Shown: positions 1 to 64,000 of the stretch, piece by piece
Layout: every line of letters begins with the position of its first letter
Position numbering within the stretch: position 1 is the first letter of the stretch
Sequence record: SRR9188677_86
Reading direction: 5' to 3' (one strand)
DNA length: 64,000 nt
Notes under the pieces: model-generated
The model's database searches: none
Seen by the model: only the letters and a program-made list of their open reading frames with translations
What the model was told of the DNA's origin: nothing
Translations under genes and position numbers: made by a program

Positions 1-28
1 AGATGAAAACAGTTTCGTAATGATTCAT
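1..28 (-). CDS. rpsF: 30S ribosomal protein S6, N-terminus only (runs off the window)
   Basis: Minus strand from ATG at 28 reads MNHYETVFI, the typical Bacteroidota S6 start; a -7-like box (TATCTTCG) lies on the minus strand at 59-66. Confidence 0.8.
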
Positions 29-102
29 AATAAAATGATTAAAATTTTAAATTGGGCGCGAAGATAGAAAGAATATTTCAATAAATAACAACCAATTGCT
101 TT

Positions 103-154
103 AAATCGTCTAAAAGTAAAAAATATCGTTTAAAAGCAAAAATAATCGATGAAA
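103..154 (+). promoter_or_regulatory. Three direct repeats at 20-bp period, probable LytTR binding sites
   Basis: ATCGTCTAAA (105), ATCGTTTAAA (125), ATCGATGAAA (145), upstream of a LytTR regulator. Confidence 0.55.
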
Positions 155-215
155 TGTTAGGTGGAATAAAAAAAAGTATCTATTTTTACCAAACCAAATC
201 TATAATTCAAAAAAT

Positions 216-911
216 ATGAAACTAAATTGTGTTGTTGTTGATGATAGTTCGATCCAGAGGATGATCATCGCAAAGTTAGTAAATAATCACCCGAACCTAC
301 ATTTAGTTGGTGATTTTTCTAATGCAATTGAAGCAAAAAATTGCATGTCGGTTCACACGGTCGATCTTATTTTCCTCGATATTGAGATGCCGGTTATCAG
401 CGGGTTCGATTTTCTGGACGGATTGAAAGTAAAACCTCAGATCATCTTTATCACTTCAAAAGCAGAATATGCCATGAAGGCTTTCGATTACGATGCTACG
501 GATTACCTGCAAAAACCAATAGCTTTGGATCGTTTCAATGCTTCCGTAAGAAGGGCGATGGATTTCCATATGCTCAAAAAAGAAAACCAGGAAGAAGAAG
601 GAGAACACATCTTTATAAAGAGCAATCTTAAGAAATTAAAGATTTATACCAATAAGATTAAGTGGATCGAAGCTTACGGCGATTACGTAAAAGTAGTTAC
701 GGAAGATGACAGTAATCTCGTACTTTCTACAATGAAATCTTTTGAGAATGATTTATCGAAAGAGAAATTCATCCGCGTTCACAAATCCTACATTATTAAT
801 ATAGACAAAGTAGAACGTTTCAATAGCAAGTTTGCTGAAATTGGAGTGACTAAAATCCCGTTAAGCAGAAACAAAAAAGAAGACCTTATAAAAGCCTTAG
901 CTATTGCATAA
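216..911 (+). CDS. LytR/AlgR-family response regulator (REC + LytTR)
   Basis: VVDD, FLDIEMP phospho-Asp, DYLQKP; C-terminal FIRVHKSYIIN LytTR motif. Confidence 0.95.
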   Translation: MKLNCVVVDDSSIQRMIIAKLVNNHPNLHLVGDFSNAIEAKNCMSVHTVDLIFLDIEMPVISGFDFLDGLKVKPQIIFITSKAEYAMKAFDYDATDYLQKPIALDRFNASVRRAMDFHMLKKENQEEEGEHIFIKSNLKKLKIYTNKIKWIEAYGDYVKVVTEDDSNLVLSTMKSFENDLSKEKFIRVHKSYIINIDKVERFNSKFAEIGVTKIPLSRNKKEDLIKALAIA

Positions 912-919
912 ATCTACTC

Positions 920-3370
920 TTAATAAAAATCAACGTTTACAGTAACTTTAATAGTCCTGTACTGCGAAACCAAATCAAAACTATTCAGTATTTTCTGGAT
1001 AGTTTTTTTTGTGCCCTGAATCGGAGCATCTCCAGGCATCTTAACCATTATCGTGCGGATGTATTCATTTCTGATTCTACCGATAGCCGGCTCTTCCGGA
1101 CCAAGTACGGGAATATTCAGGTTCTGCTGCAAAACCTGATAGAGCCACATCGAACCTTCCTTAAGCTTTTCAAAATCCCGATGCTTCAATGTCAATCGAA
1201 TTAAACGATAAAACGGCGGATAATAATAAATTTTCCTTTCATAAAGCTGTTCCTTGTACATTCCTTCATAATCATTATTAGTCACCTGCTGAATAACATT
1301 ATGCAACGGATTGTAAGTCTGGATCACAACTTTCCCGCGCTTCTCTGCCCTGCCCGACCTCCCGGCTACCTGGGTCATCATCTGGAAGCTTCTTTCGAAT
1401 GCCCTGAAATCAGGATGATACAGCATATTATCGGCGTTCATGATTCCGACAAGGGAGACATTATCAAAATCCAGACCCTTGGCCAGCATTTGGGTACCTA
1501 CTAAAACATCTATTTCCCGATTCTTGAACCCGTCAATGATTTTCTCGAAACTGTATTTTCCACGAGTCGTATCCTGGTCCATTCGTTTGATATTCCTTTG
1601 CGGAAATAATTCGGCCAGTTCCAGCTCAATCTGCTCGGTACCAAAACCTTTAGTTTCCAGATCAACGCTAGAGCAAACGTGGCAGTTCGTTGGTTTCGCC
1701 ATAGAATAACCGCAGTAATGGCAACGCAGCTGGTTCTTATATTTATGATAAGTCAGACTGACATCGCACTGCGGGCATTGCGGAACATTACCACAGGTCA
1801 TGCATTCCAAAACAGGGGAAAATCCGCGTCGGTTCTGGAATAAAATTACTTGTTTTCCATTTTCGAAAGCCTCAGTAATCTGTTCAATCAGTGTCAAACT
1901 GAAATGCCCTTTCATCTTTTTACGGAAATAACTGTCCTTCAGATCGACCAGTTCAATTTCCGGCATCTGGACTTTTCCAAATCGTTCTGTCAATGTAATC
2001 AATCCGAATTTTCCCGAAACCGCATTATAATAAGTCTCAATGCTTGGGGTTGCCGAGCCCAATAAAACTTTCGCCTGATGTGCATTTGCCAAAACAATAG
2101 CAGCATCACGAGCATGATATCTTGGTGCAGGATCCTGTTGCTTAAATGTTGATTCATGCTCTTCGTCAACAATTATAAGACCTAGATTATTGAAAGGTAA
2201 AAACAAAGCCGAACGCGCTCCTATAACAATCTGGGCAGTTTCTGAATTATGATTGACATTGTTCCAAACTTCCACACGCTCATTATTGGAATATTTTGAA
2301 TGAAAAACAGCTACTTTATTTCCAAAATGTACCGTCAGACGCGAAACCAATTGGGTTGTCAAAGCAATTTCGGGCAGCAGATATAAAACCTGTTTTCCGT
2401 CGGCAATATAGTTTTCAATAAGTTTTGTGTAGATTTCCGTCTTTCCGCTTGAGGTTACTCCGTGCAGAAGCGAAACTTCCTTTTCTTCAAAGGATTTTCG
2501 GATTTCATCATAAGCCATTTGCTGGGCTTCGCTCAATTTTAATTCGTTATCGATTTTATTTTTATCAAAATTGACACGGTCTTCTTGGATGTAATATTCC
2601 ACGAAAACTTCTTTATCCACCAAACCTTTTACAATTGATGTAGAGCTTTGGGCTGTTTCAATCAATTGCTTTACTGAAATTGGTTTTTTATCTGTAGCCT
2701 GCAGTTGAAAATACTGAAGAACAAGATTTTTCTGTTTATCGGAACGCAGCGAATCAAGCAGTTCAATAAGCTTCTTTTCTGCCAGATAATTTTCATGCAG
2801 ACGAATATACTTAACCAGCTTAGGTTTATATTCTTCCCGCATTTCTTCCTGAAGGGAAATGATATTTTTATTGATCAGTTTCTGGACAACCGGAAGGATT
2901 GTCTTTTTGTTCAAAATGGCAATAATGTCCTCGATCTTGAGTGAACTCTGATGCTGTAAAGCTTCATAAACCAAAAACTCCTCATCGGAAAGCTCGGTTT
3001 GATCAACGAAAGTTTGCTTATTTTGGGAAATGATGGTTTCGCTTTCGAGTAATAATGCTGATGGCAAAGCACCGCGGTAAACATCGCCAATATTGCACAT
3101 ATAATAAGACGCAATCCAGAACCAGTGATTGATCTGCAGTTCATTTACAATCGGTTTTTCATCTAAGATTTGTTCAATTTCCTTAGCCTCGTAAAGTGTT
3201 GGCGGGTTTTGGTGCAAGTCGATTACAAGTGCCGTATAGATTTTGCTTTTACCAAACGGAACGGCAATGCGCATCCCTTTTTTTATAAAATTGAATTCTG
3301 CTTCTGAAACGCTGTAAGTAAAAGTTTTAGGAAGTGAAAGCGGGATAATAACTTCAATGAAGTAACTCAT
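920..3370 (-). CDS. priA: Primosomal protein N' (replication restart helicase)
   Basis: GVTSSGKT Walker A, IVDEEH, four CxxC pairs, QVAGRSGR. Confidence 0.97.
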   Translation of the reverse strand: MSYFIEVIIPLSLPKTFTYSVSEAEFNFIKKGMRIAVPFGKSKIYTALVIDLHQNPPTLYEAKEIEQILDEKPIVNELQINHWFWIASYYMCNIGDVYRGALPSALLLESETIISQNKQTFVDQTELSDEEFLVYEALQHQSSLKIEDIIAILNKKTILPVVQKLINKNIISLQEEMREEYKPKLVKYIRLHENYLAEKKLIELLDSLRSDKQKNLVLQYFQLQATDKKPISVKQLIETAQSSTSIVKGLVDKEVFVEYYIQEDRVNFDKNKIDNELKLSEAQQMAYDEIRKSFEEKEVSLLHGVTSSGKTEIYTKLIENYIADGKQVLYLLPEIALTTQLVSRLTVHFGNKVAVFHSKYSNNERVEVWNNVNHNSETAQIVIGARSALFLPFNNLGLIIVDEEHESTFKQQDPAPRYHARDAAIVLANAHQAKVLLGSATPSIETYYNAVSGKFGLITLTERFGKVQMPEIELVDLKDSYFRKKMKGHFSLTLIEQITEAFENGKQVILFQNRRGFSPVLECMTCGNVPQCPQCDVSLTYHKYKNQLRCHYCGYSMAKPTNCHVCSSVDLETKGFGTEQIELELAELFPQRNIKRMDQDTTRGKYSFEKIIDGFKNREIDVLVGTQMLAKGLDFDNVSLVGIMNADNMLYHPDFRAFERSFQMMTQVAGRSGRAEKRGKVVIQTYNPLHNVIQQVTNNDYEGMYKEQLYERKIYYYPPFYRLIRLTLKHRDFEKLKEGSMWLYQVLQQNLNIPVLGPEEPAIGRIRNEYIRTIMVKMPGDAPIQGTKKTIQKILNSFDLVSQYRTIKVTVNVDFY

Positions 3371-3378
3371 TTTGAATA

Positions 3379-3801
3379 TTATTTTAATCGGGTCCAGGTT
3401 TGCGATCTTCCCAAAATAGAAATCCCGACAAAGCCGCGTACAATGAGCCTGTCTTTACCTTCAAAGGACACTTTGCAGTTGTAGCTTTTGCCATTTTTGG
3501 GATCAATGATTTTTCCCGAATCATAGACTTCGCCATTTTTAACCAATCCTTTGATGATATTCAGTCCAAGGATAGGCTTTCCTTTATCTTCTCCCTGGCA
3601 TTTATCGCATTTTAGGTGTTTTTTATCAACTTCAAAGATTTCAATAATCTTCCCATAGATTTTTCCTTTATGCTCGTAAATCTCCACAATACCTTTTTCC
3701 TTTCCGGTAACGTCATCGATTGTTTTCCACTTTCCCAAGATAGATTGGGACCAGCTTATCTGGAAAATTAAAATACAAAAAAGGAGCAGTTTCAGTTTCA
3801 T
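3379..3801 (-). CDS. DUF2147 family secreted protein
   Basis: Start reassigned to ATG 3801 (ATGA overlap with the upstream stop; gives a signal peptide); GKWKTIDD, GKIIDPKNGKSY, GRSQTW motifs. Confidence 0.85.
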   Translation of the reverse strand: MKLKLLLFCILIFQISWSQSILGKWKTIDDVTGKEKGIVEIYEHKGKIYGKIIEIFEVDKKHLKCDKCQGEDKGKPILGLNIIKGLVKNGEVYDSGKIIDPKNGKSYNCKVSFEGKDRLIVRGFVGISILGRSQTWTRLK

Positions 3802-4745
3802 TGCGATTCTAATTCTTTTTGTTTTTCTCGTTTGATGTGATGTATTGAAGCATTTAAGTCGAAACCTAAAAGCAAAATCATACAATTTATCCAAATATAA
3901 AACATTACGACCAATAAAGTTCCTATGGAACCATAAAGCTCGTTGTATTTTGAAAATTTAACAACCCAAATCCCAAAGAAATAAGATGATATAATAATCA
4001 GAATAGTAGTAAATACAGAACCTATCGAGATTAATTTTCTTTTTTTCTCGCGTTTGATGCCGTATTTGAAAAGCAGCGATGTTGCCATTAAAATCATGAG
4101 GATTACAAAAATATACCTTCCCATTTCTATCAGCGGAATATTATCTGACAATACATCCTGGATCTTGGTTTTCTGTATCAAAACCTCAAAGATTACAATG
4201 ACAGCAACGGTTACGATCAATACCAAAGACAATAAAATCGATAAGGCCAACGCTACCAAATACTGCCTGAAAAACTTTCGCTTCAGCGTGATATGAACAT
4301 GGTGCCCGCTTTCAAACCCTCCCAGAATGGCATTTACACCATTGGTCATCAGCAAAATTGCCATCAGAAATCCGGTAGAAAGCAAACCGCTGTGGCTGTT
4401 GTGGAGAATATCATTGATGATTTTGTAGATGGCATCATAAGTCGTTGGCGGAACGCTTTGTTGTACAAATCCCATAAAATCGTCCTGAAACCCATCAATC
4501 GGAATGTAGGGAATAAGGTTCAGGATAAAAAGCATGAACGGAAACAATGCCATAAAGAAGCTCCAGGCAATCGCGGAAGCACGATAGGAAATCGCTCCTT
4601 CAATTACGCCAATAAAATACAAATCAAGCAGGTCATATAAAGACAAACCGTGGAGCCACGGCAGTTTTATCCTTTGCGTTAAAAGAATCAGCTGTTTGAC
4701 AACCGGTAACTTTGCGAATCTGTTTTCCTTGGCTTCGGTAGACAT
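3798..4745 (-). CDS. YihY/virulence factor BrkB family membrane protein
   Basis: Multi-TM; ASAIAWSFFMALFP and YNELYGSIG motifs. Confidence 0.9.
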   Translation of the reverse strand: MSTEAKENRFAKLPVVKQLILLTQRIKLPWLHGLSLYDLLDLYFIGVIEGAISYRASAIAWSFFMALFPFMLFILNLIPYIPIDGFQDDFMGFVQQSVPPTTYDAIYKIINDILHNSHSGLLSTGFLMAILLMTNGVNAILGGFESGHHVHITLKRKFFRQYLVALALSILLSLVLIVTVAVIVIFEVLIQKTKIQDVLSDNIPLIEMGRYIFVILMILMATSLLFKYGIKREKKRKLISIGSVFTTILIIISSYFFGIWVVKFSKYNELYGSIGTLLVVMFYIWINCMILLLGFDLNASIHHIKREKQKELESQ

Positions 4746-5603
4746 TTAAAGGGCCTTTAAGCTTAAATCCATATTGTAAACCGAATGCGTCAAAGCTCCG
4801 GAAGAAATGTAGTTTACACCACATTCAGCATATTCCCGAATGGTTTTTTCGTTGATGTTCCCCGATGATTCGCTCTGGCATTTGTCACCAATTAATAAAA
4901 CGGCTTTGCGTGTATCTTCAAAATTGAAATTGTCGATCAGGATTCGGAATACACCGTCATTCTGTAGGATCTCTTGAATTTCAGCCAAGCTTCTGGCTTC
5001 CACGATAATCTTCAAATCCAAGTTATGGAATTTTAAAAACGCTTTGGTTTTAGTGATGGCACTGGTAATTCCACCCGCGAAATCATTGTGGTTGTCTTTC
5101 AGCATTACCATATCATACAAAGCAAAACGGTGATTTTCGCCTCCACCAATTTTAACAGCCCATTTTTCGCAGGCACGGAATCCGGGAGTTGTTTTACGGG
5201 TATCTAAAATTTTGGTATTCGTTCCTTCCAAAAGCCTAACGTACTGATTGGTTTTGGTCGCAATAGCGGACATGCGCTGCATTGAATTCAGTACTAACCG
5301 TTCGGCTTTCAGTATAGATTGCGAACTTCCGGAAACATGGAAAACGACATCGCCATGCTTCACTTCCGCCCCATCGTTGATAAACGTTTCTACTTCCAGT
5401 GTCGGATCTACATTCTGGAAAATCATTTTGGCGAATTCCACTCCGGCAATAATCCCGGTATCCTTAACCAAAAGCCTGGCTTTTCCTGTTGCGGAATTTG
5501 GAATGCACGACAGCGAACTGTAGTCGCCCGGGCCAATGTCTTCGCGAATTCCGTTCTGTATAATTATATCAAGCTCTTTTTGAAACTGTTCCTCTGAAAT
5601 CAT
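4746..5603 (-). CDS. nadC: Nicotinate-nucleotide diphosphorylase (carboxylating)
   Basis: EDIGPGD, DTRKTTPG, NHRFALYD, LKDNH, SSGALTHS. Confidence 0.97.
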   Translation of the reverse strand: MISEEQFQKELDIIIQNGIREDIGPGDYSSLSCIPNSATGKARLLVKDTGIIAGVEFAKMIFQNVDPTLEVETFINDGAEVKHGDVVFHVSGSSQSILKAERLVLNSMQRMSAIATKTNQYVRLLEGTNTKILDTRKTTPGFRACEKWAVKIGGGENHRFALYDMVMLKDNHNDFAGGITSAITKTKAFLKFHNLDLKIIVEARSLAEIQEILQNDGVFRILIDNFNFEDTRKAVLLIGDKCQSESSGNINEKTIREYAECGVNYISSGALTHSVYNMDLSLKAL

Positions 5604-5701
5604 TTGAAAAGTATTGATTGGCTAAAATAGTATTTAATTTACTGATTTAAAAAAGAAAATTGATTTTGAATTTCTATTTTTGCAGCACAACAACACTACA
5701 C

Positions 5702-6727
5702 ATGTACAAACTACTCATCCGCCCGATCTTGTTCTGGTTTGACCCGGAAGAAGTCCATTATTTCTCATTCCGTTTTATTCGGTTTACTGCCAAAATCCCG
5801 TTTGTTTCCTCTATTTTGAAATCGATTTACGAAGTCAAAGATCCGCGCTTGGAACGGGAAGTCTTTGGCCTGAAATTTAAAAATCCTGTAGGATTGGCCG
5901 CAGGATTCGATAAAGATGCCAAATGCTATCAGGAACTTTCCAATTTTGGATTCGGGTTTATCGAAATCGGAACCTTAACCCCAAAACCGCAGGACGGAAA
6001 TCCTAAAAAGCGCTTGTTCCGATTAAAATCCGACAGTGCCATCATTAACCGAATGGGCTTCAATAATGGCGGCGTTTCGGAAGCAGTGCAAAGGCTGAAG
6101 AAAAACAAAAACGTTCTGATCGGTGGAAATATCGGCAAAAATAAAGTTACTCCTAATGAAGCAGCAACTTCAGATTACTTAATCTGTTTTAATACTTTAT
6201 TCGATTATGTGGATTATTTTGTTGTAAATGTAAGTTCCCCCAACACGCCTAATCTGCGTGAACTTCAGGAAAAAGAGCCCTTGACAAAACTTTTACAAAC
6301 TTTGCAGAACGAAAACAATAAAAAAGAAAAAGCGAAGCCCATCCTTCTAAAAATCGCTCCCGATTTGACTGATGAACAATTGCTGGATATCATCGACATT
6401 GTAACCGAAACCAAAATTGCAGGGGTAATAGCAACCAACACAACGATTGCGCGTGAAGGCCTACAATCGGAAAATAAAGCGGAAATGGGCGGATTATCCG
6501 GAAAACCTTTAACCAAACGCTCAACGGAAGTAATCCGTTTCCTTTCTGTAAAAAGCAATAAATCGTTCCCTATTATCGGCGTGGGCGGTATCCATTCGGC
6601 AGAAGATGCCTGGGAAAAACTCGAAGCCGGGGCCAGCCTGGTTCAATTGTACACCGGATTTATTTACGAAGGCCCAAAACTGGTTGCCGATATCAACAAA
6701 AAAATCCTAGCCGCAACTGCAAAATAG
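5702..6727 (+). CDS. pyrD: Quinone-dependent dihydroorotate dehydrogenase
   Basis: [31 protein letters not shown]; start moved to ATG 5702, downstream of the TATTTTTG box at 5675-5682. Confidence 0.96.
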
Positions 6728-7423
6728 CTGAACCAATAATCCGGCGGCTATTGCAATTCCGAAACTTAATAAAGTCCCTATAAGGACGTATTCTGTCAGT
6801 TTTCTGTCCTTGGCTTCTTTCAAATCGCCAAAACGGAATATGGATTTGGCTGCGAGTAAAAACCCAATGGCATCAAAATGGCCCGAAACAACGAAGTAAA
6901 ACACAAACAATCGCTCCATAATACCAATATAATTCCCGGCGTTTTGTAAGGAATCGTCGCTTTTATTGCTTTTATTTTCCGGAGTCCAAATTGAAATGAT
7001 GTTTTTTATGATTATGGAGGTAGGCTTGGTCAGGAAAATAATAGCCGTAGCCATTACCCAAAACTGGTCAGTAAAAAAGTCCCATTCCATTTCCGGCTTT
7101 GTGTAAAAAACAGCTGTAATAATTAGTGTTATCAAATGCAGCAACTGGTCTGCCAAAAACCAGGCCCGCTTGGTAGCAGGCTTTTGGAAGCTAAGCTTTG
7201 TTAAATCGATGATTCCATGCAAAAGCGCCAAAGCAACCGCAAATGGAAGAAATTCTTTTTCCGCGACCAATAAGAAAGCTAAAAAACCGTGCAATAGTAT
7301 ATGCAGATAAAGGAATTTGCTCCTGTAGTTTTTTGCTTCTTTATCCGAAACCCAGGAATTAGGTTGTACTATAAAATCACCGATTAAATGAGTCAATAAG
7401 AGTTTAATAAATAGTGGGATCAT
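6707..7423 (-). CDS. DUF3307 domain membrane protein
   Basis: [26 protein letters not shown] motifs in TM helices; C-terminal GNYIGIMER...AAKSIFRF...[10 protein letters not shown]. Confidence 0.85.
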
Positions 7424-8028
7424 AACATTTTCTTTATTTGTTTCCTGTAATACGCATCCAAATCCTTAACTAAATCATAATTAGCCCGTTTCTGGCGACG
7501 GCTTACCGCAGCTTGGTTGATGCCCAATTTCACTCCTATTTCTTCCTGTGATAAAGTTGGATTTTGCATTGCGGTCAATATGAATTCCGCGGATTGCTGC
7601 AGCCAATTATCCATAAAAGACAAGCTTAGGCGCAGCATTAGGTTCATTTTTTCATCGAATTCTGCATTTCCCGAATTTACCGCCAGATTGACTTTCTGTT
7701 TTTTCAAGGTTTCAAAAAGCTCGCCCGAACGGATAAACGCCTCCCCATTGCTTTCGGTAATCTTCACCGCTTCGTACTCTTTATCCCCAAAACCTAAACT
7801 CATGCGCGCATCCAATTGAATTGATTTAAAAAAAACTTTGATCAATATTACCGAACTCAATGCCTCTTCAGGGTTTTTTATCTCCAACTGAAACTCATCG
7901 CCTCTATAAATCTCCCAATTGTTCGGGCTTTTACCAAACTTTTGAAATAGTTTCTTCAAATCATCCATCCATAATTGGGCCGGCACTTTTCTTGAATTGA
8001 TAATGTCGCCTGTTACAATAACTGTCAT
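7420..8028 (-). CDS. SatD family protein (cyclase/palm-like N-domain + C-terminal HTH)
   Basis: TGDIINSR, YRGDEFQ, RMSLGFG, NGEAF; HTH SQEEIGVKLGINQAAVSRR; start moved to ATG 8028; ATGA overlap with DUF3307. Confidence 0.85.
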   Translation of the reverse strand: MTVIVTGDIINSRKVPAQLWMDDLKKLFQKFGKSPNNWEIYRGDEFQLEIKNPEEALSSVILIKVFFKSIQLDARMSLGFGDKEYEAVKITESNGEAFIRSGELFETLKKQKVNLAVNSGNAEFDEKMNLMLRLSLSFMDNWLQQSAEFILTAMQNPTLSQEEIGVKLGINQAAVSRRQKRANYDLVKDLDAYYRKQIKKML

Positions 8029-8060
8029 AATCAATAGTTTACAATTAGACTTAAAAAAAG

Positions 8061-8068
8061 CAAATATA
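8061..8068 (-). promoter_or_regulatory. Bacteroidota primary-sigma -7 element for the satD-DUF3307 operon
   Basis: Minus-strand TATATTTG = TAnnTTTG consensus; TTTG 22 bp upstream at 8091-8094. Confidence 0.65.
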
Positions 8069-8084
8069 GCCAAATCGATTTAAT

Positions 8085-8160
8085 TATTACCAAAAAACGT
8101 AATATTTTAAATTATTACCAAAATATGTAATACAAGACTTTATTACCATAAAGTGTAATA
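8085..8160. repeat. Array of three 20-bp palindromes TATTAC-N8-GTAATA at exact 28-bp period
   Basis: TATTACCAAAAAACGTAATA (8085-8104), TATTACCAAAATATGTAATA (8113-8132), TATTACCATAAAGTGTAATA (8141-8160). Confidence 0.9.
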
Positions 8161-8228
8161 CTAAAGTAAAAGAAAACGATTGCGAAGCCCAAATATTTTA
8201 GCTAATTTAGCCATCAAAATTTTAGTCT

Positions 8229-9095
8229 TTGAATCCGAAAATCAAAATCATAGAATGCCCACGCGATGCCATGCAAGGTATCAAGACATTTATCCCGACA
8301 GAAAAAAAAGTGGAATACATCCAGGCTTTGCTTCGTGTCGGATTTGACACTATTGATTTTGGAAGTTTTGTTTCGGCAAAGGCAATTCCGCAAATGCAGG
8401 ATACAGCACAAGTTCTGGCAAAGCTGGATTTATCGCAAACGCAGAGTAAATTACTGGCTATCATCGCCAACACACAAGGCGCGCAAATGGCATCAATTCA
8501 TCCTGAAATCCAGTATTTGGGGTTTCCGTTTTCGATTTCCGAAAATTTCCAGATGCGGAATACCCACAAAACGATTGCCGAAAGTTTAATAACGCTTCAG
8601 GAAATCTTGGATATAGCCGATAAATCCAATAAAGAAGTGGTGACTTATATTTCTATGGGATTTGGGAATCCGTATGGAGATCCGTGGAATGTTGAAATTG
8701 TGGGCGAATGGACAGAAAAACTCGCCAATATGGGCATAAAAATCCTTTCGCTTTCGGATACGGTAGGAAGTTCAACTCCGGATGTAATTACCTATTTATT
8801 TTCAAACCTGATTCCGAAATACCCGCACATCGAATTTGGTGCACATCTGCATACCACACCTGATAAGTGGCACGAAAAAGTAGATGCTGCTTATAAAGCC
8901 GGTTGCGTCCGTTTTGATGGTGCCATTCAGGGATTTGGCGGCTGCCCGATGGCAAAGGATGACCTGACAGGCAACATGCCTACCGAAAAGCTCCTATCCT
9001 ATTTCACTACACAAAAGGCCGGCACCAATACCAGCCCGATGAGCTTTGAAAGCGCTTACAATGTAGCTACAAGAGTTTTTACGGAATACCATTAA
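8229..9095 (+). CDS. Hydroxymethylglutaryl-CoA lyase
   Basis: ECPRDAMQG, GAHLH, GFGGCP, GNMPTE; TTG start. Confidence 0.92.
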   Translation: MNPKIKIIECPRDAMQGIKTFIPTEKKVEYIQALLRVGFDTIDFGSFVSAKAIPQMQDTAQVLAKLDLSQTQSKLLAIIANTQGAQMASIHPEIQYLGFPFSISENFQMRNTHKTIAESLITLQEILDIADKSNKEVVTYISMGFGNPYGDPWNVEIVGEWTEKLANMGIKILSLSDTVGSSTPDVITYLFSNLIPKYPHIEFGAHLHTTPDKWHEKVDAAYKAGCVRFDGAIQGFGGCPMAKDDLTGNMPTEKLLSYFTTQKAGTNTSPMSFESAYNVATRVFTEYH

Positions 9096-10183
9096 TCGAT
9101 AGTTTCCCACCATTTTTCAAAAGTTCCCGGCGCGTCCAGATTGACTTTCTGTCCGATCATTGGTGTTAGAAGCGGAATATTTTCTTTTTGAGCTGCTTCA
9201 GAGACCCTTATTATCGGTTCATCCCAGGCGTGATTGGCTAAGGCAAATTTTGCCCAATGTACCGGCATCACTGCTTTTGCTTTTAGGTTTTTGCCTGCCG
9301 ATATCAATTCTTCCGGGAACATATGGATGTATTTCCAGCTTTCGTTGTATTGACCGCATTCCAAAATCGCCAGGTCAAAAGGCCCATATTCGTTTCCGAT
9401 TTTTTCAAAATGCGTATCAAAACCGCTGTCGCCACCAAGATAGATTTTACGTTTTGGAGTTTGCAGGACAAATGACATCCAAATTGCTTTATTCCTTGAA
9501 AATAATCTTCCTGCAAAATGGCGCGCCGGAGTGGTGTTTACAATAAACCCATCACCTAAATCAAGTTGCTGGTTCCAGTCTTTCTCATAAACACTATCCA
9601 GGTCATAACCCCAAAGTTCCAAATGTTCAGCAGTACCCAAACCAGTAATTACTTTCTTTACTTTCGACCTTAATCGGGTAACCGTTTCATAATCCAAATG
9701 GTCCCAATGATCGTGGGAAAGGAACAGGAAATCAATTTCGGGAAAATCTTCTACATTGTAAACATCGCTTCCCGGAAAACTCTTGGTGGTCATTCTTACA
9801 GGCGAAGCAGCACCGCTGAAAACCGGATCGACAAGGATTGTCTTGCCCTCAAGCTGCATAAAATAAGAGGAATGTCCAAACCAGACTATACTATTTTCGC
9901 CTTTATTCAGATGGTGCAAATCCGTTTTCTGTGACGGAATTCGGTCTTTCGGTTTGTTGCGCTTGTCTTTTTCGAATAACACCTTTTTGAGGATTCTAAA
10001 ATACGTTTCTCCTTCGGCCAGATCAGGTGTAAAGTTCAGGTTGTGGAATTTCCCATTTTTATAATTTGGAGAGTTTTCAATGGATGCAAGTCGGTTTCCC
10101 GATGGAATTCTTCCGAATTTAGGCTGCTTGAACCAAAAATAGAAGTAAATGAAAACAAGTGCAATTAGTAAAACAAAAAGCAT
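9092..10183 (-). CDS. MBL-fold metallo-hydrolase (RomA/NAPE-PLD-like)
   Basis: WFGHSS, SHDHWDHLD, PARHF, GGDSG, PVHWAKF; N-terminal membrane anchor. Confidence 0.9.
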   Translation of the reverse strand: MLFVLLIALVFIYFYFWFKQPKFGRIPSGNRLASIENSPNYKNGKFHNLNFTPDLAEGETYFRILKKVLFEKDKRNKPKDRIPSQKTDLHHLNKGENSIVWFGHSSYFMQLEGKTILVDPVFSGAASPVRMTTKSFPGSDVYNVEDFPEIDFLFLSHDHWDHLDYETVTRLRSKVKKVITGLGTAEHLELWGYDLDSVYEKDWNQQLDLGDGFIVNTTPARHFAGRLFSRNKAIWMSFVLQTPKRKIYLGGDSGFDTHFEKIGNEYGPFDLAILECGQYNESWKYIHMFPEELISAGKNLKAKAVMPVHWAKFALANHAWDEPIIRVSEAAQKENIPLLTPMIGQKVNLDAPGTFEKWWETID

Positions 10184-10332
10184 AGAAATAAGATTAGAAC
10201 AGTAAAATTAAATCGAAAACAAAACCCAATTTTTAATTTAACTTAAATTTGTGACGGCAATCATTTATTGGTAAAAAACATAAGCAAATAAATACTATAT
10301 TTGCATGCAATTTAACTACAACTACAAATTGC

Positions 10333-11805
10333 ATGAAAGCACACACCACTAAAATCGTTGGAGAAGGACTTACCTACGACGATGTACTGCTAATCCCAAA
10401 TTATTCAGAAGTTTTACCGCGCGAAGTCAGCATTCAATCGAAATTTTCGAGGAATATCACTTTGAACGTTCCGATCGTTTCTGCCGCTATGGATACCGTT
10501 ACCGAAAGCTCGATGGCAATTGCCATGGCTCAGGAAGGCGGAATCGGCGTTTTGCACAAAAATATGACCATTGAACAGCAAGCAGCCAAAGTCCGAAAAG
10601 TAAAGCGTGCCGAAGCAGGAATGATTATCGATCCTGTGACTTTACCTTTAACTGCGACTGTTGGCGATGCTAAGATGGCAATGAAGGAATACTCCATTGG
10701 CGGAATCCCGGTTGTAGATGATAACGGAATATTGAAAGGAATTGCAACCAACAGGGATCTGCGTTTCGAGAAAATAAATTCGCGATCGATTACAGAAGTG
10801 ATGACTTCAGAAAACCTGGTGACTGCTGCCGAAGGAACTACTTTACAGGAAGCCGAAGGAATACTTCAGAAAAACAAAATCGAAAAGCTTCCGGTAGTCG
10901 ATGATAATTTCAAGCTAATCGGGTTGATTACCTTTAGGGACATTACCAAACTCACCCAAAAACCGATTGCCAACAAAGATAAATTCGGAAGATTACGGGT
11001 CGCTGCTGCTTTAGGAGTTACCGCCGATGCCTTGGAAAGGGCTACCGCTTTGGTAAACGCAGGAGTTGATGCCGTAATTATCGACACGGCCCACGGCCAT
11101 ACACAAGGCGTTGTCACAGTTTTAAAAGAAGTAAAAGCAAAATTTCCCGAGTTGGATGTAGTTGTTGGAAACATTGCTACACCAGAAGCTGCCTTATATT
11201 TAGTTGAAAATGGTGCTGATGCCGTAAAAGTTGGCATTGGCCCCGGATCAATCTGCACTACACGGGTGGTTGCAGGAGTTGGTTTTCCGCAATTCTCAGC
11301 CGTTTTGGAAGTTGCCGCAGCATTAAGAGGAAGCGGTGTTCCTGTAATTGCAGATGGCGGAATCCGATATACAGGTGATATCCCGAAAGCAATTGCTGCT
11401 GGTGCAGATTCTGTAATGTTAGGGTCATTATTGGCCGGAACGAAAGAATCTCCGGGGGAAACCATCATTTTTGAAGGAAGAAAATTCAAATCCTATCGCG
11501 GAATGGGCTCGGTTGAAGCCATGCAGGAAGGTTCAAAAGACCGCTATTTCCAGGATGTGGAGGATGATATCAAAAAACTCGTTCCGGAAGGAATTGTAGG
11601 ACGCGTTCCCTATAAAGGCGAACTGAACGAAAGCATGCAGCAGTTTGTTGGCGGGCTTCGTGCCGGAATGGGCTACTGCGGTGCCAAAGACGTACCGACA
11701 CTTCAGGCAACTGGACGTTTTGTACGAATCACAGCCAGCGGAATCGGTGAAAGCCATCCTCATAATGTTACCATCACCAAAGAAGCTCCTAATTATTCAA
11801 GATAA
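10333..11805 (+). CDS. guaB: IMP dehydrogenase
   Basis: [12 protein letters not shown] pair, [17 protein letters not shown]. Confidence 0.98.
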
Positions 11806-12207
11806 ATGCAGGTTAAATTCAACATAAGCGAAACTGTCGAAACTGAAATTTACCACGGTTTTTATGCCGTTTATATTTTAGGCGGGCATTCCGTTGAAGC
11901 CAATCCTGCTTTCCATCTTGAAATTAAAAATACAGAAACTGGAAAAAGTGTTGAATTAACCGAAAAACGATTCAAAGCAAGAGACTATAAATTTGGAAGA
12001 AAGGCCGTTCGCTTTTATACGTTTGATATCAGCGAGTACGGAAAATATAAAATTTCCGCACACAACTATCAGGACATCATTGTAAAGGATTCCATATTGG
12101 AAGTATTCCCTTTTCCATTTTCAATTCCGCACCTGCTATTTTCAAAGCTAATGGGAAAAACCAGAAAATCAGCAGAGATCGATACAATTGAAATCCTGAT
12201 AGAATAG
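11806..12207 (+). CDS. Hypothetical protein (133 aa) abutting guaB
   Basis: ATG immediately follows the guaB stop; terminator follows; no family recognised. Confidence 0.6.
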   Translation: MQVKFNISETVETEIYHGFYAVYILGGHSVEANPAFHLEIKNTETGKSVELTEKRFKARDYKFGRKAVRFYTFDISEYGKYKISAHNYQDIIVKDSILEVFPFPFSIPHLLFSKLMGKTRKSAEIDTIEILIE

Positions 12208-12226
12208 ATTATTCAGAACAAAATTT

Positions 12227-12258
12227 AAAGGCATGGGAAATTTTCTTGTGCCTTTTTT
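12227..12258 (+). terminator. Intrinsic terminator of the guaB operon
   Basis: AAAGGCATGGGAAA/TTTTCTTGTGCCTTTTTT stem with U-tract. Confidence 0.75.
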
Positions 12259-12428
12259 GTTGGCAGTAATTTTAAAAAATAGCTAAAATTTAAATTTAAA
12301 AATCACATACCCTAAATATAAAAGGGGTAAAATTAATTATTTAGCAAAAATAAACATCACAACCATATTTTTTACAGGCTTAAAAAATAATATAATATTT
12401 TTGATAAAAAATTAAACTAAAAATACTA

Positions 12429-13742
12429 ATGAGAAAAATTGTTCTAACAATACTACTGGCTACCATCTTAATTCTGACTTTTTTTTCAAATCTGATTTTT
12501 AGTAACCCTGCGACCCCAACCCAAAAGGCGCAATTTGACACCGGCGACACAGCCTGGATGATTGTTGCAACGGCTCTGGTTTTACTGATGACGCCCGGGC
12601 TTGGCTTTTTCTACGGCGGAATGGTCGGAAAGAAAAACGTAATCAGCACGATGTTGCAAAGCTTTATGGCTATGGTTATCGTCAGCATATTATGGATTAT
12701 AATTGCCTACGGATTGTGTTTTGGCCCTTCTATCGGAGGGTTTATCGGGAATCCGATTCCCAATTTATTTTTTAACAATGTAGGTGTGACTTCGTCGTGG
12801 CAACTAGCCCCAACAATCCCTTTGCTGCTTTTTGCCCTATTCCAAGTAAAGTTTGCCATCATCACACCCGCACTTATTACTGGTGCTTTTGCAGAAAGAA
12901 TCAGATTTTGGCCCTATCTCTTATTCATGGTGTTGTTTATTCTGTTTATTTACACGCCACTTGCTCATTGCACCTGGCATCCGGAAGGAATTTTCTTCAA
13001 AATGGGGGTTCTTGATTTTGCCGGAGGAACCGTCGTCCACATGAGTGCAGGATGGGCAGCCCTTGCCGGAGCCATGTTTTTAGGCAAAAGAAAAACTCAG
13101 AAAACCAATCCGGCCCGCATTACTTATGTTTTATTAGGAACCGGGTTATTATGGTTCGGCTGGTTCGGATTCAACGCAGGATCCGCGATGGGTGCTAACG
13201 GATTGGCCGCTCAGGCATTGGGAACTACTACGGTAGCAGCCGCTGCAGCGTCAATGTCCTGGGTTTTTTTCGATAAGATTCTGGGACACAAGCTATCGGC
13301 AATGGGAGCCTGCATCGGAGCCGTAGTCGGATTGGTTGCCATTACTCCTGCCGCGGGTTTTGTCAGCATTCCGCATGCGATTACTATTGGGATTATATCA
13401 AGTATAGTAAGCAATATTGCTGTAAGCAGATTCCCTAAAGGCAAAATCGATGATGCTTTGGATGTGTTTGCCTGTCACGGTGTAGGCGGAATGACGGGAA
13501 TGATATTGACGGGAGTTTTTGCTTCAAAAGCCATAAACCCGGCAGTAGCAGACCAGGGATTGCTATTTGGAGAAACCAAGCTATTCCTTAATCAATTTAC
13601 GGCTCTGATTATTGTATCTGCTTTTGCCTTTTTTGCTTCGTATGCACTTTTTTATCTGGTCAATAAAATCAGCCGATTGCGTGTGAGTGAGGAAAAAGAA
13701 GAATTAGGATTGGACATTTCCCAGCATGGGGAATATCTTTGA
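12429..13742 (+). CDS. amt: Ammonium transporter
   Basis: LMTPGLGFFYGG, DFAGGTVVH, LWFGWFGFNAGS, DDALDVFACHG, GLDISQHGE. Confidence 0.96.
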   Translation: MRKIVLTILLATILILTFFSNLIFSNPATPTQKAQFDTGDTAWMIVATALVLLMTPGLGFFYGGMVGKKNVISTMLQSFMAMVIVSILWIIIAYGLCFGPSIGGFIGNPIPNLFFNNVGVTSSWQLAPTIPLLLFALFQVKFAIITPALITGAFAERIRFWPYLLFMVLFILFIYTPLAHCTWHPEGIFFKMGVLDFAGGTVVHMSAGWAALAGAMFLGKRKTQKTNPARITYVLLGTGLLWFGWFGFNAGSAMGANGLAAQALGTTTVAAAAASMSWVFFDKILGHKLSAMGACIGAVVGLVAITPAAGFVSIPHAITIGIISSIVSNIAVSRFPKGKIDDALDVFACHGVGGMTGMILTGVFASKAINPAVADQGLLFGETKLFLNQFTALIIVSAFAFFASYALFYLVNKISRLRVSEEKEELGLDISQHGEYL

Positions 13743-13745
13743 AAT

Positions 13746-13781
13746 AAAAAAAGGCCTAAGAATCAACTTAAGCCTTTTTTT
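13746..13781. terminator. Bidirectional intrinsic terminator (amt / purB)
   Basis: A7-GGCCTAAG-loop-CTTAAGCC-T7. Confidence 0.8.
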
Positions 13782-13798
13782 ATTTATTCAATTGGAAA

Positions 13799-15142
13799 TT
13801 AAATTCCAGTATAATTACTTGGGGTAATCCTCATCAATTCATCCTTAATAGCTTGTGAAACATCTAATGTTGCTATAAAATCGTGAATTGCTGCTTTATC
13901 GATGACAGTATTAGTTCTGGTCAATCCCTTCAAAGCTTCATAGGGATTTGGATACCCTTCCCTACGCAGAATAGTCTGAATTGCTTCTGCAACAACCACC
14001 CAGTTTTTATCTAAATCTTCCGCAAATTTGGATTCGTTCAACAAGAGTTTGTCCAAACCTTTCAATGTAGCCTCAAAAGCTATTAAAGTATGCCCCATCG
14101 GGACTCCTATATTTCTCAAAACGGTACTGTCAGTCAGATCACGCTGCAATCTTGATACAGGCAGTTTAGCCGAAAGATGTTCAAAAATGGCATTAGCAAT
14201 CCCTAAATTTCCTTCCGAATTTTCAAAATCAATCGGGTTCACTTTGTGTGGCATAGCAGAAGACCCGATTTCTCCGGCTTTGATTTTCTGCTTGAAATAA
14301 TCCATCGAAACGTACGTCCAGACATCCCTGTCCAGATCGATGATAATATTGTTGATCCTCTTCAACGCATCAAAAAACGCGGCAAAATGATCGTAATGCT
14401 CAATTTGAGTTGTTGGAAATGAATGTTGCAACCCAAGAGTTTCTTCCACAAAGGAAGTCCCAAATTGCTTCCAATCCACATCCGGATAAGCTACGTGGTG
14501 CGCATTGTAATTCCCGGTCGCCCCACCAAATTTAGCTGCAAACGGAATATTGAAGAGCAAACGCATCTGTTCTTCCAAACGCTCCACAAAAACCAGAATC
14601 TCTTTTCCTAAACGTGTTGGAGACGCAGGCTGTCCATGGGTTCTGGCCAACATCGGAATGTCTTTCCACTCCATTGCGAGTTCCTTTAATTTAGCTATCA
14701 ATGCTATTAAAGATTTCAGGTAAACTTCATGGAAAGCTTCTTTTGTAGACAACGGAATCGCTGTATTATTGATATCCTGCGAAGTCAAACCAAAATGGAT
14801 GAATTCTTTATATTGCGACATTCCTAAGGTTTCAAACTTTTCCTTGATGAAATACTCAACCGCTTTCACATCGTGATTGGTTGTCATTTCGGTATCTTTA
14901 ATCCAGAGGGCATCTTCGGTTGAAAAATTTTTATAAAGGCTGCGAAGGGCTTCAAAAACCTTTTTATCGATTCCTTTTAACTGTGGCAGATCAGCTTCGC
15001 ATAAAGCAATGAAATATTCAACTTCTACCAAAACCCTATATTTTATAAGGGCTTCCTCAGAAAAATAATTGGAAAGCGATTTGGTTTTACTGCGGTATCT
15101 TCCGTCAATTGGCGAAACGGCGTTTAATGGTGTTAGTGACAT
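13799..15142 (-). CDS. purB: Adenylosuccinate lyase
   Basis: SPIDGRY, TNHDVKAVEY, RTHGQPA, GSSAMPHKVNPIDFE. Confidence 0.97.
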   Translation of the reverse strand: MSLTPLNAVSPIDGRYRSKTKSLSNYFSEEALIKYRVLVEVEYFIALCEADLPQLKGIDKKVFEALRSLYKNFSTEDALWIKDTEMTTNHDVKAVEYFIKEKFETLGMSQYKEFIHFGLTSQDINNTAIPLSTKEAFHEVYLKSLIALIAKLKELAMEWKDIPMLARTHGQPASPTRLGKEILVFVERLEEQMRLLFNIPFAAKFGGATGNYNAHHVAYPDVDWKQFGTSFVEETLGLQHSFPTTQIEHYDHFAAFFDALKRINNIIIDLDRDVWTYVSMDYFKQKIKAGEIGSSAMPHKVNPIDFENSEGNLGIANAIFEHLSAKLPVSRLQRDLTDSTVLRNIGVPMGHTLIAFEATLKGLDKLLLNESKFAEDLDKNWVVVAEAIQTILRREGYPNPYEALKGLTRTNTVIDKAAIHDFIATLDVSQAIKDELMRITPSNYTGI

Positions 15143-15182
15143 GTTTTGTAGTGTTGTTTAGTGACGCAAAAATAGGGATTAG

Positions 15183-15893
15183 TTATGATTTTTTCCGATT
15201 TAATCCCATCAATTTTCCCCTTAAAACGGGAACGCCATCGGTAGCATTCATCGGAATGACTTCCAACGGGTTTTGCAAATCATAAATAGCTGCCGGTCGC
15301 GGATCGATATAAAAAACCGGAACATTCCGCTTGGCATAATGCACGAGTCCAGCCGCTGGATATACCTGAAGTGATGTTCCAATTACCGCAACATAATCTG
15401 CTTGTTTTATATTACTTATAGCTTCATCCATAGCAGGAACTGCTTCGCCAAACCAAACAATATATGGGCGCAATTGTTTTCCTTTTTTATCTAAATCACC
15501 AATTTCCAAATCATCCTGCCAATCAAGGATTTCAGATGGAGGATTGCCGTCGCTGCACACTTTGAGCAATTCGCCATGCAGATGCAATACATTACTGCTT
15601 CCCGCCTTTTCATGAAGATTGTCTACATTTTGGGTAATGATGTGAACCTCGAAATCCTTTTCCAGTTCAGCCAAAACAAGATGCCCTAGATTGGGCTTTA
15701 CCTCATGCAATTGCCTCCGTCTTTGATTGTAAAAATCCAAAACAAGGGTTTTATTTTTTAGCCAGCCCTCATAAGATGCGACTTCCATAACGTCATGACC
15801 TTCCCAAAGCCCATCGGCATCGCGAAAGGTTTTGATTCCGCTTTCGGCCGAAATTCCGGCCCCTGTTAACACAACTAATTTTCTTTTTTTCAC
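15183..15893 (-). CDS. cobB: Sir2-family NAD-dependent protein deacylase
   Basis: GAGISAESGIKTFR, TQNVDNLHE, HLHG, VWFGE, GTSLQVYPAA. Confidence 0.93.
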   Translation of the reverse strand: MKKRKLVVLTGAGISAESGIKTFRDADGLWEGHDVMEVASYEGWLKNKTLVLDFYNQRRRQLHEVKPNLGHLVLAELEKDFEVHIITQNVDNLHEKAGSSNVLHLHGELLKVCSDGNPPSEILDWQDDLEIGDLDKKGKQLRPYIVWFGEAVPAMDEAISNIKQADYVAVIGTSLQVYPAAGLVHYAKRNVPVFYIDPRPAAIYDLQNPLEVIPMNATDGVPVLRGKLMGLNRKKS

Positions 15894-15994
15894 GATTACC
15901 TGCTTAGTATCAGACTTTTTAATGCAAATTCCAGATTGTAAATTTCCAAATAAAATTAGACTATTTTATTATTTTTACAAAAACATCTGATAGT

Positions 15995-17272
15995 ATGAAA
16001 CGTCTTAAAAAAGCAATGCTCCGGTTTTACTTTATTTTCTTTTTGTGGATGATAGCCCCCTGGTTGTGGCTCGAAATCATCCCGGGGGTAAGCTATGTAA
16101 CCATTTACTACCGAAAGGCAATGGAATGGATTGTAACCATTGTCAACGGAAACTTTCTCCATGTAAAGGAAGTACTGAACATGAACGGTAACGGAAGTGG
16201 TGACACCTCTTATGCCTGGGCGGAGTTTTATACGATTATCATCTTGTCGCTAATCATCGCGGGCATCTGGTCCGTTTTTGATAAAAGTAAGGAAGAATCC
16301 AAAACGCTTTCGTATTGGCTGCACAATCTGATTCGGTACAACATTATCATGGCGGGATTGAATTACGGGATCATCAAGATTTTTGCCCTGCAGATGCCGT
16401 TCCCCAACCTGAGCCAACTCGCTACGCCTTTGGGCGATTTTCTGCCGATGCGTTTCAGCTGGCTGTTCATTGGATATTCGCAGCCTTACGAGATGTTTTC
16501 GGGCGTTATTGAGATTATTGTTGGTTTATTACTGCTTTACAGAAGAACAATCCCATTAGGGCTGATTGTTGGTTTAGGCGTTTTCACAAATGTATTCCTG
16601 CTCAATATGTGCTACGACATTCCGGTAAAATTGTATTCGATGCAGATCGTTATCTGCTGCCTGTTCTTATTGGCAATAGATTACCAGAAGTATCTGAATT
16701 TCTTCATTTTCAGCAAACCAACGGTCCCTACTACAGCTTTCGCCTTTCGCTTTACCAAAAAATGGAAACGGGTTGGCCGCATTGTTTTAAAAACAGCGTT
16801 CATTTTGCTTGTTGTAGTTTGGAACCTTTACGATTGCTATAACTGGCATAAGGAAACAAACCAACTTGAGACTGCTGTTATCCCTTACGGCGTTTACAAT
16901 ATCAAAACCTTGAAGAAGAATAATCAGGTTACACCTATTGATTTGACCGATACCTTGGCCTGGAAGGATTTTGTATTTGATAAAGGCAGGATGGGAAGCA
17001 TCAAAACCTGCGATACCGTATTTAGGACAAGGTATGGCAGAGGCTATTTTGTATATGAAGCCAATAAATCGAAACGGACACTCGCATTCCGAAAAACCCC
17101 TTCGGACACTGCGGACTTATTTGTCATGAACTATAAATTCATCAGTAAAAACACATTACAGCTCGAAGGCACCATAGGGAAAGACACTTTGCATTATGAA
17201 CTGGTAAAAAACGATAAGGAGTTTCCGTTGTCCCAAAAACAGTTCCATTGGATATCCGAAGCCAACAGATAA
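15995..17272 (+). CDS. Membrane protein (DoxX-like N-terminal TM region + soluble C-terminal domain)
   Basis: YGIIKIFALQMP, WLFIGYS, NVFLLNMCYDIPVKL; multiple TM helices. Confidence 0.7.
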   Translation: MKRLKKAMLRFYFIFFLWMIAPWLWLEIIPGVSYVTIYYRKAMEWIVTIVNGNFLHVKEVLNMNGNGSGDTSYAWAEFYTIIILSLIIAGIWSVFDKSKEESKTLSYWLHNLIRYNIIMAGLNYGIIKIFALQMPFPNLSQLATPLGDFLPMRFSWLFIGYSQPYEMFSGVIEIIVGLLLLYRRTIPLGLIVGLGVFTNVFLLNMCYDIPVKLYSMQIVICCLFLLAIDYQKYLNFFIFSKPTVPTTAFAFRFTKKWKRVGRIVLKTAFILLVVVWNLYDCYNWHKETNQLETAVIPYGVYNIKTLKKNNQVTPIDLTDTLAWKDFVFDKGRMGSIKTCDTVFRTRYGRGYFVYEANKSKRTLAFRKTPSDTADLFVMNYKFISKNTLQLEGTIGKDTLHYELVKNDKEFPLSQKQFHWISEANR

Positions 17273-17313
17273 AATTAAAATGCTATTTTTGCCAACCAAA
17301 AGCATCAAAAACA

Positions 17314-17982
17314 ATGACCGACTTAGACTATCTAAACTATCTTGAAGGATTTTTAACCGATAACCGCAAAGAGCGATTCGAGGCTGTTCTTTCCAACAGG
17401 ACAAACCATTTTACCGTAGTTGTGGAAGATGTTTTTCAGATGCACAATACCAGTGCCGTGATGCGCAGCTGTGAGGTTTTCGGTATTCAGCAGTTGAACA
17501 TTATCGAACAGCGGTTTGGAAAGAGCATCGACAAACAGATTGCGATGGGTGCCCAGAAATGGGTTGACATCACTACTTTTGAAACGGTAAATTCTTCCAT
17601 ACAAACCATGCGTTCTAAAGGCTATCAGATTATTGCCACTACACCTCACAACGATTCGTGCATGTTAAGTGATTTCGATATTTCGAAACCAAGCGCCATT
17701 TACTTCGGGACGGAAAAAGAAGGATTGTCAGAAGAAGTGATTTCGCAGGCGGATGGCTATATCAAAATCCCGATGGTCGGATTTACCGAAAGCCTGAACA
17801 TTTCAGTATCGGCTGCCATCATACTTCAGGACATTACTACGCGTTTGCGGCAATCGGATGTTAATTGGCAATTATCCGAAGAAGAATTACTTGAAAAACG
17901 GCTGCTTTGGGCAAAAAATACCATCAAAGACATCAAGCGGATTGAGAAGCGCTATTTTGAAGAAAACGGAAAAGCAGACTAA
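17314..17982 (+). CDS. trmH: TrmH/SpoU family RNA methyltransferase
   Basis: HNTSAVMRSCE, FGTEKEG, IPMVGFTESLNISV; start moved to ATG 17314, downstream of TATTTTTG at 17284-17291. Confidence 0.88.
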   Translation: MTDLDYLNYLEGFLTDNRKERFEAVLSNRTNHFTVVVEDVFQMHNTSAVMRSCEVFGIQQLNIIEQRFGKSIDKQIAMGAQKWVDITTFETVNSSIQTMRSKGYQIIATTPHNDSCMLSDFDISKPSAIYFGTEKEGLSEEVISQADGYIKIPMVGFTESLNISVSAAIILQDITTRLRQSDVNWQLSEEELLEKRLLWAKNTIKDIKRIEKRYFEENGKAD

Positions 17983-18014
17983 TTGCCTTCCGAAGCTTAT
18001 CAAAAAAAACAATT

Positions 18015-18794
18015 TTATTTTTCATGCTTTTTGGACAGCACTTTGTACTGCTCGTAGCATTCACTGATGGCATCCATGATCTGTAAATCGTTGGCGGTCC
18101 TTATAAATTCTTCCGAATAACTGCAGCGGGTAAGGATTTCAGCTATTTCCTTTTTATCCACACCAAGCAATACGCCAAGCGTTTCCCTGTCAAATTTGGA
18201 TTCGAGAAGATGCCTTACCGTGTCGTCCTTTTTCATCTTTTTAAGCTTCTTGAGCTCATTGGATTTGTTTCCGAAGAAATTATAAAGCATGTCCGCCGGA
18301 TTGAAAATAGAACCTAAAACCCTGGTAAATGCTCCCGGAGAGGAAGTCCCGGTTTCATACCCTTGCGACAATCCTGAAATGCTGTAGCGGTAATTGGTAT
18401 CCTTTTCCGGAATGAGCTTGGAATCAATCTCAAGATAGCCCGTAAGGTTGTATTTCTTTACGATTACTTCTTCCAGGGCGATGGCTTTTTCGGTAAGCAA
18501 TAATTTGGCCGTTCCGTTTTTAAGCCAGTCATTGGTAACCCTGACACGCAAAGACTGATAGCCCAGCGAGGAAATATGAAGCGTATCGTTTACGCTCACT
18601 TCGAGTTCAAAATAACCTTTGGTATCGGTAACTACGCCCTTTACTTTATTGATGTTGATTACGTTTACATTCGGAAGAGGAAATAAAGTGTTGTCATTGA
18701 CAATGGTCCCGGTAACCTTTTCGCTTGAAGGAGTATCTTGTGCCAGCGCGCTGATTGAAAACAGGAATAAAAAGTAAAGGATTAAATATCTCAT
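18015..18794 (-). CDS. Secreted carboxypeptidase-like regulatory domain protein
   Basis: Signal peptide; GTIV..PLPNVNV..G.VTD..GYF..DTLHISSLGY pattern. Confidence 0.8.
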   Translation of the reverse strand: MRYLILYFLFLFSISALAQDTPSSEKVTGTIVNDNTLFPLPNVNVININKVKGVVTDTKGYFELEVSVNDTLHISSLGYQSLRVRVTNDWLKNGTAKLLLTEKAIALEEVIVKKYNLTGYLEIDSKLIPEKDTNYRYSISGLSQGYETGTSSPGAFTRVLGSIFNPADMLYNFFGNKSNELKKLKKMKKDDTVRHLLESKFDRETLGVLLGVDKKEIAEILTRCSYSEEFIRTANDLQIMDAISECYEQYKVLSKKHEK

Positions 18795-18924
18795 AGTAGT
18801 TTTTGATGGTTTAAAAGTATGAAACTCTTTTAAGATATTTTGCAGTTTCCGCCCAGAATTAGAACAAAATTAACAAAATGGGAAATCTACCTCAGAAAAG
18901 ACCGTTTTTACCGCAAAAAAGAAT

Positions 18925-18962
18925 AAAAAAACTCCGATTCACATATAGTAAAGCGGAGTTTT
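18925..18962 (-). terminator. Intrinsic terminator downstream of the DEAD-box helicase gene
   Basis: A7-CTCCG...CGGAG-TTTT. Confidence 0.6.
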
Positions 18963-19024
18963 GTATTTTCAAAACTTTGAATTTAAAATTTATAATTCAA
19001 AATTTATAATTTCCACGAAGTGGA

Positions 19025-20947
19025 CTAGCTTCTTCTTGGCTTTCTGTTTTTAGCAGCTTCGAATGAACGTCCGGCCGGCCTGTCGCTTCCTTCAGAACGT
19101 CTTGGCGCTCTTTCTTCTCTCTGAAATGAACCCGGCTCTCTTTTTGGAGCACTGTCACTTCTGAATCCGCTTTCCCTTCTTGGTTTTTCAGAAGTTCTTT
19201 CGCTTCTGAACCCGCCTTCTTTTCTTGGGCCGAAACTTCCGCCACCAGAACTTCTTCCTCCAAATCCGCCGGAGCTTCTGCGTTCACCGCCACTACTTCT
19301 TCCGTTGTGGTCACGTCTTGAACTGCTTCCGCCGTCGTTTTTAGAAATCTCTACGTTGATGCGGCGTCCGTTCATATCATATCCGTTAAGGATTGACATT
19401 ACCTTATCGGTATGTTCTCCGTCAGTATTAAAGAAAGAGAATCCTTCCTTAACATCAACCTTAAATACGTCATCACGGCCTAAATCAAGCGTTTCCTTTA
19501 AGAAATCCTTCAGCTGCATCCAGTCGAAATCATCTCTTGAACCAATGTTTACAAAATAACGAACAGGATCCCCGGCCCTGATTTCTCTTGGCTCTGAGCT
19601 TCTTTCACTTCTTTCACCTCCTTTTTCACCTGATAAATCACGTTTCTTTTTGTAGTAATTAATGAATCTGTTAAATTCCACAGAAACCATTTTCTTGATC
19701 AGTTCCTCTTTGGATAACCCGTCAAGGACTTCATTGATAGCCGGAAGATAGCTGTCTATCTCGTGATCAACTTCAGTATCCTTGATTTTGTTCGCCAAGT
19801 GCAATAACTGGATTTCGCAGATTTCGATTCCGCTTGGGATTGTTTTTTCCTGGAATTTTTGCTGGATGATTCTTTCGATTGAAGAAATCTTGCGCAGCTC
19901 ACTTTTGGTTACGATTACAATCGAAGTTCCTAATTTACCTGCACGTCCGGTTCTTCCTGAACGGTGGTTGTAGGTTTCGATTTCGTCCGGTAATTGATAA
20001 TTTACTACGTGAGTAATGTTATCAACGTCGATTCCACGAGCTGCAACATCTGTCGCAACAAGCATTTGAATCTGGCGTCCACGGAATGATTTCATAACTC
20101 CATCACGTTGTGCTTGGGATAAATCCCCGTGCAATGCAGCAGCGCTGTATCCGTCTTCGATTAATTTTTCAGCAACCGCTTGGGTATCACGTTTGGTCCT
20201 ACAGAAAACTACTGAAAAAATGTCCGGGTTAGCATCAGCCAATCTTTTCAAAGCCTCATAACGGTCACGGGCATTCACCAAATAGAATTCGTGCGATACC
20301 GTTTTAGAACCTGAGTTTTTAGACCCCACAGTAACTTCTGCTGGTTCGTGCATAAATTTCTTAGCAATGCGCGCAACTTCCGCGGGCATGGTTGCTGAGA
20401 ATAACCAAGTGTTTTTTTCGTCCGGGGTATCTGACAAGATCGAAACGATATCGTCATAAAATCCCATGTTCAACATCTCATCTGCCTCGTCAAGAATACA
20501 GTAATTGATGTTTTTGATGTTCACCAGTCCACGATTGATCATGTCCTGCATTCTACCCGGAGTAGCCACAATTACCTGTGCTCCTCTTTTAATTTCTCTG
20601 GCTTGTTCTGTAATGCTTGCACCACCATAAACTGCCACTGTATGTAAACCTTTTACATATTTTGAGTATTGTTTAATCTCGTTGGTGATCTGTAAGCAAA
20701 GCTCACGCGTTGGGGATAAAATTAACGCCTGGGTACTTCTGTCTTCAGCATCAATTTTTTGAATTAGCGGAAAACCAAATGCTGCCGTTTTCCCTGTTCC
20801 TGTTTGTGCTAAAGCTACTAAGTCTGTGTTTTGTTCCAATAGAACCGGAATAGCCTTTTCCTGCACTTCTGACGGATTCTCAAATCCTAGATCTTTGATC
20901 GCCAGCAGTAACGACTCATTCAGACCTAATTGTTCAAATTTATTCAT
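19025..20947 (-). CDS. DEAD-box RNA helicase (DeaD-like; DbpA-type RNA-binding domain, R/G/S-rich tail)
   Basis: AQTGTGKT, PTREL, TPGR, DEAD, SAT, HRSGRTGRAG. Confidence 0.95.
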   Translation of the reverse strand: MNKFEQLGLNESLLLAIKDLGFENPSEVQEKAIPVLLEQNTDLVALAQTGTGKTAAFGFPLIQKIDAEDRSTQALILSPTRELCLQITNEIKQYSKYVKGLHTVAVYGGASITEQAREIKRGAQVIVATPGRMQDMINRGLVNIKNINYCILDEADEMLNMGFYDDIVSILSDTPDEKNTWLFSATMPAEVARIAKKFMHEPAEVTVGSKNSGSKTVSHEFYLVNARDRYEALKRLADANPDIFSVVFCRTKRDTQAVAEKLIEDGYSAAALHGDLSQAQRDGVMKSFRGRQIQMLVATDVAARGIDVDNITHVVNYQLPDEIETYNHRSGRTGRAGKLGTSIVIVTKSELRKISSIERIIQQKFQEKTIPSGIEICEIQLLHLANKIKDTEVDHEIDSYLPAINEVLDGLSKEELIKKMVSVEFNRFINYYKKKRDLSGEKGGERSERSSEPREIRAGDPVRYFVNIGSRDDFDWMQLKDFLKETLDLGRDDVFKVDVKEGFSFFNTDGEHTDKVMSILNGYDMNGRRINVEISKNDGGSSSRRDHNGRSSGGERRSSGGFGGRSSGGGSFGPRKEGGFRSERTSEKPRRESGFRSDSAPKREPGSFQREERAPRRSEGSDRPAGRSFEAAKNRKPRRS

Positions 20948-21075
20948 ATATTATTTTAAATTGGGTGCAAAGGTAGTCTTTAAATACCATATATACTAAT
21001 TTGCTATATACTGACAATTAATAAGTTAACTTTTAATTAACTTATAACAACAAGGAATAAACGGTTTAGGAAGTC

Positions 21076-21648
21076 TTATTTGGATAAAAAATCAACTAAT
21101 TGTTTAACTGCCAAACCACGATGGCTGATGGTCGATTTCTCGTTTATTGTGAGCTCTGCGAAGGTTTTAGTGTACCCTTCTGCCACAAATATAGGATCGT
21201 AACCAAATCCGTTGGTTCCCATTTTCTCTTCGATAATTTTACCTTTGATTATTCCTGTAAATAAAGTTTGCTTCCCATCTAGATTTAATGCAATTACCGT
21301 TTTAAATTGTGCTGAACGATTGGTTTCACGTTCGAGATTATCTAACAATTTATCCATATTCTCATTGGCATCTTTATGTTCATCGGCATATCTTGCTGAA
21401 TAAACTCCAGGTTCGCCATTTAGGGCTTCCACTTCCAATCCGGTATCGTCTGCAAAACAATTATAGCCGAATTTTTCCGTCACGTAATTGGCTTTAAGAA
21501 TGGCATTCCCTTCTATAGTATCGGCTGTTTCCGGAATATCTTCCTGGCAATTGATATCTTCCAGACTAAGAATTTTGATAGATTCCGGAAGTAATAACTG
21601 AATTTCCCTGATTTTATTTTTGTTATTGGAAGCGAATACGAGCTGCAT
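21076..21648 (-). CDS. rdgB: Non-canonical purine NTP pyrophosphatase (Ham1/RdgB)
   Basis: ASNNKNK, ADDTGL, PGVYSAR, FGYDPIF, SHRG; start moved to ATG 21648. Confidence 0.95.
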   Translation of the reverse strand: MQLVFASNNKNKIREIQLLLPESIKILSLEDINCQEDIPETADTIEGNAILKANYVTEKFGYNCFADDTGLEVEALNGEPGVYSARYADEHKDANENMDKLLDNLERETNRSAQFKTVIALNLDGKQTLFTGIIKGKIIEEKMGTNGFGYDPIFVAEGYTKTFAELTINEKSTISHRGLAVKQLVDFLSK

Positions 21649-21742
21649 TTTTGATTTTTTGTTGTGAACGCTCAAAGTTACTAAGAAATTATGAAAAGTG
21701 CTGACTTGGATTTTGAGTTTTGGCTTATTAAACAAGAGTGTA

Positions 21743-21773
21743 TTTTGTCGATTAAATTTGCTTTTTGTCGATT
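21743..21773. promoter_or_regulatory. Direct repeat TTTTGTCGATT x2 at 20-bp period
   Basis: Perfect 11-mers at 21743 and 21763 upstream of the hybrid kinase. Confidence 0.55.
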
Positions 21774-21861
21774 TTTTAGTTAAACTTACACTCTATTGCA
21801 ATCCGAATCAAATTCAGATGCGTAGATAAAAAGCGACGTCAAATACCACTAAGTCCCAAAT

Positions 21862-24240
21862 ATGAAGAGTAAAATTACGCTAAGCCGGAGTGCATTGCTG
21901 TGCCTCATCGGATTTGTATTGCTATCCCCAAATCAGCTCTCTGCCCAGTTCCTGCTAAAAGAAGGAAAAAATTCCGAAAGCATTTCCATCCATTCCAAAT
22001 CCGAATATGTTGATGTCGGAAATCTCGATGTCAGCCTGGATCAAATTCGAAACATCAAGGCTTTTGACTTTAAGCCCATGGAAAAGGAAAACCAGGATTT
22101 TGGCTTTACCACCCATAATTTCTGGCTTCGGTTCCAATTAAAAAACACTTCCGGCGAAGAACTGACTTACTTTTTTGAAACAGCACGCCCAATTACAGAC
22201 GTGGCCGAACTTTACGTAATAAAATCCAGCGGGAAAACCACTAAATACCTCAGCGGCGATGCTATCCCCTATTCCAAAAGAAGCTTTGACCACAGGAAAA
22301 CGATTTTCAAGATTTCCCTGCTTCCGAACGAACAGCAGCAGTTTTACCTTCACATAAAAAGTGATGGCGAAATGCTTTCCATGCCAATGGTGCTGCACAG
22401 TTTACAGCATTTGCTGGAAGTGACTTCGTTTGAACAATTCATCTTTGGCTTTTTCTACGGAATTCTACTGATTGCCGCAATTTTATACATGTTCTTCTTT
22501 TTCGGGATGAAAGACAGGACATTTTTCTATTACAGCATGTATGTCAGCTTTATTGGCTTACTGCAGTTCTCTATTGACGGTTACTTTTATGAATACATTA
22601 CTCCTCAGGCGAACTGGCTTTCGCTGCACGCTGTAATCATTGCTGCTTGTCTTGCCAATTTCTTTTTAGGTCGCTATGCACAGATATTCCTAAAAATAAA
22701 GAATTACAATAACATCCTTAACAATGCCTTTTATGTAATGTATGTTTTGGATTTTATGCTTTTAGGCTCGATATTTATAATCGAAAACCACGAATATGCC
22801 TATCCGATGGCCAACGGCTTAGGGCTTATTTTACTATTGCTGATTATCTCATCCCAATTTCTTATTTACATCCGCACCCAAAAAATTGACCGTTTCTTTG
22901 CTGTGGGTATATTTTTCCTGGTTTCGGGATTTGTGGTTTTCATCCTTAAAAATTTCAGCGTGCTGTCCATCACTTTCTGGACGGAAAACGGTTCCAAATT
23001 AGGCACAGGAATGGAAGTCATCTTCCTTTCGCTATCGATGGCAAATTTAATCCGCGACATGAAACAGGAACGGGAGCAACTGCAAACGCTGGCCCTTCAG
23101 AAATCGGAAGAAATGAACGAACTGAAATCGTATTTCTTATCTAACATAAGCCATGAATTGCGAACGCCCCTCAATGCGATTCTGAATACCGCAAAGTCAA
23201 TAGCTGCGGAATCTCAAGATGAAAATATCCAAAAAGGAAGCCAGATCATCAAGTATTCAACTTACAGCCTGTTAAGCTCGGTAAACGATATCCTTGATTT
23301 CTCCAAAATTGAGCGTGATGAGATCAAACTGGAACTGGCAGAGTTTGATCTGGTAAAAACCGTAGAGCATATTGCGAACAATTTTGAGCGTGAAGCCAAA
23401 GACAAAGGGCTGGATTTTTCTTTCCAAAAAGGAGAAAATTTACCTCAGTTAGTAAAAGGCGATTCGGTCAGATTGAGCCAGATTCTGCACAACGTTCTGA
23501 GCAATGCACTGAAATTCACCAACGAAGGTTTTGTCAAATTCAGGCTGGAAACGTTGAAAGACAAAGACCACAAGGTAACAATGTCATTTATCGTAAGCGA
23601 TACAGGAGTGGGAATTTCTCAAGAGAAAATAAACAGCATTTTCGATTCGTTTTCTCAGGAAGGCATCAACAATAAGAGAAAGTTTGGCGGATTAGGGCTT
23701 GGATTATACATCGTAAAGCATCTCATTAATCTTCAGAATGGAAAAATCAGCGTAGATAGCACAACTGGTTTAGGGAGTGTTTTCACCATCGATCTGACTT
23801 ATGAAAAGATTGAAGTTAAAAAACAAGCAGAAGTTGACATCCTGCCAATTGAATATGACCTTAATGGAAAAAAAATCCTTGTGGTGGAAGACAATGCCAT
23901 GAACCAGATGGTCATCAAAATGATTACCAAAAAATGGATGAATACGGTTGTAGATTTTGCGAACAATGGCCAGGAAGGTATAGAAAAACTGGCAGACAAG
24001 CATTACGATATCATCCTGATGGATTTACAGATGCCGATTATGGACGGTTATGAAGCAACAATAGCTATAAGGAACGGTGAAGCCGGGGAACACTACCGAA
24101 ACATTCCAATCATTGCCGTAACTGCCGATGTGATGGAAACCACTAAAGTACGTGTTACCGAAATCGGGATGAACAAATACCTTTCGAAACCGGTTGACAA
24201 AGAAGTGCTGTTTGAATACGTCAAAACACTGGTGAATTGA
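21862..24240 (+). CDS. 7TMR-DISM hybrid sensor histidine kinase / response regulator
   Basis: Extracellular DISMED2-like domain (FWLRF), 7 TM, SHELRTPLN, NALKFT, DTGVG, GLGLGL, REC LMDLQMP. Confidence 0.92.
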   Translation: MKSKITLSRSALLCLIGFVLLSPNQLSAQFLLKEGKNSESISIHSKSEYVDVGNLDVSLDQIRNIKAFDFKPMEKENQDFGFTTHNFWLRFQLKNTSGEELTYFFETARPITDVAELYVIKSSGKTTKYLSGDAIPYSKRSFDHRKTIFKISLLPNEQQQFYLHIKSDGEMLSMPMVLHSLQHLLEVTSFEQFIFGFFYGILLIAAILYMFFFFGMKDRTFFYYSMYVSFIGLLQFSIDGYFYEYITPQANWLSLHAVIIAACLANFFLGRYAQIFLKIKNYNNILNNAFYVMYVLDFMLLGSIFIIENHEYAYPMANGLGLILLLLIISSQFLIYIRTQKIDRFFAVGIFFLVSGFVVFILKNFSVLSITFWTENGSKLGTGMEVIFLSLSMANLIRDMKQEREQLQTLALQKSEEMNELKSYFLSNISHELRTPLNAILNTAKSIAAESQDENIQKGSQIIKYSTYSLLSSVNDILDFSKIERDEIKLELAEFDLVKTVEHIANNFEREAKDKGLDFSFQKGENLPQLVKGDSVRLSQILHNVLSNALKFTNEGFVKFRLETLKDKDHKVTMSFIVSDTGVGISQEKINSIFDSFSQEGINNKRKFGGLGLGLYIVKHLINLQNGKISVDSTTGLGSVFTIDLTYEKIEVKKQAEVDILPIEYDLNGKKILVVEDNAMNQMVIKMITKKWMNTVVDFANNGQEGIEKLADKHYDIILMDLQMPIMDGYEATIAIRNGEAGEHYRNIPIIAVTADVMETTKVRVTEIGMNKYLSKPVDKEVLFEYVKTLVN

Positions 24241-24306
24241 TCTGTTTTATTACAGTTTTTTGCTACCTTTCGGATTGATAAAAATCAGAAAGCAAAGAAC
24301 CAATAC

Positions 24307-24870
24307 ATGGATCTGGAAACCATTCTCAACAGGATATATCTTTTGCCACCCGAAGCCATAGAAGCTATTAAGCAATGTGTTTCAGTTGTAGAGCATCCAA
24401 AAGGCTACATTCTTTTAAAGGAAAACAAAATAGAAAACAACATCTTCCTTATTAAAAAAGGGATGGTCCGCGCCTACTCTGTTTTTGATGGTACCGAAGT
24501 TACGTTCTGGTTCGGGAAAGAAGGCGATCCGGTAATGTCTATGAAGAGTCATGTTGAAGGCAAAAAAGGATACGAAAGCATCGAATTGCTTGAAGACAGT
24601 GCTTTCTACAAAATCGACAGCAAAAACCTTCAGCGGCTTTTTATCGAAAACACCGCAATTGCCAACTGGGGACGAAAATTTGCCGAACTAGAATTGATCA
24701 AAACCGAAGAACGGCTGATATCGCTCCAATTCAAGAGTGCATCTCAACGATACAGCGACCTGATCAAGGAGAACAGTGAAATAATCAAGCGCGTTCCTTT
24801 GGGGATTATCGCCTCTTATCTTGGCATTACGCAGGTCAGCCTAAGCCGCATCCGGGCAGAAATTAAATAA
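24307..24870 (+). CDS. Crp/Fnr family transcriptional regulator
   Basis: cNMP-binding-like N-domain; IASYLGITQVSLSRIR HTH. Confidence 0.92.
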   Translation: MDLETILNRIYLLPPEAIEAIKQCVSVVEHPKGYILLKENKIENNIFLIKKGMVRAYSVFDGTEVTFWFGKEGDPVMSMKSHVEGKKGYESIELLEDSAFYKIDSKNLQRLFIENTAIANWGRKFAELELIKTEERLISLQFKSASQRYSDLIKENSEIIKRVPLGIIASYLGITQVSLSRIRAEIK

Positions 24871-24873
24871 TCA

Positions 24874-24895
24874 TTTTTTATCATTTGTTAAAAAA
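24874..24895. promoter_or_regulatory. Imperfect palindrome, probable Crp/Fnr operator for the SMR gene
   Basis: TTTTTTATCATTTGTTAAAAAA upstream of a non-consensus -7 box (GAACTTTG, 24914-24921). Confidence 0.55.
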
Positions 24896-24937
24896 GTATC
24901 GGATCCAAGTAGGGAACTTTGCCAAAAAGTTTAAACC

Positions 24938-25267
24938 ATGAATTGGATATTATTGATTATTGCGGGGCTTTTTGAAGTCGCGTTTGCAGCCTGCCTCGGA
25001 AAAGCTAAAGAAACTACCGGAATCGAAATGTATTGCTGGTATACCGGATTTTTGCTCTCGCTATCCATAAGCATGGGGCTTCTGATTAAGGCAACCCAGG
25101 AATTACCCATCGGGACTGCCTATGCCGTTTGGACGGGAATCGGCGCCGTAGGAACGGTAGTAGTCGGGATATTTATTTTCAAAGAACCGGTGCATTTCTG
25201 GAGGCTTTTCTTTATCAGCACTTTAATCGGATCAATAGTCGGGTTAAAATTTGTTTCACATTCATAA
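24938..25267 (+). CDS. SMR family transporter (SugE/Gdx-like)
   Basis: WILLIIAGLFEV, LPIGTAYAVWTGIG, 4 TM. Confidence 0.92.
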   Translation: MNWILLIIAGLFEVAFAACLGKAKETTGIEMYCWYTGFLLSLSISMGLLIKATQELPIGTAYAVWTGIGAVGTVVVGIFIFKEPVHFWRLFFISTLIGSIVGLKFVSHS

Positions 25268-25461
25268 CCACCGGAATAATGCCTAGAAAAATTTAGGCTC
25301 ATTTTTAAATAATCTTTCGGATTGGCGCCTAATTATGAAAAATTGCCAAGACCTTAAACAGGCTTGTTTTCAACAGCTGTCGGTTTACAATTTCTATTTA
25401 TAATGATTAGGAGTAAACTAAATTTATAATTACTTTTGTCCCCATAAAACACTTAGTGATT

Positions 25462-26721
25462 ATGGTAAAAGATTTATTCGAAAGAATACAAAGCAATAAA
25501 GGCCCTTTAGGAAAATGGGCTTCTCAGGCAGAAGGATACTATGTTTTTCCAAAACTGGAAGGAGAATTAGGCCCTAGAATGCAATTCCACGGTAAAGAAA
25601 TTTTAAACTGGTCCATAAACGATTATCTAGGTTTAGCCAATCATCCTGAAGTACGCAAAGCGGATACTGATGCCGCTGCGCAATACGGGGCTGCCTACCC
25701 AATGGGTGCAAGAATGATGTCAGGACATACTGATGTTCACGAGCAATTAGAAAAGGAACTGGCGGCTTTCGTAATGAAAGAGTCAGCATACCTATTGAAC
25801 TTTGGTTACCAGGGAATCATGTCGTGCATTGATGCTTTGGTTACCAAAAATGACATCATTGTTTATGATGTTGATGCCCATGCCTGTATTATTGATGGTG
25901 TTCGTTTGCACATGGGGAAACGTTTTACCTACAAGCACAATGATTTGGAAAGCATGGAGAAGAACCTTCAGCGTGCGACCAAAATGGCAACGGAAACCGG
26001 TGGCGGGATCTTATTTATTACCGAGGGTGTTTTCGGAATGAGAGGCCAGCAAGGGAAACTGAAAGAAATTGTAGCGATGAAGGAAAAATACAATTTCCGA
26101 TTATTGGTTGACGATGCACACGGTTTCGGAACCTTAGGAAAAACTGGTGCCGGTGCCGGTGAAGAGCAAGTATGCCAGGACGGGATTGACGTTTATTTTT
26201 CTACGTTTGCCAAATCCATGGCGAGCATTGGAGCATTTTTAGCCGCTGATAAAGATATTATCGATTACTTAAAATACAATTTGCGTTCACAAATGTTTGC
26301 CAAGGCATTGCCAATGATTCAAACGGTTGGTGCTTTGAAGAGATTACAATTATTGAGAGATAATCCTAATCTTAAAGACAAGCTTTGGGAAAACGTAAAT
26401 GCATTGCAAAACGGTTTAAAAGCCCACGGATTCAATATTGGAGACACCAACACCTGCGTAACTCCTGTTTACCTTGAAGGTTCAATCCCGGAAGCTATGG
26501 TAATGGTAAACGACCTTCGTGAAAACTATGGTATCTTCTTATCGATTGTGGTTTATCCTGTTATCCCGAAAGGAATTATCCTGTTAAGGATGATCCCGAC
26601 GGCTTCCCATACTTTACAGGATATCGAAGAAACCCTTGTAGCTTTTGATGCCATCCGTGAAAAATTAGTAAACGGGACTTATGCTCAATTGGCTCAGGCT
26701 AATGTAGAGGATATGGCTTAA
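25462..26721 (+). CDS. PLP-dependent alpha-oxoamine synthase, probable cysteate-fatty acyl transferase (sulfonolipid/capnine synthesis)
   Basis: NDYLGL, GARMMSG, HACIIDG, DDAHG, STFAKS; N-terminal EGYYVFPKLEGELGP and LRSQMFAK segments resemble my recollection of Bacteroidota SulA/CapB enzymes. Confidence 0.75.
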   Translation: MVKDLFERIQSNKGPLGKWASQAEGYYVFPKLEGELGPRMQFHGKEILNWSINDYLGLANHPEVRKADTDAAAQYGAAYPMGARMMSGHTDVHEQLEKELAAFVMKESAYLLNFGYQGIMSCIDALVTKNDIIVYDVDAHACIIDGVRLHMGKRFTYKHNDLESMEKNLQRATKMATETGGGILFITEGVFGMRGQQGKLKEIVAMKEKYNFRLLVDDAHGFGTLGKTGAGAGEEQVCQDGIDVYFSTFAKSMASIGAFLAADKDIIDYLKYNLRSQMFAKALPMIQTVGALKRLQLLRDNPNLKDKLWENVNALQNGLKAHGFNIGDTNTCVTPVYLEGSIPEAMVMVNDLRENYGIFLSIVVYPVIPKGIILLRMIPTASHTLQDIEETLVAFDAIREKLVNGTYAQLAQANVEDMA

Positions 26722-26742
26722 TTGCCAAAAAATATAGAAACG

Positions 26743-26776
26743 AAAAAGCCATTCTTTATCAGAATGGCTTTTTTTT
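26743..26776. terminator. Bidirectional intrinsic terminator
   Basis: AAAAAGCCATTCT-TTATC-AGAATGGC-T8. Confidence 0.85.
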
Positions 26777-26789
26777 ATGAGGCTTAAAT

Positions 26790-27311
26790 TTATTTATTAA
26801 GAACCTTAACTTTAGAATCATTTATATGGAATGCTTTAATAACCGCATTGTAATCAGAATAATCGATGTTCTTCTTTGCTTGCATCTTACTACCATCAGA
26901 GAAATATCCTGGTACAATTACAATTCTGAAAGTTTGGCTGCTCAAATAACTTGGCGTTTGTGTCAGATCATAAGTTCCTCCGGCATAAATAGTAAAATCT
27001 TCTTTGCTGAAATCGAAATCATAATCCAATTCTCCCTGCGGCAAATACAAAGTTCTTGGAATCTGCTGCCAAACCGGTGTACTTGAATCAATAGTTCCAG
27101 CCAATCTGTAAATCAGGATAACATCTGAAGCATAAATTTGTGGAGTTAAGGTTTGGTAAATAGAAAAGGTATTATTTCCATCAGCTCCAAAATTTACATT
27201 CCTCAACTCAAATACTTCACTGATTGTATCTCTATCGACGTCGTCATCGTTTGAACAGCTTTGTAGCGTTACCATCCCGATAAACGCTAAAATAAGGGTG
27301 ATTTTCTTCAT
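26790..27311 (-). CDS. Hypothetical lipoprotein
   Basis: Lipobox LQSC followed by acidic SNDDD (Bacteroidota surface-export-like signal). Confidence 0.8.
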   Translation of the reverse strand: MKKITLILAFIGMVTLQSCSNDDDVDRDTISEVFELRNVNFGADGNNTFSIYQTLTPQIYASDVILIYRLAGTIDSSTPVWQQIPRTLYLPQGELDYDFDFSKEDFTIYAGGTYDLTQTPSYLSSQTFRIVIVPGYFSDGSKMQAKKNIDYSDYNAVIKAFHINDSKVKVLNK

Positions 27312-27350
27312 AGTATTTTCTTTTTATAGTTTAATGATATAAATGTACAC

Positions 27351-27366
27351 TCATTAACTATGCCAA
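27351..27366 (-). promoter_or_regulatory. Possible sigma-54 (-24/-12) promoter for the lipoprotein
   Basis: Minus-strand TTGGCATAGTTAATGA = GG-N10-GA; no TAnnTTTG box seen for this gene. Confidence 0.45.
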
Positions 27367-27402
27367 AACTTATACTTTAACAAAAATTTGTAATTTTGAA
27401 GT

Positions 27403-27549
27403 ATGGGAAGAAATAATGCCAAAAACATAAAGGCACATAACGACAAGCTTCATAAAGCGCAGGATAAGGAAAAAGCCAAAAAGGCTGTACGCGCTGCTCA
27501 GCTTAAAGAAATCATGAGGAAATTTAACGAAAATAAACCGGAAGAATAA
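27403..27549 (+). CDS. Small basic protein, 48 aa (not in ORF track)
   Basis: MGRNNAKNIKAHNDKLHKAQDKEKAKKAVRAAQLKEIMRKFNENKPEE; TAATTTTG -7 box at 27391-27398; fills an otherwise empty intergenic. Confidence 0.7.
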   Translation: MGRNNAKNIKAHNDKLHKAQDKEKAKKAVRAAQLKEIMRKFNENKPEE

Positions 27550-27626
27550 TTTTAAGGATTATTTAATCTGATTGCGATTCTGATTTTCATACCTTTAATC
27601 TTTAAGCCAAATTCAACAAAAAATCT

Positions 27627-29489
27627 ATGAAAAAAATACTATTCCTATTCCTTTGCTCCTTTAGTGTTTTTGCCAATGACATAAAAACCAAAGCCACGGC
27701 AAAAGATGTTACCGTTTACACCAACGGCGCTCAAATAACTTCTGATGTCACTGTAACTGTCCCAAAGGGTACAAACATTGTCAGGATTGGTGAAGTATCC
27801 CAGTTTATCAATCAAAATACCATCCAGCTCAGCGGATTGAAAGAGGTTTCAGTGCTTTCCATCGGGTTTGAAGTTATCTCATATCCGAAAAAGGTGGTTT
27901 CCGAAAAAATTAAAACCCTACAATCAGAAATCAGCACCAAGCAAAGGGAAATGGCACTTTTGCAAAACCATATCAAAGGGCTTGAAGAAGAAGAATCCAT
28001 TCTGTCCAGCAATAAAAACCTCGGAAGCTCCCAGCAGGCAGTCAGTATGGAAAAGCTACTCCTGCATTCTAAGCATTATCGCGAAAGGGTTCCGGTAATC
28101 AAAACCGAAATTTACGATACCAATAAAAAAATTGCAGCTATAGATATTGATTTAAGAGCAATGCAGGCTGAACTTCAAAAAATAAAAGGGGATTCTGAGG
28201 AATTGAAAGGAGAAATCATCGTAAAGGTTGACAATCCTAATGAAGCTGTTACACTAAACCTGGTCCTGAAATACAATGTTTCCGGCGCGGGCTGGTCTCC
28301 GTCTTATGAAATCAAAGCAAAAAACTCTAAAGATGCTTTGCAATTTGTATATAAAGCCCAAGTATATCAAAATACCGGTGAAAACTGGGATAATGTAAAG
28401 CTGACCTTATCCACCGGAAATCCTAGCGTTACTAACGACAAACCAAAAATTGAAAGCCATTACCTTAATTTCATAAATAACAATTACGCCGGCAGCAGCA
28501 GTATTGATCCTAACAAAAACTATCCTTACAACCCCATGGTCAAAGTGGTTTCGGGAACGGTTACCGAAAATGGTCTGCCATTGCCAGGGGCAAATGTGGT
28601 TGTCAAAGGAACAAATATTTCTACCCAAACCGATTTTGACGGCAGATATACCATAAAAGTAGAAGGCGGAAAAGAACTCATTTATTCTTTTGTTGGGATG
28701 TCGAATGTAACGCTTGCGGTTTACAGCAATACTATGAATGTAAAAATGATTGCAGATCAGTCAGTTCTAAATGAAGTTGTGGTGGTGGGCTACGGAAGAA
28801 GCAACAAAAAGATTGATGCTGAAGCGCTTCCGGTAATGGAAGAATCAATTACGACGGGTTCAGGAGATGAAAAAGAAGTTGTACTTAACACTGTTATCTT
28901 TAAAATCAAGAAAAACTACAGCATTCCATCCTTGGACACGCCATCTATGATTGAAATCGACAATTTTACCATTCCGGCAGAGTTTGAATATTTTGCCTCC
29001 CCTATACTGAATGACAATGTTTTCCTTACCGCTAAAGTTAAAGACTGGAACAAATACGACCTGCTTCCGGGCGATGCGAGCATTTACTCCGAAGGAAGCT
29101 ATTCCGGGACAACATTCATAAACCCTTATCAGACGGAAGAAGAATTAGTAATCTCCATGGGAATCGACTCCAATATAATCGTTGAACGAAAACAGCTCAA
29201 CAACCTAAAAGACAAATCGCTTTTTGGAACTTCCCGGATGGTAAGCCGCAACTACGAAATCACTTTGCGAAACAACAAGCCGATCGATGTTACGGTGAAA
29301 GTATATGACAGGGTTCCGGTGTCGCAAAACAAGGAAATAAAAGTTGAAACCCAAACGGTTGACGGTGCCCAGTATGATGAAAAAACCGGAATTCTCTTCT
29401 GGAATATTCCTATTGTGCCAAAACAATCGGTAAAGAAACAGCTGGGCTATGAAGTCAAATATCCCAAAAACAGAAAAGTAAATTTATAA
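27627..29489 (+). CDS. DUF4140/DUF4139 (MuiA-like) secreted protein with internal carboxypeptidase-like regulatory domain
   Basis: VTVYTNGAQI, coiled coil, AGWSPSY, QNTGENW..VKLTLST, PLPGANVVVKGT, DRVPVS. Confidence 0.85.
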   Translation: MKKILFLFLCSFSVFANDIKTKATAKDVTVYTNGAQITSDVTVTVPKGTNIVRIGEVSQFINQNTIQLSGLKEVSVLSIGFEVISYPKKVVSEKIKTLQSEISTKQREMALLQNHIKGLEEEESILSSNKNLGSSQQAVSMEKLLLHSKHYRERVPVIKTEIYDTNKKIAAIDIDLRAMQAELQKIKGDSEELKGEIIVKVDNPNEAVTLNLVLKYNVSGAGWSPSYEIKAKNSKDALQFVYKAQVYQNTGENWDNVKLTLSTGNPSVTNDKPKIESHYLNFINNNYAGSSSIDPNKNYPYNPMVKVVSGTVTENGLPLPGANVVVKGTNISTQTDFDGRYTIKVEGGKELIYSFVGMSNVTLAVYSNTMNVKMIADQSVLNEVVVVGYGRSNKKIDAEALPVMEESITTGSGDEKEVVLNTVIFKIKKNYSIPSLDTPSMIEIDNFTIPAEFEYFASPILNDNVFLTAKVKDWNKYDLLPGDASIYSEGSYSGTTFINPYQTEEELVISMGIDSNIIVERKQLNNLKDKSLFGTSRMVSRNYEITLRNNKPIDVTVKVYDRVPVSQNKEIKVETQTVDGAQYDEKTGILFWNIPIVPKQSVKKQLGYEVKYPKNRKVNL

Positions 29490-29493
29490 GAGT

Positions 29494-29525
29494 AGAAGCC
29501 TTCCCCAAATGGAAGGTTTTTCTTT
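29494..29525 (+). terminator. Intrinsic terminator
   Basis: AAGCCTTCC-CCAAAT-GGAAGGTTTTT. Confidence 0.65.
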
Positions 29526-29572
29526 GCGGTAAATTAAAAAACAATACTTTTGAACTCAGAGAAACCATTTCC

Positions 29573-31378
29573 ATGAAGAAAAAAATCTTACTGTTAATCA
29601 GCCTTTTTACTTTGTTTTCTGAAGCCCAAACAACTAAAGAAGAGTTTCTGAATTTAGGGCTAAAGCAGCACAACAATAAAAATTACGAGGAAGCCATTTC
29701 CTTATACAACAAAGCACTCCTACTGGATTCCTCCTATTTTTCCGCTTATATAAACAGAGGAAACAGTTATTTTGAAAAAGCAGATTATGCCAAAGCCCTT
29801 GCAGATGCCAATTCCGCAATGCTTTTGAATTCCACCAACGCTGTTCCTTACAATAGCAGAGGATTGGTTTATAAATTTCAGGGCAAATTAGAAGAGGCGA
29901 TTCTGGAATTCAATAAAGCCATCAGCCTGAATAAAAACTATTATGAAGCTTATGTAAATAAAGTGAGGGCGCAACTCGAAACCAAAAACCCCCAGGATGC
30001 CAAAATAACCGTAGACAACTTAAAGAAGGAGTTTCCTAAAGTCCCGGACAGTTTTATTGTGGGATTTATCTACTATGCTTTGAACCATGATATCGAAAAT
30101 GCGATGAAAGATCTAGATATCGCTGTAAATCTTGATCCGAAAGACGAAACAGCCTTAGATCACCGCGCACGCTACAAAGATGAAATTGGCGATGAAAAAG
30201 GAGCCCTAGATGATTTCAACAAGCTTATTTACCTGAATCCCGGCCAGGCCAAATATTACTATGGCAGAAGCAGTGCCAACTATGATCTGAAAAATTACGA
30301 AGCTGTAATTGATGACTGCAAGAAGGTATTGTCTACTGACGATAATTTTTATTCGGCCTATACTATGCTAGGTGATGTTTACGATACTTTGGGTGACAAA
30401 ACCAAATCTGTTTACAATTATGAAAGAGCCATAACCATCAGGCCAAATCAGGAATATGCCTATAACGAATTGGGGAAGATTTATTACGCCAAAGGGAATT
30501 ACCAAAGTGCTTTAAGCGTTTTCAACAGGATTTTAGAAAAGAATCCCAATGCAATTTCAAGCCTGGAACATAGGGCAGATTCTAATTACAAACTTCTTTA
30601 TTACACCAGATCCATTGATGATTATACCAAATTAATCAGCCTCAATCCGAACAAATACGAGTACTACATGAACAGGGCCAATTCAGAACTGGCAGCCGGA
30701 AAAAAAACCGAAGCCTGTACGGATATGAAAAAAGGAGCCAATATGGTAAAAAAGAAACTGTCTGAAGAATATCTGTATGCCCACAACTTTTTATACAAAA
30801 ACTGCAGGGAAAGCCTAAATCCGAAAAAAGTAAAAGTGAATGCCCTATATGATGAAGCATACGATTTGTATACTAAAGGAAAAATTGACCAAACTATAAA
30901 AAAGTATGATGAAATGATAAAGATAATCCCGGATTCTTCCTACCTGTATTACAACCGCGGGAAGTTCAAGCGCGAGCTCAGTGCGCATGAGGAAGCCATT
31001 TTAGATTACAAAAAAGCAGTTCAGTTGGATCAAAACAATGTGGAAGCCTGGACAGCCATGGGCGTATCTTATACCTATCTCAGGCAATATGACCAGGCAA
31101 TCAAAGCTTATCTTGAAGCCATAAAAGCAGACGGTTCATTTGCGATGGCTTACAACAATGTGGCACAGGTTTACCGAGAAAAAAAGGAAAATGATAAAGC
31201 ACTCCAATATCTCGAATTAGCCGTAAAGAAAGATCCTTTATACAAAGTAGCGTATTTCAGCTTAGGAGAATTATATGCCGATATCGGGAATAAGGAAAAA
31301 GCCTGCTACAATTTTAAACGTGCAGAAATTTTAGGCGATTTGATGGCAAGGATAAAAATCCTTTCGGAATGCCAATAA
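29573..31378 (+). CDS. Secreted tetratricopeptide repeat protein
   Basis: Signal peptide; many AY.NRG...A..D...AI.L.P repeats. Confidence 0.9.
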   Translation: MKKKILLLISLFTLFSEAQTTKEEFLNLGLKQHNNKNYEEAISLYNKALLLDSSYFSAYINRGNSYFEKADYAKALADANSAMLLNSTNAVPYNSRGLVYKFQGKLEEAILEFNKAISLNKNYYEAYVNKVRAQLETKNPQDAKITVDNLKKEFPKVPDSFIVGFIYYALNHDIENAMKDLDIAVNLDPKDETALDHRARYKDEIGDEKGALDDFNKLIYLNPGQAKYYYGRSSANYDLKNYEAVIDDCKKVLSTDDNFYSAYTMLGDVYDTLGDKTKSVYNYERAITIRPNQEYAYNELGKIYYAKGNYQSALSVFNRILEKNPNAISSLEHRADSNYKLLYYTRSIDDYTKLISLNPNKYEYYMNRANSELAAGKKTEACTDMKKGANMVKKKLSEEYLYAHNFLYKNCRESLNPKKVKVNALYDEAYDLYTKGKIDQTIKKYDEMIKIIPDSSYLYYNRGKFKRELSAHEEAILDYKKAVQLDQNNVEAWTAMGVSYTYLRQYDQAIKAYLEAIKADGSFAMAYNNVAQVYREKKENDKALQYLELAVKKDPLYKVAYFSLGELYADIGNKEKACYNFKRAEILGDLMARIKILSECQ

Positions 31379-31407
31379 AAAAGCCTCTCGTTTTGAGAGG
31401 CTTTTTT
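31377..31407. terminator. Bidirectional intrinsic terminator
   Basis: A6-GCCTCTC-GTTTT-GAGAGGC-T6. Confidence 0.85.
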
Positions 31408-31419
31408 AGTATATAAATT

Positions 31420-34400
31420 TTACATATTCCTTCTGTACTGTCCACCTACTTCAAACAAACCTGCTGTGATTTGCCCTAATGAACAATATTTAGTCGCATT
31501 CATCAGCACTTCAAAAATGTTCTCGTTATTGATGGCCGCATTCTGCAAAGCTGCGATCTGCTCCTCTTCTTTGTCGTGGTACGATTGATGCAAGCTCTCC
31601 AGGGTTTTGATCTGCTCCTGTTTTTCTTCTTCAGTCGCACGGATAACCTCAGCCGGAAGCACCGTTGGCGAACCTTTCGAGCTAAGGAAAGTATTTACTC
31701 CGATAATCGGGAATTCTCCGGTATGTTTCAACGTCTCATAATAAAGGCTTTCTTCCTGGATTTTGCTTCGCTGATACATCGTTTCCATCGCGCCTAAAAC
31801 CCCGCCTCGTTCCGTAATCCTATCGAATTCCTGTAAAACCGCATCTTCTACCAAATCAGTAAGTTCTTCAATAATGAATGAGCCCTGAATCGGATTTTCG
31901 TTTTTGGCCAAGCCCAATTCTTTATTGATAATCAGCTGGATAGCCATTGCACGGCGAACACTTTCTTCTGTTGGCGTTGTAATTGCCTCATCGTAAGCAT
32001 TGGTATGCAGTGAATTACAGTTATCGTAAATCGCATAAAGTGCCTGTAAAGTAGTCCGGATGTCATTAAAATCGATTTCCTGCGCGTGCAGTGAACGACC
32101 TGAAGTCTGGATATGGTATTTCAGCATCTGCGCTCTTTCATTGGCTCCGTATTTATTTTTCATGGCTTTCGCCCAGATTTTACGAGCTACACGACCGATT
32201 ACTGAATATTCCGGATCGATTCCGTTAGAGAAAAAGAATGATAAGTTGGGGCCAAAGTCGTTGATGTTCATTCCTCGGCTTAAATAATATTCCACGTAAG
32301 TGAAACCATTTGACAAAGTAAATGCCAATTGCGTGATCGGATTCGCCCCGGCTTCAGCAATATGATAGCCAGAAATTGAAACGGAATAGAAATTACGGAC
32401 GTTTTTCTGGATAAAGTATTCCTGAACGTCACCCATCAATCGCAATGCAAATTCCGTAGAGAAAATGCAGGTATTCTGTGCCTGGTCTTCCTTCAAAATA
32501 TCGGCCTGAACCGTTCCGCGAACCTGCGTTAAAGTTTTCACTTTGATATCCTGGTAAACTTCCATCGGCAAAACCTGATCACCTGTCACCCCAAGCAACA
32601 TCAAGCCTAAGCCGTCATTTCCTTGCGGAAGCGCACCGTTATATTTTGGACGGGTCAATCCTTTTTCCTTGTAGATTTCGTTGATTCGTTCTTCAACTTC
32701 TACCTGCAGATTGTTCTCAATAATGTATTTTTCACAGTTCTGGTCGATGGCGGCGTTCATAAAGAATCCCAACAACATCGGCGCAGGACCGTTAATTGTC
32801 ATAGAAACCGAAGTCAGCGGATGGCTCAAATCGAAGCCAGAATATAATTTTTTAGCATCATCCAGACAGCAGATGGAAACGCCGGCATTCCCGATTTTCC
32901 CATAAATATCCGGACGTAAATCCGGATCATTTCCGTACAACGTAACGCTGTCAAATGCTGTGGATAAACGTTTTGCAGGCATTCCCTGGCTTACGTAGTG
33001 GAAACGCTTATTGGTTCTTTCCGGGCCGCCTTCTCCCGCAAACATCCTTGACGGGTCTTCTCCTTCACGCTTAAACGGGTATAATCCGGAAGCAAAAGGA
33101 AATTCTCCGGGAACATTTTCCTGCAGGTTCCATCTCAAAATATCGCCCCAGGCCTGGTATTTCGGTAAGGCAACTTTTGGGATTTGCGTGTGTGATAAAC
33201 TTTCAGTATGCGTCTGGATTTTGATTTCCTTCTCACGCACCTTAAAGCTATAAACTGGGTTTTTATATTTGTTTACCTTGTCATTCCAGGTGATGATTAT
33301 CTCCCAATTGAACGGGTCAAGGTTCATTTTTACGCGGTCAAATTCCTTAACCAATAAGTTTAGGAACTCTTTGTTATCATGATTGTAATTCAGCGAATTA
33401 ATATCAATTCCAGATTTATCAAAATGCGGAAGTTTTCTGCTTACTGATTCAATCGTTTTATAAATTCCGTAAAGCTTCTGAGCGACTTCCACCTGCGTTA
33501 AAACGGTTTCGTCATATTTACGATTGTTCTCTGCAATTTCAGATAAATATCTTGTTCTGTGTGGCGGTATTACAAAAATCTTCTCGCTCATTTCACGCGT
33601 GATGTGAAAGTCTGACTTTAAATCAGCACCGGTTCTTTCCACAATCTTGTCCATCACTTTTTTGTAAAGCGTGTTCATTCCGGGGTCGTTAAATTGGGAA
33701 GCGATTGTACCTACAACCGGCATATCATCCGGGTTGGAATCCCACAAGTTGTGGTTTCGCTGGTATTGTTTCTTCACGTCACGGAGAGCATCCAAAGCGC
33801 CACGTTTGTCAAACTTATTGATGGCAACCAAATCGGCAAAATCAAGCATGTCGATTTTTTCCAATTGCGTCGCAGCACCAAATTCCGGAGTCATTACGTA
33901 TAAGGAAACATCGGAATGGTCCATAATTTCTGTATCTGACTGCCCGATACCTGAAGTTTCGAGTATTATGATGTCATATTTTGCCGCTTTCAAAACCTGG
34001 ATTGCTTCGGCTACATATTTCGACAAAGCCAAATTCGACTGACGTGTAGCCAGCGAACGCATATAAACCCTAGGATTATTGATCGCGTTCATTCGGATTC
34101 GGTCTCCCAATAGAGCGCCACCCGTTTTTCTTTTTGATGGATCAACCGAAATCAATCCGATGGTTTTTTCAGGGAAATCGATAAGAAAACGGCGAACGAG
34201 TTCATCCACAAGAGATGATTTTCCTGCACCACCCGTTCCTGTAATCCCAAGAACCGGGATCTTTGAGGTTTCGTTCATCGAATGAATATCATCAAAAACC
34301 GGTTTGGCAATTTCCGGGAAATTTTCCGCAGCAGAAATCAAACGCGCAATAGCTGTCGGGTTTTTATCTTCAATATGCTTTAATTCCCCATTCAGTTCAT

Positions 34401-34845
34401 CACCAATCGGATAATCGGAACGTTGTACCAAATCGTTTATCATACCCTGTAATCCCATGGCACGCCCGTCATCTGGGGCATAAATTCGGGTGACTCCGTA
34501 GTCCTGCAATTCGGCAATTTCACTTGGCAGGATCACTCCGCCTCCGCCTCCAAAAATCTTGATATGGCCCGCTCCCTTTTCTTTCAGCAAATCATACATG
34601 TATTTGAAATACTCGTTATGCCCGCCCTGATAGGAAGTCATCGCAATAGCATTCGCATCTTCCTGAATAGCAGTATTTACGACCTCTTCAACGCTTCGGT
34701 CATGGCCTAAGTGAATAACTTCTACACCAGTTGCCTGAATGATCCTCCGCATGATATTTATAGCGGCGTCATGTCCGTCAAAAAGCGAGGCTGCAGTTAC
34801 GATTCTAACTTTGTTTTTTGGAATATATGGGATTTGTGGTTCCAT
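31420..34845 (-). CDS. icmF: Fused isobutyryl-CoA mutase / G-protein chaperone (B12-dependent)
   Basis: DGHDAA B12-binding domain, GTGGAGKSS MeaB-like GTPase, [21 protein letters not shown] mutase barrel. Confidence 0.92.
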
Positions 34846-34992
34846 TATAAGAATTTGATAATTTTAGAGCCGCAATTTACGTAATTAATAAAAATTAATC
34901 AGTAAACGGGTGGCATAATTTTTGGGAAGTTTGGCCTAAAATTAACACATTGCTTAAAATCAATTTTTAACTTTGGCAATCAAATATTTACT

Positions 34993-35718
34993 ATGAAATC
35001 AAAATTCGCCGTATTGTTATTACTTCCTGCTTTAGGATTTTCACAGCTAAAAGTTTTGGATCAGATTAAAAAGAAAATCCCAACTACTTCCAATTCATCT
35101 GCTTTATCTTCCCTCGACATTTCTAACGGATTGAAAGAAGCCTTAAATAAAGGAATTGAAAAACAGGTTACCAAATTAACTGCATTAGATGGTTTTTACA
35201 AAAACGAACTTGTAAAAATCCTGTTGCCGGAAGAACTTCAGAAAGTGGATAAAACCTTAAGGAAAATAGGATTGAGTTCGCTTGCCGACAAAGGAATCCT
35301 GATGCTGAACCGCGCAGCTGAAGATGCCGTAAAAGAGTCAACGCCAATTTTTGTAGCTGCTGTAAAAAACATGAGCTTTACCGATGCAAAAACAATCCTT
35401 ATGGGAAGCGACAATGCCGCAACCACTTACTTGCAAACATCCACCTCAACGCCTTTGTATGCCAAATTCAATCCCGTAATCAAAGCCTCTTTTGAAAATG
35501 TGGGCGCCGACAAGGTTTGGGCAACGATAATTTCAAAATACAACAGCCTTCCTTTAGTGACAAAAGTTAATCCTGATTTAACCGATTATACTACCAATAA
35601 AGCATTAGAAGGCGTATTCAAAATGATTGCCGTTGAGGAGAAAACCATCCGGACCGACCTGAATTCAAGGACTTCCACTCTTTTGAAAAAAGTGTTTGCC
35701 AAACAGGATACCAAATAG
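34993..35718 (+). CDS. DUF4197 family protein
   Basis: GLKEAL..G, LNRAAEDA, IAVEEKTIR, LLKKVF. Confidence 0.88.
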   Translation: MKSKFAVLLLLPALGFSQLKVLDQIKKKIPTTSNSSALSSLDISNGLKEALNKGIEKQVTKLTALDGFYKNELVKILLPEELQKVDKTLRKIGLSSLADKGILMLNRAAEDAVKESTPIFVAAVKNMSFTDAKTILMGSDNAATTYLQTSTSTPLYAKFNPVIKASFENVGADKVWATIISKYNSLPLVTKVNPDLTDYTTNKALEGVFKMIAVEEKTIRTDLNSRTSTLLKKVFAKQDTK

Positions 35719-35751
35719 ATTTTAACCGCAACTTAAATTTTTAGAAATCAA

Positions 35752-35807
35752 TAACATAAGAATAACATTTGCTTAACAGTATAGCTTAAAAACAGGGCGT
35801 ATCTTTG
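35752..35807 (+). promoter_or_regulatory. TAACA x3 at 11-bp period plus consensus -7 box
   Basis: TAACA at 35752, 35763, 35774; TATCTTTG at 35800-35807. Confidence 0.6.
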
Positions 35808-35811
35808 TAGA

Positions 35812-35890
35812 GTAATAAATTTGGTTTTTTATTATATTGGTTTAGGTTAGTTAAAAATTCCGGTTCTCTTCATTGAGTGCCGGTTTTTTT
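35812..35890 (+). ncRNA. Candidate sRNA 1 (~80 nt)
   Basis: Consensus -7 box, no ORF, U/G-rich body (TTGGTTTAGGTTAGTT), hairpin CCGGTTCTC/GAGTGCCGG + T7. Confidence 0.55.
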
Positions 35891-35909
35891 ATGTAATAAT
35901 AGAACCGTT

Positions 35910-36719
35910 TTATGCGATGCTTTCCTGAAGTTTCTTAAAATAAGCAAAAGCCTTTACCAATCGGCTGCCGTACCAGGAAAACATTTCACCATCTACAAAA
36001 ACAGTTTTGGCATGATGGGTATAGCGCCCCAGTTCAAAAGCATGTTCATCCTTAAACGGAAAAGGTTCTGAAGAGAGCAAGACCAAATCAGGATCGCCCT
36101 GAATGCGCATTTTCTGTTCTATTATTTCTGGATATCTTCCCTCGTATTTTGGGTTATTGTCGTAGATATTCTGGAACTTATTCAGCTTCAGCATTTCATT
36201 GATGAAAGTACCTCCGGCCGCAACCATATAAGGGTTGGCCCAGATGAAATAAGCCGCTTTCAAAACTTCTTTATCCTTTACAAATTCCATGAAATCTTTG
36301 TGGGCAAAGTTGATTTTATCGATCCACTTCTGGGCTTCGGTGCGTTTGTTGAAAAGACTTCCGAAATCTTCGATCATTTTGAGATTGTCTTCAAGGGTAA
36401 TAATATCGGTAACCCAAACCGGGCAGATCTGAGACAATTGTTCAACAATCTCGAGCGTATTTTCTTCCTTGTTGGCGATGATGATATCCGGTTCCAGCAG
36501 CCGGATCTTTTCGAAATGGACTTTTTTGGTTCCGCCCACAATCTTTTTGGTAGATTTGAGGTGATACGGATGCACGCAGAATTTGGTTATCCCTACCAGA
36601 CTATCTTCCAAATCGAGATCAAAAAGCAATTCGGTTTGTGACGGAACCAAAGAAACTATGCGCTTTGGAACCGTATCAAAACGGTGCTGACTGCCTAACT
36701 GATCTGTGAACGTTTTCAA
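35910..36719 (-). CDS. Helical-backbone metal receptor (BtuF/Fe-siderophore-type substrate-binding protein)
   Basis: PKRIVSLVPSQTE, VGGTK, ANKEEN, SSEPFPF, VDGEMFSWYG. Confidence 0.85.
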   Translation of the reverse strand: MKTFTDQLGSQHRFDTVPKRIVSLVPSQTELLFDLDLEDSLVGITKFCVHPYHLKSTKKIVGGTKKVHFEKIRLLEPDIIIANKEENTLEIVEQLSQICPVWVTDIITLEDNLKMIEDFGSLFNKRTEAQKWIDKINFAHKDFMEFVKDKEVLKAAYFIWANPYMVAAGGTFINEMLKLNKFQNIYDNNPKYEGRYPEIIEQKMRIQGDPDLVLLSSEPFPFKDEHAFELGRYTHHAKTVFVDGEMFSWYGSRLVKAFAYFKKLQESIA

Positions 36720-36724
36720 TTGGT

Positions 36725-37543
36725 TTAAAGTTTTTGAAGGATAGCTTCCATTTGCTTTTGCATTTTCAGGGCTTCTTCCCTAGCCTTTTGGGCAAAATCA
36801 ATTCCGCCGGAAGCATAGATGATTCCCCGTGAAGAATTAATCAGCAATCCAACATTCGGGCTCATTCCGTATTTGCATACTTCGGCTAAACTTCCACCCT
36901 GAGCGCCAACTCCTGGAACCAAAAGAAAACTGTCGGGGATGATTTTTCGGATTTCTGTAAAATAGTCCGCTTTGGTGGCACCCACAACGTACATCAGGCG
37001 TTCTGAATTCTTCCATGTTTTAGAAGTTTCAATAACGGTTTTATACAATTCGATCCCATGTACATTCTTGGTCTGAAAATCGAAAGCACCTTCGTTTGAG
37101 GTGAGTGCCAGCACAATCGCATGCTTATCTTCAAAAGCAAGAAAGGGTTCCACAGAATCTTTCCCCATATAAGGCGCAACGGTTACGCTGTCAAAATTTA
37201 AGTCTTCAAAGAATGCTTTAGCATACATGGTGGAAGTGTTTCCGATGTCACCGCGTTTGGCATCTGCAATGGTAAAAATATCCGGATGCTTTTGGTTTAG
37301 GTAATTAATCGTCTTTTGCAATGATTGCCAGCCTTTGATTCCGTATGCTTCATAAAAAGCCGTATTTGGTTTATACGAAACGCATAAATCGTGAGTAGCA
37401 TCAATAATAGCTTTGTTAAATTCGAATATAGGATCTTCAAATTGCAGTAAATGCGGTGGTATTTTTGACAGATCCACATCAAGGCCAATGCAAAGAAATG
37501 ATTTTTTGTGCCTGATTTGCTGAACGAGATTTTGTGTAGTCAT
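36725..37543 (-). CDS. pyrF: Orotidine-5'-phosphate decarboxylase
   Basis: [38 protein letters not shown]; start moved to ATG 37543. Confidence 0.96.
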
Positions 37544-37597
37544 TTTTGTAGTTGTGTGGTGCAAAGTTACGAATTGGAACGCAAAAAGTGAAAGTTT

Positions 37598-37652
37598 TAT
37601 AACATTAGTCTAAAATCATGTAACCGCTTCCCGGCCTTGGCAAATAACTTTG
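37598..37652 (+). promoter_or_regulatory. 21-bp-spaced direct repeat plus -7 box (probable AraC-type activator site)
   Basis: TATAACA (37598), TGTAACC (37619), TAACTTTG (37645-37652). Confidence 0.55.
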
Positions 37653-37656
37653 TAAT

Positions 37657-37745
37657 ACAAATGATAAACACCTACTATTATTATTTGTGTCCAATTTAAA
37701 GTTGGGGTTAGTAAAAAAAAGCTGTATGTATAATACAGCTTTTTT
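37657..37745 (+). ncRNA. Candidate sRNA 2 / terminated leader (~90 nt)
   Basis: -7 box upstream; GGTTAGT at 37706-37712; perfect terminator AAAAAAGCTGTAT-GTATA-ATACAGCTTTTTT (37715-37745). Confidence 0.5.
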
Positions 37746-37793
37746 GATAGATATTTTGCTACATTTACAAAAACAACCGTAATCGTAATATAT

Positions 37794-38351
37794 ATGAAGA
37801 TTTATGTAAAGTTTGATTTTAATACTGTCTGCCGAAAAGTTTTGGAAGATAAACTTAATAAACACAATATCAAGCACAAAGTCTTGGGTTTTGGTGAAAT
37901 TGACATCCTTGAAAAAAATGACGCCGCTGTAATGACAGCATTTACTGAAGAACTTAAAGAATACGGAATCGATATCATTGAAAACCAGAAAACCGTACTG
38001 GTGCAGAAAATAAAAGACACAATTATCGACATGATTCACAATTCGGATTTGGTTAATGTCAAAAGTTCTGTATATCTTGCAGAAAAGTTGAGCCACAGTT
38101 ACGGGTATCTTTCCAATTTGTTTTCTGATGTAACGTATACTTCGATTGAGAATTACATCATCATGCAGAAAATCGAATATGCCAAACAGCTGATTGTGAC
38201 TACCGATTTGAGTCTGACCGAAATCGCTTTCCAGCTGAATTACTCGAGTGTCGCACACTTAAGTACCCAGTTTAAGAATGCTACCGGGATTACGCCATCG
38301 GCATTTCAACGAATAATAACCAAACGAAGAGAAATCGCTAACCAAAAATAA
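37794..38351 (+). CDS. AraC family transcriptional regulator
   Basis: SYGYLSNLFS, LTEIAFQLNYSSVAHLSTQFKNATGITPS. Confidence 0.92.
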   Translation: MKIYVKFDFNTVCRKVLEDKLNKHNIKHKVLGFGEIDILEKNDAAVMTAFTEELKEYGIDIIENQKTVLVQKIKDTIIDMIHNSDLVNVKSSVYLAEKLSHSYGYLSNLFSDVTYTSIENYIIMQKIEYAKQLIVTTDLSLTEIAFQLNYSSVAHLSTQFKNATGITPSAFQRIITKRREIANQK

Positions 38352-38358
38352 AAAACCA

Positions 38359-38805
38359 GTGGACAAAGATTATATACACATTATACTTGCCGATGATGAC
38401 GAAGATGACAGAATGCTTTTTACGGACGCCTTTAGTGAATTACGAATTAACACCAAAGTAAATACGTTTAATGACGGTGTAGAATTGATGGATTACCTCA
38501 ATGCCCCCGATTCTGTTCTGCCCAATGTCCTGTTCCTCGATTTGAACATGCCTAAGAAAAATGGGATTGAATGCCTTTACGAAATAAAAAAAAATAGCCG
38601 CTTCAATGATATTGCAATTGCGATTTTCTCAACATCTTCTTCGGAAGAACACATTGAGGAAACTTTTGTGCAGGGTGCCAATATCTACATCAAGAAGCCT
38701 AGTGATTTTTCAACATTAAAGAAAGTATTGTCGGACGTGGTTACCATAAACTGGCAATACCACACATCTGGTTTAAACAGGGATAATTTTTTATTGCGCT
38801 TATAA
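38359..38805 (+). CDS. Single-domain response regulator
   Basis: ADDDEDD, FLDLNMP, STS, YIKKP. Confidence 0.93.
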   Translation: MDKDYIHIILADDDEDDRMLFTDAFSELRINTKVNTFNDGVELMDYLNAPDSVLPNVLFLDLNMPKKNGIECLYEIKKNSRFNDIAIAIFSTSSSEEHIEETFVQGANIYIKKPSDFSTLKKVLSDVVTINWQYHTSGLNRDNFLLRL

Positions 38806-38828
38806 AGCATTGCTAACTTACTGGAATT

Positions 38829-40622
38829 ATGAAAATTAAGAAAATCTATAAATCTGCGATCTTTCTCAAAAGCATTTTTGTGATTTCTATTTTTGCTATA
38901 TTCTTTATTTCCGCAGTAACCTACAAACACATAAGCATCCTTAACAATTCCTCCAAATGGGTCACGCATTCGTATGATGTAAACCTGGAATTGGAGAGGC
39001 TGTTTTCGTATTTAAAAGATTCGGAAACCGGGCAGCGGGGTTTTCTGATTACCAAAGATTCTACTTTTTTACTGCCGTACATTGATTCTAAAACCAAGAT
39101 TGCGCATTCATTTGCTTTAGTCAAAAAATACACGAAAGACAATCCAGGCCAGGAACAAAACCTCAGAAAACTAGAATTTTACATCAGCAAAAGACAAAAC
39201 TACTTATCATCAAGTATGCACATGTCGCTGATGAGACCCCTAAACGACCCCAAACTGAAGGACAAGCTGGAAGTGGCCAAAGTTACTATGGACAGCATCC
39301 GAACGCAGATCAACCAGATGATACTGGTAGAGAAAAAGCTTTTGAAAGACCGCGAACACAATTATATAGACACTATAAAGGTTACACCTATTTTCGTCTA
39401 CATCACGCTTTTGACAACGCTTTTACTGATTTCGATTTCCTATATCCGAATCAACAAAGATTTAGATCGGTTTAAGATATCAAACAATCGTTTGGCCGTT
39501 TTGAATGAGTCTAATAATCTGGCAGAAATTGTCGGTAATTTTGGAAGCTGGCAGCTCAATATGGACACCAAAGAATATACCTTTTCAGATAATAGCTACA
39601 GACTCCTCGGATTCAAGCCTAATTCCTTTTTTGCGAGCCAGGAAAATTTTATGAAGCACATCCATCCGGAAGATATTGCTTCTTTTAGGGATGCCAATGA
39701 ACAAATGCTGGTTCATGGTTATATGGCTCCGTTTACCTACAGGGTTATCCGGAAAGATAAAAAAATCAGGTATTTTAGAACTACAGGAAGAATTGTAGCC
39801 AATAAATTTGGAGACGATATTTTGATTGGAACCACCAGCGATGTAACCGATGAAGTATTGGTATCCTTATCATTGGAACAGCAAAACCTGGAACTCGAAG
39901 CCAGTAACAAAGAGCTTTTGGCATTCAATTATGTGGCCAGCCACGATTTACAGGAACCTTTGCGAAAAATACAGACCTTCGTTTCCCGCTTATCCGATAA
40001 GGAATACGACAATCTTTCTGAAAGCGGCAAAGAATTTATGGGAAGAATCAACAATTCCGTAGAACGTATGCGAATCCTTATTGATGATTTGCTGCAGTAT
40101 TCTAGGACTACAAAAGTAGAAAAAGTATTTGAACAGATCGATTTGAACAACCTGCTGGAAAATGCCAAAAGCGATTCCCAACAGGCCATCGATGAAAAGA
40201 AAGCGATTATCCAAAGTGAAAAACTGCCTACCATTATGGTAGTTCCGTTCCAGATACAGCAACTTTTTGCCAATCTTATCGGAAATTCGCTCAAATACAG
40301 CAAAGAAAATGTGGCGCCAAAAATCAAGATTTCCTGCAAGAAGGTAGTTGCCAGTGAAGAAGAATTGATCCCGAAACAGTCCAAAGAGAAATTCTATAAA
40401 ATCACTTTTAAGGATAATGGAATTGGGTTTGAGCAGGAATATGCCGAAAAGATCTTCGTGCTGTTCAACCGCTTGCACAACAAAAATGAATATGCCGGAA
40501 CTGGAATAGGCCTGGCGATCTGCAAGAAAATCGTAGAAAACCATAAGGGGTTCATCTTTGCTGACTCGAAACCAAATGCCGGTGCTACCTTTACGGTTTA
40601 CCTTCCTGAAGAAAACAGCTAA
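38829..40622 (+). CDS. CHASE3/PAS sensor histidine kinase
   Basis: WVTHS..DSETGQRGFLIT (CHASE3), IHPED (PAS), SHDLQEPLRK, DNGIG, GTGIGL. Confidence 0.93.
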   Translation: MKIKKIYKSAIFLKSIFVISIFAIFFISAVTYKHISILNNSSKWVTHSYDVNLELERLFSYLKDSETGQRGFLITKDSTFLLPYIDSKTKIAHSFALVKKYTKDNPGQEQNLRKLEFYISKRQNYLSSSMHMSLMRPLNDPKLKDKLEVAKVTMDSIRTQINQMILVEKKLLKDREHNYIDTIKVTPIFVYITLLTTLLLISISYIRINKDLDRFKISNNRLAVLNESNNLAEIVGNFGSWQLNMDTKEYTFSDNSYRLLGFKPNSFFASQENFMKHIHPEDIASFRDANEQMLVHGYMAPFTYRVIRKDKKIRYFRTTGRIVANKFGDDILIGTTSDVTDEVLVSLSLEQQNLELEASNKELLAFNYVASHDLQEPLRKIQTFVSRLSDKEYDNLSESGKEFMGRINNSVERMRILIDDLLQYSRTTKVEKVFEQIDLNNLLENAKSDSQQAIDEKKAIIQSEKLPTIMVVPFQIQQLFANLIGNSLKYSKENVAPKIKISCKKVVASEEELIPKQSKEKFYKITFKDNGIGFEQEYAEKIFVLFNRLHNKNEYAGTGIGLAICKKIVENHKGFIFADSKPNAGATFTVYLPEENS

Positions 40623-40719
40623 TCTTTTTAATCAATTGAAATTGAAGATCCTAATCCTAAAGTTGCTATGGGATTTTTTGTTTAAACCCCCTATTTCATT
40701 GGCTTTTCAAATGGTAATA

Positions 40720-40776
40720 CTATAACAATTCAAAAAAAAGCTATAACAGGAAGCTTTGCTATTACTTGCAACTTTG
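40720..40776 (+). promoter_or_regulatory. CTATAACA x2 at 21-bp period plus non-consensus -7 box
   Basis: CTATAACA at 40720 and 40741; CAACTTTG at 40769-40776. Confidence 0.6.
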
Positions 40777-40818
40777 TAATGTAAAATGAAGAGGATTTTC
40801 TCTGAAAAATAAAATGCC

Positions 40819-40971
40819 ATGCAAAATTTACTTTACACAGTCGCATTAGTATTACTAATACTTTGGACATTAGGGTTCTTTGTTTACAATGCCGGTTCTA
40901 TAATACATATATTATTAGTGATTGCACTCATTGCAATTTTATTAAACATCATTAAAGGAAAAGAAGCCTAA
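40819..40971 (+). CDS. lmo0937-family small membrane protein, 50 aa (not in ORF track)
   Basis: MQNLLYTVALVLLILWTLGFFVYNAGSIIHILLVIALIAILLNIIKGKEA; W.LGF...G..IH.LLVIA signature. Confidence 0.85.
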   Translation: MQNLLYTVALVLLILWTLGFFVYNAGSIIHILLVIALIAILLNIIKGKEA

Positions 40972-41000
40972 AAATTAAATATAAATCTAAATTAAATACC

Positions 41001-41555
41001 ATGAAAACTATCTTAAGAAATTCAGCAAAATTAGCATTAGTAGCCTTATGCATGCTAGGCTCAACGACCATGTCTGCTCAGGAAATGTCAGCAGAAACAA
41101 AAAATTACGACAAAGGATTCCGAATTGGGTTTGGTGTAACGGGTGGTGTGCCCTTCCAAGACCCTTACGATATTAACGTTGGTGGAGACGTGAGATTACA
41201 ATACGATTTATCTAAACGATACTCATTTACACTTACAACAGGTTTCAATAACTTCTTTGTAAAAGGAGATGACAATGATCTGGGATATATTCCTGTAAAA
41301 GGTGGATTTAAAGCTTTTATCTTAAAAGATAAACTATACCTTTTAGGTGAGGCCGGAGCGGCATTTGCAGTAACTAACGATTACGACAAAACATCGCTGT
41401 TATTAAGTCCGGGAATTGGATATGCAACAGACATGATTGACGTAAGCTTACGCTACGAACATTATAATGATTTTCGAACATTGGAAGATAACGGAACAGT
41501 TGGAAAAGGATTGGGAATGATTGCTTTGAGATTTGCTTACGGATTTAGGCTTTAA
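41001..41555 (+). CDS. Outer-membrane beta-barrel protein
   Basis: Signal peptide, amphipathic beta strands, C-terminal LRFAYGFRL. Confidence 0.8.
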   Translation: MKTILRNSAKLALVALCMLGSTTMSAQEMSAETKNYDKGFRIGFGVTGGVPFQDPYDINVGGDVRLQYDLSKRYSFTLTTGFNNFFVKGDDNDLGYIPVKGGFKAFILKDKLYLLGEAGAAFAVTNDYDKTSLLLSPGIGYATDMIDVSLRYEHYNDFRTLEDNGTVGKGLGMIALRFAYGFRL

Positions 41556-41587
41556 AACTTTATCGCCTACTGCTAAGTAAGCAAAAC

Positions 41588-41621
41588 AAAACGGGCTACT
41601 ATTAAATAGTAGCCCGTTTTT
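41588..41621. terminator. Bidirectional intrinsic terminator
   Basis: AAAACGGGCTACTAT-TAA-ATAGTAGCCCGTTTTT. Confidence 0.88.
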
Positions 41622-41644
41622 AATTTTTACAATTCTCTTTTAGT

Positions 41645-42718
41645 TTAGAAAACTTCGCTCTCTTTTAGTTTTTCCATATTGTTAACCAACTGAAGCTCGT
41701 CAACAAACTTCTGGATTTTCCCATTCATTACTCCATCCATATCAAATACATCCAAACCAATTCTGTGGTCGGTTACACGGCCCTGTGCGTAGTTATACGT
41801 ACGGATTTTTGCAGAACGGTCTCCAGAGCTAACCTGAGACGTACGTTTGGTAGCATCTTCGGCCTGCTTTTTCGCCAATTCCTGCTCGTATAAACGCGAA
41901 CGCAATACTTCAAGAGCTTTGTCCTTATTCTTATGCTGAGATTTCTGGTCTTGGCATTGAGCCACCAAACCAGAAGGAATGTGTGTCAAACGAACTGCCG
42001 ATTTTGTAGTATTTACCGATTGCCCTCCAGGTCCAGACGAACAGAAGAAATCCACACGAACGTCATTCATATCTATTTGTACGTCAAACTCTTCTGCTTC
42101 CGGCAAAACCATTACTGTCGCTGCAGAGGTGTGTACACGTCCTTGAGTTTCTGTTTGCGGAACACGCTGTACACGGTGAACTCCCGCTTCAAACTTTAAA
42201 GTTCCGTATACATCTTCTCCTGTAACTTCAAAAATTACCTCTTTGAAACCACCCGAAGTTCCCTCGTTCATATCTACCGCAGAGGTTCTCCAGCCGCGTG
42301 CTTCGCAATACTTGGTGTACATTCTGTATAAGTCGCCAGCAAAAATGGAAGCTTCGTCCCCACCGGTTCCGGCACGGATTTCCACCATCACGTTTTTCGC
42401 ATCTTCCGGATCTTTCGGGATCAGCATGAACTTGATTTCCTCCTCCAATTCCGGTAAACGGCCTTTGGCTTCATCCAATTGCATCTTAGCCATTTCCACC
42501 ATTTCCGCATCCGAACCGTCGGCTATGATTTCGTTGGCTTCCTCTATATTTCCGGTGACGTTGATAAGCTCCTCGCGCTTTTCCATCAAAGCCTTCAATC
42601 CTTTGTATTCCTGATTTAACTGTACGTAACGTTTCTGATCTGAAATGACATCCGGCTGGATGATCAAATCCGAGATTTCATCAAAACGCTGTTTTACATA
42701 TTGCAATCTTTCTAACAT
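41645..42718 (-). CDS. prfA: Peptide chain release factor 1
   Basis: [15 protein letters not shown] (PxT motif), GPGGQ, RTYNY. Confidence 0.97.
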
Positions 42719-42864
42719 AACTTTGTTTATTTCGAGCGCAAAAATAGTAAAAAGTGTTCAATATTTTCGCCTTTTTAACCTTTCGTTTTTTGTGATAGAT
42801 TTAAGGTTTAAAAATCGGATTTAGGATAATGGTTTAGTAATTTTGTGATTATACATTTTTTAAA

Positions 42865-44145
42865 ATGACTTCATTCACAAAAATCAGGAAGAATTTACGT
42901 TACATCGTGTTTCAAAAATTAGCCATCGCCTCAATTTTAATCGCTGTTCTTTCATCTTTTTTAGCCATATCGCTGAAGCATACCACAGAACATTTAGAAA
43001 GTATTTTCTTTTTACAGACTGAAAACCAGCCTTTCTACATTTTTATTTTCCCTATAATCGGATTGCTGATCATTCATTTTCTGCGGCAGTATCTGTTCAA
43101 GAAAAAGGAAAACAAAGGCATCAAGGAAATTTTCGAGGCCACTAATTCAAAAAGCAAAAGCCTGCCTTTATATAAAATCCCATCGCATTTTATTAACGGA
43201 TTATTTACGGTTGCCTTTGGAGGTTCTACCGGGATTGAAGTTTCTACCGTAGTTTCAACAGCTGCAATTGGTGCGGCAGCCCATCAAAAAGAAAACCTTT
43301 TCAGAAAGTACAAAACCGAACTCATTTGTGCCGGAATTACAGCAGGAATCACCATTTTATTCAGCAGCCCGATAGCCGGAATTTTATTTTCGATAGAAGT
43401 GATTGCCAAAAAGACTAACCGGGTTTTCTTGCTGACCAACACTATTGCCTTATTAGTTGCTTCTCTCCTATTATTGCTGATAAACGAAGAACCCTTATTT
43501 GCGGTTTCGATCATAAGCTGGCATTTTTATGCGGTTCCGTATTTTATCCTGCTTGGGATTTTGGCCGGAATCAATTCGGTTTTCCTTACTAAGATGGTTA
43601 TATTTTTCAAAACACAATTCGCAAGAATGGACAATCCCTTCCATAAAATTATTTTGGGCGCACTAATTCTTAGCCTGTCGTTATTCTTTTTTCCTCAATT
43701 ATACGGCGACGGCTACCATGCAATGAAAGGCCTGTTCTCAGATTCAAATTCAACGGCAACGTTAGGATTTATGGCAACATTTGTAGCAATTTTAGTTTTG
43801 AAGCCAATTGTAACATCAGCAACTTTGGCTTCCGGCGGCGATGGTGGCGTATTTGCTCCTAGCCTGTTCATTGGAGCATTTTTAGGCTTGCTTTTGGCTA
43901 CTGTTTTAAATACCTTTTTTAATGCCGGTGTAATTCCGGTAAACTTTATGGTCATTGGGATGGCGGCAGTTTTAAGCGCAAGCATTCACGCGCCGTTTAC
44001 TGCTTTGTTCCTGGTTTGCGGAATGACAAACGACTATACTTTGTTCTTCCCTATCCTTATGGTTTGCCTTATTGCGAAATATACCTCGAAACTGATTTTT
44101 CCGTTTACCGTTTATAGTTATTCTCCAGCGGTTTTAAAACCTTAA
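42865..44145 (+). CDS. CLC-family anion channel/transporter (no CBS domains)
   Basis: GGSTGIEVS, FSSPIAGILFSIE, GGDGGVFAPSLFIGA, HAPFTA. Confidence 0.88.
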   Translation: MTSFTKIRKNLRYIVFQKLAIASILIAVLSSFLAISLKHTTEHLESIFFLQTENQPFYIFIFPIIGLLIIHFLRQYLFKKKENKGIKEIFEATNSKSKSLPLYKIPSHFINGLFTVAFGGSTGIEVSTVVSTAAIGAAAHQKENLFRKYKTELICAGITAGITILFSSPIAGILFSIEVIAKKTNRVFLLTNTIALLVASLLLLLINEEPLFAVSIISWHFYAVPYFILLGILAGINSVFLTKMVIFFKTQFARMDNPFHKIILGALILSLSLFFFPQLYGDGYHAMKGLFSDSNSTATLGFMATFVAILVLKPIVTSATLASGGDGGVFAPSLFIGAFLGLLLATVLNTFFNAGVIPVNFMVIGMAAVLSASIHAPFTALFLVCGMTNDYTLFFPILMVCLIAKYTSKLIFPFTVYSYSPAVLKP

Positions 44146-44148
44146 AGT

Positions 44149-44757
44149 ATGCCGATTAAAAAAATAAAGAGAGGATACCGCAAAACCCGATACATCCTTT
44201 ACAGGGAAACTTTAATTAATTTTAAGGAGCATCTTTGGGCATTCATAGGCTCGTTTATCGGAATCGGCATCATTGCCTATCTGCAATCCCAAACCTTACC
44301 GCATTCGGATGTGATTTATCTTATTGGGTCTTTTGGGGCTTCAAGTGTTTTGGTATACGGAGTTATTCAAAGCCCACTGGCACAGCCCCGTAACCTAATA
44401 GGCGGACATTTGGTTTCGGCCTTGGTTGGCGTTACAGTGCAAAAGCTCGCTCCGGATATTTTATGGTTAACGGCACCACTCGCAGTTTCTATTTCCATCG
44501 TTTTGATGCAGATTACAAAAACACTGCATCCGCCCGGAGGAGCCACTGCTTTGATTGCAGTGACGGGTTCGGTCGAACTAAAAAACCTTGGCTACTGGTA
44601 TGTGGTTTGCCCGGTTTTGGCCGGAAGTTTCATTTTACTTGTTGTTGCCTTATTCTTCAATAACATTACTTCAAACAGACAATATCCGGTAGGCAAAAAG
44701 TTTTCGGAAATCAGAAAAAGAATCCCTTTCTTTCCAAAATATCAAAATCATAAATAA
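44149..44757 (+). CDS. HPP family membrane protein
   Basis: SFGASSVL, SPLAQPRNLIGGH, LHPPGGATAL. Confidence 0.92.
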   Translation: MPIKKIKRGYRKTRYILYRETLINFKEHLWAFIGSFIGIGIIAYLQSQTLPHSDVIYLIGSFGASSVLVYGVIQSPLAQPRNLIGGHLVSALVGVTVQKLAPDILWLTAPLAVSISIVLMQITKTLHPPGGATALIAVTGSVELKNLGYWYVVCPVLAGSFILLVVALFFNNITSNRQYPVGKKFSEIRKRIPFFPKYQNHK

Positions 44758-44791
44758 GTTTAGTATTTTTACGGAAACCTAAACAAATCTT

Positions 44792-45274
44792 ATGAAACTA
44801 AATAAGCTGCATTTACTGTCTTTGGCTTTAATCGCTTTAGCCTCATGCCAAAACCAATCAGAAAATAAATTCGCGAAAATCAAAAAAATGGACTGGCTGC
44901 TAGGCAATTGGGAACAAAAACTTCCGGAGGGTACGTTAACCGAAATCTGGAAAAAAGAGAATGACAGCACCTTTTCGGGGAAAAGTTTTTTTGTAAAAGA
45001 GGAAGATACGATTCATTCGGAAAAAATCATCCTGTCCCAAAAAAAAGATGACCTTCTGTACATCCCAACAGTAAAGGGGCAAAACAATGATGAGCCGGTT
45101 ACCTTTACCCTTTCTTCTGAAGCCGGGAACATTTTTACTTTTGAAAATCCGGCACATGATTACCCTCAGAAGATCAGTTATAAAAAGATAAGCGAGACCA
45201 GTTTAATTGCTACGGTTTCGGGAAAGCAGCAAGGGAAACAAAGCCAGGAAAGTTTTTCAATGACCAAGAAATAA
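44792..45274 (+). CDS. DUF6265-like lipoprotein
   Basis: Lipobox LASC; WLLGNW, FENPAHDYPQKISY. Confidence 0.75.
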   Translation: MKLNKLHLLSLALIALASCQNQSENKFAKIKKMDWLLGNWEQKLPEGTLTEIWKKENDSTFSGKSFFVKEEDTIHSEKIILSQKKDDLLYIPTVKGQNNDEPVTFTLSSEAGNIFTFENPAHDYPQKISYKKISETSLIATVSGKQQGKQSQESFSMTKK

Positions 45275-45290
45275 TCGAATTCAATCAAAT

Positions 45291-45327
45291 AAAAAACCAT
45301 CTTATGATTTATAAGATGGTTTTTTTT
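45291..45327. terminator. Bidirectional intrinsic terminator
   Basis: A6-CCATCTTAT-GATTT-ATAAGATGG-T8. Confidence 0.88.
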
Positions 45328-45350
45328 GTTTTAACAATTTATACGTTTAA

Positions 45351-46781
45351 CTAATTCAGTTTTACGTATTCAAATGTGGTAGTTCCCCTTTCGCTGGAAG
45401 TGCTTAGTAGCGAAGTGAATTTTATTTTATAGATATTTCCTGCAGCGTCTTTAAGTACATAAAAACGATCGGTTTTAACGGCTAAAGGCACCGTCGTACG
45501 CCAGTTGGCACCGATTGCTCTTCTATCTTGAGCAGCAGCAGTTTCGAAGTTTGCGGTGGTAACATTGGCCAATGTAAAATTAGCATACGAAACTCCGGAT
45601 GTCAACACCTCGTAAGCTCTTGTTCTGTTCAGACTGTTTGTGATAACGAAATCACCAAAGAAATAAGAAACATCCTGATTGTTGAATTGCGTGTAATTCA
45701 TAAACGGTGTCAATACAAGATCCCATTTGTCTTTTTGCGGTTCAGCATTTGGAACTGCTGTTCCAGTAACCAAACTGAAGAAAGAATGGTTGTAAGCCGT
45801 ATTTTTGGAAATGATAACTTCATTATGCGTTGTAGCATCAATGTTGGCATACTGCAGTTTATAGTCGTTCCCGCTTCTCAGGATCCTGATTTTTCTCCAG
45901 CCTCTGTCAGCTCCGGACAAAGCAGCTGAAGTTCCTGTTGCAGGTGTTGCAGAAATATCCTGTCCGAGGTTAACCAAATACACTTTGTTATCAGCATCGG
46001 TTGCAGAAACGGGTGCAATAGCCGTAGCAGTCGGAAAATCTGTTGAAGTGGATAAATTGCCATAAGGAAAATCAATGAATCCAGCTCCTGCCGGATCGTA
46101 ATTTCCTGTTGTAACATTAGGATCAGCTGCCTGAACTTCATCAATATTTGTTGTTGAAAGTTGTTTTACTGCCAATCGGTTCACTGCTGTATTTAAAACT
46201 ACCCTGAAATCGGTTCCGGAATAGAATCCTAATTCCCATCCAACTCTTGAAACTGCAGTTTGAGCACCGGAACTTAGGTCAATGTAAACAGCATTGGGAA
46301 GCCTGTTACCACCATTTTCAGCAATTGTAGTATTTGCTGAAACCGCCACTTCGTTAAAATTCAACTGAACGAAATTAGTTTCTGCCGGAATCTCAATTCC
46401 TGCCTGGGAAATTACAGAAATAGTGAATTTAACATTTTTCGACTGTCCTTCTGTTGCATCAATTAACTTAGAAAATGAAAAAGAGGCTGAAGTGGCTCCT
46501 TTACCATAAGGAACCATAACTGTTGTTCCTGCTGCAGTCGGAGTAGTTCTAAAATCGGTTCCGTAAACTACATTGGCAGATTCTAAAGTTACCGTAATGG
46601 TTCCGGCAGAAGTTGTTGGGCTGGAGAAAGCAATAGTGACAGGAGTTTCTGCGGCGGTAAGGTTTACAGCCTGGTTCACAAACGCGGCCTTTACTGCTGT
46701 TTCCGGTCCGTTGTCATCGCTACTACATCCGTAAATGGTAATAGCCAGAGCTGATAAAAATAAGAAAATACTTTTTTTCAT
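45351..46781 (-). CDS. HmuY-family lipoprotein with an extra N-terminal beta-sandwich domain
   Basis: Lipobox IYGC + SSDD; WELGF, WDLVL, AIGANWR, FYVLKDAAGNIYKIKF; start moved to ATG 46781. Confidence 0.8.
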   Translation of the reverse strand: MKKSIFLFLSALAITIYGCSSDDNGPETAVKAAFVNQAVNLTAAETPVTIAFSSPTTSAGTITVTLESANVVYGTDFRTTPTAAGTTVMVPYGKGATSASFSFSKLIDATEGQSKNVKFTISVISQAGIEIPAETNFVQLNFNEVAVSANTTIAENGGNRLPNAVYIDLSSGAQTAVSRVGWELGFYSGTDFRVVLNTAVNRLAVKQLSTTNIDEVQAADPNVTTGNYDPAGAGFIDFPYGNLSTSTDFPTATAIAPVSATDADNKVYLVNLGQDISATPATGTSAALSGADRGWRKIRILRSGNDYKLQYANIDATTHNEVIISKNTAYNHSFFSLVTGTAVPNAEPQKDKWDLVLTPFMNYTQFNNQDVSYFFGDFVITNSLNRTRAYEVLTSGVSYANFTLANVTTANFETAAAQDRRAIGANWRTTVPLAVKTDRFYVLKDAAGNIYKIKFTSLLSTSSERGTTTFEYVKLN

Positions 46782-46797
46782 GGTAATTATATTTAGG

Positions 46798-48924
46798 TTA
46801 AAAATTAAGGTTGTACATAAGCCTGATAAAATAAGAGCGGCCATAGCCTAACAAGACGCTGGACGAAGTGCTGTGTGCTGCGGAAGCAAACCCTTGGCTC
46901 AAACTGGTGATGTCCAGCAGGTTTCTTACACCGGCCGTAAGTTCCAACTGCTTTTTATAAAATGATTTCCTCACTGAGGCATCAACAATGGAATAACTCT
47001 CCCGCTCCGAAAGTTTGTAAACCGGCTCTGTTCCTTCAACTACTGCTGTAAATTGCTGTTCTTTTCCGTAGAACTTGTAATAAACAGAGAACATCATATT
47101 GGGCTTTTTCCATTCATAGGAAAGGGAAGCATTGGCCTGCAAATTATTTAGGAACCTGTCATCTGAAACTGCTTCCCCATTATCAATAACCTGAGAAAGC
47201 CCAACATAAACAAGGCCCATAGAAGCATTCCAGTTACTATAATTAAACTGATGGGTTGTGGCAATATTCCACATTTTATAGGCGTTGATGTTGATATACT
47301 GCCAAACAGGAAATGTGGTTCCCGGCTGGGTACCGATCAGTGCCATAGAAATCCTGTCATCAACATCAAGATATCCTGCTGAGATTTGATTGGAGAGTTT
47401 GGCTTCGGATTTGAAATAGATAACTCTTTTTATGCTAAAATCTACTGAGGTACTTAACTCCGGAACCAGGTTTTCATTGCCATAAAAATTATGCCCTGAA
47501 AACTGTATTTTTGAATACAATTCTTCAAAAGTGGGTACCCTGTAAGAGTTTCCCAAAGAAGCCCTAAATTCAATATCATTCTTGAATAAATAGCGCAACC
47601 CAAATGATGTTGCCGTAAGGTCATCAAATTGTGACTGTAAAGAAGCCCTTAATCCTGCACGAACCAAAAGCCTTTGAGTCACTTTTACTTCAGAAGCTGC
47701 AAAGAAATCGTAGTTTTCAAATCGTTTATCAAATGCTTTAAATTGCTCATCCGGGGCATCAAGCAACGCATACCCCTTGTTGTTTACAAACTCATACCCT
47801 AACTGCAGATCGACTTTGTCATTTTTGAAAAAATTGCTTAAAGTTCCGGTGGAATACAACACGTTTGCTTCCTGAAATTTTGTGGTGCTATTTTCAGTTT
47901 CAGCATTAAGCTGGAAATCGTACACAAAATCCTCCGTATTCCTGGTTTGCTTTTGTTGGGAAACCGTAACATTGTATTTGAGGTCAAATACCGAACCGGT
48001 CAAATTCAAATGATGGTAAAAACGTTCGGTTTTATAGCGTTTATCCTTTGCATAAACATTTTGCCCAAATGGCGGATTTGGAGTAACCCGGACCGTTGGA
48101 TTAAAATAATCGATAGTCTCGTTCATGTAATCAAACTTATAGAACGCCTGAAAGCTGTTCTTGTGGTAGGCCAGCATTCCATTGGTAAAATACTGCAGCT
48201 TCGGAAGCCAGGTATACCCTCTCAAACCATCTGCAACAGGGTGGCTTTCTCCTTTTCTGTTGTCCAGATACCCGGCAAAATCATTTCTGTTGAACCCTAC
48301 CGAAGCAAACCAATTTTCTGAAACTTTATTGGAAACCTTTACCGATTGGATGTGTTTTCCTTTATTAAAAACTGCATACTCTTCGCCCACAGTTTCTTCA
48401 TTAACAGCCGCATTGATTTCCCATTTGTATTTGGAATTTTTCTTGGTAATGATATTCAGGATTCCGCTTACTGCTCCGGCTCCGTGGGTAACTCCCATTG
48501 AACCTTCAATAATTTCTATCTGTTCCACATCATCAAGGTTGATCTGGGTCAAATCGATATTGTTTCCCATGCTGCTGTCGCTTACTATCGGTACGTTGTC
48601 AACCAAAATCTTAAAATACGAAGCATCAAGGCCAAACATAGAAACGGTAGAACGTCCGGTTCCCGATTCAGGCATAATTCTGATGTTTAAATATTGATTT
48701 AAAACATCTGCCAGATTGGTAGCTGCCAATTTTTGAATATCGCTTTTTGTAATGATGCGAACATTGTTAACGGCTTTCTTTAAAGACTGTGGCCCAAATT
48801 GAGCCGTTATAACAACATCCTGCAATTGTTCTCCTTTGAGGCTGTCTAAAGCAGTCTCTTTCTGCGAAAACATCAAATTTGAGCAGGCAAACAATAAACA
48901 AACAAAATATCTATTTAGAAGCAT
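46798..48924 (-). CDS. TonB-dependent receptor (HmuR-like)
   Basis: DVVITA TonB box, plug IEIIEGS..GAVSGILNIITK, NENLVPE, C-terminal YNLNF; upstream of hmuY-like gene. Confidence 0.88.
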   Translation of the reverse strand: MLLNRYFVCLLFACSNLMFSQKETALDSLKGEQLQDVVITAQFGPQSLKKAVNNVRIITKSDIQKLAATNLADVLNQYLNIRIMPESGTGRSTVSMFGLDASYFKILVDNVPIVSDSSMGNNIDLTQINLDDVEQIEIIEGSMGVTHGAGAVSGILNIITKKNSKYKWEINAAVNEETVGEEYAVFNKGKHIQSVKVSNKVSENWFASVGFNRNDFAGYLDNRKGESHPVADGLRGYTWLPKLQYFTNGMLAYHKNSFQAFYKFDYMNETIDYFNPTVRVTPNPPFGQNVYAKDKRYKTERFYHHLNLTGSVFDLKYNVTVSQQKQTRNTEDFVYDFQLNAETENSTTKFQEANVLYSTGTLSNFFKNDKVDLQLGYEFVNNKGYALLDAPDEQFKAFDKRFENYDFFAASEVKVTQRLLVRAGLRASLQSQFDDLTATSFGLRYLFKNDIEFRASLGNSYRVPTFEELYSKIQFSGHNFYGNENLVPELSTSVDFSIKRVIYFKSEAKLSNQISAGYLDVDDRISMALIGTQPGTTFPVWQYININAYKMWNIATTHQFNYSNWNASMGLVYVGLSQVIDNGEAVSDDRFLNNLQANASLSYEWKKPNMMFSVYYKFYGKEQQFTAVVEGTEPVYKLSERESYSIVDASVRKSFYKKQLELTAGVRNLLDITSLSQGFASAAHSTSSSVLLGYGRSYFIRLMYNLNF

Positions 48925-48933
48925 TCTTAATAA
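48911..48933. promoter_or_regulatory. Iron-box operator A (9-5-9 palindrome)
   Basis: CTATTTAGA-AGCAT-TCTTAATAA, overlapping the receptor start codon. Confidence 0.65.
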
Positions 48934-48953
48934 TTTTGATGCAAATATATATG

Positions 48954-48976
48954 TTATTTTTAATTGTTCTAAATAA
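48954..48976. promoter_or_regulatory. Iron-box operator B between divergent -7 boxes
   Basis: TTATTTTTA-ATTGT-TCTAAATAA; TATATTTG boxes at 48942-48949 (-) and 48983-48990 (+). Confidence 0.7.
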
Positions 48977-49022
48977 ATATAATATATTTGCAGTAGAAAT
49001 TTTTATTAAATATTATAACCGT

Positions 49023-49937
49023 ATGAAAATCAAAACAATTCTATTTTCAACATCAATTTTGTTAGTTGGATTAACAGTAAATGGCCAGAATTCGAAAAAA
49101 GAGCAGGACATTAAAGCGATCAAATCGATGTGTGGATGCTATGAAGTTAAATTTAATTTTATCGAAACTTTTAATTACGCCAAGGATAATCCGGAGTACA
49201 AGCCTTCTGCAGAAAAACACGAAGTCGGACTGGAATGGGTTGAATTAGTAGAAGACCAGCCAAACAAATTAGTATTGCAGCATTTGCTAATCGTTGGTCC
49301 AAGAGAAAATGATATTGTAAAGCACTGGCGCCAGGATTGGCTATACGAAAACACTGAATTGCATTCCTTCTTTAAAGAAAGAAGCTGGAAATACAATAAA
49401 TTATCCTCTAAGGACGTAAAAGGCCAATGGACCCAGAAAGTATTTCAGGTAGATGACAGCCCAAGATACGAAGGAACCGCAAGCTGGGTTCACATAGACG
49501 GAACGGATTACTGGAAAAACACAACTGATGCACCGCTTCCAAGAAGAGAGCATACCAAACGTAATGATTACAATGTTCTGAAAAGAAGAAACATCCATGA
49601 AATCACAAAATCAGGCTGGATCCATGAGCAGGATAACGATAAATTGGTACGCGACGATAAAGGAACTGACGTATTGCTGGCACAGGAAAAAGGGATTGAT
49701 GTTTATACAAAAGTAGATGACAGCAAATGTAAAGCGGCTCAGGACTACTGGAAAACCAACGCGGAATTATGGAAAAAAGTAAGGGCTAAATGGGCTCTGG
49801 TTTTTGATCTAGATAAAGATTTATCAATGAAAAAACTCGTGGACGGCAAAAGCTTATATGAGTTTCTATTTGAATTGAAACCAACGGCATCTCAGGAAGA
49901 AGTAAACAAAGCCATCGATGATTTTATTGTAAAATAA
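49023..49937 (+). CDS. DUF6607-like secreted protein
   Basis: Start moved to ATG 49023 (signal peptide); AIKSMCGCYEV.F.F.ET, KHWRQDW.YE, WTQKVFQVDDSPRYE, PLPRRE. Confidence 0.75.
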   Translation: MKIKTILFSTSILLVGLTVNGQNSKKEQDIKAIKSMCGCYEVKFNFIETFNYAKDNPEYKPSAEKHEVGLEWVELVEDQPNKLVLQHLLIVGPRENDIVKHWRQDWLYENTELHSFFKERSWKYNKLSSKDVKGQWTQKVFQVDDSPRYEGTASWVHIDGTDYWKNTTDAPLPRREHTKRNDYNVLKRRNIHEITKSGWIHEQDNDKLVRDDKGTDVLLAQEKGIDVYTKVDDSKCKAAQDYWKTNAELWKKVRAKWALVFDLDKDLSMKKLVDGKSLYEFLFELKPTASQEEVNKAIDDFIVK

Positions 49938-49949
49938 TCTCCCAAAATT

Positions 49950-50294
49950 ATGTGTGAACTCAAAGTTTTAAATAGGACCAGCAACGGAGTTTTAGTTTTC
50001 TGCCAAAAGAAAGCAATGTATCAGCTGCTGTTTAACAATCTGACTTTTAGTTTAAATCAGATGGAACTTGATGGCTTTTTTGACTACATAAAAAACATAG
50101 ATTGCAATTACTGGGAACTGGAATACCGAAACTCTATTTATGAGAAGAAAATACCAATCCCTACCCTACAGAAAAACTTCCTAATACTGTTTGACCGTTT
50201 AGAAATAAAGGAACTGAAACTGCTTCTAAACTTCAATATCAAAGGCGAAGACCTTAAATATGCTGATATTAAATATCCTGTAAATTTAAATTAA
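49950..50294 (+). CDS. DUF6686-like small protein
   Basis: MC..., YQLLFNNL, IPIPTLQKN, C-terminal LN; 12 bp after the upstream stop. Confidence 0.65.
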   Translation: MCELKVLNRTSNGVLVFCQKKAMYQLLFNNLTFSLNQMELDGFFDYIKNIDCNYWELEYRNSIYEKKIPIPTLQKNFLILFDRLEIKELKLLLNFNIKGEDLKYADIKYPVNLN

Positions 50295-50296
50295 TT

Positions 50297-50327
50297 AAGG
50301 GGTTTGACGTTTGTCAGGCTCTTTTTT
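50297..50327 (+). terminator. Intrinsic terminator
   Basis: AAGGGGTTTGAC-GTTT-GTCAGGCTC-T6. Confidence 0.7.
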
Positions 50328-50387
50328 GGTTTCACAATATGTTAAATTATGGCCCTAAAACATAACATACCAAACAGATATGAAAAA

Positions 50388-50472
50388 TTATTTATATTTA
50401 GTCTAAATAACTTTTGAAAAACTGTTTCATCTTTTATCTTTGCAAAAAATTATTTTAAATTAATCTTAATAA
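50388..50472. promoter_or_regulatory. Iron-box operators C and D flanking the receptor promoter
   Basis: TTATTTATA-TTTAG-TCTAAATAA (50388-50410); TATCTTTG (50435-50442); TTATTTTAA-ATTAA-TCTTAATAA (50450-50472). Confidence 0.7.
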
Positions 50473-50474
50473 GA

Positions 50475-52619
50475 GTGAAAAATATCTTTATCCTATCCTC
50501 AGCATTATTTGTTTCTGTGATTTCTTTTGGTCAGGAAACTCCAAAAGACACTATCAACAAATTGAAAGAAGTTGAAATCAACCTCAATAAATACAGATAC
50601 AAAAGGGAAAAAAGCACTACCGTTTCTAAAATGCCACTGAACAACATTGAAAACCCTCAGGTTTACAATACGGTTACCAGCGAGCTTTTGAAAGAACAAT
50701 TGGTTACCAATTTCAATGACGCTTTGAAAAACGCGACCGGAATCACAAGGCTTTGGGAATCAACAGGACGTGGCGGTGATGGTGCAGAATACTATTCTAT
50801 GCGCGGGTTCTCTGTGCAGCCAACAATGATCAACGGTTTGCCGGGAATCAACAACGGAAGTATTGATCCTATCAATGTAGATAATATTGAAGTGATCAAA
50901 GGCCCATCAGGAACTTTATTCGGCAGCAGCCTTATTTCTTATGGTGGATTGATCAACATCGTAACCAAAAAACCATACCAGAATTTTGGCGGCGAAATCG
51001 GGTATAACTCGGGTACTTATGGCATGGACAGGATCACTGCCGATGTCAATATCCCTTTAAATAAAGATGTTGCCGTTAGGATAACATCGGCTTATCAGAA
51101 TGAAGATTCGTTCCAGGATGCCGGTTTTTCAAAATCGCTGTTTGTTGCTCCGTCCTTAAGTTACAAAGTGAGTGACAGATTATCATTCTTAATCAATACC
51201 GAGTTTACCAACAGGACTACGGCAAGTGCTCCGATGATTTTCCTAAGCAGGTATTCCCCGGTTTCATTTTTTTCAATGGATCTGTTTGAGCAGAATTACA
51301 AAAACTCCTATACATCCAACGATTTGACAATGAGCAATCCTACATTTAATATGCAGGCACAGATGTTCTATAAATTATCAGATCAGTGGACCTCTCAAAC
51401 TGTTTTATCCAGAAGCAATGCCAGAACAAACGGATATTATTCGTATTTATGGGATTCAGCTAACGGAGATGAATTTACACGATTCATATCGAAAGCCAAT
51501 TCGCAGACACAGGGAACGGATATCCAACAGAACTTCATCGGTGATTTCAAAATCGGGAAACTCAGAAATCGCATGGTGGTTGGCATTGATTATTTAAACT
51601 TAAATCAAAGAAATGAAAACATGGGCTGGTTAGGTTTTGGAACCGTTTCTTTGGTAAACCAATCTGACCTGTATACGGATCCGGTTTCCGGAACAGTTGG
51701 AAATACTGAATTAACTCAAAATGCAGTAGATAAAGTTTTAGAAGGATCTTATACCGGTATTTCAAAATCCAAGAATGAAGTGATCAGTGCTTATGTTTCA
51801 GACGTTTTGAACATTACGGATAAACTATCGGTTATGGCTAGTTTAAGGGTGGATCATTTCATTACTGAAAGCTTCAACCAAACCGCGGTTTCACCAAAAT
51901 TCGGTGCTGTTTATCAGTTGATCGAAAATAAAGTATCGGTTTTTGGTAACTACATGAACGGGTTCAAAAATTCGGCTCCGGCCATCCAAAGCGACAACGT
52001 TACTTACAAAAGCTTCAAACCGGAACATGCCAACCAATATGAATTTGGATTGAAAACGAATCTATACAAAGACATTATTTCGGCAACGATCAGCTATTAT
52101 AATATTGATGTTACCGACAAGATCATGACCGATCCGGTTACGTTCATCAGCTCAATCCAGGGCGGAGAAGTGAACAGCAACGGGGTTGAAATCAGTTTTA
52201 CCGCCAATCCGATAAAAGGATTAAACGTGATTGCCGGCTACAGTTATAATGACAGTGAAGTGACACGTGATATTGTTGACGATTCTTATTTAGGCTACCG
52301 GCCGGAAGAAGCAGGTCCGAGAGCATTGGTTAACCTTTGGGCGAATTATACTTTTACAGAAGGGAAATTTAAAGGGTTCGGTATAGGATTTGGTGGAAAT
52401 TATGCCAGCGAATATCAGGTACTGCACCGAAAAAATACGGGGACTTTCACATTGCCAGATTACACCGTTTTGAATTCGGCACTGTCTTACAACACCGATA
52501 AGTTCAATATCACATTAAAGGCGAACAACCTTTTGAATGAAAAATATTATGCCGGCTGGTCAACCATCACTCCACAGCGTTTGAGAAGCTTAACTGCCGG
52601 ACTGACTTATAAATTTTAA
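50475..52619 (+). CDS. TonB-dependent siderophore receptor
   Basis: KMPL...ENPQ, SMRGF, IEVIKGPSGTLFG, GGLINIVTKKP, C-terminal TYKF; GTG start. Confidence 0.92.
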   Translation: MKNIFILSSALFVSVISFGQETPKDTINKLKEVEINLNKYRYKREKSTTVSKMPLNNIENPQVYNTVTSELLKEQLVTNFNDALKNATGITRLWESTGRGGDGAEYYSMRGFSVQPTMINGLPGINNGSIDPINVDNIEVIKGPSGTLFGSSLISYGGLINIVTKKPYQNFGGEIGYNSGTYGMDRITADVNIPLNKDVAVRITSAYQNEDSFQDAGFSKSLFVAPSLSYKVSDRLSFLINTEFTNRTTASAPMIFLSRYSPVSFFSMDLFEQNYKNSYTSNDLTMSNPTFNMQAQMFYKLSDQWTSQTVLSRSNARTNGYYSYLWDSANGDEFTRFISKANSQTQGTDIQQNFIGDFKIGKLRNRMVVGIDYLNLNQRNENMGWLGFGTVSLVNQSDLYTDPVSGTVGNTELTQNAVDKVLEGSYTGISKSKNEVISAYVSDVLNITDKLSVMASLRVDHFITESFNQTAVSPKFGAVYQLIENKVSVFGNYMNGFKNSAPAIQSDNVTYKSFKPEHANQYEFGLKTNLYKDIISATISYYNIDVTDKIMTDPVTFISSIQGGEVNSNGVEISFTANPIKGLNVIAGYSYNDSEVTRDIVDDSYLGYRPEEAGPRALVNLWANYTFTEGKFKGFGIGFGGNYASEYQVLHRKNTGTFTLPDYTVLNSALSYNTDKFNITLKANNLLNEKYYAGWSTITPQRLRSLTAGLTYKF

Positions 52620-52649
52620 TTGGAATTGAATTTCTTGTTTGTTTAAAAT

Positions 52650-52676
52650 AAGCTCCTCATTTTATGGGGAGTTTTT
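52650..52676 (+). terminator. Intercistronic hairpin / partial terminator
   Basis: AAGCTCCTCAT-TTT-ATGGGGAGTTTTT, 11 bp before the next ATG. Confidence 0.55.
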
Positions 52677-52687
52677 ATACTTTATAG

Positions 52688-53809
52688 ATGAAAAAAGACC
52701 GCTTCAAAAAAACTGTCCGGAACATCCACCTCTGGCTGGGATTAACTTCGGGGATTATCGTTTTTATAATTGCAGTTACAGGATGCCTGTACGCGTTTCA
52801 GGAAGAAATCCAGGACCTAACGGAAACTTACCGGTTTGTGGAAAAACAGGACTCCCCTTTCCTGCTGCCTTCTGAGCTCGAGAAAATTGCCCGAAAGGAA
52901 CTTCCCGGAAAATCACTGCATGCCATCAAATACAATGGCTCGGAAAAATCGGCTGAAGCTATTTTCTATCATTACGAACCTACTTATTACCATATCCTTT
53001 ACCTCAATCCGTATTCCGGCAAAGTGCTTGAAAAAGCCAATATGGAAGAAGGTTTTTTCCCGTTCATCCTTGACGGCCATTTTTACCTTTGGCTTCCGCA
53101 TGAAATTGGCCAGACTGTATGTGCTACTGCAACATTGATTTTCTTAATCATGATTGTTACAGGGCTTATCCTTTGGTATCCTAAAAACAAGAAAGCCGCC
53201 AAGCAACGCTTTTGGTTCCGCTGGAAAAAAGGCAGCAAATGGAAACGAAAAAACTACGATTTGCATAACATTACAGGTTTTTATGTGATGTCAATAGCAT
53301 TGATATTTGCCCTAACCGGTTTGGTTTGGGGGTTCCAATGGTTCGCTTTTAGCTACTACACGGCCATTGGCGGAGAAAAATCACTAATTTACACCGATCC
53401 AGTTTCTAAAAAAGAGGTTTCTTTTACTCCGATTGAAAAGCCACTAGATAAGGTTTGGGAATTGATGAATAAAGAATACCCAAAAGCCGAATCCATAGAA
53501 GTGCATCCGCCAGAAACCGATACCGCTTCAATCGCCGCCAATGCCAACCAGGACAAAGGGACTTACTGGAAAACGGATTACCGCTATTTCGATCAATATT
53601 CGCTCAAGGAAAAAGAAGTGGGCCATATTTATGGAAAACTGCAAAATGCCAGCACATCCGATAAGCTCATGCGAATGAACTATGACATCCATACCGGAGC
53701 CGTACTGGGATTGCCCGGAAAAATATTTGCCTTCTTAATAAGCCTGATGATTGCCAGCTTACCCATTACCGGATTCCTGATTTGGTATGGTAGAAAATAT
53801 AAAAAGTAA
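52688..53809 (+). CDS. PepSY-associated TM helix protein (PiuB/FoxB-like)
   Basis: HLWLGL, TGCLYAF, LNPYSG, DGHFYL, YDLHNITG, YDIHTG. Confidence 0.9.
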   Translation: MKKDRFKKTVRNIHLWLGLTSGIIVFIIAVTGCLYAFQEEIQDLTETYRFVEKQDSPFLLPSELEKIARKELPGKSLHAIKYNGSEKSAEAIFYHYEPTYYHILYLNPYSGKVLEKANMEEGFFPFILDGHFYLWLPHEIGQTVCATATLIFLIMIVTGLILWYPKNKKAAKQRFWFRWKKGSKWKRKNYDLHNITGFYVMSIALIFALTGLVWGFQWFAFSYYTAIGGEKSLIYTDPVSKKEVSFTPIEKPLDKVWELMNKEYPKAESIEVHPPETDTASIAANANQDKGTYWKTDYRYFDQYSLKEKEVGHIYGKLQNASTSDKLMRMNYDIHTGAVLGLPGKIFAFLISLMIASLPITGFLIWYGRKYKK

Positions 53810-53817
53810 TTTTCAAT

Positions 53818-53849
53818 AAAAAAGGGTTTGTCGATTGACAAACCCTTTT
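53818..53849. terminator. Bidirectional intrinsic terminator
   Basis: A6-GGGTTTGTC-GATT-GACAAACCC-TTTT. Confidence 0.88.
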
Positions 53850-53868
53850 CTTTTAGGGTGTTTTTATT

Positions 53869-55272
53869 TTACAGCGAATTTAAAAACAATAGCAATTCCT
53901 CCCTTTCTTTGGTAGATAATTGTTTGAATTTATTCTTAGCGGTTTGAGCTTCCCCGCCGTGCCAAAGAATAGCCTCAGTAACATTTCTGGCTCTTCCGTC
54001 GTGCATTAAATTAGTATGTTTGTTTACAGTTTCTATTAATCCCAATCCCCATAAGGCAGGCGTTTTCCATTCGCTTCCCGTTGCAAGGAAATCCGGGGCA
54101 TTATCTGCCAAATCAGGGCCCATGTCGTGCAATAGAAGGTCCGTATAAGGCCTGATGGTCTGATTTCGGAACGATGTTATGAAGTAGTCGTTTCCGGTCT
54201 GCATTTTAGGCGTGTGGCAGGCAGCACATCCTATAGTTTCAAAAGTTTTCTTTCCTCTTAATACCTCCTGTGTATTGTGATTTCTTCTCATCGGAACAGA
54301 CAAACTAAGCGAATACAAAACCACTCTGTTCAAGTTATCCTCTGATATTTCCGGGGTTCCGCCATTTGGTATTGAAGCGCAGTCTACACCGGGCGGGCAA
54401 TTCTCATCCGGAAACAATACCGAAGTGATTCCCATATCGCCAGAGAAAGCTGCCGCAACCTGCTGGCGTACATTAGGTTGATTCCCCTTCCATCCGAAAC
54501 GACCCAATTTTTGGGAATTGGATTGGATGTCGTAAACATAATTGGGTTTGCCTGATATACCGTCTCCATTGCTGTCTGTATCATCGGCACGGGCTAAAAT
54601 CGTTGCTTGAGGAACAGCTTCCAAAAGTCCTAAACCAATAATCTGGTTGGCTATCCTAGGGGAAACTTTTACTCCTGCGGCTAAAGGTCCATAACCTAAA
54701 TCTACAAACTGGTAAGTTGGTTTTTTAAGTGTAATTACTGTTCCGTCCGCGAGGGTTTCAGTCAAATCTTGGTTTAGGATATGGTAGCCGCCTTTTATAG
54801 TCTGTCCCAAAATAGCATTATCCTGAAGCTGGCTTCCATAAACAGGGTCAGGAAACGAACTTCCATTGGCATGAAAACCGTCAACGCTTAAACGCAATAA
54901 TAAGCCACGGGCTGTTTCTCCATTAAATCCCGGCGGCCTTCCCCTTCCGTCTTTAAAGTGGCAACTCGCACAGGCAACTGCATTGTAAAAAGGTCCCAAA
55001 CCGTCCCGAGCGGTGGTTGATGCCGGAGCCGAAACCCAGCTTTGCCTGAAAAAAGAGTTCCCTACACCAAAAGCAGACTGCTCGTCAAAAGTCAATCCGG
55101 AAGCAGAAAAACCAAACGCTTCTTCTGTAGCATTATTAATCGTAGCGGTTTGACCACCAGAAAACTGCTCGCCGTCTTCAGCAGTCAGTTCAACGTAATT
55201 GTCATCATTGTTGCTGCATCCTATAAGCTGGAAGCTAAGCAATAAAAAGAAAATCTTACTGTAATTTTTCAT
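53869..55272 (-). CDS. Di-haem oxidoreductase family lipoprotein (DHOR)
   Basis: Lipobox LIGC; DGLGPFYNAVACASCH, GLGLLEA, GRFGWK, CAACHTP, YTDLLLHDMG, WKTPALWG, MHDGRAR; start moved to ATG 55272. Confidence 0.9.
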   Translation of the reverse strand: MKNYSKIFFLLLSFQLIGCSNNDDNYVELTAEDGEQFSGGQTATINNATEEAFGFSASGLTFDEQSAFGVGNSFFRQSWVSAPASTTARDGLGPFYNAVACASCHFKDGRGRPPGFNGETARGLLLRLSVDGFHANGSSFPDPVYGSQLQDNAILGQTIKGGYHILNQDLTETLADGTVITLKKPTYQFVDLGYGPLAAGVKVSPRIANQIIGLGLLEAVPQATILARADDTDSNGDGISGKPNYVYDIQSNSQKLGRFGWKGNQPNVRQQVAAAFSGDMGITSVLFPDENCPPGVDCASIPNGGTPEISEDNLNRVVLYSLSLSVPMRRNHNTQEVLRGKKTFETIGCAACHTPKMQTGNDYFITSFRNQTIRPYTDLLLHDMGPDLADNAPDFLATGSEWKTPALWGLGLIETVNKHTNLMHDGRARNVTEAILWHGGEAQTAKNKFKQLSTKEREELLLFLNSL

Positions 55273-55282
55273 TATAAACAGG

Positions 55283-55311
55283 AAAAAGTGACCTTTTCCA
55301 AAGCCACTTTT
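55283..55311 (-). terminator. Intercistronic hairpin / partial terminator between imelysin 1 and DHOR
   Basis: Minus strand AAAAGTGGCTTT-GGAA-AAGGTCACTTTTT. Confidence 0.55.
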
Positions 55312-55336
55312 CATTTATTGTTATCCTATAATCGTA

Positions 55337-56509
55337 TTAATTAAATGTGATTCCGATTTTAGCTGCACCAGCTAATAAATTGGACCCGAAATTTTGCAAC
55401 TGCAATACAGCTACCCTTACTTTGGCTCCTTCAACAGAACCAACACCGCCAGAAATTGCCATATCAAACGGAGTCTGGATTGCAGCAACTTTGGTCAATG
55501 AAGATTGCAGAGAAGCTTCCGTATCATTGTAAGTCTCAACATCAGCATTTCTTACCATGTCTTCTAAAGACTGGCCGTCAATATCCCCATATTTACCTTG
55601 GTATACATTGATAACACCTTTAAGGTTAAGATAAATATCGCGGTGAGTATTGTCACTAAAACAAGAGTGCTCGTCTTCCTGATCTTCATTCAATAAAGCA
55701 ACATCCATTCTTTCAATTGGTAATTCTGCAGAAACAAGCGTAGTGATTCCCAAGTAAATATTTTGGATTGCCTCATTAACCGGTAAGCTTAAGAAGGTAG
55801 CCCTGTAAGTTCCTCCAACTTTCCACTGCTGTACCAGATAATCCAAATGATCCGTAAGCAGATCAGCGCAAACTTTAAGATAAGTAGCTCTTCTTTCCTG
55901 ATTTGTAGCTGTTCCTCCTGCCCCTACTACGTAGTCGGTGTAAGGTCGTTGCCCAGGAAGATTAGCAGACGGAGCAGTTAAATCCTGTCCCCAAAGCAAA
56001 AATTCGATGGCATGGTAACCACAGCTGATGTTTTTCTCGCCACCGTTTTCGTTTAAGGTCTCTAATAAAGCTTTGTCGATTGTTGGGTAAGTTGCAGTCG
56101 CGTTGATTATCCCTCCCGGAGTTGGGGCTCCGTCAACATAATCAATATAGTTCTCATCTAGCGGCCATGCATTTAATAAACCTTCCGGTCCCGTTGCTTC
56201 AGCATCGATAGGCCCGTTGGCAAAACGGAATGCTTCAGTCGTACCATAGCTTTCTCTTGCTTCTTTCCATTTAGTTTTTGCTGCCGTAAAATTAGCATCG
56301 GTCGGAGTTGTTGTAAATGTATTGATAGCAGCTTCAAGCTCTACCGCATCATCATAAGCATCTTTGTAATTTTGATAAGCGATATTGGCATAATTTAGTA
56401 CTACATCGGCCTTAATGGTACCCGTGCTGTTTGAATTGTCATCGCTACAAGAAGCTACAAAAATCCCTGCTGCCAAAACCAACGCCGCTTTTAAAGAAGT
56501 GTTTTTCAT
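55337..56509 (-). CDS. Imelysin family lipoprotein 1 (IrpA/IcmP/LruB-like)
   Basis: Lipobox VASC + SDD; TEAFRF, NAWPLDENYIDY, GYHAIEFLLWGQD (GxHxxE), EDEHSCFSDNT. Confidence 0.9.
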   Translation of the reverse strand: MKNTSLKAALVLAAGIFVASCSDDNSNSTGTIKADVVLNYANIAYQNYKDAYDDAVELEAAINTFTTTPTDANFTAAKTKWKEARESYGTTEAFRFANGPIDAEATGPEGLLNAWPLDENYIDYVDGAPTPGGIINATATYPTIDKALLETLNENGGEKNISCGYHAIEFLLWGQDLTAPSANLPGQRPYTDYVVGAGGTATNQERRATYLKVCADLLTDHLDYLVQQWKVGGTYRATFLSLPVNEAIQNIYLGITTLVSAELPIERMDVALLNEDQEDEHSCFSDNTHRDIYLNLKGVINVYQGKYGDIDGQSLEDMVRNADVETYNDTEASLQSSLTKVAAIQTPFDMAISGGVGSVEGAKVRVAVLQLQNFGSNLLAGAAKIGITFN

Positions 56510-56574
56510 TACATTGTTATTTAGAATAATTAAATTTAAAGCAAAAGTATAGAGTTTGCCGAAACCAGCAAATT

Positions 56575-56597
56575 TTATTTAGATTTATTTTAAATAA
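56575..56597. promoter_or_regulatory. Iron-box operator between the divergent imelysin promoters
   Basis: TTATTTAGA-TTTAT-TTTAAATAA; extra half-site TTATTTAGA at 56517; TACTTTTG boxes at 56542-56549 (-) and 56623-56630 (+). Confidence 0.7.
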
Positions 56598-56645
56598 TTA
56601 ATAAATATTTATTCCGATTATGTACTTTTGCCAAAATTTAAACCC

Positions 56646-57767
56646 ATGAAGAAATTATTCCTCGTACTAAGTATAGTAGCTGTTATTGTAGCTGCAAGCT
56701 GTTCCTCATCCTCTTCAGGAGATGAAAACGGTCCGGACAATTTTGACAGAACCGCACTGCTGACCAATTGGGCCGATAATATCATCGTCCCAAGCTATGT
56801 TAATTACCAGACAAAACTTCAGGCTTTAGTTGCGGATGTTGCTGCTTTTAACACAACTCCAAACGAAGCCAATCTTCAAACCGTAAGGGCTTCCTGGCTT
56901 GAAGCCTACAAATCGTATCAGAAAGTTGCGATTTTTTATATTGGAAAAGCTGCTGACATCAGCCTTAATGAAAGTGCCAACACCTTCTCTGCCGATGCTG
57001 CCGGAATCGAAGCCAACGTTGCTTCAGGAACTTACGACTTAAATCAATTCGCGCAATTTCCAAAACAGGGCTTTCCGGGATTGGATTATCTGATAAACGG
57101 ATTGGGTATTAATGATACGGCAATCGTTGCTTTCTATTCTACAAATGCCAACGCGATAAAATACAAGCAGTACTTAACCGCGGTAACGGCCAAGCTTAAG
57201 TCAAATGTTGATTCGGTAATCACTGACTGGAATTCCGGCTACAGGGAAACGTACATTGCAAGCAACGGAAGAGGAGTCAACAGTTCCGTTAGCAAAACAA
57301 CCAATTTGTTTGTAAAAACCCTTGAAAAACCAATACGCACAGGCAAAATCGGAATACCTGCCGGGTTATTTTCGAGCGGAACAAAATTCCCTGAAAAAGT
57401 GGAAGCTTACTACAAAAACAACGTTTCAAGAGAATTGCTTACTGTAGCGATCCAGGCAGAACAAGATTTCTTCAACGGAAAACACGCCAACAGCGCTACA
57501 ACGGGCGAAAGTCTAAAATCGTATTTGGATTACCTCAATGCAGTCAGAAGCGGACAGAACCTAAGCACCGTAATCAACAATCAGTTTACTGCAATTTTCA
57601 ACTCGAACACTACTCTGAATGAAAGTTTTTCACAACAGATCACTACTGATAATTCAAAGATGATTGCTGCCAACACGGTAATTCAGCAACAGATTATCTA
57701 TCTGAAACTAGATATGATGCAGGCACTCAACATAACTGTTGACTACGTTGACGGCGATGGCGATTAA
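56646..57767 (+). CDS. Imelysin family lipoprotein 2
   Basis: Lipobox AASC; WADNIIVPSY, QGFPGLDYL, KIGIPAG, C-terminal DYVDGDGD; start moved to ATG 56646. Confidence 0.82.
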   Translation: MKKLFLVLSIVAVIVAASCSSSSSGDENGPDNFDRTALLTNWADNIIVPSYVNYQTKLQALVADVAAFNTTPNEANLQTVRASWLEAYKSYQKVAIFYIGKAADISLNESANTFSADAAGIEANVASGTYDLNQFAQFPKQGFPGLDYLINGLGINDTAIVAFYSTNANAIKYKQYLTAVTAKLKSNVDSVITDWNSGYRETYIASNGRGVNSSVSKTTNLFVKTLEKPIRTGKIGIPAGLFSSGTKFPEKVEAYYKNNVSRELLTVAIQAEQDFFNGKHANSATTGESLKSYLDYLNAVRSGQNLSTVINNQFTAIFNSNTTLNESFSQQITTDNSKMIAANTVIQQQIIYLKLDMMQALNITVDYVDGDGD

Positions 57768-57770
57768 TCG

Positions 57771-59138
57771 ATGAAAAGCCGCATTTCAAAATATCTGAAT
57801 TCTTATTCACAGGCCTCAACGCTAGCTTTTTTCAGGCTAGCGTTTGGTTTAATGATGCTTTTGAGTTTGGTTCGTTTTGCAAGCTACGGCTGGATTGAAA
57901 AATTCTACATCAAACCACAATTCCATTTCACTTATTACGGTTTCAGCTGGGTTAAACCACTGGGAATTTACACTTACCTCCTGTTTATAATTTGTGGCCT
58001 GGCTGCTCTGTGCCTTGCCCTGGGCTACAAATACAGATTGGCAGCAATCACGTTCTGCCTGAGTTTTACCTACATCGAATTCATGGATAAAACCACTTAC
58101 TTAAACCATTATTATTTCATAACGATAGTGAGTTTTGTTTTGATTTTCCTACCGGCGAATTGTTATTTTTCGATCGATGCTTACAAGAATCCGAAACTGG
58201 CCTTCCAGAAAATCCCAAGCTGGAATGTTGACATCCTGAAACTGCTTTTAGCGATTGTCTACATTTATGCCGGTCTGGCTAAAATCAACTCCGATTGGCT
58301 TTTAGAAGCGATGCCTTTGAAAATCTGGTTGCCGTCTAATTCTGATTTACCGATTATTGGTTCGTGGCTGAATAAAAACTGGGTAATTTATTCCTTCAGC
58401 TGGATTGGGATGGTTTACGATTTACTCATTGTTTTCCTTTTATTGTACAAACCAACGCGATTGTTCGCTTTCGCCCTGGTTGTCATTTTCCATGTGCTTA
58501 CGCGTATACTATTCCCTATCGGGATTTTCCCTTACGTGATGATTATCAGCACGCTGATTTTCTTCGAGGCGGATTTCCATAAAAAATGCTTAGAAATTGC
58601 ATCACGGTTCTTCCGTTTCAATCTAACTGTTTTCGAAAATGGAAAAGAGAAAATACAGCAATTCACTAATCTTTATAAGGCCAAATTAACTTTTACCACA
58701 GCCTTTTTAGTCTTTCAGTTGTTGTTTCCGTTCCGGTATTTATTGTATCCGAATGAACTCTTCTGGACGGAAGAAGGTTTCCGCTTTTCCTGGCGCGTGA
58801 TGCTGATGGAAAAGGCAGGTTACACCCAATTCACCGTTACCGACAGCAAAACCCAAAAAACCATACATATAAATAATTCGTTATTCCTAACAGCATTCCA
58901 GGAAAAACAAATGTCGTTTCAGCCCGATTTCATTCTGGAATACGCCCATTACCTGCACGATTTTTATCAGAAACAAGGCTACAATGATCCTGAAGTACAC
59001 GTAGAAAGCTACGTCGCCCTAAACGGAAGATTGAGCCAGAAATACATAGACCCGGAAATAAATTTAGCCAAAGAAAATGAATCATTCCTGCACAAAACCT
59101 GGATTTTACCTTTTAACGATGAAATCAAAGGGCTTTAG
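57771..59138 (+). CDS. HTTM domain protein, vitamin K-dependent gamma-carboxylase homologue
   Basis: LAFFRLAFG, FHFTYYGFSWV.P, DKTTYLNHYY, YIYAGLAKINSDW, GIFPYVM, FSWRVML, VALNGRLSQKYIDPEINL. Confidence 0.88.
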   Translation: MKSRISKYLNSYSQASTLAFFRLAFGLMMLLSLVRFASYGWIEKFYIKPQFHFTYYGFSWVKPLGIYTYLLFIICGLAALCLALGYKYRLAAITFCLSFTYIEFMDKTTYLNHYYFITIVSFVLIFLPANCYFSIDAYKNPKLAFQKIPSWNVDILKLLLAIVYIYAGLAKINSDWLLEAMPLKIWLPSNSDLPIIGSWLNKNWVIYSFSWIGMVYDLLIVFLLLYKPTRLFAFALVVIFHVLTRILFPIGIFPYVMIISTLIFFEADFHKKCLEIASRFFRFNLTVFENGKEKIQQFTNLYKAKLTFTTAFLVFQLLFPFRYLLYPNELFWTEEGFRFSWRVMLMEKAGYTQFTVTDSKTQKTIHINNSLFLTAFQEKQMSFQPDFILEYAHYLHDFYQKQGYNDPEVHVESYVALNGRLSQKYIDPEINLAKENESFLHKTWILPFNDEIKGL

Positions 59139-61545
59139 TTTTTTACTTTTTTTAATCTCGCTTACTGCTTTTTCCCAGACTACGGTGAATGGAGTTGTAA
59201 CTTCATCCAACGGGACAAGATTGGCTTATGTAGAAATCTTCAACAAAACTTTGGCAACCAAAACCACAACAAACAGCAAAGGGGAATTTACTATAAAATT
59301 TGAAGACAATTCATCCTGCCAGATTGCTTTTTACGCTGAAAATCATGCCATTGCTGAAAGAACAGTAGCTCCATCAGACCATAATCTGGAAATCATTTTG
59401 GAGAAAATCAACAAGCTTTCCGAAGTGGTAATCAATAAGGAAAGGGAAAAAATATCAGCGTTAAACAGACTAAGAGACATCGAGGAAACTGCCATTTACG
59501 CCGGAAAGAAAACCGAAGTGGTTTCGGTTGACAAACTAACCGTGAACAAAGCAACCAACAATGCCCGCCAGATTTACGCTCAGGTTGTAGGGCTTACCAT
59601 CAACGAAAGTACCGATGGCGGATTGCAGCTAAGCATAGGCGGAAGAGGACTAAACCCAAACCGTACCTCCAATTTCAACACACGCCAGAACGGTTACGAC
59701 ATCAGCGCCGATGTTTTGGGGTATCCCGAAAGTTATTACGCCACGCCTACCGAAGCCCTTGCCGAAATCCAGATTGTGCGTGGTGCCGCTTCTTTACAGT
59801 ATGGTACACAGTTTGGCGGTTTGGTAAACTTCAAGCTGAAATCCCCGGCAAAAAAACCTTTAGAGTTGATTACCAGAAACACGGTTGGCTCCTATAATCT
59901 GTTTACCAACTTCACATCCATAAGCGGAACAACAGGAAAATTCAGTTACTACTCGTTTTTCAATTTCAAGCAAGGAGACGGTTTCCGACCAAATTCCGAA
60001 TTCAACAGCAAGAATTATTTTGCCAATTTAAACTACCAGTTTTCGGATAGGACCTCGCTTCATTTTGACTATACCTATTTCACCTATCTGGCAAAACAGC
60101 CGGGTGGCCTCACGGATGAAATGTTTGAGGAAGATCCGGCACAAAGCAACAGGACACGGAACTGGTTTGCGGTAGATTGGAATTTATTTGCCCTGCGCCT
60201 GAAACATAAATTTACCAATAATGCCGATTTTTCACTGCAATTGTTCGGATTGGATGCCAGCAGGAAAGCGCTTGGTGGTTCCCGGCTGAACCGGATTGAA
60301 CTTGCGGACCCACCCGGAACGGAACGGGATTTGGTTATAGGCGATTTCGTGAACTGGGGTGGCGAAGCACGTTATCTGCAACGCTATAAAATCAAAGACA
60401 ATACGAATGCCTTTTTAATTGGTGCCAAATATTACCAATCAAGGAATACCGGAATACAAGGGCCCGGAAGTTCGTCAAGCGGTGCCGATTTCCATTTTGC
60501 GAATGAGGAGTTTCCGTTTTATACGCATCAGTCGGACTATGTTTTCCCGAATATAAATTACTCCCTTTTTGGAGAAAATATCTTTAAGGTTTCGCCTAAA
60601 TTCTCGATTACGCCCGGTTTCCGTTTTGAAAAGATCAGAACGCAGGCAAAAGGCTCTTACCGAACGATCAACCGCGATTTTGCAGGGAATATAATCCTTG
60701 ACGAAACTATTGAGGAGAACAATGTCAAAGACCGGAATTTCATACTGCTGGGTGTTGGCCTAAGTTATAAACCTAAGAACACAATCGAGTTTTACGGAAA
60801 CCTTTCTCAGAATTACCGTTCGGTAACCTTCAACGATATCAGGACAGTCAATTCAAACCAGCTGATCTCGCCCGACATTACCGATGAAAAAGGGTTTACT
60901 TCCGATATTGGAATCCGCGGGCAGATTGGTAGTAAAGTTACCTTTGACTCGAGCATTTACGGATTGTACTATGACGCTAAAATCGGGGAATATTATACAG
61001 AATCCGGGCAGAGAGTAGTTTTGCTTCGCGATAATATCGGAACTGCTTTCACTTACGGATTTGAAACCATGCTGGACTGGAGCATCAGCCGGACTTTTTT
61101 TGAAGGAAATGATGATTTCACCTGGAATTTGTTTACCAATACCGCCTTTACAGATTCCCAATATTTAAAATCCGACCAGCCTAACATAGAAGGTAAAAAA
61201 GTCGAATTCGTTCCGCTGGTCAACCTAAAAACAGGAACCGGGATCGGGTACAGAAACTTTGTGTCTAGCATTCAGCTTACGTATGTTTCCAAACAATTTA
61301 CCGATGCAACCAATTCGAGCGTTGGTGCCAATGACATCAGTGATGGCGTCAGCGGTGAAATCCCGGCCTATTATGTTGCTGATTTTTCGGCATCATACAA
61401 ATGGAAGCAATTCAAGCTGGAAGCCGGGATCAACAACTTTACCAACAACAGCTACTTCACCAGAAGGGCCACAGGATATCCGGGACCGGGGATCATACCT
61501 TCAGAAAACAGGACGTTTTACACTACCCTGGAATTCAAATTCTAA
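59119..61545 (+). CDS. TonB-dependent receptor (FecA-like) with N-terminal carboxypeptidase-like domain
   Basis: RGLNPNRT, GYPESYY, IVRGAASLQYG, YFTRRA, C-terminal EFKF; start moved to ATG 59119 (signal peptide), overlapping the HTTM gene end. Confidence 0.9.
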   Translation: MKSKGFSFLLFLISLTAFSQTTVNGVVTSSNGTRLAYVEIFNKTLATKTTTNSKGEFTIKFEDNSSCQIAFYAENHAIAERTVAPSDHNLEIILEKINKLSEVVINKEREKISALNRLRDIEETAIYAGKKTEVVSVDKLTVNKATNNARQIYAQVVGLTINESTDGGLQLSIGGRGLNPNRTSNFNTRQNGYDISADVLGYPESYYATPTEALAEIQIVRGAASLQYGTQFGGLVNFKLKSPAKKPLELITRNTVGSYNLFTNFTSISGTTGKFSYYSFFNFKQGDGFRPNSEFNSKNYFANLNYQFSDRTSLHFDYTYFTYLAKQPGGLTDEMFEEDPAQSNRTRNWFAVDWNLFALRLKHKFTNNADFSLQLFGLDASRKALGGSRLNRIELADPPGTERDLVIGDFVNWGGEARYLQRYKIKDNTNAFLIGAKYYQSRNTGIQGPGSSSSGADFHFANEEFPFYTHQSDYVFPNINYSLFGENIFKVSPKFSITPGFRFEKIRTQAKGSYRTINRDFAGNIILDETIEENNVKDRNFILLGVGLSYKPKNTIEFYGNLSQNYRSVTFNDIRTVNSNQLISPDITDEKGFTSDIGIRGQIGSKVTFDSSIYGLYYDAKIGEYYTESGQRVVLLRDNIGTAFTYGFETMLDWSISRTFFEGNDDFTWNLFTNTAFTDSQYLKSDQPNIEGKKVEFVPLVNLKTGTGIGYRNFVSSIQLTYVSKQFTDATNSSVGANDISDGVSGEIPAYYVADFSASYKWKQFKLEAGINNFTNNSYFTRRATGYPGPGIIPSENRTFYTTLEFKF

Positions 61546-61579
61546 AAAAGAAGTCCCGGTTTATCGGGACTTCTTTTTT
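61544..61579. terminator. Bidirectional intrinsic terminator
   Basis: A6-GAAGTCCCG-GTTTAT-CGGGACTTC-T6. Confidence 0.88.
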
Positions 61580-63860
61580 ATCGTCTGGAATTGAAAAAAT
61601 CTTCAAAAACCAAACAGCTCGAAAGTTCTTCGTTGTATTGCGGATACTCGGTTTTTAACTGGTTGGGCGTATTGGCATACCCCTGGGTGAAATTGACCAT
61701 GTGCAGGCACAAAGCCCGGAATTTATCCGATTTTGAGGTTTTGTAGGCCATCTGGTAATACAGTTTGGTTATCGATCTTGTTCGGTATTCGAGATTGTCG
61801 ATATACGATTCATTCAGATAAGTATCATCATAAGTCGAGTAGCTTGAAAAGCGGCGCATCATCCAGGAATTCCCCATATCGGTCATGTTCAGGTAGCAAT
61901 TGGCCACGAGGAAATAATAATAATCCCGGTCTTTCCGTTTGGGGTCGTTGGCCAGTTTTAAATATTTTACCAGATGTTCCGTAACGGACAATTTGTTTAC
62001 AAAATAATGCTCTTTCGGCTTGATAAATTTATCCGTGTAAGGAATCACATAAAACGGATTTTCATCAAATGACGAATATTCGTCGTATTTCCCTCTCTCC
62101 CACGCATTGTAATTCTGCTGCCAATACTGCTCCGGCAAAGACCTAAAAGCAGTTAGGGCCATATGAAGCTTTTCCTCCCGGATATACTTTGTACCCAATA
62201 AATCAATCAGGTAATTTTTGTCTTTGGATAGGGTGCCATATAAAAAATCATCCTTTTTATCCGATGCCAATCCGTTGAGCTGGTCAAGGATGGACTGCAA
62301 ATCTGCCGCAGGATAAACGAAATCCAGATAATCGTAATAGTTGTAGAAAACATCGAGATTAGAAGATGTATTGAGCCTGTTTCCGCGCCATTCCACATCA
62401 TCCGCATTGGAGCCAATTTCGTGGTAAAACGTGCTGTTTAGTGAAATTAGCGCAATCCCGTCAAAGAGATTTCCCTTAAATTCCAATTCCCTCCCCAGTG
62501 CAAAAAGGAAGCGGCTGTCGGTTTTGTTCCTTTCAACAATTGCTTTCACTTCATCTGTGATAACGGCTTTTCCGTAAGCCTGTTTTGCCGTGATACAAAG
62601 CGCTTTTATCTTTTCGATTTCAACAATTACTTTCTCTTTTTTGTACCTACTTTCAAAAGCATTTATTTTTGCCAATGCAGCATCATACTGATTGGTCATG
62701 AACAGCAACTGGATTTCGGCAGCTTTCCATAAAACCGGATTGGCGACTTTGTTAAAATCGACTGCTGATACAAAATCCAAAACTTCCTTGGCATACAAAC
62801 GGTCTTTAGCCGAACGTTCGCGCAAGGTTAGCGTGGTTATCTTGCTATCCGCGCTTTCGCTGTAATAATCTGACTGCTCAACGGATGGGGAATAATTCGT
62901 ATAATAAGGTGTATAAATCCAGTCTTCCAGCTTATTGACTTCGCGCAGCAGCAGGAAATCGAGCGTGTTGAATTTCGGTTTGTTTTTATAGATGATTTTT
63001 AGGTAATCCAGGTTTTTGTTCAGGATTCTCGCAGAAGCATAAGCATAAAGATTTGCTACCTGATTTGGGGTTTTAGCAAATGCCAATGCCTTTTCCAGAT
63101 TAAACTTCCCTGAAAAATAAAACTGGCTCGCAAAAGCCTTTTCCTGTGAATTGGCGAAAATATCGGCAACATCGTTGTAATTTCCGGTTGCTTCTGATGT
63201 AAAACAATGGAAATATAAGCTCCAGTAATACAGGTAATCTTTCTTCGAATTCCGGAACTCCTCAGCAAAAATAGAACGGATAAGCTCAGTATTTGAATTG
63301 TAAAACCCTAATCGGATGCATTGGAACGCGTACTTTCTTTTCAAAAATTTATCTTTCTCATTGGCGTAAGCGGTAACCAATTCCGTTTCAAACTTTCCGG
63401 ATGCCCTGCGCTGTGATTCTTCTGCCCGTTCCCAGGAATTTTCATTATTGAATGCATTGAATCCTTCGCATTTTTTGGTAAAAATCAGATAGCGGATGGC
63501 ATTGGTTTTCTTATTCTTAAAGAGGTATTTCAGAAATTCGTTATCCGAATTGGAATAGATGTCCGTCAGTTTCATTTCGTTGTTGAAGTAGGCAATCTGA
63601 TCAATATCTACTTTTTTTCCGGTGTAATTATACCAGTCAAGAACATTCGCCTCGAAATTGATTTTGGCCGGATAAGTAGCGCTCATGCTATCGTATCCCC
63701 AGGCAAAATTGTTGTAATAAAACCCGTAATACTGATTGAAATTAAAGTACTTAGGATTAAAAAGACAATACCTCACATCCTCGCCATACGGGGAATACCC
63801 GCAAGCCGAAACCCTAAAACTACTTAGTAAAAGTATCGTAAAAACCAGTAATTTCTTCAT
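61578..63860 (-). CDS. Large secreted alpha-helical hypothetical protein
   Basis: Signal peptide ending SACG; TPR-like helices; Tyr-rich; start moved to ATG 63860. Confidence 0.75.
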   Translation of the reverse strand: MKKLLVFTILLLSSFRVSACGYSPYGEDVRYCLFNPKYFNFNQYYGFYYNNFAWGYDSMSATYPAKINFEANVLDWYNYTGKKVDIDQIAYFNNEMKLTDIYSNSDNEFLKYLFKNKKTNAIRYLIFTKKCEGFNAFNNENSWERAEESQRRASGKFETELVTAYANEKDKFLKRKYAFQCIRLGFYNSNTELIRSIFAEEFRNSKKDYLYYWSLYFHCFTSEATGNYNDVADIFANSQEKAFASQFYFSGKFNLEKALAFAKTPNQVANLYAYASARILNKNLDYLKIIYKNKPKFNTLDFLLLREVNKLEDWIYTPYYTNYSPSVEQSDYYSESADSKITTLTLRERSAKDRLYAKEVLDFVSAVDFNKVANPVLWKAAEIQLLFMTNQYDAALAKINAFESRYKKEKVIVEIEKIKALCITAKQAYGKAVITDEVKAIVERNKTDSRFLFALGRELEFKGNLFDGIALISLNSTFYHEIGSNADDVEWRGNRLNTSSNLDVFYNYYDYLDFVYPAADLQSILDQLNGLASDKKDDFLYGTLSKDKNYLIDLLGTKYIREEKLHMALTAFRSLPEQYWQQNYNAWERGKYDEYSSFDENPFYVIPYTDKFIKPKEHYFVNKLSVTEHLVKYLKLANDPKRKDRDYYYFLVANCYLNMTDMGNSWMMRRFSSYSTYDDTYLNESYIDNLEYRTRSITKLYYQMAYKTSKSDKFRALCLHMVNFTQGYANTPNQLKTEYPQYNEELSSCLVFEDFFNSRR

Positions 63861-64000
63861 GGCTGTATTTCTTAAAAATGGATTCATCTAAATCAAAAAG
63901 GGAAATGGTAGTATCGGCATCCAGCGAAACGTTTTTCTTGATGATGGCTATCGCTTCGTTCAAGGTTTTAGCGGAAACTTCTTCGCATTTTATCTGATCG
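63820..64000 (-). CDS. C-terminus of an upstream hypothetical protein (truncated by window edge)
   Basis: Open minus frame DQIKCEEVSAKTLNEAIAIIKKNVSLDADTTISLFDLDESIFKKYSHEEITGFYDTFTK*, overlapping the next start by 41 bp. Confidence 0.65.
   Translation of the reverse strand, partial: DQIKCEEVSAKTLNEAIAIIKKNVSLDADTTISLFDLDESIFKKYSHEEITGFYDTFTK

Follow-up and report, generated by a model that had tools for sequence, protein, structure and literature searches.

According to the main reading, to which the analysis gives about an even chance, SatD represses its own gene, has a palm domain that binds a nucleotide or a metal, and controls a membrane protein that carries a metal site. In this model, the HipB/Xre-like helix-turn-helix (HTH) of SatD would bind each 20-bp palindrome upstream of satD as a dimer, and the palindromes, 28 bp apart, would cover the satD promoter. 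An 8-bp gap separates the palindromes, just as 8 bp separate the two arms within each, so that all half-sites fall on a single regular 14-bp lattice, a pattern suggestive of cooperative and filament-like binding by SatD. The palm domain, with two putative metal-binding Asp residues and the basic residues K64 and R75, would bind a Mg-nucleotide as ligand or substrate, and its state would set the tightness of SatD on the operators. The DUF3307 partner would be polytopic, with about eight membrane helices. A single metal site within the membrane would be built from His/Asp pairs, one from each of four of these helices, and the protein would bear a highly conserved, probably cytoplasmic, face. Translational coupling to the self-repressed satD gene would keep the amount of the DUF3307 protein low and tied to the ligand state of SatD. 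An excess of this protein is probably harmful, a view in keeping with the essentiality of satD in S. pyogenes transposon screens (see below).

Organization and conservation of the satD-DUF3307 pair

The pair was found in a Flavobacterium. The preliminary description of two genes joined by an ATGA overlap and antisense to pyrD and a lyase gene was confirmed by the open reading frame list and the sequence: the pair is on the minus strand of the window (the whole 64-kb stretch of DNA analyzed), and both flanking genes are on the plus strand. The satD gene (7420..8028, minus strand) encodes 202 aa from an ATG at 8028, and the DUF3307-family membrane protein gene (6707..7423, minus strand) encodes 238 aa. 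The satD stop and the DUF3307 start share 4 bases (7420..7423), consistent with translational coupling. The DUF3307 gene and pyrD (5660..6727, plus strand; DHO_dh, E = 2.4e-87) converge, and their 3' ends indeed overlap by the 21 bp claimed, at 6707..6727. An HMGL-like gene (8229..9095, plus strand; E = 2e-19) forms the other flank. An Rfam scan of positions 5500-9500 gave one chance-level match and nothing else.

The longest satD reading frame (7420..8073, minus strand, 217 aa) starts from an in-frame TTG at 8073. The relatives of SatD share the N-terminal start MT/MxxVITGD, and more than 100 of the 120 relatives listed are 201 to 203 aa long. From this comparison, the ATG at 8028 is the likely true start. 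The 217-aa form was rejected as the real gene because the relatives begin at ATG and a candidate promoter box is located inside the extension. With satD starting at 8028, positions 8029-8160 would be non-coding, comprising the leader, the promoter and the three palindromes.

The match of SatD to its Pfam family (PF16264) was below the gathering score (26.3 to 26.6 bits against a cut-off of 29; E = 6e-6), with an alignment covering model positions 3-195 of 211. The family assignment, a case of clear sequence homology, instead rests on 71 to 77% identity to proteins (P0024, P0114, and P0117) that NCBI/UniRef labels "SatD family protein" and on the PF16264 matches of relatives. PF16264 was matched by 106 of 137 relatives (best E = 6.6e-14), each at most 51% identical to the query; all conservation counts for SatD below refer to this set. 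The nearest ESM Atlas clusters also carry PF16264. Against NCBIfam, SatD gave sub-threshold sigma/MarR HTH matches and DUF3307 gave none. The family comprises 1371 clusters at 50% identity, and among 8000 candidates no longer or fused forms were detected, which is weak evidence. In a one-genome-per-species collection, at least 599 of the 600 matched stretches encoded a SatD relative.

The genome-locus survey covered the best 80 loci, nearly all from Flavobacterium. The DUF3307 gene was directly downstream of satD in 79 of these, and the 80th ends at a contig edge. The ATGA overlap was kept in 72 of the 79 loci, the other seven having gaps of 3 to 4 nt or a 1-base overlap, and in the Flavobacterium loci, too, the end of pyrD adjoins or slightly overlaps that of the DUF3307 gene. 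Among plasmid records, 19 had a DUF3307 match, and a SatD homologue was immediately upstream in 13 of the 13 examined. The linkage extends to haloarchaea. The expected co-occurrence of both genes across genomes was therefore near-exceptionless. The proposed patchy presence between pyrD and the lyase gene was not observed, as the pair occupies one fixed site in about 70 Flavobacterium loci, unlike a defense island.

Helix-turn-helix domain and putative operator array of SatD

The HTH attributed to SatD was found by Pfam and profile searches as a C-terminal domain (residues 144-202; 7423..7599, minus strand), with a putative recognition helix at N171-R178. It matches the Sigma70_r4, HTH_24, and AsnC-type HTH families; HTH families were matched by 78 of the 137 relatives, and in a profile search its best PDB sequence match was HipB (E = 8e-4).

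Three TATTAC-N8-GTAATA palindromes with 28-bp spacing are located upstream of satD (8085-8160) and are a new observation. Palindrome 1, nearest to satD, is at 8085..8104, palindrome 2 is at 8113..8132, and palindrome 3, the furthest, is at 8141..8160. These are the only perfect sites of this kind in the window, where 0.16 were expected, and none of 100 shuffles reached three. The earlier reading of the locus made no mention of palindromes in 8029-8160. At least two TATTAC-type sites within 200 nt of the satD start, in exact 28-bp steps, were detected in 70 of 79 loci, and over 85 loci 169 of approximately 197 site-to-site spacings were exactly 28 bp and seven were 29 bp. In three Flavobacterium loci (L009, L011, and L043), the array was missing or lay over 200 bp away from satD.

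The half-sites differ between clades (TGTTAC, TATCGG, TATAAG, TATTAG, and TATCAC, with GTTCGC in haloarchaea), and both arms vary symmetrically. The recognition helices also differ by clade (NQAAVSRR, KRAAVSRR, TQSSVSER, QQSAVSQR, KQNAVSNR, and SKSTVSES), and their residues co-vary with the half-site across about seven clades that are not independent of one another.

The consensus of the -7 box in Bacteroidota promoters is TAnnTTTG. A candidate -7 box for satD, TATATTTG, was read from the sequence at 8061..8068 (minus strand), and the same octamer sits inside the satD-proximal operator in many Flavobacterium loci. The TTTG at 8091-8094 (minus strand), within palindrome 1, could be a -33 promoter element. 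A sigma-70 promoter and terminator scan, whose model is ill-suited to Bacteroidota promoters, gave counts near the shuffled expectation.

HipB autoregulates via cooperative binding to TATCC-N8-GGATA (PMC3376134). The satD loci have three to four TATTAC-N8-GTAATA sites, replaced by TATCGG-N8-CCGATA in other clades, and the geometry of these arrays resembles that of the HipB operator. With this HTH similarity and operator-like arrays that co-vary with the protein, SatD may be an autorepressor of the kind found in HipB-like type II toxin-antitoxin systems. HipB is an HTH of 72 to 88 aa alone, which neutralizes a kinase toxin by direct binding, whereas in SatD a 120-aa palm domain precedes the HTH, the partner is a membrane protein, and the half-sites form a regular 14-bp lattice. 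A literature search returned no experiment on DNA binding by, or a ligand of, the SatD family, and we know of none.

Predicted palm domain of SatD

The N-terminal motifs quoted in the preliminary description (TGDIINSR, YRGDEF, RMSLGFG, and NGEAF) are all in the translation. The domain (residues 1-120; 7669..8028, minus strand) is predicted with very high confidence to adopt a palm fold of the cyclase/GGDEF/Cas10 kind, in line with the suggested comparison to cyclase, GGDEF and mCpol folds. The AF2 model (pLDDT 98.1, pTM 0.93) places strands at residues 2-10, 38-41, 45-50, 73-81, 83-85, and 115-118 and helices at 21-31, 53-68, and 96-111. In a Foldseek search of the PDB, all of the approximately 40 matches listed were GGDEF, class III cyclase, Cas10 or mCpol palms or contained one. 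They include the diguanylate cyclase DgcB (6hbz, E = 9.8e-4), SadC, DosC, PleD, Ma1120, Rv1900c, Csm1, the Panoptes protein OptS (9pd0), and the Pycsar cyclase 8jsz. The GGDEF structures 6hbz, 4wxo, and 6eib matched at E values of about 1e-3, and Ma1120, Rv1900c, and the photoactivated cyclases matched with a probability of 0.97 to 1.00 and target-normalized TM-scores of 0.36 to 0.46. For single-domain targets, these scores were 0.4 to 0.5. There is a small chance that the domain is instead a ferredoxin-like fold that binds a ligand and has no more than a likeness to a palm.

The residues of note in the domain are D8, D44, K64, R75, and G79/G81. In the model, D8 is at the end of strand 1 and D44 is in the hairpin of strands 2 and 3. 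The two Asp residues of the D...GD arrangement are conserved (D8 in 134 of 137 relatives and D44 in 135), as are S12 (134/137), G43 (135/137), and Q47 (134/137). Position 64 is K or R in all 137 relatives, and position 75 is R or K in 136. Both Asp residues are kept in the E. coli-plasmid, Sphingomonas, Fusobacterium, Segatella, and haloarchaeal copies.

The likeness to GGDEF and class III cyclases (6hbz, 4wxo, 6eib, 4wp9, and 1ybt) comprises the same predicted order of strands and helices and two acidic residues, the first where strand 1 ends and the second in the hairpin of strands 2 and 3. The R-x-x-(I/L)-G-x-G strand of SatD also resembles the R-I-G-I-H-x-G strand of class III cyclases. 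SatD differs from these enzymes in giving no significant sequence or Pfam match to them, in lacking a conserved Asn/Arg pair, and in having a palm of only about 120 aa that is followed by an HTH in the same protein. Guanylate_cyc did not match the N-terminal domain at E values up to 10, and neither it nor GGDEF was among the 25 Pfam families most commonly matched by the 137 relatives. SatD carries neither the GG[DE][DE]F signature nor a Pfam GGDEF match. The sequence reads RGDEF and the family consensus is RGDSFQ, compared with GG[DE]EF in GGDEF enzymes; position 42 is R in 122 of 137 relatives, and position 45 is S in 98.

A single-sequence search of solved structures gave chance-level matches only. 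The 137-sequence profile (A1) against PDB sequences gave nonsignificant matches to Ma1120 (E = 0.27 to 0.41) and 3mr7 (E = 1.3), which did not recur with a profile (A3) limited to the N-terminal domain and to 80 closer sequences; the matches of the latter were chance ones (mite allergen and ThiL). The transition-state Asn/Arg of class III cyclases, on the helix after strand 4, has no conserved counterpart in SatD. In our own alignment, the stretch G95-x-A-F-x-x-S-G102 was set against the cyclase Asn/Arg motif; residues 99 and 100 vary within it, position 100 being R in 45 of the 137 relatives and N in 26.

A cyclase-fold domain and a LuxR-type HTH also occur in one polypeptide in mycobacterial class III cyclases of the Rv0386 type. 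These proteins exceed 1000 aa, have an ATPase and TPR region between the two domains, and carry a bona fide cyclase signature; SatD, at 202 aa, is without such a signature.

A two-gene parallel is the Panoptes system. As described (PMC12657218), OptS is a palm domain of roughly 120 aa with catalytic Asp6 and Asp57, mCpol genes pair with membrane effectors that the mCpol product restrains, and the Panoptes/mCpol definition is a stand-alone minimal palm plus an S-2TM-beta, CARF-TM or SAVED-TM effector. Like OptS/OptE, the SatD pair is a two-gene operon of a predicted minimal palm with two Asp residues, one near the N-terminus and one in a hairpin, and a membrane protein, and in a Panoptes-like system loss of the first gene product is expected to be harmful. 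However, OptS has no HTH and is only a weak fold match to SatD (rank 43, TM 0.38). OptE is of the S-2TM-beta type and contains a barrel that binds nucleotides, whereas the DUF3307 protein, which has no fold relative, is all-helical, with about eight predicted membrane helices and a His/Asp site, and the SatD pair, unlike Panoptes, is a conserved core-like locus in Flavobacterium. The HTH of SatD, together with a partner that has no solved-fold or Pfam sensor match, places the pair outside the Panoptes/mCpol definition. The suggested likeness to cyclase and membrane-effector pairs stands for the predicted palm fold and the obligate membrane partner and fails for a nucleotide-sensor domain and for Panoptes membership.

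The palm domain of SatD may instead be an active enzyme, the main idea of the preliminary description, making a cyclic or linear nucleotide from NTPs in the manner of Panoptes. DUF3307 would bind this product at its conserved cytoplasmic face and be opened or held shut by it, the HTH merely setting the dose of the pair. We consider this unlikely. The predicted fold and the near-invariant Asp pair, in a layout comparable to Asp6/Asp57 of OptS, would suit a synthase, as would the obligate pairing with a membrane protein and the invariant Arg, Lys and Glu residues in a DUF3307 loop that a positive-inside reading of the topology predicts to be cytoplasmic. In S. pyogenes transposon screens, no accessory gene other than satD was scored essential, and satD was present in 178 of 249 genomes (PMC11323703). 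Essentiality where the gene is present would fit an mCpol-like product restraining a membrane effector, although it could also be a polar effect rather than harm by an unrestrained partner. The same reading has to accommodate the unconserved Asn/Arg pair, the position of OptS as only the 43rd fold match, and a DUF3307 protein with neither a recognizable nucleotide-sensor domain nor a solved fold relative. Three operators and a co-varying recognition helix are needless for a synthase, though both roles can coexist.

Cyclase and GGDEF domains must pair to complete their active sites. Such pairing could occur on the operators if SatD were a DNA-templated signaling enzyme, whose operator-assembled array makes a nucleotide signal holding DUF3307 shut. 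This is highly improbable. Dimers would load on the 14-bp lattice and neighboring palms would pair across the 8-bp gaps into active sites, and because the sites would be complete only upon pairing, the signal would be made only on the gene's own promoter. By analogy with Panoptes, the logic would be inverse, with loss of SatD or its product opening DUF3307. The circuit would be ancient and common to Bacteria and haloarchaea, as both a fixed chromosomal circuit and mobile plasmid cargo.

Membrane partner and genomic context

The DUF3307 protein matched PF11750 above the gathering score (94.6 bits against 23; E = 6.1e-27; residues 4-122), and residues 120-238 matched no Pfam family. The AF2 model (pLDDT 90.7) has ten helices. 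The quoted motifs (H12xxGD16, H41xxxH45, H69xxxD73, and D92QxxH96) are present in the N-terminal four-helix module (residues 1-118; 7070..7423, minus strand), one His/Asp pair on each of four hydrophobic helices. In 140 sequences, H12, D16, H45, and H69 were invariant and H41, D73, D92, and H96 were at least 90% conserved. The C-terminal helical half (residues 119-238; 6710..7069, minus strand) contains the invariant positions A162-G163, G167, E170-R171, K193-S194, R197-F198, D200, R207, and T210-E211-Y212, and it is the best-conserved part of the plasmid-borne partners. The N-terminal module stands alone in phages (phrog_2470, E = 2.3e-13), and a Foldseek search of BFVD with the DUF3307 model matched only short phage DUF3307 proteins, over the N-terminal half (TM 0.68 to 0.73). 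Against the PDB, the best E value was 0.55, with GPCR and voltage-sensor noise, and a single-sequence search of solved structures gave no match. No known nucleotide-sensor domain was found among Pfam families or solved folds. Prediction of a SatD-DUF3307 complex, run without controls, scored 0.00 in two runs, which speaks neither for nor against an interaction.

Zinc transporters of the cation-diffusion-facilitator family use HxxxD pairs in membrane helices. The conserved i/i+4 His/Asp pairs of DUF3307 would accordingly suit a protein handling a metal or small solute, with SatD sensing the same ion, alone or as a metal-nucleotide, and derepressing the operon. This arrangement, which follows the logic of the ArsR-, CzrA-, and TetR-type regulator/pump pairs, is very unlikely. 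It is consistent with the vertical inheritance of the pair in Flavobacterium and other Bacteroidota, where it has a fixed place on the chromosome amid housekeeping genes, and metal-handling genes are common plasmid cargo. However, DUF3307 has no sequence or fold similarity to a known transporter, K64, R75, and S12 of SatD would seem to suit phosphate groups better than a bare cation, and the essentiality of satD only where it is present is left unexplained.

The genomic context of the pair varied. Seven other Bacteroidota loci had ordinary metabolic neighbors. The pair makes up the entire cargo of a mobilizable E. coli plasmid of 3.77 kb, and five Klebsiella plasmids of 3,770 bp carry a DUF3307 match. 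Defense-like neighbors were found on some plasmids only: Pycsar, TIR, and ImmA/IrrE genes beside the pair in Sphingomonas, toxin-antitoxin genes and integrases around it in P. fragi, and AAA ATPase, helicase, DUF4365, and integrase genes adjoining it in E. kobei. The E. coli plasmid module had no match in 5,426 E. coli genomes.

These plasmids raise the alternative of an addiction, abortive-infection or anti-phage system, in which DUF3307 is a membrane toxin and SatD a HipB-like repressor or antitoxin whose loss, by plasmid loss or phage interference, frees the toxin. The HipB-like HTH, the operator geometry, the sole-cargo plasmid, the defense and toxin-antitoxin neighbors, and the S. pyogenes report of satD as an essential accessory gene, the only hint that the partner is a toxin, all point this way, yet we consider it quite unlikely. 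In about 70 Flavobacterium species, the pair keeps the same location, flanked by the HMGL-like gene and pyrD, its neighbors in the other Bacteroidota loci are metabolic genes, and an antitoxin role leaves the conserved, putatively metal-binding palm domain unexplained. PADLOC-DB v2.0.0 (2023) contained no family matching SatD or DUF3307 at E values up to 1, and a collection of 50,697 phage records, queried with both proteins, yielded no homologue with the queries used. The possible defense role is therefore unsupported in this genome, where the locus is syntenic, but is plausible on plasmids. The earlier interpretation was partly supported: the predicted palm fold, the Asp pair, the HTH and the co-occurrence were retained, and a defense role in this genome was not.

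SatD and DUF3307 are two widespread families without an assigned mechanism, which are now given a testable anatomy: a predicted palm fused to a HipB-like HTH, a conserved lattice of putative operators tracking the recognition helix, and an obligate four-helix His/Asp membrane partner. An active palm domain would mean a new coupling of nucleotide signaling to a promoter and a membrane protein, and would account for the behavior of satD in a streptococcus, where it is an essential accessory gene. Even as a mere sensor, the domain would be a new ligand-sensing module for transcription factors.

Gene limits and linkage of the pair

Mechanical ORF calling placed two minus-strand genes at 7420..8073 (217 aa from TTG, later satD) and 6707..7423 (238 aa, later the DUF3307 gene), sharing an ATGA at 7420-7423, a 4-base overlap. 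The end of the 238-aa ORF is overlapped by 21 bp by plus-strand pyrD (5660..6727; DHO_dh E 2.4e-87), and on the satD side a plus-strand HMGL-like gene (8229..9095; E 2e-19) begins after some 200 bp. The ATGA and the 21-bp overlap described in the preliminary description were both seen in the ORF coordinates, and all the motifs quoted there were found in the translations. The equivalent of the ATG at 8028 was the start in more than 100 of the 120 relatives listed, with lengths of 201 to 203 aa. Because these lengths and starts match the ATG at 8028, satD was taken as 7420-8028 (202 aa) and the intergenic region as 8029-8228. TTG codons made the mechanical calls begin too early (5660-5700 and 8029-8073); the 217-aa form of SatD (recorded also as P0001, 218 aa) takes in promoter sequence, and the true start of pyrD is probably the ATG encoding MYKLL.

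The window was placed in Flavobacterium from the names of close relatives. At least 600 stretches were matched in the genome-contig scan, 599 of which encode a relative, and the best 80 loci, nearly all Flavobacterium, were kept. The proposed co-occurrence of the two genes held in 79 of these 80 loci and in all 13 plasmid records examined. The DUF3307 gene directly follows satD in the 79 loci; the remaining one, L073, ends inside satD. The ATGA overlap is kept in 72 of the 79, the others having 3-4 nt gaps or a 1-base overlap. In the plasmid collection, a DUF3307 match lay right beside the SatD match in all six records with a SatD match. Seven of the 13 plasmid records with a DUF3307 match only were examined, and each had a SatD homologue immediately upstream. 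It was annotated as SatD in Haloplanus and Halorientalis and was detected with a profile of full-length SatD (A1; the window protein and 136 relatives, 32-51% identical to it) in Sphingomonas (E 2.1e-31), E. coli pEC34A (E 1.6e-27), P. fragi (E 6.7e-29), E. kobei (E 9.7e-28) and Fusobacterium (E 1.3e-7, filters off). The other six DUF3307-only records are small Klebsiella plasmids. No fused forms of SatD were found, which is weak evidence, and the phage collection gave no match to either window protein.

The HMGL-like gene and pyrD flank the pair, as in the window, in about 70 Flavobacterium-type loci among the best 80. Patchy presence between these neighbours, for which a survey had been proposed, was not borne out: in Flavobacterium the pair is a fixed locus, inherited vertically, and does not have the patchiness of an island. 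Seven other Bacteroidota loci (L072, L074-L079) have different neighbours of an ordinary kind (Ham1, DEAD helicase, PEMT/ICMT-like protein, panB, aldehyde dehydrogenase, Ppx, PPK, IMPDH and SelO). Mobile or defence-like surroundings were seen on some of the plasmids examined. On pEC34A, a 3.77-kb mobilizable plasmid, the pair makes up the whole cargo; it adjoins Pycsar, TIR and ImmA/IrrE genes in Sphingomonas, lies amid toxin-antitoxin genes and integrases in P. fragi, and adjoins AAA ATPase, helicase, DUF4365 and integrase genes in E. kobei. In the Sphingomonas plasmid (L085) the Pycsar system is convergent and just downstream of the pair, and an extra 81-aa ORF (2500-2745) shares 4 bases with the start of the SatD homologue, making a three-gene module there.

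Genes of nucleotide metabolism recur near the pair. In the window these are pyrD and an IMP dehydrogenase gene at 10333-11805; elsewhere they are IMPDH (L078 2613-4097) and Ham1 (ITPase; L074 3761-4402, L077 3800-4378), and Ppx/GppA is found with polyphosphate kinase in L076 (7140-10320). This recurrence in unrelated contexts may be chance.

The original sat operon study reportedly traced the acid phenotype to ffh only and not to satC, satD or satE, so the family name SatD says little on function. In S. mutans, SMU.1057 presumably lies directly beside satD. SMU.1057 is described as SatE, and YlxM (SMU.1061) as another component of the sat operon (PMC13492114). The satD gene of S. suis carries a DNA-binding annotation, and gel shifts showed binding of its mRNA to the small RNA rss03 (PMC12005413). 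In S. pyogenes, transposon screens are reported to have scored satD, alone among the accessory genes, as essential; it is present in 178 of 249 genomes (PMC11323703). This essentiality, together with the plasmid contexts, keeps alive a toxin-like role of the membrane partner. A rival reading takes the pair as a module for addiction or defence. Two results speak against a classical defence island in the window's genome: the position in Flavobacterium is fixed and syntenic, and PADLOC found no match for SatD or the DUF3307 protein. The defence role suggested in the preliminary description was therefore not upheld for this locus, the defence-like surroundings being those of the plasmid copies.

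A predicted palm domain in SatD

The Pfam SatD match of the window protein was below the curated cut-off (26.3 vs 29 bits). The protein is 71-77% identical to proteins named SatD by NCBI and UniRef, SatD clusters are its nearest ESM Atlas clusters, and PF16264 was matched by 106 of 137 diverse relatives. A search of 1.84 billion representatives with SatD gave 1371 cluster representatives at E up to 1e-3. NCBIfam gave nothing useful for either protein of the pair.

AlphaFold2 on A1 gave a confident model (pLDDT 98.1, pTM 0.93), in which residues 1-120 are strand-helix-strand-strand-helix-strand-strand-helix-strand and residues 122-201 are helical; several helix-turn-helix models match the last 50 residues. 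When the model was compared with the PDB by Foldseek, every match listed either was a nucleotide cyclase or polymerase of the palm-domain type or contained a domain of that type. They included GGDEF domains (6hbz at E 9.8e-4, 4wxo, 6eib, 4zvh, 1w25 and others), class III cyclases (4wp9, 1ybt, 4yus, 5mbg), Cas10/Csm1 (9g9g, 6xn7), the Pycsar uridylate cyclase 8jsz and, at rank 43, the Panoptes mCpol OptS (9pd0). The E-values were modest, and target-normalised TM-scores were 0.4-0.5 for single-domain targets. At the sequence level, the A1 profile matched Ma1120 among PDB sequences at E 0.27-0.41, which is not significant; this match was gone with a narrower N-domain profile (A3, 80 sequences), and no Pfam match to GGDEF or Guanylate_cyc was found. 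Because the sequence-level link to cyclases is not significant, the palm assignment rests on predicted structure, and the palm/cyclase fold proposed earlier is in agreement with that model.

D8 closes strand 1 in the model and D44 sits in the strand 2-3 hairpin, the secondary-structure positions at which this superfamily has its two catalytic acids. Residues were counted over the 137 sequences. Both Asp, whose conservation had been anticipated, are kept (D8 in 134, D44 in 135), and they recur in copies only very distantly related, namely those of an E. coli plasmid, Sphingomonas, Segatella, Fusobacterium and two haloarchaea. Further conserved residues are G7 (127), S12 (134), G43 (135), F46 (128), Q47 (134), D73 (122), G79 and G81 (135 each), G95 (133) and G102 (130); position 64 is K or R in all 137 sequences, and position 75 is R or K in 136. 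Positions 99 and 100, which from alignment to the cyclase motif we take to be the expected Asn and Arg sites of a class III cyclase, are variable. The catalytic acids of OptS are given as Asp6 and Asp57 (PMC12657218). In a rival explanation, the palm domain would itself act as a synthase, and its product would control the DUF3307 protein in the manner of Panoptes, where mCpol genes are described as paired with membrane effectors that are restrained by the product (PMC12657218).

Two-part structure of the DUF3307 partner

The Pfam DUF3307 match of the partner was clear (94.6 bits) and covered residues 4-122 only; Pfam gave no match to residues 119-238. In an alignment of 140 partner sequences (A2, 45-93% identical to the query), invariant or near-invariant residues were present in both halves: H12, D16, Q20, W24, K28, Y39, H41, H45, H69, D73, K76, D92, Q93 and H96 in the N-terminal half, and P134, A162-G163, G167, E170-R171, K193-S194, R197-F198, D200, R207, T210-E211-Y212 and G216-T217 in the C-terminal half. 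The model was all-helical with ten helices (pLDDT 90.7, pTM 0.72), and Foldseek against the PDB found no solved structure resembling it (best E 0.55). On each of four hydrophobic helices there is one i/i+4 pair (H12/D16, H41/H45, H69/D73 and D92/H96), the pattern that would be expected of a single intramembrane metal site. The positive-inside rule, applied by eye, would put the K193...Y212 loop on the cytoplasmic side, together with the start of the E170-R171 helix. In another rival explanation, the DUF3307 protein would transport a metal and SatD would be the regulator.

The N-terminal half alone matches phage DUF3307 proteins of 115-131 aa (BFVD TM 0.68-0.73; phrog_2470 E 2.3e-13). Because these short proteins match this half alone, the SatD-linked form joins a DUF3307 module to a conserved C-terminal half with no family assigned. 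The stand-alone modules (A0A1L7N193, A0A7G7WXF7, A0A8S5PQC1), matched only over the four-helix His/Asp half, come from Ralstonia and Rhizobium phages and uncultured podoviruses, without SatD and without the C-terminal half. One such short protein is listed for a jumbo Ralstonia phage (PMC8504454), the only paper mentioning DUF3307 found in the literature searched.

Partners on enterobacterial and Pseudomonas plasmids have 332-356 aa and exceed the Flavobacterium form by about 100 aa (L084 2483-3481, L087 4236-5306, L089 5266-6288), and their tblastn similarity is confined to the last ~80 residues. The DUF3307 homologue P0149 bears the JGI name 'Ste14', and in two Flavobacteriaceae loci satD is immediately preceded, on its own strand, by the gene of a 150-aa PEMT/ICMT-family membrane methyltransferase (L074 4436-4888, L077 4464-4916). 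From this name and this neighbour, a link of the pair to a lipid or prenyl substrate is possible.

Candidate operator array and proposed autoregulation

Three perfect copies of the palindrome TATTAC-N8-GTAATA, an addition to the preliminary description, which made no mention of palindromes, are located upstream of satD at 8085-8104, 8113-8132 and 8141-8160. Allowing one mismatch adds no further match in the 64 kb; 0.16 perfect matches would be expected, and none of 100 shuffles reached three. Neighbouring copies are separated by 8 nt as well, so that half-sites of opposite orientation follow one another every 14 bp. Three to four copies at exact 28-bp steps are present upstream of satD in 70 of 79 loci (at least two sites with at most two mismatches within 200 nt); in these arrays the 8-nt spacers vary freely and the half-sites are fixed. 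A motif-free search found at least three 6-N8-6 sites in 81 of 85 loci, compared with 13 of 85 shuffled controls. Of about 197 spacings, 169 measured exactly 28 bp and a further 7 measured 29 bp.

In other clades the geometry is equal and the half-sites differ, both arms being changed symmetrically, and the putative recognition helix changes along with them. TATTAC, in the window and most Flavobacterium loci, goes with NQAAVSRR; TGTTAC..GTAACA (L058, L061) with KRAAVSRR; TATCGG..CCGATA (L076, L078, L079) with TQSSVSER; the TATAAG type (L074, L077) with QQSAVSQR; TATTAG..CTAATA (L072) with NQSAVSQR; TATCAC..GTGATA (L075) with KQNAVSNR; and GTTCGC..GCGAAC, at 29-bp steps in haloarchaea (L082, L086), with SKSTVSES. 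The clades are few, and their phylogeny is nested; even so, this co-variation is the pattern predicted by direct read-out of the half-sites by the putative recognition helix.

Among PDB sequences, the SatD HTH matched HipB best (E 8e-4). The hipBA operon has four TATCC-N8-GGATA sites. HipB is reported to autoregulate hipBA by binding cooperatively to this sequence (PMC3376134). Both operators are 8-nt-spaced palindromes, and the SatD half-sites are in 14-bp alternation. The octamer TATATTTG is at 8068-8061 in the window, with TTTG inside operator 1, and in many Flavobacterium loci it is within the operator nearest satD. We take TATATTTG and TTTG to fit the Bacteroidota promoter consensus; occupancy of the operators over this candidate promoter would repress satD. 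The array lies in the intergenic region shared with the divergent HMGL-like gene, its distal operator ending about 70 bp from the HMGL-like start (8161-8228), and in Flavobacterium SatD could influence this gene too.

Three Flavobacterium loci deviate from this arrangement. L009 and L011 (both 4740-5000) have about 200 bp of GC-richer, hairpin-prone sequence between the array and satD, and L043 (4600-5000) has no array within 400 nt upstream of satD. In all three, a new AT-rich stretch stands immediately ahead of the satD start and has TATATTTG at its end. This resembles the insertion of a small repeat element, which may uncouple satD from the operators.

Both families and their adjacency are already in databases, under uninformative names. 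We found in the literature no link of SatD to a cyclase or palm fold, and neither the palm-fold assignment with conserved catalytic-type Asp, the 14-bp half-site lattice with protein/operator co-variation from Bacteroidota to haloarchaea, nor the two-part anatomy of the DUF3307 partner. The pair would belong with known kinds, palm-domain nucleotide signalling and an HTH autorepressor. In the best-supported account, SatD would be a HipB-like autorepressor with a palm domain still binding metal and nucleotide. It would assemble cooperatively on the regular operator lattice over its own promoter and thereby set the level of the translationally coupled membrane protein with its putative intramembrane His/Asp metal site.

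What the first reader, a model, noticed from the sequence alone, without database searches (positions are those of the whole stretch)
56646..61545. Vitamin K-dependent carboxylase homologue embedded in an iron-uptake operon
Seen: imelysin 2, HTTM protein and a FecA-like receptor form a tight operon (3-bp gap, 20-bp overlap) behind an iron box. The HTTM protein matches my recollection of eukaryotic GGCX along its catalytic core: NHYY (cf. NHSY, His160 region), YAGLAKINSDW (cf. IAGVKKLDADW, catalytic Lys), FSWRVML (cf. YSWDMMV, Glu-binding region) and LNGR..Q..IDP. Known: GGCX uses reduced vitamin K, O2 and CO2 to create metal-chelating malonate side chains, and flavobacteria use menaquinone. 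Inference: the enzyme carboxylates acidic residues on the co-transcribed lipoprotein (e.g. the DYVDGDGD tail) or receptor, or a small chelator, to build a metal site.
Basis: partly seen in the sequence, partly recalled or inferred. Interest (0 to 1): 0.7.

Follow-up and report, generated by a model that had tools for sequence, protein, structure and literature searches.

The report
Vitamin-K-carboxylase relative in iron-uptake operon
A bacterial relative of the human blood-clotting enzyme vitamin K-dependent carboxylase is a fixed, iron-regulated part of an outer-membrane iron-uptake gene set in flavobacteria, and its job there has never been studied.

Summary
At 56646-61545 an imelysin-like lipoprotein, a 455-aa HTTM/VKGC protein and a TonB-dependent receptor lie 3 bp apart and 20 bp overlapped, behind a Fur-type box. 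The middle protein is a compact homologue of human GGCX (E 1e-43; model TM 0.84). It keeps Lys218, His160, Asn159, Asp263 and Phe299, but lacks the C-terminal 250 residues and has a different, conserved substrate loop.

The trio recurs in all 80 related loci wherever the flanks allow, usually after a DUF4856 gene.

New here: in two genome samples, every genome with this imelysin-like family carried either this enzyme or a membrane di-iron FA_hydroxylase, never both and never neither (44 of 44; 47 of 47). The two were swapped at least twice. Earlier reports of this scan on other DNA described the hydroxylase form and gave this lead.

Carboxylation of the lipoprotein is my leading reading (0.35). 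The rivals are non-carboxylating quinol chemistry and a lipid or small-molecule substrate. No searchable paper discusses this link.

The parts
56577..56595 (.). Fur-type operator-like palindrome ATTTAGATTTATTTTAAAT, 51 nt upstream of the lipoprotein ATG, in the 136-bp region shared with the divergent imelysin gene
   Evidence: It has 2 mismatches to the published Riemerella Fur box (box from PMC5609570). A similar box with up to 3 mismatches lies upstream of the operon in 64 of 70 related loci, against 0 of 350 coding-region windows. Binding itself was not tested.
56646..57767 (+). Imelysin-like lipoprotein ('imelysin 2'), 373 aa, lipobox Cys19. The GxHxxE motif is replaced by G-F-P-G-L-D. The C-terminus is an invariant DGD.
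   Evidence: Pfam PF09375 at 85.5 bits. AF2 model pLDDT 93.2, with an unstructured tail. Fold matches ICMP 7xrx, IPPA 3pf0 and 4ecg at TMq 0.69-0.72. Found next to HTTM in 77 of 80 loci; the other 3 lack upstream flank.
57771..59138 (+). HTTM / vitamin K-dependent carboxylase homologue, 455 aa. It has about nine TM helices plus a periplasmic 'lumenal' domain. K171 corresponds to human K218, H113 to H160, N112 to N159, D217 to D263 and F253 to F299.
   Evidence: Pfam PF05090 5e-81 and PF22777 2e-58. Human GGCX E 1e-43. AF2 pLDDT 87.5. Foldseek finds only GGCX chains, 16 at E <= 1e-3, TMq up to 0.85.
59119..61545 (+). TonB-dependent receptor, 808 aa from the ATG at 59119, with an N-terminal CarboxypepD_reg-like domain, a plug and a barrel. 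It is not FecA.
   Evidence: Pfam. NCBIfam hits are all below cut-off. No PDB sequence match. Present after HTTM in 79 of 80 loci. The junction overlaps in 75 of 79 loci, by exactly 20 nt in 62 of 79 (extrapolated from tblastn).
55337..56509 (-). Neighbour, not core: a canonical imelysin lipoprotein (has GYHAIE) transcribed divergently from the same intergenic region
   Evidence: Pfam PF09375 3e-66. Together with the di-haem gene it lies upstream in 16 of 80 loci; L003 has the imelysin alone at its contig end and L029 has one downstream.
53869..55314 (-). Neighbour, not core: a di-haem DHOR (DUF1111-type) protein, co-oriented with the canonical imelysin
   Evidence: Pfam PF06537 9e-94. Present in 16 of 80 loci upstream and in L007 downstream.

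Best explanation
This is a Fur-controlled iron-acquisition operon typical of aerobic Bacteroidota. Its usual form is DUF4856 lipoprotein, imelysin-like lipoprotein, VKGC-type membrane enzyme and dedicated TonB-dependent receptor. The window has the form without DUF4856.

Shown:
- The enzyme is a compact orthologue of vitamin K-dependent carboxylase, and the residues that in human GGCX deprotonate the quinol, hold a substrate carboxylate and trap CO2 are intact.
- Its gene overlaps the receptor gene and abuts the lipoprotein gene, an arrangement that could couple their translation.
- Every sampled genome with this lipoprotein family has either this enzyme or a membrane di-iron FA_hydroxylase. 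That hydroxylase lies beside a DoxX gene in two of the three loci where it adjoins the module.

Inferred:
- With its active site on the periplasmic face of the inner membrane, the enzyme uses menaquinol and O2 to make a strong base.
- That base abstracts a proton from an acidic side chain, Asp or Glu, of the exported imelysin-like lipoprotein while it is still at the inner membrane. The invariant flexible D-x-DGD C-terminus is the leading candidate site.
- CO2 is then added, giving a malonate-type bidentate ligand that completes a ferric-iron site feeding the receptor.
- In hydroxylase-type lineages the equivalent second ligand would be a hydroxyl group.

I put about 0.85 on the claim that an active quinol-dependent VKGC-type enzyme is an integral part of this iron module. 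I put about 0.35 on the specific claim that it carboxylates the lipoprotein.
For: Homology and fold:
- Pfam HTTM 5e-81 and VKGC_lumenal 2e-58.
- Human GGCX E 1e-43 over residues 51-505.
- AF2 pLDDT 87.5; the only fold matches are 16 GGCX chains, TMq about 0.84.

Active site. Residue roles are taken from passages of bioRxiv 10.1101/2025.02.09.637231 and PMC12647623.
- K218, H160, N159, W223, F286, F294, F299, D263 and W399 equivalents are kept in 81 of 81 orthologues.
- K is kept in 140, H in 142, N in 142 and F299 in 142 of 143 diverse sequences: 142 of the 150 listed representatives kept by length, plus the window.

Operon:
- The lipoprotein adjoins HTTM in 77 of 80 loci (3 lack flank) and the receptor in 79 of 80 (1 cut).
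- DUF4856 is present in 65 of 80.
- The HTTM-receptor junction overlaps in 75 of 79.

Iron control:
- Box at 56577-56595.
- Box with up to 3 mismatches in 64 of 70 loci, against 0 of 350 coding windows.
- Riemerella RAYM_09779/84/89/94, annotated TonB receptor, 'vitamin K-dependent gamma-carboxylase', imelysin lipoprotein and hypothetical, show WT-Fe/WT+Fe ratios of 2.11 to 3.07 (PMC5609570 Table 4).

Obligate coupling with one of two enzymes:
- Order sample of 151 genomes: the lipoprotein family is in 44, made up of 38 with the iron-type HTTM and 6 with the FA_hydroxylase orthologue. None has both or neither.
- Phylum sample of 251 genomes, 6 shared with the first: 47 carriers. 45 have an adjacent HTTM, 1 an unlinked HTTM (G315) and 1 the FA_hydroxylase.

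Swap:
- L091 has FA_hydroxylase-DUF4856-lipoprotein (63% identical)-receptor (74% identical) with no HTTM gene.
- The receptor tree needs 3 changes, and one hydroxylase-type clade is rejected (p-AU 9.5e-11).

Cofactor: menA is over its cut-off in 5 of 5 carrier genomes.

Partner:
- Complex prediction of HTTM with the lipoprotein gave weak support only. The score was 0.58 and the best of 3 controls 0.00.
- The tool's mark was reached by 51 of 78 solved complexes and 2 of 108 mismatched pairs. At 0.60 or under it was reached by only 5 of those 78, and by all 4 mismatches that passed (of 180).
- The runs agree in at least 79% of contacts and the partner pLDDT is at least 88. No contacts were given.
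- The lipoprotein tail is unstructured, with pLDDT 47 for the last three residues.

Precedent: MloH, a bacterial orthologue, carboxylates an aspartyl residue (stated in PMC12647623 and in 10.64898/2026.08.19.745780, passages read; the original paper was not seen).
Against: - No chemistry was measured. Carboxylation, epoxidation and substrate identity are all inferred.
- The DGD tail is not specific to HTTM loci: 6 of 6 lipoprotein orthologues from HTTM-less loci have it. An imelysin-like protein beside a di-haem gene in L007 also ends in DNDGD.
- Part of the human Glu pocket is not kept. N158 is L in 81 of 81. L394 is G in 81 of 81. R436 is Q in 80 of 81. Y395 is F in 42 and Y in 39.
- The roughly 250-residue C-terminal part of the human enzyme, including part of the substrate clamp, is absent.
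- The substrate loop signature (WTEEGFRFSWRVM) is shared with paralogues that sit in non-iron contexts. The pocket is therefore not tailored to this operon.
- VKOR (PF07884) was found in 1 of 5 carrier genomes, so there is no obvious epoxide recycling.
- The alternative enzyme is a hydroxylase or desaturase-type oxygenase. Members of that family act on lipids as far as I recall, which fits a shared membrane or small-molecule substrate at least as well.
- One genome (G315) has the enzyme unlinked to the module.
- The complex score is in the range the tool calls more often wrong than right.
- As I recall, and not seen here, the Leptospira orthologue showed epoxidase but no carboxylase activity (Rishavy et al. 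2005).
Confidence: 0.35

Rival explanations
1. A quinol-dependent enzyme that does not carboxylate. The protein binds menaquinol at the periplasmic face and uses it either with O2, for epoxidase-type chemistry that gives a base or oxidant, or directly as reductant for ferric iron held by the docked imelysin-like protein. It would be the inner-membrane redox partner of the module, as EfeB or Fet3-type oxidoreductases partner EfeO and Ftr1-type proteins. The di-iron hydroxylase plus DoxX would be an alternative quinol-linked redox module.
For: - It is interchangeable with an O2-activating di-iron enzyme. That enzyme lies next to a DoxX protein in L083 and L089, that is 2 of 6 informative HTTM-less loci, and it adjoins the module in L091.
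- It is the only integral inner-membrane protein of the operon.
- Gene overlap with the receptor and the weak complex signal with the lipoprotein (0.58 against a best control of 0.00, weak by the tool's own counts) would suit a stoichiometric partner.
- Imelysin-family proteins are reported as 'almost always' associated with a peroxidase (PMC3143127, passage read).
- VKOR is lacking in 4 of 5 genomes, which fits chemistry that does not leave epoxide.
- Recalled only: the Leptospira orthologue has epoxidase activity without carboxylase activity.
Against: - The residues assigned to CO2 trapping and to holding a substrate carboxylate (F299, H160, N159, M402) are as conserved as the quinol base. 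The same residues also line the quinone pocket, so this is not decisive.
- In canonical GGCX chemistry all four electrons for O2 come from the quinol, so it does not oxidise a second substrate.
- No metal-binding motif is evident in the enzyme.
Confidence: 0.27
2. Small-molecule or lipid substrate. The enzyme carboxylates, and the hydroxylase in other lineages hydroxylates, a membrane-embedded or periplasmic non-protein molecule. Candidates are an amino-acid lipid head group, a quinone derivative or an imported organic acid. The product would be a chelator that the lipoproteins and receptor then handle.
For: - FA_hydroxylase-family enzymes act on lipids, as far as I recall.
- The only characterised bacterial orthologue, MloH, acts on a biosynthetic intermediate rather than a ribosomal protein (passages in PMC12647623 and 10.64898/2026.08.19.745780).
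- Half of the human protein-substrate clamp is missing.
- The substrate loop is shared with paralogues in unrelated contexts.
Against: - No biosynthetic, export or acyl-carrier genes are conserved in the 80 loci; beyond the four core genes only housekeeping neighbours recur.
- In 3 of 6 informative HTTM-less loci the receptor is followed by a FutA/FbpA-type ferric-iron binding protein (E 3e-96 to 6g7n). This suggests that unchelated Fe(III), not a chelate, arrives in the periplasm.
Confidence: 0.2
3. Passenger gene. The HTTM gene sits in the operon by chance or for co-regulation only, and serves a general envelope function unrelated to iron uptake.
For: Paralogues at 30-34% identity occur in housekeeping contexts. 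One genome (G315) has a 55%-identical copy unlinked to the module.
Against: - Synteny holds in every locus with flank, and a 20-nt overlap is conserved.
- The enzyme is strictly present in, or exchanged in, every carrier genome: 44 of 44 and 47 of 47.
- No iron-type copy was found in a genome where the lipoprotein family was also shown to be missing. The one unpaired copy, G351, begins 219 bases from its contig end.
Confidence: 0.03

Closest known systems
[quoted passage not shown]
   Same: Same fold (TMq about 0.84) and alignable over GGCX residues 51-505. Lys218, His160, Asn159, Asp263, Phe286/294/299, Trp223, Trp390/399 and Trp501 equivalents are kept. By homology and the positive-inside rule, the active site faces away from the cytoplasm.
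   Different: 455 aa against 758 aa. The C-terminal roughly 250 residues, part of the clamp and propeptide-binding region, are absent. The substrate loop is TEEGFRFSWRVM instead of TNGLYGYSWDMM, with conserved extra Arg and Glu. N158, L394, R436 and K217 are not kept. The cofactor would be menaquinol. No propeptide-bearing substrates are known. VKOR was found in only 1 of 5 carrier genomes.
MloH, the VKGC orthologue of malonomycin biosynthesis in Streptomyces (Law et al. 2018; known to me only through passages in PMC12647623 and bioRxiv 10.64898/2026.08.19.745780)
   Same: It is a bacterial VKGC-type enzyme, and it is reported to carboxylate an aspartyl residue. That is a precedent for Asp rather than Glu chemistry.
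   Different: MloH sits in an antibiotic gene cluster and acts on a hybrid polyketide-peptide intermediate. The preprint describes it as fused to a DUF5819-like region. The window protein sits in an iron-uptake operon with no biosynthetic genes.
Riemerella anatipestifer RAYM_09779-09794 (PMC5609570, Table 4)
   Same: The annotated gene order is the same: TonB-dependent receptor, 'vitamin K-dependent gamma-carboxylase', imelysin lipoprotein, hypothetical protein. All four are listed as induced by iron restriction. The paper's Fur box matches the window at 56577-56595.
   Different: The paper lists the genes in a table without comment. Orthology is inferred from names and order only, because I could not fetch that genome. 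The window lacks the fourth gene (DUF4856-type) within its 64 kb.
Fur-regulated imelysin operons without a permease (P. aeruginosa PA4370-PA4373, V. cholerae VC1264-VC1266) and EfeUOB (PMC3143127, passages read)
   Same: An imelysin-fold protein lacking the motif His (IPPA/PA4372-like), iron regulation, and an oxidant-using enzyme as a constant companion. The divergent neighbour pair in the window (imelysin plus di-haem DHOR) is exactly that known pair.
   Different: Those systems have no HTTM enzyme, DUF4856 protein or dedicated receptor. That paper mentions neither HTTM nor TonB.
DUF4856-imelysin-receptor cassettes with a membrane di-iron FA_hydroxylase
   Same: The same DUF4856, imelysin-like and receptor families, and the same DGD tail. 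Their distribution complements the HTTM form.
   Different: The membrane enzyme is unrelated: PF04116, a His-box di-iron enzyme that itself needs iron. It sits beside a DoxX gene in 2 of the 3 loci where it adjoins the module, and its gene lies outside the lipoprotein-receptor junction or elsewhere in the genome.
Leptospira VKD carboxylase orthologue
   Same: A bacterial full-length orthologue. As I recall it had vitamin K epoxidase activity.
   Different: As I recall, no carboxylase activity was found with the test substrates. Its gene neighbourhood was not examined here.

Membership tests
Vitamin K-dependent carboxylase (VKGC/GGCX) family | HTTM membrane domain plus VKGC lumenal domain, with the GGCX fold | tested here: met
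   PF05090 272 bits and PF22777 197 bits, cut-offs 27.7. Human GGCX E 1e-43. Foldseek TMq 0.84, and GGCX chains are the only significant matches.
Vitamin K-dependent carboxylase (VKGC/GGCX) family | Catalytic base Lys218 with Asp263, and the quinone pocket (Trp223, Phe286, Phe294, Phe299, Val210, Ala214) | tested here: met
   K171, D217, W176, F240, F248, F253, V163 and A167 are each kept in 81 of 81 orthologues. K is kept in 140 of 143 and F299 in 142 of 143 diverse relatives.
Vitamin K-dependent carboxylase (VKGC/GGCX) family | Residues that hold the substrate carboxylate and trap CO2 (Asn159, His160, Phe299, Met401/Met402) | tested here: met
   N112, H113, F253 and M344 are kept in 81 of 81. 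M401 is Val in 81 of 81. Residue roles come from PMC12647623 section 12 and passages.
Vitamin K-dependent carboxylase (VKGC/GGCX) family | The rest of the human Glu-substrate pocket (Asn158, Leu394, Tyr395, Arg436; loop 393-404) | tested here: not met
   L111, G336, F337 (F 42, Y 39 of 81) and Q380. The loop reads TEEGFRFSWRVM with invariant E334, R338 and R342. Residue roles come from bioRxiv 10.1101/2025.02.09.637231.
Vitamin K-dependent carboxylase (VKGC/GGCX) family | C-terminal lumenal region (about residues 505-758) that completes the propeptide and substrate clamp | tested here: not met
   The protein ends where GGCX residue 505 aligns. The Trp501 equivalent, W444, is present.
Vitamin K-dependent carboxylase (VKGC/GGCX) family | Quinol- and O2-dependent epoxidation coupled to CO2 incorporation | not testable with these tools
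   This needs biochemistry. Supporting context only: menA in 5 of 5 carrier genomes and VKOR in 1 of 5.
Imelysin-like superfamily (Peptidase_M75) | Two four-helix-bundle imelysin fold | tested here: met
   PF09375 at 85.5 bits. Model pLDDT 93.2. 7xrx, 3pf0 and 4ecg at TMq 0.69-0.72.
Imelysin-like superfamily (Peptidase_M75) | GxHxxE motif of the canonical imelysin, IrpA and EfeO families | tested here: not met
   The corresponding stretch reads QGFPGLDYL, with no His and Asp in place of Glu. The divergent neighbour 55337-56509 does have GYHAIE.
FecA (ferric dicitrate receptor) | Score over the NCBIfam equivalog cut-off | tested here: not met
   NF041676 scores 67.5 bits against a cut-off of 1100. 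TIGR01783 scores 103 against 223.5. No PDB sequence match. It is a TonB-dependent receptor (Plug plus barrel) of an uncharacterised subfamily.
Fur regulon | Fur operator upstream, and induction by iron limitation or fur deletion | tested here: inconclusive
   The operator-like box is present and conserved. Induction is shown only for the Riemerella genes of the same annotation, not for this organism.

The most novel reading that the evidence does not exclude
Two unrelated inner-membrane enzymes do the same job: a metal-free, menaquinol-driven VKGC-type carboxylase and a di-iron hydroxylase. Each would install a second chelating group, beta-carboxy-Asp/Gla or beta-hydroxy-Asp, on the invariant D-x-DGD tail of an exported imelysin-like lipoprotein. 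This would turn a protein tail into a siderophore-like Fe(III) site that feeds a dedicated TonB-dependent receptor. It would be the first vitamin K-dependent protein carboxylation in bacteria and the first in metal uptake. The metal-free enzyme would be an iron-sparing replacement for the iron-requiring one.
Probability: 0.12. Interest if true: 0.92.

Novelty: new variant of a known kind. Interest (0 to 1): 0.72.

Why it matters
Bacterial orthologues of the vitamin K-dependent carboxylase are numerous: 5059 clusters at E <= 1e-3. The only one for which the papers I read assign a function is MloH, in an antibiotic pathway.

Here the enzyme has a defined, iron-regulated physiological setting with three candidate partners and a natural functional substitute. 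About a fifth to a quarter of the sampled Bacteroidota and Flavobacteriales genomes carry it. That makes the question 'what do bacterial VKGC enzymes do?' directly testable by deletion, mass spectrometry and cross-complementation in a tractable flavobacterium.

It also points to a missing step in the poorly understood imelysin-type iron-uptake systems. If carboxylation is confirmed, vitamin K-dependent metal-site formation would extend from animal calcium-binding proteins to bacterial iron capture. The system would also offer a small, metal-free CO2-fixing enzyme for study.

Tried and rejected
- **Own genome.** None is held for this window, so all genome-level statements come from relatives.
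- **Literature.** 'HTTM' + 'imelysin' gave 0 papers and 'DUF4856' gave 0. 'imelysin' + 'vitamin K' gave 2, only one relevant. 'gamma-carboxylase' + 'TonB-dependent' + 'iron' gave 1, the same paper. 'gamma-carboxylase' + 'Flavobacterium' gave 2, with none new and relevant. 'HTTM domain' gave 3, none on iron. Subscription-only papers are not covered.
- **Supplements.** None were opened. The supplementary alignment and Fig. 6b of PMC12647623 could show which Kordia algicida protein was used. The Riemerella supplements could give more expression data.
- **Rosetta-stone fusions.** None of the 20 representatives 508-729 aa long that I scanned carries an imelysin domain. Their extras are TPR, Sel1 and a DCC1-like insert.
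- **Promoter and terminator scan.** The sigma-70 scan of 56400-61700 gave counts equal to shuffles and is uninformative for this phylum.
- **PDB sequence searches.** No match for DUF4856 or for the receptor.
- **Other look-ups.** The protein atlas only returned the protein's own family. The scan's notes had nothing by sequence.
- **First receptor tree.** With six hydroxylase-type rows it did not reject a single hydroxylase-type clade (p-AU 0.108). Only after adding L091 was it rejected. L091 was added after I had seen its high identity.
- **DGD tail as an HTTM-specific mark.** Rejected, because HTTM-less loci have it too.
- **FecA identity of the receptor.** Rejected.
- **Limit of the Fur-box background.** The background is coding sequence. 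AT-rich intergenic DNA would give more chance matches, so the contrast is overstated. The conserved position, about 90-100 nt before the first gene, is the better argument.

Full report
**1. The observation**

- The lipoprotein runs from the ATG at 56646 to 57767. Its signal peptide is MKKLFLVLSIVAVIVAASC.
- The HTTM gene is 57771-59138, a 3-bp gap.
- The receptor starts at the ATG at 59119, a 20-bp overlap, and ends at 61545.

Pfam gives Peptidase_M75 (6e-24), HTTM (5e-81) plus VKGC_lumenal_dom (2e-58), and CarboxypepD_reg-like plus Plug plus TonB barrel.

phmmer against PDB sequences finds only human GGCX (8 distinct sequences, best E 1.1e-43).

An AF2 model built on 35 sequences has mean pLDDT 87.5. 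Foldseek against the PDB returns 16 matches at E <= 1e-3, all GGCX chains, with TMq about 0.84.

The lipoprotein model (pLDDT 93.2) matches ICMP, IPPA and BDI_2603 (TMq 0.69-0.72). It is an imelysin-fold protein, but it lacks the GxHxxE histidine.

The 'FecA-like' label is not supported.

**2. Iron control**

A paper on the Riemerella Fur regulon (PMC5609570; passages and Table 4 read) gives a 19-bp Fur box. It lists four consecutive genes as induced by iron restriction, with WT-Fe/WT+Fe ratios of 2.11-3.07. They are annotated as TonB-dependent receptor, vitamin K-dependent gamma-carboxylase, imelysin lipoprotein and hypothetical protein.

That box matches the window at 56577-56595 with 2 mismatches. 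Further matches lie at 48913, 48956 and 50390. In all there are 6 matches at four places, against 0.13 expected.

The surrounding 16 kb is an iron island. It holds:
- a HmuY-like protein plus a receptor;
- DUF6607 plus DUF6686;
- a siderophore receptor plus a PepSY_TM protein;
- a di-haem DHOR plus a canonical imelysin;
- then this operon.

In related loci a box with up to 3 mismatches lies upstream of the first operon gene in 64 of 70 loci. Seven more loci were skipped for lack of upstream sequence. In coding DNA 0 of 350 windows match. Coding DNA is a lenient background, and the constant position is the stronger point.

**3. Conservation of the gene set**

The best 80 loci were kept, at 59-78% identity. 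They come from Flavobacteriaceae, Balneolales, Fulvivirga and Chitinophagales.
- The lipoprotein precedes the enzyme in 77 of 80 loci; the other three have no upstream flank.
- The receptor follows in 79 of 80; the other locus is cut.
- The enzyme-receptor junction overlaps in 75 of 79 loci, by exactly 20 nt in 62 (extrapolated from tblastn).
- A fourth gene, DUF4856, heads the operon in 65 of 80 loci. The window, like eight other loci with adequate flank, lacks it, and tblastn finds none in the 64 kb.
- The divergent imelysin plus di-haem pair is present in only 16 of 80 loci. It is a lineage-specific neighbour, not part of the core.

**4. The active site**

I took residue roles from two structure papers.
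- bioRxiv 10.1101/2025.02.09.637231 (passages): Lys218 is the base. Asn159, His160 and Tyr395 bind the Glu carboxylate. Asn158 and Arg436 hold the substrate main chain. The quinone pocket is Phe286/294/299, Val210, Trp223 and Met401.
- PMC12647623 (passages and section 12): Phe299 and His160 trap CO2, with Met401/402. Bicarbonate sits at Lys218. Asp263 acts as a relay.

Among 81 orthologues the equivalents of K218, H160, N159, D263, W223, F286, F294, F299, W390 and W399 are invariant. Among 143 diverse sequences K is kept in 140, H in 142 and N in 142. Those are 142 of the 150 listed representatives, kept for length 400-760 aa, plus the window; 8 were dropped.

The differences are these.
- N158 is Leu, L394 is Gly and R436 is Gln.
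- Y395 is Phe in 42 and Tyr in 39.
- K217 is Ala.
- The substrate loop reads TEEGFRFSWRVM, with invariant E334, R338 and R342.
- Everything after GGCX residue 505 is absent.

The loop signature is also present in paralogues at 30-34% identity that sit among housekeeping genes. It therefore marks the bacterial family, not this operon.

PMC12647623 already states that catalytic residues are conserved in bacterial orthologues, and it lists Kordia algicida among 13 species. It did not turn up in any search that included 'imelysin' or 'TonB-dependent', so that context is apparently not discussed there.

menA is present in 5 of 5 carrier genomes. VKOR is present in 1 of 5.

**5. The new comparative result**

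Earlier reports of this scan described DUF4856-imelysin-receptor cassettes with a membrane di-iron hydroxylase. One report said that this enzyme takes the place of the VKGC-like protein. I tested this.

*Order sample.* In 151 genomes sampled from the order of locus L017:
- DUF4856 is in 43.
- The lipoprotein family (profile A2) is in 44.
- An HTTM copy of 42% identity or more is in 38. In 35 of the 36 genomes that also have DUF4856 it lies on the same contig as that gene.
- An orthologue of the FA_hydroxylase (E <= 1e-40) is in 8.
- The 44 lipoprotein carriers split into 38 with the HTTM enzyme and 6 with the hydroxylase. None has both and none has neither.
- The two other hydroxylase genomes are G076, whose DUF4856 gene runs into a contig end, and G063, which has nothing else of the module.

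*Phylum sample.* In 251 genomes, 6 of them shared with the first sample, there are 47 carriers.
- 45 have the enzyme next to the lipoprotein gene.
- One (G315) has a 55%-identical copy elsewhere.
- One (G378) has the hydroxylase and no HTTM.

*HTTM-less loci.* Of the 7 fetched from the order sample, 6 were informative; L088 is cut by its contig end.
- The hydroxylase lies divergently upstream with a DoxX gene in L083 and L089.
- It lies elsewhere in the genome in five genomes.
- In L084, L086 and L087 the receptor is followed by a FutA/FbpA-type ferric-iron binding protein.

*A recent swap.* L091 (G378) is a close relative of the window's module. Its lipoprotein is 63% and its receptor 74% identical, and its gene order is hydroxylase-DUF4856-lipoprotein-receptor. 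Only 175 nt lie where the HTTM gene would be.

*Tree.* On a receptor tree the enzyme type changes three times. A tree that holds all seven hydroxylase-type receptors together is rejected (lnL difference 198, p-AU 9.5e-11). Without L091 the test did not reject (p 0.108).

The two enzymes are therefore alternative, apparently obligatory, parts of one module.

**6. The proposed substrate**

The tail D-[YF]-V-D-x-DGD-COOH ends in DGD in 76 of 77 HTTM-linked orthologues. It is also present in 6 of 6 hydroxylase-type orthologues, and DGD is invariant in the 37-sequence alignment. It is predicted to be unstructured.

The tail is thus a family feature. This weakens it as a specific pointer to carboxylation. 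It stays compatible with both enzymes acting on it.

Complex prediction of the enzyme with the mature lipoprotein gave 'weak support'.
- The score was 0.58 and the best of 3 controls 0.00.
- The tool's mark was reached by 51 of 78 solved complexes and 2 of 108 mismatches. At 0.60 or under it was reached by only 5 of those 78, and by all 4 passing mismatches (of 180).
- The runs agree in at least 79% of contacts and the partner pLDDT is at least 88.
- No contacts were reported, so I cannot say whether the tail reaches the pocket.

**7. Reading**

Firmly supported: this is an active-site-complete VKGC-type enzyme, it is iron-regulated, and it is an integral part of a TonB-dependent iron module.

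What it does chemically is inferred.

I rank carboxylation of an acidic residue of the lipoprotein first (0.35). The reasons:
- The carboxylate-holding and CO2-trapping residues are kept.
- MloH gives a precedent for Asp.
- The partner signal exists, though it is weak.

A non-carboxylating quinol-dependent redox role comes second (0.27). A lipid or small-molecule substrate comes third (0.20). A passenger gene is nearly excluded (0.03).

The swap with a hydroxylase argues that what matters is a quinol- and O2-dependent functionalisation or redox step, not CO2 fixation as such.

**8. Novelty**

The enzyme family, the imelysin family and the Riemerella table entry are known. The link between a VKGC-type enzyme and iron uptake, its obligatory nature and its exchange with a di-iron hydroxylase are not discussed in any paper I could search. 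Other windows of this scan had already found the hydroxylase form and noted the exchange. I class it as a new variant of a known kind.

Noticed in passing
window 48879-50294 (+), boxes at 48913-48931 and 48956-48974: A DUF6607 gene (352 aa) and a DUF6686 gene (114 aa) lie between two receptor operons. Two Fur-box-like sites sit at their start, shared with the divergent receptor plus HmuY-like operon (45351-48924, minus strand). They are probably further uncharacterised members of the iron regulon.
   Followed up: partly
window 61578-63887 (-): A 769-aa ORF convergent with the receptor has no Pfam or NCBIfam match. It begins with a signal-peptide-like stretch and a Cys.
   Followed up: no
L081 6689-8044 (-), L082 6966-8294 (+), L026 5566-6894 (+): This is a second lineage of full-length HTTM plus VKGC_lumenal proteins in Bacteroidota, 30-34% identical to the window's. 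L081 and L082 lie among housekeeping genes. In L026 the copy sits directly after the operon's receptor. The lineage keeps the same active-site and loop residues.
   Followed up: partly
G059:C13:17270-18638 and G130:C1:71834-73185: The iron-type HTTM gene appears broken in two small genomes, with several in-frame stops or three fragments, while the neighbouring DUF4856 and lipoprotein genes look intact. This may be decay of the enzyme, or assembly error.
   Followed up: no
G021:C7:123358-128232: Two tandem copies of the imelysin-like lipoprotein gene lie between DUF4856 and the HTTM gene.
   Followed up: no
L090 (G315:C2:232000-243000): A 55%-identical HTTM gene stands alone, with no lipoprotein or receptor within 5 kb. 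The genome's lipoprotein-family match lies about 1.7 Mb away on the same contig. This is the one exception to linkage among 47 carriers.
   Followed up: partly
L084 8831-9880, L086 6053-7099 (-), L087 8682-9734: In three hydroxylase-type loci the receptor gene is followed by a FutA/FbpA-type ferric-iron binding protein (E 3e-96 to PDB 6g7n). This hints that the module delivers unchelated Fe(III) to the periplasm.
   Followed up: partly
window 50475-53809 (+): A siderophore-type receptor (TIGR01783 over its cut-off) is followed by a PepSY_TM protein, with a Fur-box-like site at 50390-50408. The same pair lies beside the module in L091.
   Followed up: no
P0055, P0043, P0087: Some relatives of the enzyme carry C-terminal TPR or Sel1 repeats, or a DCC1-like thiol-disulfide oxidoreductase domain inserted between the HTTM and lumenal domains. 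This suggests protein partners in other contexts.
   Followed up: no
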